From Candidatus Fervidifonticultor quintus (GTDB lineage: Bacteria > Sysuimicrobiota > Sysuimicrobiia > Sysuimicrobiales > Humicultoraceae): a DNA stretch of 36,898 nt. Numbering within the stretch: the stretch's first letter is position 1; every line of letters starts with the position of its first letter. The translations under genes were made by a program, and so were the position numbers. Positions 1 to 36,898 of this stretch are shown in pieces. Where the stretch lies: the NCBI GenBank assembly GCA_031459535.1, contig JAVKIJ010000024.1, positions 1-36,898 of the forward strand, in the 5' to 3' direction. A model generated the notes under the pieces. The model saw only the letters and a list, made by a program, of their open reading frames with translations. It was not told the DNA's origin and made no database searches.

Positions 1-289
1 GCTGGCGCAGTTGGGCGGCGATCCGCGCCGGGCCATGCGTCGGCCAGAGCAGCGCGTAGGCCACGACTTGGTGCTCCAGGGCTGGCGTGGCCTGCCGGGG
101 CCAGCGGGTCGGCCGCGTCGGGCGTGGGCGCAAGCCATCCGGCCCATAGCGGGTCAGTCGCCGGCGCCAGCGGTAGAACAGCGTCCGGGAGATCCCGAAC
201 TCGCGGCAGGCCTGGCTGACATTCCCCAGGGCGGCCGCGCGGTGCATGACGGCAAGGCGGTGGCGCAGTACACTGTCCTCGAGGGTCAT
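1..289 (-). CDS. IS481-family transposase, N-terminal part (runs off window edge)
   Basis: Not in ORF track. Manual translation from ATG at 289 gives MTLEDSVLRHRLAVMHRAAALGNVSQACREFGISRTLFYRWRRRLTRYGPDGLRPRPTRP...WPTHGPARIAAQLRQ. GNVSQACREFGISRTLFYRW is the typical N-terminal HTH of IS481-type transposases. Purine-rich RBS (GGGGAGGGGA) upstream. Confidence 0.85.
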   Translation of the reverse strand, partial: MTLEDSVLRHRLAVMHRAAALGNVSQACREFGISRTLFYRWRRRLTRYGPDGLRPRPTRPTRWPRQATPALEHQVVAYALLWPTHGPARIAAQLRQ

Positions 290-409
290 CTGCCCATCCC
301 CTCCCCAGGTCTTGCTGGTTGCAACACCTCGGTTGGAGCCTGGGCGATGGCCCTCCTGTCTTCACCAAGGGCAGCTCCTCAAGTGCAAACACTACGTCCA
401 AACAGGACA
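1..409 (-). mobile_element. Left end of IS481-like insertion sequence
   Basis: Transposase start preceded by about 120 nt of leader beginning 5'-TGTCCTGTTTGGACGTAGTGTTTGCACTT (409..381). A TGT terminus is typical of IS481/IS3 ends. A CTAG lies at 413-416. The exact boundary needs the right end, which is outside the window. Confidence 0.7.
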
Positions 410-412
410 CCA

Positions 413-1555
413 CTAGAGCTGAACGCTATCCAACTGCACGTAGCACACAGTCGACAGCTGGAGATCCTGGGTAGAGGCGATATCCCCGCAGACTAGGTCA
501 CGCACAATGACGCCGGCCACTGACCCCCACCGTAGTTTCTCTCGGAGCAGCCGACCGCGCACCAGGGCCCGCTCATGATAGATGGCGTACGCCCGGATCA
601 CCCGGCGAAGCGCCTCTTCCAGCGCCGCGACGTCTCCGGGCGCCACACAGATGCCGGCGTCCCCGACGATCCACGGCTGGTTACCCACGGTGGATGCGAT
701 GCAGGGTAGGCCCTTCATCAGCCCCTCAACGAGCGCAATGCCAAACGCCTCTTGGTGAGTGGGAATGACGAGCAGATCCGCCTGATCGTACAAGGCGTCC
801 ATATGCGTGTGCGGCACCCGCCCCACCGCCCGGACCCGAGGGGGCAACGGGCCTGAGGGTTCGCCACCAACCAAGAGCAGCTCGAGTTGTGGGTGATCTC
901 TGCGCACCCCGGCGAAGGCCCGCAGCAGTTCGGGCCCGCCCTTCAGCGCCCAGTTCGTCCCGACGAACAGCAGTCGCCGGCACGAGGAGCGTGCTACGGC
1001 TGGGCCGAGCGGCGCGTTGGGCCCGGCGCCCACGACGACCACCCGACCCTCTGGGATCCCGTATTGCCGCATGAGCACTGTCTTGGTGGTCGGACCCATC
1101 ACGTAGATCCGGTGCGCGCCGCACAAGAACGCCTCCTCACGCTGCAGCCATGCAGCGGAGAAACGTGAGGCAAACGGCCCGCCTGTTGCAGCGCCCTCGC
1201 GACCCACGCGGTCAGTGTAGATCCCATAGCGCAGCGTCCCTGGCAAGACGCACGCCGGCAGCGTCTGCGCGAAGAGCACAGGCTGCCCTAGAGCCAGCGC
1301 GCCTCCGCGGGTCAACGCCTGCTGACAGGCGGTCGACCAGGCAGCGGTCTTCGTCCACGGGACACCGCCGTTTCGGAGCGACTCCAGCACGGCGGCCCAG
1401 CGGGCCGGCATCCGCCTCGGCCCGCGCATGAGGCTTAGCAGGTCGCGGTCCACGAGTGCCACCCTCGCCCTAAGGGCCTCCCTGAGGGAAAGGGCGGACC
1501 CGGAAAATGTGCCGACACGCACATACGTGAGACCCCGGCTCTGCCCGGCGCGCAT
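413..1555 (-). CDS. Glycosyltransferase family 4 (GT-B)
   Basis: LLFVG..KG and EAFGIALVE (EX7E) motifs. Start moved to ATG 1555, just after the upstream stop at 1563. Confidence 0.88.
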   Translation of the reverse strand: MRAGQSRGLTYVRVGTFSGSALSLREALRARVALVDRDLLSLMRGPRRMPARWAAVLESLRNGGVPWTKTAAWSTACQQALTRGGALALGQPVLFAQTLPACVLPGTLRYGIYTDRVGREGAATGGPFASRFSAAWLQREEAFLCGAHRIYVMGPTTKTVLMRQYGIPEGRVVVVGAGPNAPLGPAVARSSCRRLLFVGTNWALKGGPELLRAFAGVRRDHPQLELLLVGGEPSGPLPPRVRAVGRVPHTHMDALYDQADLLVIPTHQEAFGIALVEGLMKGLPCIASTVGNQPWIVGDAGICVAPGDVAALEEALRRVIRAYAIYHERALVRGRLLREKLRWGSVAGVIVRDLVCGDIASTQDLQLSTVCYVQLDSVQL

Positions 1556-1562
1556 CGCCCCG

Positions 1563-2057
1563 TCAATCCTTCGCGCTCTGCACGCCCTCGGCAAGCGGAT
1601 GCCGTACTTGCCAGACCGCCGCCAGGCCGGCGAGTACCAGTCCATACGCCAGGCACGCGCCAAGCCACGCGGCGGAGTGCATCAGGTCACGCAGCGGCGG
1701 CCCAATGACGCTACCGATGGCGAACCGGCTGACGACCCACACCAGAACCGCGTAGAACACCCCGGTGACCAGTACGGCCGCCGTCGGAGCCCGAAGCTGG
1801 CTGGCTGCGTGCAGGATGCCACCGATCGCCCCCGCCGCAAGGTGCACACACAACCATGCCCAAGCCGGCCACGCAGCAGGCGCGTGCCGAGCCCCCAGCA
1901 GTGAGTTGGTCAGAAGCCAGCCCAGGTCCGACGAGGTGTCGGGCCGCAGCACCGATATCACGACCAGCATGAGGATAGCCGCAGCGATGCCAGCCACGGC
2001 ACCTATCCATAGCGGTAGAATGACGCCGCGGGTCGAGTACGGTGAGTCGCTAATCAT
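1563..2057 (-). CDS. Small integral membrane protein (about 4 TM), unknown function
   Basis: 164 aa with several hydrophobic segments, purine-rich upstream region, co-oriented and abutting the next gene. Confidence 0.7.
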   Translation of the reverse strand: MISDSPYSTRGVILPLWIGAVAGIAAAILMLVVISVLRPDTSSDLGWLLTNSLLGARHAPAAWPAWAWLCVHLAAGAIGGILHAASQLRAPTAAVLVTGVFYAVLVWVVSRFAIGSVIGPPLRDLMHSAAWLGACLAYGLVLAGLAAVWQVRHPLAEGVQSAKD

Positions 2058-2133
2058 GCCGCCATTCCCCTTGTTCGGAGGGCTTCGCCATAGACGGCGG
2101 AGGTGCTAGAAATGAGCGCGCGGTCCATCACAA

Positions 2134-3129
2134 TCAACAACCCCACCACGCCCGCAAGCGCCGAGCAAGCATGTCACCGTCCCAGTCCCGCACAGCAAAG
2201 CGGGGAAGCCGGTAGGCATCTGCCCCGCTCCGGACGGCGCGCGGCAGGACGGTACACGCACACACAAACCCGGCCTCCCGCGCGATGGCCACGCTGTCAC
2301 CGTCAAAGTCGTCGGTCGTACCGAACGGGTACGAAAAGGCCACGACAGGTCGGCCTAGCATGGCCTCCAGCGCTCGCTTGCTTCCAGCGACCTCAGCCCT
2401 CTGCACTGCTGGCGACAGACCGGACAACACTGGATGGGTGACAGTATGTGCGCCGACTTCAATCAGGTCGCCGTCAGCCAACCGCACGAGTTCATCGGCC
2501 GTGAGCACCCGATCGGCACCTAGCGTGGTGTCCGCCGGTACCTGGGCGCGGAGCTGGGCAAGGATCTCGCGTCGCCGTTCCGGGGAGGCGCGCCGCATAA
2601 GTCGGTCAAGTGCGGCTACCAGATGCCGACGCGCGCCGCCCGCGTCACCGTCGCCGTAGGTGGGGAGGCCAAACTCATGCACCTGCCCGTCGGTAACGAC
2701 TCGCACACGCTCGGGCAGCCGCGGTGCGCCGAACACGTGCCGCTCCAGTTCATCCCACCAGAAGCCTTCTGAGCTCCCCACAAGCCCGGACGTGACAAAG
2801 ACCGTGGCGGGCACCGCGTGCCTTTCGAGCAGCGGCTTCGCGACCCGGAGATTGTCCGCGTATCCGTCGTCGAAGGTTAGCGCCACCGCCTTGCGCGGCA
2901 CGCGGCCCTGTCGCAGTCTGGCGGCCAGCGCCCCCAACGAAATCGGATAGGCCAGGCGGCGGAGCACCTCGAGGTGCTCCAGAAACCGCGCTGAAGTCAC
3001 GGAGAGCTGATACCACGGTGAAGGTGTTTCGGCCACCCGGTGGTACAGCAAGATCAGCGCGCCAGGCGCCGTCCACGCCCGCCACGACCGGGTCAGGCGC
3101 CCTGCGGCCTCCCCCACCTTCAGGGTCAC
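2134..3129 (-). CDS. Polysaccharide deacetylase (CE4/NodB, IcaB-like with insertion)
   Basis: LLYHRV, TFDDGY, GAHTVTHP and FSYPFG motifs. GTG at 3129 overlaps the upstream stop (GTGA). Confidence 0.92.
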   Translation of the reverse strand: MTLKVGEAAGRLTRSWRAWTAPGALILLYHRVAETPSPWYQLSVTSARFLEHLEVLRRLAYPISLGALAARLRQGRVPRKAVALTFDDGYADNLRVAKPLLERHAVPATVFVTSGLVGSSEGFWWDELERHVFGAPRLPERVRVVTDGQVHEFGLPTYGDGDAGGARRHLVAALDRLMRRASPERRREILAQLRAQVPADTTLGADRVLTADELVRLADGDLIEVGAHTVTHPVLSGLSPAVQRAEVAGSKRALEAMLGRPVVAFSYPFGTTDDFDGDSVAIAREAGFVCACTVLPRAVRSGADAYRLPRFAVRDWDGDMLARRLRAWWGC

Positions 3130-3863
3130 GCCGGTCCGCCCGACTTCTCGGCCCGTACGCATATGACCAGTTCGTAGTCAGGATCTACGACGAGCAACTC
3201 GCCCTCGTTCAGCTCCTCCGCCGCGACGCCGTGCAGGAACCCCGTCGCAGCCAGGACGTTGCCGTACGCCCGCACGACCACCGCCTCGGCCGGGAATACC
3301 TCTTCAAAGACTCTCCGCGCGGACCGGCTTGTGAAGCGCCAGTACTCTCCCCACCGGTCCATGTCATACCGACTGATCTGACTGATGCCGGGCAACGTGG
3401 CCAACACCACACCGCCGGGCTTCAGCAACCGCTCCAGCGTCCGGACCGCTGCATGCACGTCGTAGATAAACTGCAGGGTCTGCGTCACGATGATGCAGTC
3501 GTACACCGCAACCGGTAGCCCGTCGGAGCGCGTGAGATCGCCGACCAGGGTTGCTCCTGGACTACTGGCATCGGCTGTGAGGACGTCTGAGTGTAGTACC
3601 TTGGTGCCACCAAATCGGACCGTGTAGGCGTTGTCGCCGATCTCCAGCACACGACCGCGCACGTCCGCCGCGTGCTCGGCTAGAAAGCGCTCTATGTAGA
3701 AGCGGTCGACAGGCTGACCCCGGTCAAACCCGAATGCCCGACTGACGGGTGTGGTTCGCCGCAGGCCTCCGAACTCCACCCGCCCCACGGCTGGACGCCG
3801 GTTGCGAATCCGTCTGTACGCCCTTAGAACGCGACGAGTCAGCGTACGTGCCAGCGCCCGCAT
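3126..3863 (-). CDS. Class I SAM-dependent methyltransferase-like protein
   Basis: FGFDRGQPVDRFYIE..GRVLEIG, YDCIIVTQTL, LLKPGGVVLAT and YWRFT motifs. GGAG upstream. Confidence 0.85.
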   Translation of the reverse strand: MRALARTLTRRVLRAYRRIRNRRPAVGRVEFGGLRRTTPVSRAFGFDRGQPVDRFYIERFLAEHAADVRGRVLEIGDNAYTVRFGGTKVLHSDVLTADASSPGATLVGDLTRSDGLPVAVYDCIIVTQTLQFIYDVHAAVRTLERLLKPGGVVLATLPGISQISRYDMDRWGEYWRFTSRSARRVFEEVFPAEAVVVRAYGNVLAATGFLHGVAAEELNEGELLVVDPDYELVICVRAEKSGGPA

Positions 3864-3896
3864 GCATCTCGCCTCATCTCCAACACCGTCAACGGG

Positions 3897-4886
3897 CTAC
3901 CCCCGCCCGGTCCTCTTTCGCGGACGCCATGCCCCTCTGGCGAAGGACCAGAACGTACGCAGGCCACCGTAGACCTCAACAGGAAGATGATCGCGCAATA
4001 CTTCCCGCAGACGCGCACCCGTGTTCGCCCTGTACGTCTCAACGCGCTCCGCCAGGACCTGGGTATGGGCCTGAAGCCGACCGGCCCGTACAAGGGGATG
4101 CCCCGGATGTTCCTCGATCAGGTACTCCGTGATGATTCGGAGAAACGCCAGCTCGCTCTGCATAGCTCGCCGGCGGGAGGCCGTCCAGCGCGTCAACGCC
4201 GACCGCGGATGTCGACGGTACCGTACCCACACGTGAGGGTGGACCGCTACCGGCCACCGCGCTGCGGCGTACCACCAGAGGAACTGGTCTTCGAACGGCG
4301 TGCGGTAGGCGGAAACCTCAAAGCGACCAACGCCGTCAAAGACCTCTCGGGCGACGAGCGCGCAGCTCGGGCAGGGACTTGTCCGGTACTTAGTGTCGAG
4401 AAAGACTTCCAGCAGTTCTCCAGCACCGAAGACGCGGGGTGCATCGGAAGGCATGTCCTGCACTGTCCCCCAGTGTCCGCCTCGAGATGTCGGAAACCAC
4501 TCCCGGGCCGGCCCGTAGCTTAGAGCCGCGCCGCGAGGACGCGCGTCCTCCCACAACCGTAGATGTCCTTCAAGATACCCTGGTTCCCAGACGTCGTCCT
4601 GGTCCAGCAATGCGACGACCCCGGCACGCGCGTGCCTGGCGCCCAGCACCCGGCTCGCCAGCTGCCCGCGGTTGGCATGTCCCGGATGTGTGAGGCACGT
4701 GACCTTCCCCGGGCAAGCCGCCCCGAAAGTGTCCGCGACGCGCATGCTGGCGTCGGTGGAGCCGTCATCAACCAGGATAAGTTCCCAGTCTTGGTACGTC
4801 TGAGCCAGCACGGACTGCAGGGTCTCCGCCAAGAACCTCTGGCCGTTAAATACCGGCACAATAACACTCACTCGAGGTGTTGACAC
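3897..4886 (-). CDS. Glycosyltransferase family 2
   Basis: VSVIVPVFN, LVDDGSTD, LDQDD (DXD) and ED motifs. Confidence 0.92.
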   Translation of the reverse strand: MSTPRVSVIVPVFNGQRFLAETLQSVLAQTYQDWELILVDDGSTDASMRVADTFGAACPGKVTCLTHPGHANRGQLASRVLGARHARAGVVALLDQDDVWEPGYLEGHLRLWEDARPRGAALSYGPAREWFPTSRGGHWGTVQDMPSDAPRVFGAGELLEVFLDTKYRTSPCPSCALVAREVFDGVGRFEVSAYRTPFEDQFLWWYAAARWPVAVHPHVWVRYRRHPRSALTRWTASRRRAMQSELAFLRIITEYLIEEHPGHPLVRAGRLQAHTQVLAERVETYRANTGARLREVLRDHLPVEVYGGLRTFWSFARGAWRPRKRTGRG

Positions 4887-4913
4887 TTGGTTCCCAGAGC
4901 TCGCAATAACCGG

Positions 4914-5246
4914 CTACCAGACGTGATGACCCAAAATCGGATTCCACTTCGCTGGCTCTCGTACCGGCTCCCAAGGATCCCGGTACTCTGGCTTCGCGGT
5001 TCGCCGGTCGACCGGCTTCACCACCCGGGCGCAGATGAGCACCGGATGGCACGGGTCGACGAACTCCAATTCGCGGCACGTCAACTCATCCGCCCGAAGG
5101 TTCAGCAGCGTCCCCACCTGGGTCAGCAGGTTGCCGAAGGCGCGAAGGGTATAGTCTGTCTCAGACAAGCCCACTTGATGGAACAGGTTCTGCACCTGAA
5201 TCGGGGTGAACCACCAGTGGGAGAACATCGGTTTCCCCGTACCCAT
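4914..5246 (-). pseudogene. N-terminally truncated methyltransferase remnant (distant homolog of the 3126..3863 C-terminus)
   Basis: HWWFT..RAFGNLL..ADELTCRELEFVDPCHPVLICARVVK aligns by eye with YWRFT..RAYGNVL..AEELNEGELLVVDPDYELVICVRAEK. The SAM-binding N-terminal half is missing. Confidence 0.65.
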
Positions 5247-5254
5247 GTCCGACA

Positions 5255-6514
5255 CTACACCACCGCTGCTTCGCTTCCGACGTGCTGTCCCGTAGGATCC
5301 CAACCGGCCGCCACACGCATGCCAAGCGCCGTGACCAGTTCCTGAATGTGGTCCCACCGGTACCGCTCCTCAAATAATGCCGCCGCCGCCTCGACCACGG
5401 CCCGCCGGACCTCGGGCTGGGTCAGGAGTGTGACGCAGCCCTCCGCGAACCTCTCGGCCCCGTCCGCCACGATCAGGTGACGCCCCGGTGTGACCTCGAG
5501 CCCCTCCGCCCCGATGGTGGTGGACACCACCGGGATCCGGTGCGCAAACGCCTCCAAGATCTTGATGCGCGTGCCGCTCGCGTAGCGCAGCGGCACGGCC
5601 ACCACGTCGGCCCGCGCCAGCTCGCACCGGATGTCGTCGACGAACCCGGTCACGACTACGCGCGGGGGGTCGTGCAATGGCCGGATTCGCGCGTCTGCGG
5701 GTCCCACCAGGCGAATCTGGGTGCCCGGCACGTCGCGCCGTACCAGCGGCCCGATGTGCTTCACGAGATAACGCGCGGCATCAGCATTCGGAGGATAGTG
5801 ATGGTACCCCGGAAACGTGAGTGTCGGCGGATCCCCCACGGTGACCCGCCCCACGGGCCGATCCTGGGGATCATATCCGTTGGGGACGACGACCGCATTG
5901 GGAGCGCCGAGACGTTGACGATCAAGCTCGCTGCAGACCGCCACAGCGGCAGCGGAGCGCGCGGCCGCTGCCTGTAGATGGCGCCACCGGGCGACATTCC
6001 TGGATCCTTGAAGCCGAGACAGGACCCGCGTGATGCGTGCTCCCGTGGACCGACCCCCTGAGAGCGACGACACTCCCAAGAATCCGGACAGCTTGTGATC
6101 TTCGAGGTCGTCCAGGTCGACGATCATCGGCGCCGCCACACACGGAGCCAGCGCCACGTAGCTCTCCAGCCGGCTCAACCACGCCAGATCGTAGTGACCA
6201 GCCGCCCACCCTCGGAAACCCGATCGCACCTCTCGGTAGTCGCGGCCCGCAAACGCGCTGGGCAACCTGCCGCCCACGAGCCAAGCGAGGCGCGCTGCGA
6301 GCGTGAAGCGTTGGACGGGCCTGGCCACTGCACGGGCACGGCGAACCGGCGTCCCAGGCGGCGGGACCAATGATTCGTGCTCGCGATCGTGGGTGAGGAC
6401 GAAGAGGTCCACGTGGCCCAGGCGCGCCAAACCTGCCAGGACGTTTGCCAGTCTCATGCGCGCCCCTGCGGTCTGTGGCCACGGAACGGTATGCGCCACC
6501 ATCAGAATTCGCAT
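5255..6514 (-). CDS. Glycosyltransferase family 4
   Basis: MRILMVAHTVPWP..GARMR start, VVPNG, PNADA and SGTRIKILEA..PVVST motifs. Confidence 0.9.
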   Translation of the reverse strand: MRILMVAHTVPWPQTAGARMRLANVLAGLARLGHVDLFVLTHDREHESLVPPPGTPVRRARAVARPVQRFTLAARLAWLVGGRLPSAFAGRDYREVRSGFRGWAAGHYDLAWLSRLESYVALAPCVAAPMIVDLDDLEDHKLSGFLGVSSLSGGRSTGARITRVLSRLQGSRNVARWRHLQAAAARSAAAVAVCSELDRQRLGAPNAVVVPNGYDPQDRPVGRVTVGDPPTLTFPGYHHYPPNADAARYLVKHIGPLVRRDVPGTQIRLVGPADARIRPLHDPPRVVVTGFVDDIRCELARADVVAVPLRYASGTRIKILEAFAHRIPVVSTTIGAEGLEVTPGRHLIVADGAERFAEGCVTLLTQPEVRRAVVEAAAALFEERYRWDHIQELVTALGMRVAAGWDPTGQHVGSEAAVV

Positions 6515-6550
6515 GGCCGCGGTCTGGCTATCAGGAATGGGATGCCCGCT

Positions 6551-8071
6551 CTATCGCCAGGCGCCGAGCCACAGGCCCAGGGCCGAACCCATAAGGGCGA
6601 TGACGACGGCGAGAACAAGCTGCCCGGCGTGACGCTTCCGGTAAACAACCGTACGGGCATCCCGCGCCGGAGCCTCAGGTGCCGACACCGGCTGTACCGA
6701 GGCCCCCTGCATCGGGGCATGCTGCGCCTGCGATTCTGTCGTCGGTGGCCCCAAGTCGCCAGCCTCCGTTCCAGATCGCCCCTGTGCTCCCTCGGTCGCG
6801 GCGACCACCTTCTTTCGCCGTCCGGGCGCGTGTCCGTTTAGGGCCCAGCGGACAGGGACCTCCAGCACCGGCGTGTCCTGTTCCCATCCCCAGGCCGTCC
6901 CTGCCTGGGACCTCCCCTCGGGTCGGACAATGGCAAAGGCCGCGACGGGCTGCCAGGGAACTTCTTCCCGATAGTCGGGCAGGCGCAGGACCTGTCCCCA
7001 CAACTGGTACGTCTTCGGCGCCAGCGGGGGTGCCTGAAACGTGCAGCGGATGATGCCCTCCCCGACCAAGGCCAGCGCCTTCACATGGCTGTTGGAGTGC
7101 GCCATCAGGATGGTCGTGTACGATTCGTCCACGACCTTCAACGCCAGCTCCAGAGGTAACTGGGCATCGCGCACGCGGTAGTACAGGTTGACGACGACGC
7201 GATCCCCCGGTCTGAACTCAAATTGCTCAACACCGGCGGTATCGGTCAACACGACCCGCTCCACGTCCAGAGCGCCCCGTCCCTCGATCCGGCCGCGCGC
7301 AGCCTCTATGAAGGCGCGGTCCACGACCTCACGATATCGCCTGATGACCTCGTGGCTGCGCCCGACATCCTGGATCTGTCCGCCGCCGATGAGCACGGTT
7401 CGCTGGGTGACCCGCTCGACAGCCGAGAGGTCGTGCGAGACGAAGACGATCGTCGTTCCAGCTCGCTGCAGCTCGCGAATTCGGTCCACACACTTCCGCT
7501 GGAAGGCCAGGTCGCCAACCGCCAGCACCTCGTCAATGAGCAGGATGTCTGGATCCAGGTGGGCGGCCACAGAGAAGCCTAGCCGGATCTTCATTCCCGA
7601 CGAGTAGCGTTTCACGGGCACGTCGAGGAACGGCTCCAGTTCCGAGAACGCTACAATCTGGTCGAATTTTTGCCTGATCTGCCAGCGTGAGAGGCCGAGG
7701 ATCGTGCCATACAAGAAGATGTTCTCGAATCCCGTCAGGTCCGGGTGCATGCCCGCGCCTACATCCACCATGGCGCCCACCCGCCCGCGCACCACAACCT
7801 CGCCTCGGGTGGGATACGTCACCCCGGCGACGATCTTCAACAGGGTGCTCTTGCCGGCGCCGTTGTTCCCAATAATGCCCAACGCCTCGCCCTCGGTCAC
7901 ATCCAGCGCTACATCGCGCAACGCCCAGAATGTCTTCCCCTCCTCGAGCCCGCCGGCGGTAGGCGTGCGCTGAACCCACTCCGCAACGGCGTGCCGAAGG
8001 GTTCGGGCCGTGCGGACTCTGTAGTGTTTCCACAAACCTCGACACGCTATGGCCGCCATCCGCTCACCCAC
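6551..8071 (-). CDS. wzt: Polysaccharide ABC exporter ATP-binding subunit with Wzt C-terminal domain and extra tail
   Basis: Walker A GNNGAGKST, signature YSSGM, Walker B ILLIDEVLAVGD, VSH. Start is GTG 8071 or ATG 8059. Confidence 0.93.
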   Translation of the reverse strand: MGERMAAIACRGLWKHYRVRTARTLRHAVAEWVQRTPTAGGLEEGKTFWALRDVALDVTEGEALGIIGNNGAGKSTLLKIVAGVTYPTRGEVVVRGRVGAMVDVGAGMHPDLTGFENIFLYGTILGLSRWQIRQKFDQIVAFSELEPFLDVPVKRYSSGMKIRLGFSVAAHLDPDILLIDEVLAVGDLAFQRKCVDRIRELQRAGTTIVFVSHDLSAVERVTQRTVLIGGGQIQDVGRSHEVIRRYREVVDRAFIEAARGRIEGRGALDVERVVLTDTAGVEQFEFRPGDRVVVNLYYRVRDAQLPLELALKVVDESYTTILMAHSNSHVKALALVGEGIIRCTFQAPPLAPKTYQLWGQVLRLPDYREEVPWQPVAAFAIVRPEGRSQAGTAWGWEQDTPVLEVPVRWALNGHAPGRRKKVVAATEGAQGRSGTEAGDLGPPTTESQAQHAPMQGASVQPVSAPEAPARDARTVVYRKRHAGQLVLAVVIALMGSALGLWLGAWR

Positions 8072-8072
8072 A

Positions 8073-8897
8073 TCAAATCACGTCGGCAAACCGCCGCTCC
8101 GCCCGCTTGAACACACGGTAACAGAAGACGAACACCGCCATCGCGCCGACGAGCAGCCCCACCATCACCTTCGGGTCGGGCACGGTCCGCCACAGCACCG
8201 CCTGCCGGTACGTGTCGATGATGATCGCCACCGGGTTGATGACCACGTAGTACGGCTGCAGCCACTCAGGAACGTCCCTCGTGGAATAGACGACCGGGCT
8301 GGCAAACATCCACACCTGCAGCATAAGGGGAACGAAGTACCGAACATCACGGAAGTAGGTATTGAACGCCGCGAAGAGCAGTGCCAGCCCACCCATGAAA
8401 ATGACAAAGATCACCAGCAGCGGCACCGCAAGGAGCGCAGTCCAGGAGACGGAGACGCCATAGTACGCCAGCAGCCCGGCGAAGATTGTCGAAGCCACGA
8501 GGAAGTCCACGCCCGAACCGAGGATAGGCACCCAGGGCAGAATCTCGCGGGGGAACGCTACCTTCGAGACGACGGACTGATGGCTGACGATGCTGGTCGT
8601 CGCCTGGCTCATAACCGTCGAGAAGTAGTTCCACAACAGCAGCCCCGAGTACGCAAAGACCGGATACGGCAGGCCCTGACTCGTCACCCGGCCCGACCGG
8701 CCCAAGAACACATTGAAGACCACCATGAGCAAGAGCGGAGGCAGCACGGCCCACAACACACCCAGCACCGTCTGCTTGTAACGCACTTTGAGGTCTCGTT
8801 GAACGAGGGCGAACAACAACTCCCGCCTCGTGAACGCGTCACGGAGCTGCGACCAGATGCGTGGGTGGTATTCGGGCGAATAGACAGCAATGGACAT
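8073..8897 (-). CDS. wzm: Polysaccharide ABC exporter permease
   Basis: RDLKVRYKQTVLGVLWA, SPVVY, NP and ERRFADVI motifs, multiple TM segments. ATG 8897 chosen. Confidence 0.93.
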   Translation of the reverse strand: MSIAVYSPEYHPRIWSQLRDAFTRRELLFALVQRDLKVRYKQTVLGVLWAVLPPLLLMVVFNVFLGRSGRVTSQGLPYPVFAYSGLLLWNYFSTVMSQATTSIVSHQSVVSKVAFPREILPWVPILGSGVDFLVASTIFAGLLAYYGVSVSWTALLAVPLLVIFVIFMGGLALLFAAFNTYFRDVRYFVPLMLQVWMFASPVVYSTRDVPEWLQPYYVVINPVAIIIDTYRQAVLWRTVPDPKVMVGLLVGAMAVFVFCYRVFKRAERRFADVI

Positions 8898-8905
8898 GGC
8901 CCGCC

Positions 8906-10117
8906 TCACATTTCTTTGCCGTATGGCAGTCCCGCCGGCAAGGCATGCGACGCTTCCACCCGCGGATGGAGCTTGACTGCCGCCCACCACCGAATCCACG
9001 GTCGGACAACCTCCATCGCCTCAGAAAAGGTCATACCCGGCGTATAGCCCAGCACGCGACGAGCCTTCTCGATGCTGTAAACGACTCGCATCGTGTACAC
9101 ATCCACGTCCGTCTGGGACAGCGCAAGGCCCTGCTCAACCACGCGCCCGGCCGCACCGCCACCCCGCCGCCTGGCGAGAAGGCGCCGAACGCTCGCTGAT
9201 GCCAGCGGCCGGATCCATCGCCATCCGCGGCCCGCAGGCGGAAAACCCGCCACTGCGCCCCACGCCCGTCGAGCCCACGGGCTCTGCTCCAGCCGCCACA
9301 GCACCCGTGACATCCGCTCACGCCGGGCGAGGAGAACCTCCTCCCGGGACCTCAGGGGGAGCGGCCAGAATCCCTCCCCGAGCGCGCGGGCATGCGCCTC
9401 GAGGAACGCCCCCCAGGTCTGCGGCTCGGCGTCGGACACGTGAAAGACGTCACCCACAGCATCATCGGTTTCAGCCGCCAGGAGCATGGCATCTACTAGA
9501 TTGTCTATGTACACGCAGTTGCAAATGCCGCGCCCGCCGTCCACGAGCACCAGGCGGCGACCGATGATGGACTCCACCGAGGTCTCGGTCAAGTTCGTAA
9601 ACGGCCCGTAGACCCACGTGGGCCGCAAGATGACCACGGGCAAGCCGTGTCTTCGATGATAGCGAAAGACAATCTTCTCGGCATCGATTTTGCCATCGCA
9701 GTATGGATGGCCGGTGTAGCGGTAGGGGCCCTCCTCGGTCGCCGCGCGTGGATCGGGGCGATAGCTGTAGACGGCCACACTGCTGAGATGCACGACCCGG
9801 TGCACGCCGACGTCCAAGGCTGCCTGCATCACGGCCCTGGTGCCGTGCGCATTGATTCGGCGGTGCTGCCGCCAAGGTACCCGTGTGTCGAGCGCGCAGT
9901 GGAAAATCACATCAACCCCATCCATCGCCGCGCGGAGCGCGCGGAGGTCCCCCATCTCCGCCCGCATGATGCGGATTGGCAGCCGGGCGAGCCGCGCGGC
10001 TCGCTCCCATGCCCGGACAACGCCCACCACCCGGAGGCCTCGGGCTGTGCCGATCTCGGCCAGGCGGCAGCCGACGGCGCCCGTTGCCCCAGTGATGAGA
10101 ACCGCTCGAGTGCCCAT
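8906..10117 (-). CDS. NAD-dependent epimerase/dehydratase (extended SDR), copy 2
   Basis: GATGAVG, HLSSVAVY, YCDGK (YxxxK), LRPTWVYGP. Confidence 0.9.
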   Translation of the reverse strand: MGTRAVLITGATGAVGCRLAEIGTARGLRVVGVVRAWERAARLARLPIRIMRAEMGDLRALRAAMDGVDVIFHCALDTRVPWRQHRRINAHGTRAVMQAALDVGVHRVVHLSSVAVYSYRPDPRAATEEGPYRYTGHPYCDGKIDAEKIVFRYHRRHGLPVVILRPTWVYGPFTNLTETSVESIIGRRLVLVDGGRGICNCVYIDNLVDAMLLAAETDDAVGDVFHVSDAEPQTWGAFLEAHARALGEGFWPLPLRSREEVLLARRERMSRVLWRLEQSPWARRAWGAVAGFPPAGRGWRWIRPLASASVRRLLARRRGGGAAGRVVEQGLALSQTDVDVYTMRVVYSIEKARRVLGYTPGMTFSEAMEVVRPWIRWWAAVKLHPRVEASHALPAGLPYGKEM

Positions 10118-10123
10118 GTGCCG

Positions 10124-11149
10124 CTACCGACCCGCTAGCGCCAGCAAGCCTGCGGGCAGCCACGGGTATCCCAGTGATCGCCGGCGGCCATAGCAGGTCT
10201 CAATCAACTCCAGCACCCGTACCGCCGCTTCCGCATCTGAGACCGGCTCGCCCGCCGCAGCTGCCGCCTTGAAGCTGCGGAGCTGCTCGGCAAACAGGTC
10301 GAGGGTGGACTGCCGTCCGCCGTCCAGCGCAAAGGCGTACTCGCCGTCATCTCCGACCTGCAACTGCACCTCCCCTTGCTTCGCCTGCAAACCATAACGC
10401 AACGAGAACTGCCGGCCCCGAAGCACGACCCAGTCGTGAAGCGGCCGGAGACGGCTCATCCTGACACGGACAGGCACGGAACCCTCTGGTCTTCGGGCGA
10501 CGAGTCTGAGATCACACTCGGCCTCCACGCCGCCCAACGAGTCATCGTAGTACTCCACAACGTCAAGCTTGCCAAGCCACCACGCCAGTAAGTCGAGCAC
10601 CAGCGTTCCGACATCCATCAGGATGCCGCCCCCAGCGTGTTCACGGTTCCAGCAGAAGCCAGAGGCCAGCGGCAGCGTGTCGGCGAAGTTGCCCTCCACG
10701 TGCACGGACTGCAGCGAACCGAGCCACCCGTCCTCCAGCACTCGTTTGACGGCTTGCGCGCCGCGGCAGAACCGGTAGGTCTGCGCCGCCTGCAAGACGA
10801 CCCCCTGGCGCCTGGCCGTTTCCACGACCTCCTGGGCTCCTGCAGCAGTCAGCGCCAGCGGCTTCTCCACCAGAACGGCCAGCCCTCGTTGTAGACACTC
10901 TACGGCCATGGGAGCATGTAGGTGGTGAGGCACCGCGATGAGAACACCGCCGACATCCTGCGGCAGCCGCCGGAGGTCGGTCAACACTGTCGGGACGGCG
11001 AACTGTCGCGCCAGGCGCTCGGCGCGGGCCATATCGATGTCCACCAGCGCCGTGACGTCGAGCCCGGCGACTGCCCGAGCGGCCACCAGGTACCCGTACT
11101 CCACGATGGCTCCGCAACCCACAATCGCCAATCGCAACGCGCGGCTCAC
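10124..11149 (-). CDS. Gfo/Idh/MocA oxidoreductase, copy 2
   Basis: AIVGCG, VLVEKPLA, GGGILMDVG. GTGA overlap with the upstream gene. Confidence 0.9.
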   Translation of the reverse strand: MSRALRLAIVGCGAIVEYGYLVAARAVAGLDVTALVDIDMARAERLARQFAVPTVLTDLRRLPQDVGGVLIAVPHHLHAPMAVECLQRGLAVLVEKPLALTAAGAQEVVETARRQGVVLQAAQTYRFCRGAQAVKRVLEDGWLGSLQSVHVEGNFADTLPLASGFCWNREHAGGGILMDVGTLVLDLLAWWLGKLDVVEYYDDSLGGVEAECDLRLVARRPEGSVPVRVRMSRLRPLHDWVVLRGRQFSLRYGLQAKQGEVQLQVGDDGEYAFALDGGRQSTLDLFAEQLRSFKAAAAAGEPVSDAEAAVRVLELIETCYGRRRSLGYPWLPAGLLALAGR

Positions 11150-13002
11150 TGGCAGCTGGCTCCCTGGCCTGTGAGAAAGAGATCACACCACACCGCGAAG
11201 GTCAGCAACGCCCAAATCGTCCAGCCGTGCTCGTCTTCGCCCAGGGCATGCCTGTCCACCAACCGACGGACGGCCTGCCCATCGAGCCCGGCCACATGAG
11301 CCAGCCGCGCCGGCTCCAGGCAATCGCTCGCCAGCGCCCTCAGCGGCCCCCGGAGCCAGACCCCTATGGGGATGGATTGGGCATACTTCGGGGCATAGGC
11401 TGCCCATGGCGGGAGCACCGTCGCCGCCAGTCGCCGCAGATCGTCCTTGTCGGCATATTGTCGCCTGAGCCGGGCGCTGAAGTCTGCGAGATCGTTGTCA
11501 AAATACGGATGGACCACGCGCAGTCGGTGCTCCCTGGCCCAGCACGCATACCAGCGCGACACATGTTCGGATCCATTGGTCGTCAGGCCCAGGTAGTCCA
11601 CCTGATCGCGGACGGTTTCGCCGTTCATCCACCGCACACTGCTGGCTAACAGGTCCTCGACGGCACGTCGGCTGGTCACGCACCGCCCGGGGTCCTGATA
11701 GAGCTGCCGGCGAACACTCTCCGGCGTGAACGCATATGTTACCAGAGGGCCGAGAAAGCGCTCGACCGCCGAGGCGGCCGCAAGATCCAGGAGACGCGCG
11801 GCGCCCCGCGCGCGCCTCGGTGAGGCGAGTCGCAGCAGGCCCGGCACGGTTGCACGCAGCGTTCCTCGCACCGGTGCCGGCAGCCACGCCAGCCGCTCTG
11901 CGTGGAGGAGCAGGGGGTGGCGGACGACGACCAGCGTGTGCGGGCCGTGGCCAGTCGCCAGCGTGCGAACGCCCGCCCGCACTACGTCCTCTAGCCAGAA
12001 GCTGTGCATGCCATAGGTGAAGGGCTCACCATACGCCCAGACCATGCGCCGTAAGTCTCGCGCCACCTCACCAGGGCCCACGATGATCTCGTGGTGAGGG
12101 ATCTCCAGGCTCCTGGCGATCCTTCCTGCCGTCTCATACTCGTTGTCGGGGCCCCGGTAGTCGAGATAACGCACGGTGAACGTCTCCACCGAAGCGTCGA
12201 CGAGTTTGCGCAACCCTGCGGCCACCAGTGCTGAGTCGACTCCGCCACCGATGAGGACGCCCACTCTCTCTCCGGGAATCGCACGGCGCGCCAACGCCCC
12301 CTCGAACAGGTCGCGCAACCGCCGTGTAACCTCGGGGGCACCCATGCGCCACTTGGGACGCCACGTTGGCCTCCAGTACGGCTCGACCACCGCATTAGCG
12401 CCACGATACCGCACGACGTGCCCCGGCGGGACTTTGCTGATCTCCCGGACGACGGTCCATGGGTTAGGAATATAGCCGGCCGTGAGGAAGAAATCCAGGG
12501 CCGCGATGTTGATGGTGCGTCCATCCACGCCAAGCAGCGGGCGAATGTCATCGCTCCAGATCACAAACCCATCGCGCTCGGTGTGGAACAACGGGACTTG
12601 ACCATACCGATCGCGGAATACCAGCAACGTGTCCCGTGTTGTATCCCAGATTACCAGGACACCGGCCCCATCTACGCGCCCGATCCCGGCAACCCCGTCG
12701 GCCTCGTACAGCGCCAGAATCATATCCGCCGGACCGGTCCCCGGCGGCGCCGCGACCATCTCGCTCAACTCTGACACGTTGTAGATGGCCCCCTCATACA
12801 GGGCAACCATGCCGTCGGGCCGGCGCGCCAAGCTGGCGGGCGTGGCGCCTCCGCTCCCGAGCAGCACGATCACGGTGGGGCGATCTCCGACAACGGCACA
12901 ACAGCGAACACCTGGCTCTCCCAGCGCCGTTTCCAGCGCTCGACCCAGCCGAGCCGCCAGCGCCGATGCGGCGCCGGATTCACGCGCTAGGATACCAACC
13001 AT
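11146..13002 (-). CDS. Asparagine synthetase (AsnB)-like protein with degenerate catalytic motifs
   Basis: GAIYN..EL, RDRYGQVPLF, KVPPGH, GGGVDS, EPF and WLRGPLR motifs. N-terminus is MVGI, with no catalytic Cys. Confidence 0.85.
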   Translation of the reverse strand: MVGILARESGAASALAARLGRALETALGEPGVRCCAVVGDRPTVIVLLGSGGATPASLARRPDGMVALYEGAIYNVSELSEMVAAPPGTGPADMILALYEADGVAGIGRVDGAGVLVIWDTTRDTLLVFRDRYGQVPLFHTERDGFVIWSDDIRPLLGVDGRTINIAALDFFLTAGYIPNPWTVVREISKVPPGHVVRYRGANAVVEPYWRPTWRPKWRMGAPEVTRRLRDLFEGALARRAIPGERVGVLIGGGVDSALVAAGLRKLVDASVETFTVRYLDYRGPDNEYETAGRIARSLEIPHHEIIVGPGEVARDLRRMVWAYGEPFTYGMHSFWLEDVVRAGVRTLATGHGPHTLVVVRHPLLLHAERLAWLPAPVRGTLRATVPGLLRLASPRRARGAARLLDLAAASAVERFLGPLVTYAFTPESVRRQLYQDPGRCVTSRRAVEDLLASSVRWMNGETVRDQVDYLGLTTNGSEHVSRWYACWAREHRLRVVHPYFDNDLADFSARLRRQYADKDDLRRLAATVLPPWAAYAPKYAQSIPIGVWLRGPLRALASDCLEPARLAHVAGLDGQAVRRLVDRHALGEDEHGWTIWALLTFAVWCDLFLTGQGASCQ

Positions 13003-13030
13003 GGTCTATGCTGTGCTGTCCGCGCTGCCC

Positions 13031-14818
13031 TCACGCGGACTTGCGCACCAGCATATTGCCCATCACGAGCAGGTCGAGCTCACTGGCCCGAAACGTCCGC
13101 ACAGCATCGGCAGGCGTCGACACGATAGGTTCGCCCCGAAGGTTGAAGCTGGTGTTCATCAACACCGGCACGCCGGTGGCCTGCCCGAAGCGCCGGACCA
13201 GCTCGTAGTAGAGCGGATTCCACTCCCGACGGATCGTCTGCAGCCTTCCCGTGCCCATGTGGCTCACCGCAGCGATCTGGTGGCATCGCCCGGGCCACAC
13301 CGGGCTGACGACCAGCATGAATCGTGGAGGGTACTGTCCGTCGATCTTCTGCAGATCGAAGAACTTCGGAGCCTCGTCCTCGATCACCACGGGCGCGAAC
13401 GGTCGAAACAGCTCCCGGAACTTGATCTTGGAGTTGACGATCTCCTTCATCTCCGGCCGGCGCGGGTCGGCAAGGATGGACCGGTTGCCCAGTGCCCTGG
13501 GGCCCCACTCGAACCGCCCCTGCGCGAGGCCCACCACCCGGCCTGCGACCAGTGCGTCCACCACCCGGTCGGCCAGCGCATCGAGATCGTCGAATTCCTC
13601 ATACGCGAATCCCGAGCCGTCCAGTGCCGCCCGGGCCTCGTCTTCTCCGAAGCCCTGACCATAGTACGCGTGCTCCATCACAAACTGCCGAGGCCGACCG
13701 AGGAGGACGTGCCAGCAGTAGAGCGCCGCGCCCAGCGCACCACCCGCATCACCGGCGTTGGGTTGAATATAGACCCGTTCAAACGGCGTCTCCCGCAGGA
13801 TCCGGCCATTCGCGACACTATTGAGTGCCACGCCGCCGGCCATGACCAGATCCTTCAACCCGGTGGTGCGGTGGAGATGCCGCACCATGCTCAGCAGGAT
13901 CTCTTCCGTGAGCCGTTGCACGCTGGCCGCCACGTCGGCGTAGTACTGGTTCTCCCGGGCCTCTCGCTCCCTGCCACCCAGGTCACCATCGGTCCGTACG
14001 GTAAAGAACGGACTCTCGGGGCGCCGCGGCGGGCCAAACAATTCCACAAACTTGGCGCTGTAGGTGTCCGTCAGCGAACGATGAAAGCTGAAGTAGTCCA
14101 TGTTGAGTCGAAAGCTGCCGTCCTCAAACACCCGAATGATCTTCTCCAGCCTGTCCATGTAGCGTGGCTCCCCGTAGGGTGCCATGCCCATGACCTTGTA
14201 CTCCCCGCTGTTCACCTTGAACCCGAGCCACGCCGTAAAGGCCGAATACAGGAGCCCCAGCGAGTGTGGGAACCGAATCTCGTGCGACAGCAGAATGGCG
14301 TTCCGTCTGCCGTCCCCCCAATTGGCGGTCGCGCGGCCCGTCGCAGCGGTGGTCCACTCTCCCACGCCATCGACCGTCAAGACCGCAGCCTCGGCAAAGG
14401 GCGAGCAGTACATGGCGCTGGCCGCGTGGCTGACATGGTGGTCCACGAAGAGCACGGCCTCGGGACGCACCTTCAGTCGGTCTATGAGCAGTGACTTGAG
14501 CCACAGTTTCTCGTTCAACCAGGCAATCATCGCCTCCCGGAACACCTGCCAGGAGCGCGGAAATGTGCTCAGGTGGCTCAGCAGGATCCGTTCGAACTTC
14601 GGCAAGGGCTTCTCATAGAAGACGACGTAGTCGAGGTCGCCGGCCGTGATGCCGGCCTCCCGCAGGCAGTACTGGACCGCGTGCACGGGCAGGCGATGAT
14701 CGTACTTGATCCGGGTGAACCGCTCCTCCTGAGCTGCGGCCACCAGATGCCCATCGCGCAGGAGCGCCGCAGCCGAGTCGTGGTAGAACGCAGAGATGCC
14801 CAGCACATACGTCGCCAT
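13031..14818 (-). CDS. O-carbamoyltransferase (NodU/CmcH/TobZ/SxtI family)
   Basis: LGISAFYHDSAAAL, EERFTRIK, HHVSH, DGVGE, EYKVMGMAPYG, GGVALN, GPRALGNRS, RPFAP, NTSFN. Start at ATG 14818. Confidence 0.96.
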   Translation of the reverse strand: MATYVLGISAFYHDSAAALLRDGHLVAAAQEERFTRIKYDHRLPVHAVQYCLREAGITAGDLDYVVFYEKPLPKFERILLSHLSTFPRSWQVFREAMIAWLNEKLWLKSLLIDRLKVRPEAVLFVDHHVSHAASAMYCSPFAEAAVLTVDGVGEWTTAATGRATANWGDGRRNAILLSHEIRFPHSLGLLYSAFTAWLGFKVNSGEYKVMGMAPYGEPRYMDRLEKIIRVFEDGSFRLNMDYFSFHRSLTDTYSAKFVELFGPPRRPESPFFTVRTDGDLGGREREARENQYYADVAASVQRLTEEILLSMVRHLHRTTGLKDLVMAGGVALNSVANGRILRETPFERVYIQPNAGDAGGALGAALYCWHVLLGRPRQFVMEHAYYGQGFGEDEARAALDGSGFAYEEFDDLDALADRVVDALVAGRVVGLAQGRFEWGPRALGNRSILADPRRPEMKEIVNSKIKFRELFRPFAPVVIEDEAPKFFDLQKIDGQYPPRFMLVVSPVWPGRCHQIAAVSHMGTGRLQTIRREWNPLYYELVRRFGQATGVPVLMNTSFNLRGEPIVSTPADAVRTFRASELDLLVMGNMLVRKSA

Positions 14819-14831
14819 GTTCAGCTCACCC

Positions 14832-15107
14832 TCAGAACTGTCGCCTAGCGCCGACGAGGGCGTCACTGGCCGGCGCCCGCGGTGTCCACGCCGAGTCCGA
14901 CGCGCGGGGTCGAAGCAAGAGCGGGTCCTTGGCGCGTGCCACAAGGCCCAATGGGAGCCCCAGCACGACATAGACCACGGTCAGCACCAGCCGCGCCTGA
15001 AACTCGCCGACCAGGGCGATGACTCCCAACCAGCTCCGCCACCACCGTCTGATCGGGTGCCATCCCTGGACGCCATCCGCCTTCGCTAATGCCACATGCC
15101 TGTCCAT
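14832..15107 (-). CDS. SxtJ-like small membrane protein
   Basis: 91 aa, hydrophobic LVLTVVYVVLGLPLGLV, DPL..S.W..R pattern, C-terminal RQF. RBS GGGGAG. Directly upstream of the carbamoyltransferase. Confidence 0.75.
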   Translation of the reverse strand: MDRHVALAKADGVQGWHPIRRWWRSWLGVIALVGEFQARLVLTVVYVVLGLPLGLVARAKDPLLLRPRASDSAWTPRAPASDALVGARRQF

Positions 15108-15161
15108 TGGTCTCCCCGGTCCTTCATGCAGTTGGGACTCTGCATCCGCAGCGAGTTGTTC

Positions 15162-16370
15162 CTACGCACGCAGGAACTCGTAGACTTCCGATAGGCTCCG
15201 CTGCAGAGAAAAAGCCGTCCGGGCTCGCCAGCGGCCGGCCTCGCCGAATTCAGCCCTCCTGGCCGGGGACCGAAGCAGGTCCGTCACCGCCGACGCCAGA
15301 CGCCCAGGATCCCCTGCAGGCACTAGCAGGCCGGTCTCTCCGTCGGAGACGGCCTCGGGTATACCCCCTACGGCCGAGGCCACCACCGGACGTCCTACAG
15401 CCATGGCCTCCAGAACAACCCGCGGCAGCGATTCCCACAAGGACGGAACCACTACCACGTCGCTGGCGCCCAGCAGGCGCGAGACGTCGTCGCGCGTCCC
15501 GAGAAAGCGCACGCGTTCCTGCAGCGCTCGCCGATGTGCTTCTGCTTCAATCGCCATGCGCAGGGGCCCGTCCCCGGCCAGCACCAGCACCGCCCCCGGA
15601 TACTGCCTCACGATCGCGGTCATGGCCTCCAGGAGGACTGCGTGTCCCTTCTCTGCTGTAAATCGCGCTACGCAGGCCACCACCAGGGCGTCGTCAGACA
15701 GACCGATCTCACGACGCAGCTCGGTTGTGCCGGTCACTGCAGCCGTCACCCGATCCACATCGATACCAAAGTGTACCGTCCGGGTCCGTTCGGGAGGGTA
15801 GGCATAGTGCCCCAGGCATAGTTCCCGAGTAGCGTTCGATGGCACAAGTATCCACCGTGCAATCCTCGCCGGAACTGTCCGCTTGAATCCCCTGCCGTCC
15901 CACCACCGTCTATCCGACCGCGGGCTGGCGTCGACCGCCATGGGTTGGTCCGAACCCCCGATGCCATTGAGTGGAGGGACAAAGTGCTCGTGCAGGATCA
16001 CCCTCGGCACCCTGGTCAGCCACGCGGCCGCAATGCCTGGGACCCCGTGGCCCATCGAGGGGCGGTTCACGTAGAGGACATCGGGCCGAACACGCGCCAG
16101 GTAAGCGGCGCACGCGAGGAACCGCCTGCGCCAGGAGACCTGGACCGATAGCGGGAGTCGGTCCACCGGTACGCCCGCGCTCCTCAGGCGTTCGGCCAGG
16201 GGCGTCACGGTTGCCCGGTCAGAGAGCACCGCCCGCGCACTCCACTGAGCCTGGCCGGCGTGCGCCGCAATCTGGGCGAGCACGTCCTCTGCGCCTCCGA
16301 TCCCGCTGCTATCAGTGAAGAACACGATGTGACGGCTCATCCGGTCAACCCACGGGCCCAGTCGCCGCAT
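15162..16370 (-). CDS. Glycosyltransferase family 4
   Basis: GIGGAE, VARFTAEKG, ESLPRVVLEAMA motifs. Start uncertain (16370 or 16340). Confidence 0.9.
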   Translation of the reverse strand: MRRLGPWVDRMSRHIVFFTDSSGIGGAEDVLAQIAAHAGQAQWSARAVLSDRATVTPLAERLRSAGVPVDRLPLSVQVSWRRRFLACAAYLARVRPDVLYVNRPSMGHGVPGIAAAWLTRVPRVILHEHFVPPLNGIGGSDQPMAVDASPRSDRRWWDGRGFKRTVPARIARWILVPSNATRELCLGHYAYPPERTRTVHFGIDVDRVTAAVTGTTELRREIGLSDDALVVACVARFTAEKGHAVLLEAMTAIVRQYPGAVLVLAGDGPLRMAIEAEAHRRALQERVRFLGTRDDVSRLLGASDVVVVPSLWESLPRVVLEAMAVGRPVVASAVGGIPEAVSDGETGLLVPAGDPGRLASAVTDLLRSPARRAEFGEAGRWRARTAFSLQRSLSEVYEFLRA

Positions 16371-16395
16371 CCCAGGCAGCGACGTCAGCCGTCCC

Positions 16396-16566
16396 CTAGA
16401 ACAGCGTGTAGATGAATGGGCCGAGCCCCGTGGCCGTGCCCAAGGCAATGAGCCCCGCAAACATCAACAGTACGACCAGCATGGGGACCAGCCACCACAA
16501 CTTGCGCTTCCACAGGAAGTACATCAACTCCACCAGCGTGGCCGCCACTCCCCGAAGCAACACCAT
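16396..16566 (-). CDS. DUF5989/SxtK-like membrane microprotein (56 aa)
   Basis: Not in ORF track (<60 aa). Manual translation: MVLLRGVAATLVELMYFLWKRKLWWLVPMLVVLLMFAGLIALGTATGLGPFIYTLF*. AGGAGG lies 7 nt upstream of ATG 16566 (alternative ATG 16572). Confidence 0.88.
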   Translation of the reverse strand: MVLLRGVAATLVELMYFLWKRKLWWLVPMLVVLLMFAGLIALGTATGLGPFIYTLF

Positions 16567-16603
16567 TGCCATCCCTCCTGTACCTCACACTTGGCTGCCG
16601 GAC

Positions 16604-17845
16604 TCACGGCCGCAGGAACCGCTCCTGCTGGAACCACTGAACGATACGCGCAGCCGCCAGCTCGTGGCCTCGCGCCGTCAGGTGCTCATCCTTGTCCAGG
16701 TACACTTGCTCTCCGGTCCGTCTCACGTGTTCACGGAACATGTGGGTCAGGTCGAGATATGAAATTCCTCTGCGCCTCAGGAGTGCCTCCAGTACCCGAT
16801 TGGGTTTGTTAAGATCCCAGGCAACAGTCTCGGCCTCCGGCCAGCACGCCAGCGTCTCTCGCCATGCTTCGGGCAGCACCTGACGCCGCGACGGGAAGTA
16901 CACGACTGCAAACGCCGCACCCCGTCGGGCGACTTCAGCCTGCAACCGCCCGATGATGGCGCTGGTCACCTTCCAGGCTTCCACATACTCGGGGGTAGGC
17001 TCGCTGGCGAATACAAACAGATCGACGGGCACGCCCTTTGCCGGGTAGCAAAACGGATCCTGTCGTCGCTGCCGGAGCCGCACTGCTCGCACCAGCCTGT
17101 AGGTCCTCGACGCGCGTCGCAAAAACTTCTTGACCGGCGACTGGGTTCGGCTGTCCGCCCACACCCCTTCGCCCTCATACGGGAAGTTGTGCAAGACGAG
17201 CTGGTCCCCGTCCAGGCGAAAGTATGGCTTCTCTAACTTCAGAAGCCCGTCGAAGTCCGTGCCGTTGTCATCGATATCGTTAAGATAGAACTGCAGCAAC
17301 ACCAGGTCGGGACGGTACTTGTATCCCTCGTGGGCGTAGTAGAGCAACTGCTGGTCGGTGCTCCAGCCCGGGACTCCGGCGGCGATGATCTCCGTCCGTC
17401 CGGTACCATTGGCGTCGCTCAGCGCTGCCTCCAGTCGCTCATGCCATACGTCGCTGAGAGGCACTTCGAATCCTGCGGTGACCGAATCGCCCAGAATCAG
17501 CACCCGAGCTACGCCCGGCGTCCTCTCCAAGGCATAGTCGCGCTCCCGGAACCCCACTGCGTTGATCTGTACCCGAGTTCCGAAATTGACAAACGCCGTG
17601 CGATGCGCGAACTCTGCGCCGGGCAACAGCGACCACCCCGTGATGCGATCCGGGACCTTCATGTAAGGTGGCCTTCTCCGGAGCTGCTCTACCGGCGCGA
17701 CCCCGGTCGCCAAGAGCCCGACCTCCACCACAAGCAGAGCCAGCACGAGGCCAAATGCCACGAGCAGCAACACACCCCCCACTCGACGGACCACCGGCAT
17801 CCCTCCCAGCCTGGTCCGCCAACCCGGCTGCGGCTCACCGCGCAA
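16604..17845 (-). CDS. Membrane-anchored SGNH/GDSL-family protein (AlgJ/AlgX-like, SxtL-like)
   Basis: N-terminal TM segment; blocks LGDSV, GVPGWST, YLND and DEHLTARGH. Start uncertain (17845 or 17800). Confidence 0.88.
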   Translation of the reverse strand: MRGEPQPGWRTRLGGMPVVRRVGGVLLLVAFGLVLALLVVEVGLLATGVAPVEQLRRRPPYMKVPDRITGWSLLPGAEFAHRTAFVNFGTRVQINAVGFRERDYALERTPGVARVLILGDSVTAGFEVPLSDVWHERLEAALSDANGTGRTEIIAAGVPGWSTDQQLLYYAHEGYKYRPDLVLLQFYLNDIDDNGTDFDGLLKLEKPYFRLDGDQLVLHNFPYEGEGVWADSRTQSPVKKFLRRASRTYRLVRAVRLRQRRQDPFCYPAKGVPVDLFVFASEPTPEYVEAWKVTSAIIGRLQAEVARRGAAFAVVYFPSRRQVLPEAWRETLACWPEAETVAWDLNKPNRVLEALLRRRGISYLDLTHMFREHVRRTGEQVYLDKDEHLTARGHELAAARIVQWFQQERFLRP

Positions 17846-17853
17846 CCGGTCCG

Positions 17854-19497
17854 TCAGCAGGGGAACTCCCCGCGTCTGAACGCCTCCACGATGCCGGCGG
17901 CGGTACGCATCGCGAGCGCCATGATCGTCAGCGCGGGGTTGACCCCGCCGCCGGTTACGAACACACTGCCGTCAGCGATGAACAGATTGGGCACATCGTG
18001 CGTCCGGCACCACGGGTCTACCACGGAGGTCCTGGCGTCCACGCCCATCCGGCACGTCCCCAGATAGTGCGTGGATCCGCCCGGCGTGTACTCGGCGTCC
18101 CAGATCTCCGTCGCCCCGGTGGCCCTGAGGATTTCCTCCAGCACGCGAGACATGGCGGCCAGCATGGCTCGGTCGTTCTCGCGCGGTTCGTTGACGATGT
18201 GCGGAACGGGCAGACCGAGGTGATCCCGCACGGTAGGGTCCAGGGCCACATAGTTTCGGGCGTCAGGCAACTGCTCGCCGACCGTGGCCAGACCGATCAG
18301 GTGCCCGAAGAGTTCCTGGACCCGTGCCTTGTGGGCGGCTCCCCAGCCCGGCACGGACCGAGCCACCGCCACGGGCCACTGGCGGTTGTTGTCCAGCACG
18401 ACGGTCCACCCGCGCGCAAACCCGTTCCGGCCATCGGTCTCGTAGAAGTCCTGCATCATCCCGTTGATCACGGGTCCGTGCCAGGCATCAACACGCTGGC
18501 CGATGACCCCCCATCGGAAGACCGATAGGTGCTCGGTGAAGTACTTGCCGACCAACCCGCTGGAGTTGGCGAGTCCTTGGGGGAATCGGCTCGACCGGCT
18601 CAGCAGGAGTAGGCGCGGGGTCTCCACCGCGTTTGCCGCAAGTACGATGGCCCTGCCAGCGACCTGTCGCTCCTGCCCCTGCCCATCGACGTACACTACA
18701 CTGCGTGCCCGTCCCATCCGGTCCACAGTCACCTGTACAGCTTGGCATTGCGGCCGGATCTCGACGCGCCCGGTGGCCTCGGCCTTCCGTACGAAAGTCA
18801 CATCGACGCTCGACTTGGCCATGATCTTACAACCGATCAAGCACGCGCCGGCGTTGGTGCAGGCTGGCCGGCCCTCCCAGGTTCTCGTGGGAATCGCCAG
18901 AGGAACCGGCACCATGTGCAGGCCCAAACGTCGAGCAGCTTGCTTGACAAGTCGTCCGGCCTCGTTGAACTCGTGGGGTGGGGTTGGGTAGGGTAGGCTT
19001 CTCGGGGGGTCGAAGGGATTGGCCATCGCTCCCCTGGGCCCGGCGACCCCCAGCTCGTATTCCACGGCCGTGTAGTACGGCTCCAGGTCGTCGTAGGTGA
19101 TGGGCCAGTCATCGGCCACGCCATCACGGGTGCGCGTGGCGAAGTCGCTCTCGTGCAGCCTCAGGGCCACGGCACCGTACGCCAGGGTTGATCCGCCCAC
19201 GCCCCTCACTCGCACGTATTCGAACCCCATTGCGCCTCCGTTGGTATAACGGTCGCGACGCGGGTCTGGCGACTCGAATGCCCCGGGACTCGTCTCGAAG
19301 TCGACCCGATCCCCAGCGTAGTCAGCCGCCGCGTCGAAACGTCTCCCCGCCTCCACCACCAGTACCGACAGCCCCGCTTCCCCCAGTTCCTTGGCTACGA
19401 CACCTCCGCCGGCGCCGCACCCGACTACGACCACGTCGACCTGCTCAACGTGCCTGCGCATCACGTGAGGGAACGTGCGAAGGAAAGTCTGCCACAT
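17854..19497 (-). CDS. GMC-family FAD oxidoreductase
   Basis: VVVGCGAGGG, GVGGST, DWPITY, CxxxxxCxxGC, ETPRLLLLS, HYLGTCRMG, NPALTIMALA. Alternative start 19461. Confidence 0.94.
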   Translation of the reverse strand: MWQTFLRTFPHVMRRHVEQVDVVVVGCGAGGGVVAKELGEAGLSVLVVEAGRRFDAAADYAGDRVDFETSPGAFESPDPRRDRYTNGGAMGFEYVRVRGVGGSTLAYGAVALRLHESDFATRTRDGVADDWPITYDDLEPYYTAVEYELGVAGPRGAMANPFDPPRSLPYPTPPHEFNEAGRLVKQAARRLGLHMVPVPLAIPTRTWEGRPACTNAGACLIGCKIMAKSSVDVTFVRKAEATGRVEIRPQCQAVQVTVDRMGRARSVVYVDGQGQERQVAGRAIVLAANAVETPRLLLLSRSSRFPQGLANSSGLVGKYFTEHLSVFRWGVIGQRVDAWHGPVINGMMQDFYETDGRNGFARGWTVVLDNNRQWPVAVARSVPGWGAAHKARVQELFGHLIGLATVGEQLPDARNYVALDPTVRDHLGLPVPHIVNEPRENDRAMLAAMSRVLEEILRATGATEIWDAEYTPGGSTHYLGTCRMGVDARTSVVDPWCRTHDVPNLFIADGSVFVTGGGVNPALTIMALAMRTAAGIVEAFRRGEFPC

Positions 19498-19524
19498 TGC
19501 GAGGGTACCTGCTCCATCCGGCGT

Positions 19525-20187
19525 CTAACTGTCAGCCCCTGTGGGGCTCAAGCCGGCACGAGGGTCGCGCGGGCTCTCTCCGCTCATCCCGCCAAAGGGC
19601 GGTCCGTCATAACCAAGCCATTCCCACGCCACGCGACTGGAGTAGAACGCGTCCAAGACGTCGCGGACGAGCCACGGAACCAAGCGAACGGCTGCTTCTT
19701 CGCCGCGAAGGCCACGCCTGAACCGATCAATCCCGCGCATCAGCCGCCCAGCCACAGACCGGCCACGCGCTCGCCGGGCCTGGCGGACCTGCTGGACGTA
19801 CTGGAGCAGTTCTTCGAGTTGCTCAGAGGACAGTCCGGCCGCACCCGTCCCATACCGGTACCGGGCCAGTCGGTCCAGCGCCGGCAAGCCCCGCTCATAC
19901 ACATGCTGGCGCACGGCCGAGCGACTCACCCGTCGATCTATCTGTTCCAGTACGGCGGCTTCAAGCGCACCGGGCCCGCCCGCGCTGGTCGGAACGATTA
20001 CGGCCGCGAACGCCAGCAACACCGCGGCCTGAGCCGCTCCAAACCACCGTAGACCGCTGGCCGGGACTGTAAACACCAGCCCCTTGGCCCACCCCTCATC
20101 GCGGCGCCCGCCGCTGCGCCACCGTCCAATCCCCAGCACGGCCGCCATCACCGCACGAGCACCCCTCAGCGCCATGTCGTCTCTCAT
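19525..20187 (-). CDS. Gluconate 2-dehydrogenase subunit-3-like partner of the GMC enzyme
   Basis: IVP...PGA and C-terminal AFYSS..AWEWLGYDGP, directly upstream of the GMC gene. ATGA overlap. Confidence 0.7.
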   Translation of the reverse strand: MRDDMALRGARAVMAAVLGIGRWRSGGRRDEGWAKGLVFTVPASGLRWFGAAQAAVLLAFAAVIVPTSAGGPGALEAAVLEQIDRRVSRSAVRQHVYERGLPALDRLARYRYGTGAAGLSSEQLEELLQYVQQVRQARRARGRSVAGRLMRGIDRFRRGLRGEEAAVRLVPWLVRDVLDAFYSSRVAWEWLGYDGPPFGGMSGESPRDPRAGLSPTGADS

Positions 20188-21485
20188 CGCAGGACTTGAC
20201 GCTCCACGGGCGCGAACGTCGCGTCCTGCTCAGCGCGCAGGCGGTCGGCCAAGCGTCCATCTGGCAGTTCCACGTCCGCAAGGGCGATGGGCTCGTCGCG
20301 TCTTACGGCGCGCACGAGCCGGCACCCTGCCGCCAGTCCCACCGGCAGGAGGCGATCCCGACGGCACGCTTCGGCGTTCTCGATGACGCCGTAGTACGCG
20401 AAGCCCCCGATGCCGTCCAGGGTCGTCCCGGCGGCCAAGTCACGCTTGGCGAGCGCAACCACCTCGCAGACCGGACCCTTCAGGGGCGCGATGGTCGCGT
20501 CGCCGAACAGCACTGCCCGGGCTACGGTGAACGGGACTTCCAGGTGCGGCAGATGATACGGTGTATAGAACACATACACCGGACCGTCGCCCATCTTGAA
20601 GTACCGCATGTACTCCTGCTTGATCGGATCGTCGTTGTAGCCGAGCACGAAAACTCCAGGCCCGGGCTCCGCCCCCAGGACATAATCGACCAACCCGCCC
20701 GCCAGCAGCTCGTCGAGGCGAAAGAGCCGCGGCGCCTCCGTCACATGGGCGCACCGCGGACCGTACATGCCCCGCCGGCCTACCCGGAATCCGGTGGCAT
20801 TGGCCACGACCGCCATCTCCAGCGCCAGCTTCGTACCGTCCGCGAACGCCGTGACCATCTGCGCCCGCTGGCGGTGCGCCTCGGCAAATGCCCGCTGTGT
20901 CTCAGGAGTCCGGTGGGGATCGATCATGCCCTTGATGTTACCGGCCAGTACGGGCCGGTAGCCCATGGCCTTCACGTACCGGTAGAGGTTCATGATCACG
21001 CCGGGCTGGTCACCATCGGCGTTGGTAATTACCACACCTGTGCGGTCGGCATAAACCTTCAGGATGGGACCGAGGGTGGCATCCAGTTCAGCATTCATCA
21101 AGATGACATGCTTGCGCCGTTGAAGGGCACCCACCACCACGCGTGTGGCGAATTCGACCTCCCCTGTCGCCTCAATCAGGGCGTCGATCCCCTTCGCCTC
21201 GGCCAGGAGGTGGGGATCGCGGGTGACGGCATACTGGCCGCTGGCGATGGCCCGTTCCAACGCTCCAGGGTCGTCCACATGCTTAATGCGTTCTACGCCG
21301 GCTTGCCGGTACGCCCGCTCGGCTTCCGAGACCGTGCGGTTCGCAATAGCCACCAGGCGCAGCCCCGGCACAGCGCTCACGATCTGCAGGGCAATGCCCC
21401 GGCCCATGTATCCCGCGCCGACCAGCGCCACACGAATGGGCTGCCCTTCTCGGTATCTCTGCTCCAGTGCCGTATCAACCAGCAT
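20184..21485 (-). CDS. NAD(P)-dependent oxidoreductase with C-terminal SAF domain (homoserine dehydrogenase-like)
   Basis: VGAGYMG, MNAELD, GDQPG, FADGTK, PYHL and AKRDL..LDGIGG motifs. ATG 21485 overlaps the upstream 3' end. Confidence 0.88.
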   Translation of the reverse strand: MLVDTALEQRYREGQPIRVALVGAGYMGRGIALQIVSAVPGLRLVAIANRTVSEAERAYRQAGVERIKHVDDPGALERAIASGQYAVTRDPHLLAEAKGIDALIEATGEVEFATRVVVGALQRRKHVILMNAELDATLGPILKVYADRTGVVITNADGDQPGVIMNLYRYVKAMGYRPVLAGNIKGMIDPHRTPETQRAFAEAHRQRAQMVTAFADGTKLALEMAVVANATGFRVGRRGMYGPRCAHVTEAPRLFRLDELLAGGLVDYVLGAEPGPGVFVLGYNDDPIKQEYMRYFKMGDGPVYVFYTPYHLPHLEVPFTVARAVLFGDATIAPLKGPVCEVVALAKRDLAAGTTLDGIGGFAYYGVIENAEACRRDRLLPVGLAAGCRLVRAVRRDEPIALADVELPDGRLADRLRAEQDATFAPVERQVLR

Positions 21486-22863
21486 GCTCAGCAGCGGCGC
21501 CCGTGAGGCCGCCGGCCGTGCCATCCACGCTCCAGCCAATCCCCTCGTAGCGACGAAACTGGCTCTTCTCGAACATCCGCCGCCCGTCAACCACCACCGG
21601 ACCAGGTGGCGGTAGGTCCGCTACCAGTTGCGGCAGTCGGTTGAACTCCTCCCACGCCGTGAGCACGACAATGGCCTCGCAGTCCTTGATGGCTTCGGCG
21701 AGGCTGCTGCCGCGCTTGGCGCCCTGGTCCCGCCACTCCTTCCCGGCTGGCTCGGCTACGGGATCGTAGACCCTCACCACAGCCCCACACTGCTGCAGGA
21801 GCCGGATCACCGGAAGAGCCGGAGAGTCGCGCACGTCATCGGTACCGGGTTTGAACGCCAGCCCGAGCACGCTCACCTGCACGCCTCGCAACGAAGGGAA
21901 ATGCCGGCTCAACATGCGCAAGATCTGCCGCGGACGATCTTCGTTGATCGCCAGCACGGCCTCGAGTAGCCGCGTGTGAACCCCCGCTGCGCGGCCGTGG
22001 GCCATGAGCGCCTTGAGGTCCTTGGGAAGACAACTGCCCCCGAATCCACAGCCGGCCTCGAGATACGCGGTGACGGCAGGAACGATCCGCCGTCCGTCGA
22101 CCTTCGGGCTGAATCGCCGGTCCAGATGCACGGCCCGCATGACGTCCCGCACGTCGATCCCGCCCAGCGCCGCGCACATGTCGGCCACTTCATTCGAAAA
22201 CGAGATCAAGGTCGCCAGCAAGGCGTTGGACACATACTTGATCATTTCGGCCGTCCGATTAGTCGTTCGGACGACCTGTACCTCACCAAACGACCGGTAC
22301 ACAGCGTCCAGTGTCTCCAGCGTCCTGGCGTCGAGCCCGCCAATCACGATGCGATCGGGCTCCATAAAATCCTGCACCGCATGGCCCTGTCGCAGAAACT
22401 CGGGATTCACGCCCACGCCAAAGCCGGCTCCCGCTCGTCTTCCGGAAGCCTTCTCCAGTGCTGGTAGCACAACCCCGTCGGTTGTTCCCGGCACCACCGT
22501 ACTCTTGACTACCACCACATGATAGGAGCGCGCACCCTTCAAGGCGTCGCCGATCTGCTCCGCAGCCGCTCGGACCTGGGACAGATCGATCCGTTGCCCA
22601 TCGAACGGTGTCCCCACCGCGATGATGGAGACGTCTGCCGCCTCCACGGCGCGCCGAGGATCGTCCGTCGCCAGGAGGCGCTCTCCCACATGCTTGCACA
22701 GCAACCCGTCGAGCCCCGGCTCAAAGAACGGCGCCCGCCCCGCGTTGATCTGCCTCACGCGGTCGGCATCCACGTCGACGCACCACACGGCGTGTCCTTT
22801 GTCGGCCAGACACGCCCCTGTCACCAACCCCACGTAGCCCGCGCCGACGATGGCGATCTTCAC
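21475..22863 (-). CDS. UDP-glucose/GDP-mannose dehydrogenase family (Ugd-like)
   Basis: GAGYVG, VGTP, KSTVVPGT, NPEFLR, GFGGSCLPKD, FKPGTDDVR. Confidence 0.93.
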   Translation of the reverse strand: MKIAIVGAGYVGLVTGACLADKGHAVWCVDVDADRVRQINAGRAPFFEPGLDGLLCKHVGERLLATDDPRRAVEAADVSIIAVGTPFDGQRIDLSQVRAAAEQIGDALKGARSYHVVVVKSTVVPGTTDGVVLPALEKASGRRAGAGFGVGVNPEFLRQGHAVQDFMEPDRIVIGGLDARTLETLDAVYRSFGEVQVVRTTNRTAEMIKYVSNALLATLISFSNEVADMCAALGGIDVRDVMRAVHLDRRFSPKVDGRRIVPAVTAYLEAGCGFGGSCLPKDLKALMAHGRAAGVHTRLLEAVLAINEDRPRQILRMLSRHFPSLRGVQVSVLGLAFKPGTDDVRDSPALPVIRLLQQCGAVVRVYDPVAEPAGKEWRDQGAKRGSSLAEAIKDCEAIVVLTAWEEFNRLPQLVADLPPPGPVVVDGRRMFEKSQFRRYEGIGWSVDGTAGGLTGAAAEHAG

Positions 22864-22923
22864 GGCAGCCGCCCACCTTTCTCAGCGTGCCCACTCATCG
22901 ACGGGGCCCCCCTGGCCTGTCCC

Positions 22924-24042
22924 TCACGGCCTGACGGGCTCCGCCGCCCGCTGTTCGCTGAACCAGACCAGCGTTCGCTTCAAGCCTTCGTCTAGCGGTA
23001 TCGCCGGTTGGTAGTCGAGCTCCCGCCGGGCTTTCTCGATCGAAGGGCATCGCCGGCGGGGGCTGTCCGTAAGATAGCCTGGATCGTCACTGGCCGTGCA
23101 GACGACCTTTCCACGGTATCCGTAGAGGTCCCTGGCCAGCGCCACGATGCGCTCACCCAGTTCGCGTACGCTGATCTCCGGCGCGCTCACACCGATGTTG
23201 TATGGCTGTGCCGTGCGTCCGCGGACCAGCACCTTGTAGTATCCCACAATCGCATCTGCCACGTAGCAGAACGTGCGCGTGGGGGACCCATCGGAGCGCA
23301 GGATGACATTTTCTCTCCTCAGGACGTTGCGGGTCAGATCGGCCACGACCCGGCCGTCAGTCAACTTCATCCCCGGCCCATAGTTATTGAAGGGTCGAAC
23401 GATCTTGACGGGCAGGCCGTACGCGTTTGCAAACGCCACACACACAGTCTCGCCATACCGCTTTGCCTCGTCGTAACATGCCCGGGGACCCGTGCACGAT
23501 ACGTTCCCGCGGTACTCCTCGGGCGTAGGAATGTGTGCCGGATCCGGGTCACCGTAAACCTCACTACTGGAGAAGAACAGGAACCCCCGGACCGGCACCC
23601 CCCTCGCCGTCTGGCCGCGCGCGCGATCCAGCATCCGCCGCAGCCCGTCCACGTTGGCGTCCATGGTCTCGATGGGATATCGGCGATAGTAGACGGGTGA
23701 CGCGATGGACGCTGCGTGCGCCACGTACTCGAAGTCACCTACCTCAGTGGGCAGCGGAATAGTCACATCGTGACGCACAACCCGTAGGGCGGAGTCACCG
23801 ACAAGCTCGCCGAGCCAGGCAGGCGTGCCCAGAATGAAGCTGTCGGCGATCGTCACGCGAATCGGCGGCGCAGACTGATTCAGCCGGTTCCAGTGCAACA
23901 CAGCCTGTACCAGATAGTACCCGAGGAACCCGCCACCACCGCTCACCAGCACACGTGTGCCCGCCATCTCTGCCAGTTCGTCGCTGGCATTCTGGCAGAT
24001 GTACTCCAAGTCCGCGATCACCACGTCGGCGGCGCCCTTCAC
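22924..24042 (-). CDS. NDP-glucuronate decarboxylase (UXS)-like SDR
   Basis: GGGGFLG, ASIASP, SSSEVYGDP, GNVSCTGPRACYDEAKR, TRTFCYV. Confidence 0.88.
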   Translation of the reverse strand: MKGAADVVIADLEYICQNASDELAEMAGTRVLVSGGGGFLGYYLVQAVLHWNRLNQSAPPIRVTIADSFILGTPAWLGELVGDSALRVVRHDVTIPLPTEVGDFEYVAHAASIASPVYYRRYPIETMDANVDGLRRMLDRARGQTARGVPVRGFLFFSSSEVYGDPDPAHIPTPEEYRGNVSCTGPRACYDEAKRYGETVCVAFANAYGLPVKIVRPFNNYGPGMKLTDGRVVADLTRNVLRRENVILRSDGSPTRTFCYVADAIVGYYKVLVRGRTAQPYNIGVSAPEISVRELGERIVALARDLYGYRGKVVCTASDDPGYLTDSPRRRCPSIEKARRELDYQPAIPLDEGLKRTLVWFSEQRAAEPVRP

Positions 24043-25067
24043 GGCGAGGCCTCCACGGGGCGGCGAAACTTTACCAGGAGTGTCCGCAGGGCTTTACGGA
24101 TCCGCAACACGGCGAACAGTGCCCGGCGCAACGGTGAGATCCGCGTGAAGCCCGCGCGGTTTAGGGCGCTGAGCGCCACGCGAACAGCAGCTCCCCTCAC
24201 CCCCCTACGCAACCAGACCGGCACCTCGGACGGCTCTAACCGCAAGGGCAGATCGGGCGCCGTCAGGCAGCGTACCAGCAGACGCGCGTAGGCATCACGG
24301 CGGTCGACGTGCGTCCACCCCCGCGACTCCCAGACCTTGGAGCTCCCAGCCGCGTGCAGCATTACGGGCGTCGCGCCCTCGTGCACGCAACGGAGCCGGT
24401 GCTCATCGAGCACACAAACCCTCCGCAGTTCCTGCCAGATCGGCACGGCCGGCCGCTCGAGCATCAGCACAGCTCCGGCGGAAACCTCGCTCATCAGCAG
24501 CGCGTTCAGCGCGTCCTGGTCGCCGTAGTAGATGGGGTTGTCCTCCGGGCTGCCCGCCGCGACTCTCTTGTCCGTGGCGATCCGGCAGCATAGCTCCCAC
24601 CAGCGCCGCAACAGGTGCGGCCAGTGAGCCGTCGACAGCACCACGAAACCGGCGCCCACGTACGGCTGGCGCCGCAGCCGCCGGGTCAGCCCAAAGATCT
24701 CCTGCCATTCCCCAAACCACCGGTCGCCGCTGGGGTCTATGTAGCTGACAATCATGCCGCCAGCCGCACGTTCCAGTATTGGGGCCAGCGAGTCCGTCAC
24801 GACGATGTCGCTGTCAATAACCGCCACCGTCCCGTCCCCGCCCAAGACATGCGGGTACGCTTTCAGCATCACCGGAGGCGTCGGCCCCGCGGCGCTCGGA
24901 AGATCGACCACAGTGCCCCGCGTGCTCAACAGTCGTCGCTGGCGAGGGCTCAGCCCGCGATCCAGCACCGACAGGTTGTTGCCATGGCCTGTCAGCCACA
25001 ATGAGTTCAACAGAGCCACGGTCCCCAGGAAGTACGAGGCGGTGCTGATCGTGAAGAACCTCACCAC
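24039..25067 (-). CDS. GT8-like glycosyltransferase (GT-A)
   Basis: IDSD (DXD), DQDALN and HAAGSSKVW (resembling HxxGxxKPW). Probable GTG start at 25067 or 25064. Confidence 0.7.
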   Translation of the reverse strand: MVRFFTISTASYFLGTVALLNSLWLTGHGNNLSVLDRGLSPRQRRLLSTRGTVVDLPSAAGPTPPVMLKAYPHVLGGDGTVAVIDSDIVVTDSLAPILERAAGGMIVSYIDPSGDRWFGEWQEIFGLTRRLRRQPYVGAGFVVLSTAHWPHLLRRWWELCCRIATDKRVAAGSPEDNPIYYGDQDALNALLMSEVSAGAVLMLERPAVPIWQELRRVCVLDEHRLRCVHEGATPVMLHAAGSSKVWESRGWTHVDRRDAYARLLVRCLTAPDLPLRLEPSEVPVWLRRGVRGAAVRVALSALNRAGFTRISPLRRALFAVLRIRKALRTLLVKFRRPVEASP

Positions 25068-25113
25068 GTGGGACCACCCGACCCTTGATCGTCGCACGCC
25101 AGCGGCGGTACCC

Positions 25114-26088
25114 TCACTGCTGGGCCTCTGCGATGCGCGTGGCCAGGCGTCCCGTGACTGCCCGCCACAGCAGCCAGGGGTAGGACGCCGGGTTCGAATG
25201 GGCCCGCAATGCCAGCGCCAGATAAGCGATTGCCTCACGCGGGCGCCCCCGCCGCACTGCCTTGAGGCTCTCCCGAATGCCCCGCTCGGAGAACGCCATC
25301 ATAACTTGGCGACGAAGGCACTCGCACTGCGGAATACGCTCACGATGTTCGTCGAACACAAACCTCGTCGCCAGGTAGTGCTGCTCCAGATCACACGGGC
25401 CCCGAAACCTGGTAGTGATCATTCCTGCGTGGATCCGGTACTTCACCAGCGGCTGCCCGATGCACGCCGTGTCGTAGTAGAGCAACATCCGCATCAGCAT
25501 CTCGCCGTCACACGTGAACGGTATCCCCTCCCGGTACCCGCCCAGGCGCTCGTAGCACACCCGCCGTGCCAGCACCGCTCCGATGAAAACGATGCTTCCC
25601 ACGTTCACCATGGCCATGGCGTACCTGCGAAACACATCGATGCCTCGGGCGTGGTAGTCGCGGCGCGAGTCCAGCGCCCAGTGCTCAGCCAGCACACGTC
25701 CACGGTCGTCGATCTGAAGAATATTGGAATGAACGAACCCCAGGCTCGTGTCACCGTCCAGGAGCCGTACCTTCCGTTGGAGATTCTGCGGCAGCATCAC
25801 ATCATCGTGGGCCCAGATGCACACATATTCGCCCCTGGCCAGGGCCAGGCATCGGTTGAAGTTACCGACGAGTCCTACGTTGGTTGGATTGCGGAAGTAC
25901 CTGAGGCGGTCATCCTTGAGGCTGGCAGTAATCTCCGGGGTCTCGTCGGTAGAGCAGTTGTCGGACACCACCAGTTCGAAGTCGCCATATGTCTGGGCCA
26001 GCACGGACTCCAGCGACTCTCGCAGATATCTGGCCCCGTTGTAGACCGGCACACACACGCTGACCCGTGGAGACCCGACGGGCCTCAT
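25114..26088 (-). CDS. Glycosyltransferase family 2
   Basis: VSVCVPVYN, SDNCSTD, NFN, HDD motifs. ATGA overlap at 26085-26088. Confidence 0.92.
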   Translation of the reverse strand: MRPVGSPRVSVCVPVYNGARYLRESLESVLAQTYGDFELVVSDNCSTDETPEITASLKDDRLRYFRNPTNVGLVGNFNRCLALARGEYVCIWAHDDVMLPQNLQRKVRLLDGDTSLGFVHSNILQIDDRGRVLAEHWALDSRRDYHARGIDVFRRYAMAMVNVGSIVFIGAVLARRVCYERLGGYREGIPFTCDGEMLMRMLLYYDTACIGQPLVKYRIHAGMITTRFRGPCDLEQHYLATRFVFDEHRERIPQCECLRRQVMMAFSERGIRESLKAVRRGRPREAIAYLALALRAHSNPASYPWLLWRAVTGRLATRIAEAQQ

Positions 26089-26615
26089 CCCGCGAAGTCC
26101 TCCCAGCTCCGATCCTTGGCCGACACAATCTCGATCGGGCCTGGCCACGCAATGGCCAGAGCGGGGTCATCGTACCGAATGCCGCGTTCGAACCCGGGCG
26201 CGTAAAACTGTGACACTTGGTAAGTAATCTCGGTCTCGTCTTCCAGCGTCAGATATCCATGGGCGAAGCCTTCGGGAACGAAGAGCATCCGATAGGTCGC
26301 TTGCGCTAGCTCCACCCCGAACCACCGCCGGTAGGTGGGCGAATCTCGGCGAAGGTCCACAACGACATCGTACGCGCGTCCCGCCGTGCATCTGACGAGC
26401 TTCGCCTCCTGGTACGGGGGGGCCTGATAGTGCAGGCCGCGCAGCGTACCCTTCTTGCGGCTGTAGGCCACGTTGGTCTGGACAAACTGGGCCGTCAGTC
26501 CACGCTCGGCGAACTCTCGCTGGCACCAGGCCCGCGCGAAGAACCCTCGTTCGTCCCAAGTCCGCTCCAGCTCCACCACGTATGCCCCAGGAAGCGGCGT
26601 TTCCTGAAAGATCAT
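26085..26615 (-). CDS. rfbC: NDP-4-keto-sugar 3,5-epimerase (RmlC/RfbC cupin)
   Basis: DERGFF, GTLRGLHYQ, KLVRC, PEGFAHG motifs. Confidence 0.92.
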   Translation of the reverse strand: MIFQETPLPGAYVVELERTWDERGFFARAWCQREFAERGLTAQFVQTNVAYSRKKGTLRGLHYQAPPYQEAKLVRCTAGRAYDVVVDLRRDSPTYRRWFGVELAQATYRMLFVPEGFAHGYLTLEDETEITYQVSQFYAPGFERGIRYDDPALAIAWPGPIEIVSAKDRSWEDFAG

Positions 26616-26619
26616 GGTG

Positions 26620-27432
26620 TCAACGCCCTACGCCGGCCGGGGCGACCTGTTCACGACGTTTCTCCCAGATCTTCCACGGCGCCGCCCCTGAGTTCCACAA
26701 CTCCTCCAGGTAGTTCCGCTCCTTGATAGTGTCCATACACGACCAGAACCCGTAGTGGCGGAACCCCATCAGTTGCCCGTCTCGCGCAAGGCGGACCACC
26801 GGTTCCCGCTCCCACACCGAGCTGTCACCGTCGATATATTCGAAGACGCCTGGGTTGAGCACGCAGAATCCACCGTTGATCCACCCCTCGCTGCTCTCGG
26901 GTTTCTCGTAGAACTCCGCGACGCGGTCCCCATCGAAGGAGATCCGCCCGAAACGGGCCGGCGTGCGGACGGTCGTCACTGTCGCCAGCTTGCCATGGGA
27001 CCTGTGGAACCGGAGCAGGCCGGCGATGTCGAGATCGGCCACACCATCGCCGTACGTGAACATGAACGCTTCCTCGTGTTCAAGCCACCTCTGAAGTCGT
27101 TTCAACCGTCCACCTGTCTGTGTGTACAGTCCGGTGTCGATCAGGTGGACCTTCCACGGCAGCCGATTGCCATCGTGCACGATCGTCTCGCCCGTGGAGA
27201 GATCTATGGAGATATCGTTGTTCATGGCGAAGAAATTGAGGAAGTAGGTCTTGATCACTTCGGCCTTGTAGCCCAACGCGATCAAGAATTCGTTGATCCC
27301 ATAGGTCGAATAGATGTGCATGATGTGCCACAGGATTGGCCGACCGCCTACCTCTACCATTGGCTTCGGTCGCAGGGCCGTCTCTTCGGAGAGACGTGAG
27401 CCAAACCCACCCGCAAGAATCACGGCCTTCAT
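26620..27432 (-). CDS. rfbF: Glucose-1-phosphate cytidylyltransferase
   Basis: MKAVILAGGFGSRLSEET..PKPMVE, TGGRLKR, TYGDGVAD, FWSCMDT. Start at ATG 27432. Confidence 0.95.
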   Translation of the reverse strand: MKAVILAGGFGSRLSEETALRPKPMVEVGGRPILWHIMHIYSTYGINEFLIALGYKAEVIKTYFLNFFAMNNDISIDLSTGETIVHDGNRLPWKVHLIDTGLYTQTGGRLKRLQRWLEHEEAFMFTYGDGVADLDIAGLLRFHRSHGKLATVTTVRTPARFGRISFDGDRVAEFYEKPESSEGWINGGFCVLNPGVFEYIDGDSSVWEREPVVRLARDGQLMGFRHYGFWSCMDTIKERNYLEELWNSGAAPWKIWEKRREQVAPAGVGR

Positions 27433-27495
27433 CCTCTCGCCTCCCCTCATGCATTCTCGGCTCCGCGCCACGCGTTCGCTGAAACCGCAAGTACC

Positions 27496-28680
27496 TTACA
27501 CACGCGCCCACCGAATCCAGGCCGCCGTGCGTCGCATTCCCTCATTGAAATCCACCCGGGGCTGGTACGCCAGCAACCGGCGGGCCTTGTCGATGCTGAA
27601 CACCACATTGACCGTATACATCTGCACGTCATCCTCGTCCGGAAGGTAGGGAGCTGGTTCCGCGCGTCCCGCACCATTGCGGCCGGGCGTGGACTGATGG
27701 CGCACGAAGGCCCGCAACCGCCGCCGGAGCATGGCGGGCAACATTACCCTCGCGGCCGCACGCCCGTAGCGCTCTGCGCGCGCCAGCGCTGGAATTGACC
27801 GCAAGGCTCTCCGGACCCGAGGGTCTGCCACCAGTCGCGCCACCTGCCTCACTGACGACACCGATGCCTGTCTCGTCGCCTTCCGGGCCAGTGCGATCTC
27901 TTCGACCGTGCGCTCGGGCAGTGGGAGGTAGCCGTCGCCCAGCGCCCGGGCGTGGGCTTCCATGTACTCTCGCCACGTCACCGGCCGTGCGTCCGAAATG
28001 TGGAAGATTTCTCCGGCGGCCTGCTCCCTGTCAGCAGCCAGGAACATGGCGTCGACCAAGTTATCGACGTACAGCGCGTTGCAGATGCCCGTGCCTCCAT
28101 TGACCAGAACCATGCGCCCCGCTCGGATTTCCTTGACCGGTAACTCCGTCCAACGGGTGCCAAACGGACCGTAGACGATCGTTGGGCGCAGCACGGTGAC
28201 GCCAACGCCGTATCGCCGCCCATGCTCCAGGATCGCGCGCTCGGCGTCGATCTTCCCATCGCAGTAGGGGTTGCCCGTATACACCAGCGGTGCGTCTTCT
28301 GTCGCCGCTCCAGGGCGGGGCGCGTAACCGTGCACCGCGATACTGCTTAGATACACCACGCGACGTATCCCGGCGGCGTGCGCCGCCCGCATGACGTTAA
28401 CCGTGCCGTCCGTGTTGAGGCGCCGATGTCGCTCCCATGGAACAGCAAAATCCACCGCGCAGTGAAAGACCACTTCACATCCCTTCATGGCCTCCAGGAG
28501 TGATTCCGGTTGCTGGATGTCGCCGTGTACGAACCGCACCGGGAACCGCGCGAGGCGCGCCGCCTTGTGCCACGTGCGCACCAGACACGTCACATCGTTG
28601 CCGCGAGCGACAGCCACTTCGGTCAGCCGGCCGCCAATGAACCCTGTGGCGCCGGTCACACAGACGCGCCGTCTATCCAT
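27496..28680 (-). CDS. NAD-dependent epimerase/dehydratase (extended SDR), copy 1
   Basis: GATGFIG, YLSSIAV, YCDGK, LRPTIVYGP. Confidence 0.9.
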   Translation of the reverse strand: MDRRRVCVTGATGFIGGRLTEVAVARGNDVTCLVRTWHKAARLARFPVRFVHGDIQQPESLLEAMKGCEVVFHCAVDFAVPWERHRRLNTDGTVNVMRAAHAAGIRRVVYLSSIAVHGYAPRPGAATEDAPLVYTGNPYCDGKIDAERAILEHGRRYGVGVTVLRPTIVYGPFGTRWTELPVKEIRAGRMVLVNGGTGICNALYVDNLVDAMFLAADREQAAGEIFHISDARPVTWREYMEAHARALGDGYLPLPERTVEEIALARKATRQASVSSVRQVARLVADPRVRRALRSIPALARAERYGRAAARVMLPAMLRRRLRAFVRHQSTPGRNGAGRAEPAPYLPDEDDVQMYTVNVVFSIDKARRLLAYQPRVDFNEGMRRTAAWIRWARV

Positions 28681-29770
28681 CGACCGACACGGTCGCCCGT
28701 TCGCTCTCCAGCCAGGGGAATTCCAGGGGCTGACGCGCGCGGTAGCAGGCCTCGATCCACTTCACCGCCCGCAACCCGTCAGCTGCCGAAACCGGAGCTG
28801 GACCGCCTGTGGCAACGGCCCGCGCGAAGGCGCGCAACTGGTCGGCGAAGACGTCCTCCCACGACTGCAGCGGCGCCACCGACCGGTCGGGTACCAGCAC
28901 CATCCGCCCGCGTACGTCACTGGTCGGCCACAGTCGTACCTCACCCCGCCGGTGGTTGAGCCCGTACTCCATGGAGAATCGCTCCCCAATAATGCGTACG
29001 CTGTTCCACAACCCACGAAGGCGACTCAACACCGCGTGCCCCGCTATCAGGCCGTCAGCACCACGCAACACCAGGGAGATCTCACACTCGGCCTCCACGC
29101 CGCCCCGGGCGTCGTCCCAGTACTCTAGCGCCAGCGGCTCGCCCATCCACCAGCACAACAGGTCGAGCACGTGCGGGCCGGCATCGATCAGCACGCCCCC
29201 GCCCGCTTGTTCCCGATCCCAGATGAACCCTGAGGCCACCGGCCAGTCGAACACACTCCCCCACTCCACAGAGATGCGCCGTATCGGCCCCAGCCAGCCT
29301 TCCTCGAGCCATTGCTTGATCATTCGTGCGCCGCGGCAGAAACGGTAGACGTGGCCGATCTGGAGCAACACGCCTGTTCGCTCCGCGAGTACCACGATGG
29401 CCCGTGCGTCTTCCACAGTTGCCGCCAGCGGCTTCTCCAATAGGACCGGGATGCCGCGTCGGAGACATTCACCGGCCACGGCGCGGTGGTAGCGATTAGG
29501 AACGGCGACGATCGCACCATCCAGTCCGTCGGGGAGCTGCCCAACATCCGCGGCGCAGTGGCCGACGCCGAACCGCCGGGCGAGGCCTTGCGCGCGCTCA
29601 AGGCTGGTATCGACAAGTGACACAACCTCGATCTGGCGGACCTGCTTCGCCGCCGGAAGGTGACACCACTCCGCAACGGCGCCACAACCAACGACCGCCA
29701 TGCGCAAGCGCCGAACCCGTCCTCCCATGTCGCCTGGGGCCGGCGGCTGCGTGGCCGGTTCAGTGCTCAT
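28673..29770 (-). CDS. Gfo/Idh/MocA oxidoreductase, copy 1
   Basis: AVVGCG, VLLEKPLA, GGGVLIDAGPH (DxxxH). Confidence 0.92.
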   Translation of the reverse strand: MSTEPATQPPAPGDMGGRVRRLRMAVVGCGAVAEWCHLPAAKQVRQIEVVSLVDTSLERAQGLARRFGVGHCAADVGQLPDGLDGAIVAVPNRYHRAVAGECLRRGIPVLLEKPLAATVEDARAIVVLAERTGVLLQIGHVYRFCRGARMIKQWLEEGWLGPIRRISVEWGSVFDWPVASGFIWDREQAGGGVLIDAGPHVLDLLCWWMGEPLALEYWDDARGGVEAECEISLVLRGADGLIAGHAVLSRLRGLWNSVRIIGERFSMEYGLNHRRGEVRLWPTSDVRGRMVLVPDRSVAPLQSWEDVFADQLRAFARAVATGGPAPVSAADGLRAVKWIEACYRARQPLEFPWLESERATVSVDG

Positions 29771-31101
29771 CGGTCATGGGTCCGCACTGCGGACCACCTG
29801 CCAGACGCCGACGCGTGGCCACCCAGGTATGCAATCAACATGAACACGAACGGATACACCTGCACACGCTGCCTGGCCACGATGCCGAAGTTGGCCATGT
29901 TCGCAAAGAAGAACACGAACAAGAGCCCGTAGACCAGCACCATCACCAGATAGCTGTCCCGGCGCACCGCCAGGAGTGCCGCCTTGACACTGCGCCAGCG
30001 CAGCAGCACCAGGGCCAGCAGGCCCAGGCCTTCCAGGGCCGTCATCGAGGCGAACACCGTGTGCGCCTCCCAGGGGAAGGGCCGGAAGAGCACCGTGAGG
30101 GTGCCCAGGACGAATCCCACCGGGGTCCTCGGGTTGATGCGCGCAAATGCCGAGCCCCCCTGCTCTGTTTGTCCCCCGGCCCACTCGACGAACTCGAGCA
30201 CACCTTCCGTGGTCAGGCTCTCGAGCCTGATGAATCCAGCTGCCGTGCTGATCAAGCTTAGCGCCACGGGCACCAGCACCGCCAGACCTGCCAGGCGGAT
30301 CACCGGGCTCAGCACGCCGGCGCGGATCGGCCGAACGAGCATGGATGCGACCAGCGCCACGACGAACACCCCCACGATGTGCGGGCGCACCATGAGCATG
30401 CCCGCCACACCCAGCGCCAGCCACCACAAGCCAGGCACGTCGAGCCGCCGGTGGAGCCGTGCCGCGCCGTACGCGCCCATCCCCAGGGCCAGCACCATGA
30501 GCGCATCCTTCCCCAGGCTGCTGGTCCACAGCAGCATGGACGGATAGAGCAGAATCAGGGCCATGTAGAGGCGGCGGTTGCCGTCAGGAAACGCGACGGT
30601 GAAGGCCTTGTAGAAGCCCAGCATCCCCAGCAGCCCAAACCAGGCCCACAAGATCGTGGCTCCGTAGAGCGTGGGGCCCGTGATGAGATAGACCATCCCG
30701 GTCACGAGGCGCACGAAGCCCGTGCTCCAGTAGCGGTCCATGACCGGCCACTCACCGGCCGCCAGGGTCCTCGCGATGTCCTCCCCGAACTTGTCGTAGA
30801 CAAACGCGTCCGCCAGCAGACCCATGCGGAATCGCGAGTATGCCGCCACCAGCTTGAAGACGAAGCTGAGGATGAGGACGACCAGGAGCAGGGATCCCTC
30901 GGGATCGGACCGGGCCGCCGCCCAGAAGATGAGTAGCGACACCACGAGCAGCGTGCTCAGGACCACGGCGGCCCGCACCGTGGCCATGTCCTTGACGGAC
31001 ATCAGCGTGCCGATCCCCCAGGCCAGGGCCAGCGTGAGCCCCAGGACGGCCACGGCCCGCATGCGGTTCGCCTGCACGGGGCCGCTCGCCAGTGTGCTCA
31101 T
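29767..31101 (-). CDS. Polytopic membrane protein, Wzy/O-antigen-ligase/GT-C-like
   Basis: About 10-12 hydrophobic segments; DAFVYD, PSMLLWTSSLGKD, RPH, RPFPWE, NFGIVARQR. GGAGG RBS before ATG 31101. Confidence 0.7.
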   Translation of the reverse strand: MSTLASGPVQANRMRAVAVLGLTLALAWGIGTLMSVKDMATVRAAVVLSTLLVVSLLIFWAAARSDPEGSLLLVVLILSFVFKLVAAYSRFRMGLLADAFVYDKFGEDIARTLAAGEWPVMDRYWSTGFVRLVTGMVYLITGPTLYGATILWAWFGLLGMLGFYKAFTVAFPDGNRRLYMALILLYPSMLLWTSSLGKDALMVLALGMGAYGAARLHRRLDVPGLWWLALGVAGMLMVRPHIVGVFVVALVASMLVRPIRAGVLSPVIRLAGLAVLVPVALSLISTAAGFIRLESLTTEGVLEFVEWAGGQTEQGGSAFARINPRTPVGFVLGTLTVLFRPFPWEAHTVFASMTALEGLGLLALVLLRWRSVKAALLAVRRDSYLVMVLVYGLLFVFFFANMANFGIVARQRVQVYPFVFMLIAYLGGHASASGRWSAVRTHDR

Positions 31102-31136
31102 GCTGTCACCACCTCCGGCGTGACCAATGTGCAACC

Positions 31137-32156
31137 TCAGAAGAGTTCCAGGTCTCCCAGCGAGAGGGACCAGCGCCCGAGCCGTTCCGGTGAGATCTCG
31201 GCCCCGGCCGGCGTGAGCGGGCGGACGGTGAAGAACGGCCCGATGCGAGGCACGGGCACGAACCCGGCACGCACGAGCCCCCACCAATGGGCTGATCGGC
31301 GGGGAGCGTACGCCACCAGGTAGTCCGCGTCCGCAGCGGCCAGCACGCGACGCACCAGGGCGGGAACCTGGCCGGAAGCGCGACGGACCAGTACCTCGCA
31401 GAGGCGGACCTCTCGCAGCCCACGGCGGCGGTGGCAACGGAAAATCACTGCGGCCTCGAGCGCGTGATGGCCCCCGAGCCAGCACGCGAAATACGCCAAG
31501 GACGGCACGCGCGCATACCGCCAGCGCAGGTAGTCGGCGGACCGGCTCGTGCGAATCCATCCGGCGCGTTGCCGGTCGTCCTGCTCCAGCAACGCGTCCA
31601 CGTCGCCCCGCAGCCACTCACCGGCAGGCACGGCCGGAGACTGGACGGCGTCCGCCCCAGACTCCAGATGCCCCCTGCCCAGAAGCGCTCGCGCGATCCG
31701 CAGGGGACGAACCGGTCTGACCAGCAGAGACGGACGCCCGACCAGCGTCCACCCCAGTTTGAGGTAGCCGCGAAGGCTGATGGGGTTGGGCGTGTTGAAG
31801 ATCAGATCGACGCCCTCGTCGCGGGCTCGATCCACCGTCTGTCGCGTCAATGACGAGAAGACCCCGAGACGCCGATAGTCGGGATGGGTCGCCGTGTCCA
31901 CCGCGCGGATCGCCCGGATGGTCCGGTCCGCCGCGCGAAACCTCCACCGCAGGAAGGCCCGCAATCCGCAGACCTCCCCGTTGGCCGCCAGCATCATCAG
32001 CGACGGGCCAAAGGGGTTCTCGAAGTGCTTCCAGCGCCAGAACGCCGACGTCCGGTCGAACGCCCGGCCGCTCCCCAGCGCCATCTCCAGCAGGCGCAAC
32101 ACCGCTATCTCGTCATCCGGCCGGTACTCCCGGATGGTCGGCGCCACCGCGGTCAC
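31137..32156 (-). CDS. GNAT-family N-acyltransferase
   Basis: WKHFENPFG, AVDTATHPDYRRLGVF (motif A), TPN..GYLKLGW. Confidence 0.85.
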   Translation of the reverse strand: MTAVAPTIREYRPDDEIAVLRLLEMALGSGRAFDRTSAFWRWKHFENPFGPSLMMLAANGEVCGLRAFLRWRFRAADRTIRAIRAVDTATHPDYRRLGVFSSLTRQTVDRARDEGVDLIFNTPNPISLRGYLKLGWTLVGRPSLLVRPVRPLRIARALLGRGHLESGADAVQSPAVPAGEWLRGDVDALLEQDDRQRAGWIRTSRSADYLRWRYARVPSLAYFACWLGGHHALEAAVIFRCHRRRGLREVRLCEVLVRRASGQVPALVRRVLAAADADYLVAYAPRRSAHWWGLVRAGFVPVPRIGPFFTVRPLTPAGAEISPERLGRWSLSLGDLELF

Positions 32157-33277
32157 GGCGCCACCAGCTCCTCGTACACGCGCTCGACGGCCTTCACCAT
32201 CTCGGCCATCCCACCTTGCTCGAGGGCCCGCTGCCGTGCCTGCCTGCCCAACAACTGGCGGCGTGCGTCATCGCCCAACAGGGCCAGGGTCTCTCTGGCG
32301 AGCGCGTCGGGATCCCCGGGTTCGACCAGCAGTCCGGTCTCGCCGTGTGTGACGACCCCGGGCACCCCGCCCACGCGGGTGGCTACCACCGCTCGGCCCA
32401 GGGTCATGGCCTCCAGCAGCGCGATCGGCAGGCCTTCGTGCGTCGAGGACAGCACGAACACATCGGCAGCCGAGACCAGCGCCGTTGCGTCGGGGCGAAA
32501 ACCCGCGAAGACGAGCCGCCCGTCCAGTCCGGCGCGGCGCGCGTCGTCGGCCAGCTGCCCGGCCAGCGGGCCGGTCCCGATCACGAGGAAGCGCGCCCGG
32601 GGGTCCTGCTCGGTAACCCGCCGGGCGGCGGCCAGCAGGTAGCTGTGTCCTTTCTTCGGCACCAGGTTGGCCACGTTGACGACCAGCCTGGCGTCTTCGG
32701 GGAAGCCGAACTCCCGGCAGAGGTCGCCGCGTGAACGCGTGCTGGCACCAATCACGGCGGCATCCACCACATTGGGAATGGTCACCAGGCGGGGCCGACC
32801 GTTCCGGACGTACGGGCGGACTTGCGCCTCGACCTGCGCCGACACCGCGATCACGACATCGTTCAGGCGGTACGTGGCGGCATTGAACCGTCGCGTCAGG
32901 CGCCCGTACCTGGCCGGGGTGTTGTGCTCGGTGTACACGATCCCTCTGACCCGCGCCCGCGTCCTTGCCAGCCTGGCCAGCACTCCTGCCACGGGGAGAT
33001 GCGCGTGTACCAGCTCGACGGGTTCCCGCATCAGCAGTGCAACCAGGCGCCAGAGCACGCCCGCGTCCCAGGCTCTGGCGTACCCGAGGCAGTGAACGGG
33101 AATGCCGGCAGCCTGGAACGCAGGGACCAGCGCGTCCTTCCATGGGAGGAGATACGCGATCCTGTAGTCGAACCGGGTGCGGTCGAGATACGGGATGGCC
33201 CGCTCCAGCAGCCGTTCAGCGCCGCCGACTCCAAGGCCCTTGACCAGGATCAGGACGCGGGTGCGCACCGGGCTCAT
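32153..33277 (-). CDS. Glycosyltransferase family 4
   Basis: GVGGAE, YTEH, KKG, EGLPIALLEAM. Confidence 0.93.
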   Translation of the reverse strand: MSPVRTRVLILVKGLGVGGAERLLERAIPYLDRTRFDYRIAYLLPWKDALVPAFQAAGIPVHCLGYARAWDAGVLWRLVALLMREPVELVHAHLPVAGVLARLARTRARVRGIVYTEHNTPARYGRLTRRFNAATYRLNDVVIAVSAQVEAQVRPYVRNGRPRLVTIPNVVDAAVIGASTRSRGDLCREFGFPEDARLVVNVANLVPKKGHSYLLAAARRVTEQDPRARFLVIGTGPLAGQLADDARRAGLDGRLVFAGFRPDATALVSAADVFVLSSTHEGLPIALLEAMTLGRAVVATRVGGVPGVVTHGETGLLVEPGDPDALARETLALLGDDARRQLLGRQARQRALEQGGMAEMVKAVERVYEELVAP

Positions 33278-34407
33278 CCTGCTCGGGCGAGCAACTGCTC
33301 GTACGCCTCTTGGTAGGATCGTGCGACCATGCCGATCCGGAATCGCCGGTACTGTCGCCGCGCGGCCTGACCCATGGTCAGCCGGCGTGCGGGATCGCGG
33401 ACCAGCATCGCCGCCGCTCGCACGAGCCCGGCGACATCTCCTGGGGAGACCAGGAGTCCCGTCGTCCCGTCCTCGACGATCTCCGAAAGGCCCCCAACGT
33501 CGTAAGCGACCGCCGGTACGCCTGCCAGGCCGGCCTCGATCACGGCAGCCGGCATGCCCTCACTGTGGCTGGGCAGCACGTACACGTCGGCAGCGGCCAG
33601 ATAGGACCCGAGCCCGAGAGAAGGCTGGACGAGGCTCACCGCGTCCTGCACACCCCGCCGACGTATGGCCGCGTGCAGACCGGCGCGCAGCGGCCCCTCG
33701 CCAACGATGGCGCCTCGCACCGGCAGCCCCTGGCCCCGGCAGGCGGCGACCAGCTCCACGAGTCCTTCGGGGTTCTTCTCGGCGGTCAGGCTACCGACCG
33801 TCACGAGGAGGCAGTCGGTCTCACCCACGCCGAGCGTCGCGCGCACCAGATCACGATCGCCCGGGCCGGCCTGAAGGCGCGCGGGCTCAACCCCGTTGGG
33901 CACCACGGTCACCTTGTGCGGGTCAATCCGGCTGACCTCGACCAGGTCGCGTGCCACGGCCTGGCAGACGGCTATGACCAGGTCGGCCTGATTGAACAAC
34001 CACCGGTAGACCGCCGCCTTGACCCATCCTTTCCGCCAGAAGGACCCCATCCCGATTGCCCGGTAGACCAGCGGCCAGCGCCCGCGGCCCAATTGCCGGG
34101 CCGCCACGAGGTGCTTGAGGGTCCCCGCGCCGTTGGCCTGGACGACCTGACGCCCTCCGGCGCCGATCGCCTCGCGGAGCCTCCAGACGACCCGCGCGTC
34201 CAGTCCCGGCATCCTGGGTCTCGCCGAAGCCACGTGCAGCGGCACTCCGGCCTGCGCGGCCGCCGCCGCGTACGCAGCGTCGACGTCCGCCATGCTCAGC
34301 ACGGACGCGCGCCACCCGCGCTGGATCAGAGCCCGAGAGAGATCGAGGGCGAAGACCTCCGCGCCGCGCAGTTGCCCCTGCTGGATCACTTGCAGGACGT
34401 GGGTCAC
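33274..34407 (-). CDS. Glycosyltransferase family 4
   Basis: RGAE, VPNGV, EKN, EGMPAAVIEA. Confidence 0.92.
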   Translation of the reverse strand: MTHVLQVIQQGQLRGAEVFALDLSRALIQRGWRASVLSMADVDAAYAAAAAQAGVPLHVASARPRMPGLDARVVWRLREAIGAGGRQVVQANGAGTLKHLVAARQLGRGRWPLVYRAIGMGSFWRKGWVKAAVYRWLFNQADLVIAVCQAVARDLVEVSRIDPHKVTVVPNGVEPARLQAGPGDRDLVRATLGVGETDCLLVTVGSLTAEKNPEGLVELVAACRGQGLPVRGAIVGEGPLRAGLHAAIRRRGVQDAVSLVQPSLGLGSYLAAADVYVLPSHSEGMPAAVIEAGLAGVPAVAYDVGGLSEIVEDGTTGLLVSPGDVAGLVRAAAMLVRDPARRLTMGQAARRQYRRFRIGMVARSYQEAYEQLLARAG

Positions 34408-35759
34408 TACAGCTTCACGATCTTGGCCGACCCGCCGGTGATGCCTCGTGTGGCGTTCCGCGTATCGACCACCAGCCTGGCGTGGCGCGCCAGCCAGCGG
34501 TAGTCAAAGCACGAGTGATCGGCCACGATCAACGCGCAGTCCACCTGGCGCAGCGTCGCCGGGGTCAGCGGACGGCTGGTGTAGGTCTGCCCGCCCACCG
34601 TGAGCCGTGGGACGTAGGGATCGTGGTATGAAACCCGGGCCCCGTGCTGGGCCAGGAGCTCGATGATCTTGAGCGCCGGCGAGCCCCGATAGTCATCGAT
34701 ATCCCGCTTGAACGTGACACCCAGCACGAGGACCCGCGGCCCGGGGCGATGCGCTCGCTGGCCGTTTGTCGCCAGCAGCGTCTTCGTCACCACGTAGTAC
34801 GGCATCTCTTCGTTGACGCGGGCGGCCAGCTCGATGAAGTCCATGTGGAAGTCGTACTCCCGGGCCTTCCAGGCTAGGTAGTAGGGGTCGACCGGAATGC
34901 AGTGGCCGCCGACGCCAGGGCCGGGGTGGAACGGCATGAAGCCGTAGGGCTTCGTGGCCGCCGCGTCCACGATCTCCCAGATGTCGAGCCCCATGCGGTC
35001 GCAGAGCATCGCGAGTTGGTTCACCAGGGCAATGTTCACGTTGCGGAAGACGTTCTCGAGCAGCTTGGCCATCTCGGCGGCCGCAGGCGATGACACGGCG
35101 ACGACAGACGGCCCCAGTGCCTCCATCACCAGGCCGGCCCGCCGCGTACTCTCCGCATCCACACCGCCCACGATCACCGGCGTGTTTTCCACCGTGTAGT
35201 CGCGCCGGCCGGGATCGATGCGCTCGGGCGCAAACGCCAGGAAGAAGTCGCGGCCGGCTGCGAACCCACCGGACTCGAGGATGGGGAGCACGAGCTCCTC
35301 GGTGGTCCCCGGATAGCTCGTACTGCGCAGGATGATCAATTGACCGGGGCGCAACTGCTGCGCGATGCCTCGCGCCGCCGCCGCGATACTGGACGTATCG
35401 GGCTGCTTGTTCCGGGTGCAGGGCGTTGGGACACAGATGAACACCACGTCGGCCCGCGACAGCCCGGCATAGGACGCGTCAGTTTTCAGATGCCCCGACA
35501 CCACCACACCGGCGAGTTCGGCAGCCGGCACGTCGTCAATGGGCGACTCGTGGCGCGCGAGCATCTCGACGCGGGACGTATCGATGTCAACTCCCAGCAC
35601 CCGGAATCCCGCGCGGGCGTAGGCGACGGCCAGTGGCAACCCCACGTAGCCCAAACCGATGACGGCGATCCGCGCCTGGCGGCTCCGCACGAGCTCGTCG
35701 AACTGGGCCCGGGTCGGCACCGCGGGCGACTCGATCAGGATTGTCGGATGTCCGGACAT
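34407..35759 (-). CDS. UDP-N-acetylhexosamine 6-dehydrogenase (WbpA/TviB/WecC-like)
   Basis: GLGYVGLP, CVPTP, STSYPGTTEE, PERIDPG, KLLEN, GVGGHCIPVDP. Start at ATG 35759. Confidence 0.93.
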   Translation of the reverse strand: MSGHPTILIESPAVPTRAQFDELVRSRQARIAVIGLGYVGLPLAVAYARAGFRVLGVDIDTSRVEMLARHESPIDDVPAAELAGVVVSGHLKTDASYAGLSRADVVFICVPTPCTRNKQPDTSSIAAAARGIAQQLRPGQLIILRSTSYPGTTEELVLPILESGGFAAGRDFFLAFAPERIDPGRRDYTVENTPVIVGGVDAESTRRAGLVMEALGPSVVAVSSPAAAEMAKLLENVFRNVNIALVNQLAMLCDRMGLDIWEIVDAAATKPYGFMPFHPGPGVGGHCIPVDPYYLAWKAREYDFHMDFIELAARVNEEMPYYVVTKTLLATNGQRAHRPGPRVLVLGVTFKRDIDDYRGSPALKIIELLAQHGARVSYHDPYVPRLTVGGQTYTSRPLTPATLRQVDCALIVADHSCFDYRWLARHARLVVDTRNATRGITGGSAKIVKL

Positions 35760-35870
35760 AGCTCCGCCGCTCCCGATGCGCATCCCTCTCGGCGGGGACG
35801 ATCGGGCAATCTGGTGACCCTGCTGTCTCGACCAACGGCGCGACCCCATGAGAAGGGTCGGCCTAGGCGC
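35760..35870 (-). promoter_or_regulatory. Structured intergenic leader between the NusG paralog and the first biosynthetic gene
   Basis: Minus-strand hairpins CGACCC-N8-GGGTCG and CCCGAT.CGTCCC-N8-GGGATG.cgc.ATCGGG. A regulatory function is inferred from position only. Confidence 0.45.
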
Positions 35871-36422
35871 CTACGCCACGCTCTCGACGTCTGTGGCGTC
35901 CATCTCCACCGGCGTGGGGTGGCCCAACAACTCCAACAGCACCCGCACCCGGTGGCCCCGCGCCGCCGGCCGCTCGAGGATGCCCACCAGCCCCTCGAAC
36001 GGCCCTCGAGCGACGCGGACCCTCTCGCCGGGCCGGAACTCCGGTGCCCAGCGCACGATCTCACCCTCACCGCACCGGTCCCGGAGCAGGCGCATGGCCT
36101 CCGGCGGGACCGGGATGGGCATGTCGTCAGTTCCGAGGATGCGTCTCACGCCCGGAGCCCACTTGACCGCGTGCCAGGACTCCGGCTCCAGGGTCATGTG
36201 GACGAACACATATGAGGGGAAGAGCGGTTCGACGACGACGACGCGGCGCGGACCCCGCCGGCGCAGCGCCTCCACCTTCGGCAGGAAGATGGGCAGGCCG
36301 GCCCTGGTACGGATCCAGCAGAGGACCCGCTCCTCACGCCTCGGTTTCGTCTGGACCGCATACCATGCCGGTTCCAGGCCCGATGCGGCCGCCGGATGCC
36401 GCGCCGCCGCGTCGATCATCAC
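35871..36422 (-). CDS. NusG paralog (RfaH/UpxY/LoaP-like) transcription antiterminator
   Basis: WYAVQTKPRRE, PLFPSYVFV, PGV, and KOW motif PGERVRVARGPFEGL. GGAGGGG RBS. Confidence 0.93.
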   Translation of the reverse strand: MMIDAAARHPAAASGLEPAWYAVQTKPRREERVLCWIRTRAGLPIFLPKVEALRRRGPRRVVVVEPLFPSYVFVHMTLEPESWHAVKWAPGVRRILGTDDMPIPVPPEAMRLLRDRCGEGEIVRWAPEFRPGERVRVARGPFEGLVGILERPAARGHRVRVLLELLGHPTPVEMDATDVESVA

Positions 36423-36443
36423 GAGCTGCGTCCCCTCCCCTCC

Positions 36444-36898
36444 CTACAGCACTCCCGCCAGCGGCGCATGCTCCCGGGTCGGCACCCGGTTCAGGACCGT
36501 CCCCAGCACATGGGCACCGATCCGGCTCAGCAGGCGACCCGTCTCCTGCTGATCGCGCCGCCCCGAGCGGTGAGGCGATACCACGACCAGCACACCGTCC
36601 ACGCACTTGCTCAGGTGCAGCGCATCAGGATGCCGGAGCACCGGCGGGGCATCAACGACGATGAGTTCGAAGCGCCCCCGCAGGGCGGCAAACGCCTGGT
36701 TCAGTCGCTGGGGCGCCAGCAGGAACTGGATCGGCATCTGTACCTTGCCTGCCGGGATGAGAGTCAGTCCTGGGGTGCCGGTCTCCCGCAGCGCGTGGCT
36801 CCAGTCGGCCTGACCGGCCAGCACATCGGCGAGCCCCGGGCTGGCCGGCACTTTGAACGCCTTGTGGAGCTCAGGCTGCCGCAGGTTGCCGTCGACGA
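36444..36898 (-). CDS. Wzc/CpsD/CapB-type tyrosine kinase domain, C-terminal part (5' truncated by window)
   Basis: Frame open to the window edge: VDGNLRQP (Walker A'), PGLADVL, IVVDAPP (Walker B), DGVLVV, LGTVLN. Confidence 0.88.
   Translation of the reverse strand, partial: VDGNLRQPELHKAFKVPASPGLADVLAGQADWSHALRETGTPGLTLIPAGKVQMPIQFLLAPQRLNQAFAALRGRFELIVVDAPPVLRHPDALHLSKCVDGVLVVVSPHRSGRRDQQETGRLLSRIGAHVLGTVLNRVPTREHAPLAGVL

Follow-up and report, generated by a model that had tools for sequence, protein, structure and literature searches.

In the window analysed here (the whole stretch of DNA, 36,898 nucleotides), a 56-residue microprotein of the DUF5989/SxtK family is encoded by what its conservation indicates is a genuine gene, far beyond chance expectation. 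Judged from family alignments, a FIYTLF-type tail at the C-terminal end is the signature and the most conserved part of DUF5989. The gene belongs to a conserved module that comprises a carbamoyltransferase (CarbT), an SxtJ-like protein and, often, a membrane-anchored SGNH enzyme (Table 1). We propose, with confidence just short of even, that the microprotein is a DltX-like tyrosine carrier by which a carbamoyl group from CarbT would reach first the SGNH serine and then an exported polysaccharide. Throughout, we take SxtK to be a member of DUF5989, relying on the label given in an earlier note on this DNA, on gene size and on gene order.

Table 1. Features of the microprotein locus, in window coordinates.
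Feature	Position	Strand	Details and evidence
DUF5989/SxtK-family microprotein gene	16396..16566	(-)	56 codons + stop; translation, Pfam PF19451 E 1e-15, homologues
AGGAGG ribosome-binding site	16574..16579	(-)	7 nt ahead of ATG 16566; sequence reading
FIYTLF C-terminal hexapeptide	16399..16416	(-)	Tyr53 codon TAC 16410-16408, candidate carrier residue
Membrane-anchored SGNH enzyme, 398 aa	16604..17800	(-)	ATG 17800 (TTG 17845 possible); Pfam, alignment A3, AlphaFold2
GT4 glycosyltransferase	15162..16370	(-)	Pfam Glycos_transf_1 3.7e-42; start ATG 16370 or 16340
SxtJ-like 91-aa ORF, unlisted, short form ending RRQF	14832..15107	(-)	Custom HMM E 8.8e-11
NodU/CmcH-type O-carbamoyltransferase (CarbT), 595 aa	13031..14818	(-)	Carbam_trans_N 7.5e-81, Carbam_trans_C 4.3e-62

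The earlier note had singled out an ORF below the listing cutoff with an AGGAGG, a basic patch, a hydrophobic helix and a free C-terminus. Sequence reading and the Pfam match confirm this description, and FIYTLF lies exactly where it had been placed. The ORF runs from the ATG at 16566-16564 to the TAG stop at 16398-16396; a second in-frame ATG at 16572 would give a 58-aa alternative, and a protein search gives 56 aa as the length of the closest relatives as well. In translation, the basic patch WKRKLWW is followed by a single hydrophobic stretch and the C-terminus GPFIYTLF; the N-terminal part is amphipathic and basic, a single transmembrane helix follows, and the last 12 residues form a tail that closes with PFIYTLF. 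The gene order also holds: the microprotein gene comes directly after the SGNH gene, whose stop (16604-16606) lies upstream, 37 nt before the microprotein ATG. The match to Pfam DUF5989 (PF19451; E 1e-15, 57.9 bits, cut-off 27) aligns residues 12-58 with profile positions 3-49 of 49, that is, up to the profile end. This is the only DUF5989 gene in the genome. In a search of 5.8 billion proteins, PF19451 was found in all 27 candidates (27/27), and the family, spread over many phyla, comprises 1311 cluster representatives (50% identity) at E <= 0.001.

The ORF is short, and high-GC DNA is rich in spurious ORFs (135 ORFs of at least 40 aa in 14 kb), so that a chance open frame had to be considered. 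The conservation data refute this reading and leave it with next to no probability: it is at odds with the Pfam E value, with the 1311 representative homologues, with a position beside the same partner genes that is kept in many phyla and with the proper ribosome-binding site. In one RNA library, from the study behind the likely source, contigs at a depth of 2.5-3.3 overlie part of the GT4 gene (15864-16315) and the beginning of the SGNH gene (17414-17830), a signal for which DNA carry-over is possible. None lies over the microprotein ORF in that library, and such contigs are unable to prove absence. No NCBIfam model matched the microprotein or the SxtJ-like ORF, a PDB sequence search with the microprotein and its profile gave chance-level matches only, and an ESM Atlas search gave no usable match. 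In a search for fused DUF5989 forms ('longer' lengths), not one of the 155 candidates scored, which is weak evidence. Fifteen apparently long DUF5989 frames in related loci were rejected as upstream ORF extensions, with no match to CarbT or SxtJ. A C-terminal sorting signal of the PEP-CTERM or LPXTG type was also rejected: such signals have the order motif, helix, basic tail, and the microprotein has the order basic patch, helix, motif.

The tail bears out the expectation that Tyr at -4 and a terminal Phe would be conserved. Among the best 150 of the 1311 representatives, Tyr occupies -4 in 145 and Phe occupies -1 in 128, with Pro at -7 in 140/150 and Phe at -6 in 132/150. Four of the five representatives without Tyr at -4 retain the Tyr, the end being changed, extended or one residue shorter, and the fifth ends at PFI. 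In alignment A1, which holds 75 short members hand-picked from the same best 150 of 1311, no column other than the Tyr and one Pro is invariant; conservation beyond the tail consists of an FLWxRKxWWLxP consensus, with W27 at 90% or more and P30 invariant. All 18 alphaproteobacterial ORFs from a sample of 101 genomes keep both Tyr -4 and Phe -1; two of these ORFs are divergent paralogues, scoring 42 and 35.6 bits. A search with residues 1-46 alone, the tail left out, returned only the window's own two forms, so that every family sample used here was chosen with the tail taken into account. Eighty loci picked by the pattern [AGS]x[AG]PFIYTLF, among them loci of Reyranella, Dyadobacter and Flagellimonas strains, served for gene context only and were kept out of the motif-conservation counts.

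The charge bias around the helix predicts an N-in/C-out topology with the tail on the outer face, in agreement with the positive-inside argument made earlier. The mean number of Lys+Arg in DUF5989 is 2.84 over the 15 residues that precede the helix, against 0.04 for the tail, and 145 of 146 sequences have more of them on the N side. The same bias is found in 20 of the 29 SGNH anchors.

The window is a polysaccharide gene cluster with an ABC transporter (Wzm/Wzt), and it contains an SxtI-SxtJ-SxtK-type module, in which one inserted GT4 gene separates the microprotein gene from the SxtJ-like ORF and CarbT. CarbT begins at ATG 14818 rather than at 14971, has no signal peptide and matches NCBIfam NodU at 1.8e-40, under the cut-off of that model. 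The SxtJ-like ORF lies directly upstream of the CarbT gene. It aligns with positions 56-129 of 129, the C-terminal half only, of a custom HMM built from DUF5989 neighbours, one Pfam SxtJ member included. The same short form sits between DUF5989 and CarbT in relatives. Pfam SxtJ (PF19588) gave no match to the 91-aa ORF at E <= 10 or anywhere in the genome at E <= 1; in related loci it matches a neighbour of DUF5989. No DltA or DltC was named by Pfam among the window's large ORFs. The earlier note had overlooked the SxtJ-like ORF and the closeness of CarbT, only one gene further downstream.

Conservation of the module was counted over 45 loci, drawn from many phyla, that had 5 kb or more of sequence to either side. 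Within 5 kb, CarbT was present in 43/45, SxtJ in 42/45 and SGNH in 29/45. All three partners occurred together in 28 loci, CarbT with SxtJ in 14, CarbT with SGNH in one and none of them in two. Relatives from the same phylum show a similar picture, CarbT and SxtJ adjoining DUF5989 in 8/9 loci and SGNH in 6/9. The order SxtJ-DUF5989-CarbT is contiguous in 14 of 17 alphaproteobacterial loci; in two alphaproteobacterial loci DUF5989 adjoins SGNH, and CarbT was not found by HMM in 12.7 and 19.5 kb. The contexts of DUF5989 are mostly polysaccharide or plain SxtJ-CarbT.

A comparable set of genes is described for saxitoxin. In the cluster tables, sxtI is given as carbamoylation, sxtJ and sxtK (165 bp) as unknown and sxtL as GDSL-lipase-like, the four following one another in that order (PMC2679770, tables), and sxtJ, K and L also occur together in the suomilide gene cluster (PMC10157211, in part). 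The likeness extends to gene sizes, with sxtJ of 405 bp, sxtK of 165 bp and sxtL of 1281 bp beside the carbamoyltransferase (PMC2679770, tables). Two differences stand out: saxitoxin clusters make a small alkaloid whereas the window is a polysaccharide cluster, and the SxtJ-like protein of the window is a short form that escapes Pfam SxtJ. In the sections of the literature cited here, SxtI/J/K are grouped into a single unit for carbamoylation, and SxtL is taken to be a decarbamoylase (PMC2679770, PMC12300590), and the 2025 review speaks, in those sections, only of an 'SxtI/SxtJ/SxtK complex' (PMC12300590).

The SGNH neighbour is membrane-anchored with its catalytic residues intact, and the counts above make it a frequent partner. 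A conserved Glu sits in its N-terminal TM helix, its serine is of the GDS type and its block V reads D-x-H; the alignment shows the active-site blocks to be intact (GDS Ser, His, Gly, Asn), with G83, G104, S106 and H373 invariant in alignment A3. The AlphaFold2 model (pLDDT 88.2) places a helix at residues 2-32. Pfam matches are Lipase_GDSL_2 (1.8e-14) and ALGX (9.1e-9, 35.8 bits, cut-off 26.5), and profile matches fall on the polysaccharide O-acyltransferases AlgJ (9.4e-11), AlgX (2e-6) and PatB1 (4.5e-5). The closest solved structure is CgnD (8a2n), with a VIA Z of 22.6 and an rmsd of 3.3 over 240 residues, the next entry reaching 16.8; Foldseek gives E 5.2e-10 and the sequence profile E 2.8e-6 for the same pair. 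Prediction of an SGNH-DUF5989 complex returned an ipSAE of 0.02 in both runs, a score that, without control runs, speaks neither for nor against contact.

The hexapeptide motif that the earlier note gave for proteins of the DltX/PatA type matches the published FXYXXF 'acyl shuttle' motif of DltX and PatA (FIYANF), in which the acyl group travels on the Tyr to an SGNH serine (PMC12148441, in part). MBOAT genes from this phylum end in [YF][LI]Y[FM]QF in 10/11 cases, their termini being RPAPYLYFQF or LAQFIYMQF. The label 'DltX-like' holds for the FIYTLF motif at the free C-terminus and fails at the level of the family profile: Pfam DltX (PF12459) gave no match at E <= 10 in an hmmscan of the microprotein or in a six-frame search of the genome. 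An hhalign comparison of A1 with ten MBOAT C-termini set Tyr on Tyr over 24 columns (probability 43.8%, E 2.4e-4), so that homology with MBOAT C-termini is only suggestive. As homology with DltX is undetectable and that with MBOATs suggestive at best, the motif likeness may be convergent. MBOAT PF03062 had 0 matches in this genome, whose completeness is 88.85%. The phylum's other 12 DUF5989 genomes likewise yielded no MBOAT, as did 2/5 further DUF5989 genomes.

The proposed carrier shares with DltX, which serves D-alanylation together with the MBOAT DltB and the SGNH protein DltD, a free-standing form of about 50 residues with one helix, an F-x-Y-x-x-F hexapeptide at a free C-terminus (extracellular in DltX, predicted outside here) and an adjoining gene for a membrane-anchored SGNH enzyme. 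It differs in its activating neighbour, a carbamoyltransferase, so that the carried group would be carbamoyl and not D-alanyl, and in having an extra SxtJ-like partner, no MBOAT found in the genome and no match to Pfam DltX. MBOATs of the PatA/AlgI type have the same motif after a Pro/small-residue linker that follows the last transmembrane helix, and their SGNH transferase partners are PatB, AlgJ/AlgX or PatB1, of which AlgJ, AlgX and PatB1 are matched by the SGNH profile. In these systems, however, the motif is part of the MBOAT and is loaded from acyl-CoA through the MBOAT's own tunnel, whereas here a free-standing protein of 56 aa bears it, in genomes where no MBOAT was found. In OatA, an AT3-SGNH peptidoglycan O-acetyltransferase, an outer-face Tyr likewise takes a group from a membrane domain to an SGNH serine (PMC12148441, in part), but that Tyr is part of a large AT3 domain fused to SGNH and the donor is acetyl-CoA.

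In the proposed reading, four parts would make up a membrane relay for the O-carbamoylation of an exported polysaccharide, and the microprotein would be its tyrosine-bearing carrier. Cytoplasmic CarbT would activate carbamoyl phosphate with ATP, which is established chemistry of the NodU/CmcH/TobZ family, acting at the membrane, where its partners would be the SxtJ-like protein and the N-terminal part of DUF5989, which is basic and amphipathic. The carbamoyl group would then be put on Tyr53 of the FIYTLF tail. The resulting aryl carbamate would be a good carbamoyl donor for a serine enzyme, as general carbamate chemistry has it. From the outer face, the tail would offer the group to Ser106 of the SGNH enzyme, which would transfer it to the polymer that the surrounding Wzm/Wzt-type cluster makes, at a sugar hydroxyl. 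The gene, the tail, the module, the intact active-site residues of SGNH and the absence of MBOAT are observations; the chemistry throughout, the membrane topology and the nature of the acceptor are inferred. The carrier role suggested earlier is supported as far as tail, predicted topology and SGNH neighbour are concerned, and is weakened by the missing MBOAT and by the 16/45 well-flanked loci in which SGNH is absent within 5 kb. Being ATP-dependent and without a signal peptide, CarbT would lie across the membrane from where the Tyr is predicted to be, and without an MBOAT no known transmembrane conduit is at hand for loading that residue. The SGNH enzyme's closest solved relative, CgnD, is a slow peptide hydrolase and not a transferase (PMC10070186, in part), and in saxitoxin the acceptor is a small molecule and SxtL is proposed to remove, not add, the carbamoyl (PMC2679770, in part).

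Several of these objections turn into arguments for a different division of labour, which we judge unlikely but deserving of real weight. DUF5989 and SxtJ would be non-catalytic membrane subunits that tether or regulate CarbT, the tail would be a docking or assembly element, and SGNH, as an esterase or decarbamoylase, would trim the modification in the way proposed for SxtL. CarbT would in that case modify a lipid-linked glycan (a small molecule in other clusters) directly, on the cytoplasmic side. The tightest linkage in the data is indeed SxtJ-DUF5989-CarbT, SGNH being optional, and the literature on SxtI/J/K and SxtL cited above has the same division (PMC2679770, PMC12300590, both in part). 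Transfer across the membrane would be unneeded, in keeping with the absence of MBOAT. In the ABC-transporter (Wzm/Wzt) pathway the glycan is completed in the cytoplasm; direct carbamoylation there would therefore be simpler than a relay, and fits a glycan finished inside the cell. What a tethering role leaves unexplained is an invariant Tyr whose spacing from a free C-terminus is fixed and which is predicted to face outward, the identity of its surroundings with a proven acyl-Tyr motif (PMC12148441, in part), the loci that pair DUF5989 with SGNH with no CarbT found nearby, and an SGNH block of the transferase type (AlgJ/AlgX/PatB1-like).

Far less probable is that the microprotein is itself the substrate, its Tyr tail being modified (e.g., carbamoylated) and then clipped by the CgnD-like SGNH enzyme to release a small modified peptide or a matured membrane peptide. 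The idea derives from crocagin biosynthesis in Chondromyces crocatus. There CgnD, by far the closest solved structure to the SGNH enzyme, cuts the peptide CgnA just ahead of its C-terminal Ile-Tyr-Trp, so that it too acts on a short peptide with a Tyr near the free C-terminus, and the same cluster encodes the carbamoyltransferase CgnI (PMC10070186, in part). CgnA, however, is a soluble, Lys-rich 21-mer that is consumed, whereas the microprotein has a transmembrane helix, and CgnD is soluble and hydrolyses a peptide bond with a DxxH triad in place of the DxH of this SGNH family (PMC10070186, in part). Conservation in A1 is not confined to the tail, the amphipathic N-terminus and the helix being kept as well, which suits a protein acting as a whole. 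That it is a membrane protein found in many phyla, mostly in polysaccharide or plain SxtJ-CarbT contexts, also counts against this reading. Pfam detected no dioxygenase among the window's large ORFs.

Returning to the tyrosine carrier, its generalization is tentative and falls clearly below an even chance: DUF5989/SxtK, SxtJ, a NodU-type carbamoyltransferase and a CgnD/AlgJ-like SGNH protein may form a widespread MBOAT-free relay that moves the carbamoyl group, held as O-carbamoyl-tyrosine, either across the membrane or along it. The idea of a tyrosine carrier for carbamoyl was not found in the searchable literature. If true, such a relay would be without precedent among tyrosine shuttles, both in carrying a group other than an acyl and in being loaded by a soluble enzyme that depends on ATP, and it would extend the acyl-tyrosine relay (Dlt, Pat, Alg, OatA) to carbamoyl and to systems without MBOAT or AT3. 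An unrecognised route to decorate cell-surface polysaccharides outside the cytoplasm would be added. The roles of SxtJ, SxtK and SxtL would also be revised, SxtL becoming the last transferase rather than a decarbamoylase, and the poor peptidase activity of CgnD in vitro might be accounted for. DUF5989/SxtK and SxtJ have been without an assigned role since saxitoxin clusters were described, and a carrier would give them a precise, testable function.

The 56-codon microprotein ORF (MVLLRGVAATLVELMYFLWKRKLWWLVPMLVVLLMFAGLIALGTATGLGPFIYTLF) is a real gene. Read from the sequence, the AGGAGG ribosome site that the earlier note had called well spaced lies 7 nt ahead of its ATG, and translation could also begin two codons upstream, at another in-frame ATG. 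The same note placed the gene directly after that of the membrane-anchored SGNH enzyme, which agrees with a gap of 37 nt, and correctly located the FIYTLF hexapeptide. The product matches Pfam DUF5989 (PF19451) with an E-value of 1e-15, up to the final profile position, and is the sole DUF5989 protein encoded in this genome. PF19451 was present in 27/27 hits from a search of 5.8 billion proteins, and an exhaustive search gave 1311 relatives at E <= 0.001 among 1.84 billion representatives. No mention of "DUF5989" was found in the non-subscription literature searched.

The final seven positions are nearly fixed across DUF5989, as counted in the best 150 of the 1311 representatives, ranked on the whole protein including the tail: Pro at -7 (140/150), Phe at -6 (132/150), Ile (113/150) or Val (24/150) at -5, Thr at -3 (111/150) and Leu at -2 (124/150). 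The invariant Tyr at -4 and Phe at -1 that had been expected are near-fixed in this set, the Tyr standing up well (145/150) and the Phe less strictly kept (128/150). By eye, four of the five sequences without Tyr at -4 retain one in an altered, lengthened or shortened end, and the fifth ends at PFI. Among 75 short members hand-picked from the 150, the sole invariant columns are the Tyr and a single Pro where the helix begins. Because the ranking used the tail itself, an alphaproteobacterial sample was taken as a partial remedy (101 genomes, 17 positive, all over-threshold Pfam matches with a locus). The Tyr (-4) and the Phe (-1) were kept in 18/18 ORFs, including two divergent tandem paralogues, in a tally that leaves out one 28-bit match without a locus.

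All large genes of the window are on the minus strand and together form a polysaccharide cluster, with Wzm/Wzt-type ABC transporter genes, many GT4 and GT2 genes, two UDP-glucose dehydrogenases, rhamnose-pathway genes, a deacetylase and methyltransferases. The order around the microprotein is GMC oxidoreductase, SGNH, DUF5989, GT4, a 91-aa ORF, a NodU/CmcH-type carbamoyltransferase and an AsnB-like amidotransferase. The previously unlisted 91-aa ORF was overlooked because an over-long carbamoyltransferase call covered it. It matches the conserved C-terminal half of an SxtJ-like HMM built from 141-aa proteins encoded next to DUF5989 in other genomes, one of these proteins being a Pfam SxtJ member; the Pfam SxtJ model did not detect the short form of the window. 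Relatives within the phylum also carry this short form between DUF5989 and the carbamoyltransferase. The oxidoreductase genes directly upstream of SGNH suggest sugar oxidation as an extra tailoring step. Two large ORFs had no Pfam match.

Coordinates of features in the window and in two loci of other genomes
Feature	Location	Strand	Remarks
DUF5989 microprotein	16396..16566	-
FIYTLF hexapeptide	16416-16399	-	contains Tyr53
SGNH enzyme	16604..17800	-
SGNH Glu E26	about 17723-17725	-	anchor helix
SxtJ-like ORF	14832..15107	-	91 aa; custom HMM, E 8.8e-11
Carbamoyltransferase, true start	ATG 14818		MATYVLGISAFYHDSAA
Oxidoreductase genes	17854-21590	-	GMC oxidoreductase, gluconate-2-dehydrogenase-subunit-3-like, DRL-type oxidoreductase
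ORF without Pfam match	29767-31617	-	membrane protein of the cluster; C-terminal ~440 aa with many hydrophobic helices; Arg/Pro-rich stretch ahead probably non-coding
ORF without Pfam match	24039-25238	-	soluble 399-aa frame
Tandem DUF5989 genes, locus L138 (also L153)	574-777 and 1447-1650	+	alphaproteobacterial; both end SPFLYAVF; SGNH follows
Amino-acid-kinase-family gene, locus L022	1413-2387	+	right after an SGNH-DUF5989 pair

The same neighbours recur elsewhere. Eighty loci from many phyla were fetched with the pattern [AGS]x[AG]PFIYTLF and scanned with custom HMMs; being selected through the tail, they serve for gene context only. Within 3 kb, 69 had the carbamoyltransferase, 62 SxtJ and 47 SGNH. 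Within 5 kb in the 45 loci flanked by 5 kb or more on each side, the numbers were 43, 42 and 29: all three genes in 28 loci, carbamoyltransferase and SxtJ in 14, carbamoyltransferase and SGNH in one, and none in two. Eight of the nine loci from the window's phylum had carbamoyltransferase and SxtJ and six had SGNH, two of the three lacking it being short contigs. SxtJ, DUF5989 and carbamoyltransferase were contiguous in 14/17 alphaproteobacterial loci. The saxitoxin cluster tables list, in a row, sxtI (carbamoylation), sxtJ (405 bp) and sxtK (165 bp), both of unknown function, and sxtL (1281 bp), a GDSL-lipase-like proposed decarbamoylase (PMC2679770), and in a suomilide cluster sxtJ, K and L travel together (PMC10157211). 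The putative equation of SxtK with DUF5989 rests on the earlier note's label, gene size and gene order. No mechanism is given in the passages covered of non-subscription papers that name both SxtJ and SxtK.

The predicted topology puts tail and SGNH domain on the same, outer face. In DUF5989 proteins the 15 residues ahead of the helix hold 2.84 Lys+Arg on average and the 12-13-residue tail 0.04, with an N-side excess in 145/146 sequences; the N-terminus is therefore predicted to be cytoplasmic and the tail outside. SGNH homologues open with a basic segment followed by one helix (N-side excess in 20/29; residues 2-32 in the AlphaFold2 model, pLDDT 88.2), which likewise predicts an outer catalytic domain. 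The charge counts agree with the positive-inside arrangement proposed earlier. Residues G83, G104, S106 (of GDS) and H373 are invariant in 26 aligned homologues (alignment A3), N80, D105, G142, N174 and D175 are kept in at least 90%, and block V is D-x-H. The C-terminal half matches profiles of AlgJ (9.4e-11), AlgX (2e-6) and PatB1 (4.5e-5), alongside generic esterases. E26 is also kept in at least 90% of the 26, usually followed by x-G/A-x-R; such conservation would be odd in a helix that only anchors, and it could reflect an intramembrane contact.

According to PMC12148441, DltX bears D-alanine on the invariant Tyr of a C-terminal, extracellular FXYXXF and passes it to a serine of the SGNH protein DltD, and in PatA-type MBOATs the motif (FIYANF) forms the C-terminal end of the MBOAT itself. 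Ten of 11 MBOAT genes retrieved from the window's phylum end in PYLYFQF or QFIYMQF. DUF5989 resembles these tails in motif, free C-terminus, Pro ahead of the hexapeptide and preceding helix. The claimed DltX-likeness stands for the shared FXYXXF motif and fails for the DltX model, which gave no match; profile comparison with MBOAT C-termini aligned Tyr on Tyr over 24 columns at a probability of only 43.8%. The likeness is one of design and may be convergent. No MBOAT was found in the window's genome, in 13/13 DUF5989 genomes of the phylum or in 2/5 other carriers. DUF5989 occurs in 13/94 genomes of the phylum and MBOAT in 10/94, with no overlap (12/93 and 10/93 without the unpublished genome G024). 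Loci L094-L099 and L104 have MBOAT genes ending in PYLYFQF, then a gene with a DDIHW block, and look like ordinary MBOAT-SGNH pairs from sister families without DUF5989.

The simplest account, which we hold tentatively, is that Tyr53 ferries a carbamoyl group. The carbamoyltransferase would place it on Tyr53, Tyr53 would pass it to the SGNH serine, and SGNH would transfer it onto the exported polymer. An aryl carbamate is a chemically apt donor for a serine enzyme. This account draws on the invariant Tyr at a set distance from a free, predicted outward C-terminus, on a motif identical with that of a proven acyl-Tyr carrier, and on linkage both to an activating enzyme and to an SGNH that is intact, membrane-anchored and AlgJ/PatB1-like. 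Its weak point is the loading of Tyr53, as the carbamoyltransferase is cytoplasmic and an MBOAT or AT3 domain is absent; the loading path would have to be built by SxtJ, which has one to three helices, and the single-helix DUF5989, perhaps as oligomers. Transfer across the membrane becomes unnecessary if SxtJ and DUF5989 merely tether the carbamoyltransferase and SGNH trims the product, which also agrees with SGNH being optional; this main rival leaves the invariant tail unexplained, and we consider it unlikely. That the microprotein is a RiPP-like substrate is highly improbable, sustained though it is by the best SGNH fold match, CgnD of the crocagin pathway (Z 22.6 versus 16.8 for the next entry; Foldseek E 5.2e-10). 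Cleavage by CgnD is slow and falls just ahead of the C-terminal Ile-Tyr-Trp of a 21-aa precursor, and the crocagin cluster also holds a carbamoyltransferase (PMC10070186). Within the non-subscription texts and abstracts covered, no carbamoyl group appeared in the acyl shuttle or DltX literature, and carbamoyltransferase, SGNH and polysaccharide together retrieved unrelated work by titles and abstracts.

Loci without a carbamoyltransferase are few and heterogeneous. The custom HMM found none in 12.7 and 19.5 kb at two alphaproteobacterial loci where DUF5989 adjoins SGNH, among them the tandem-paralogue locus L138/L153 (19.5 kb), and none was found within 7 kb downstream at L022, where the kinase family includes carbamate kinase. 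Several loci (L038, L088, L057, L059, L024) have two or three membrane-anchored SGNH paralogues beside one DUF5989. In P0094, a 131-aa metagenome fragment, the end of Carbam_trans_C is joined in frame to a DUF5989 domain, which could be a natural fusion or a sequencing frameshift.
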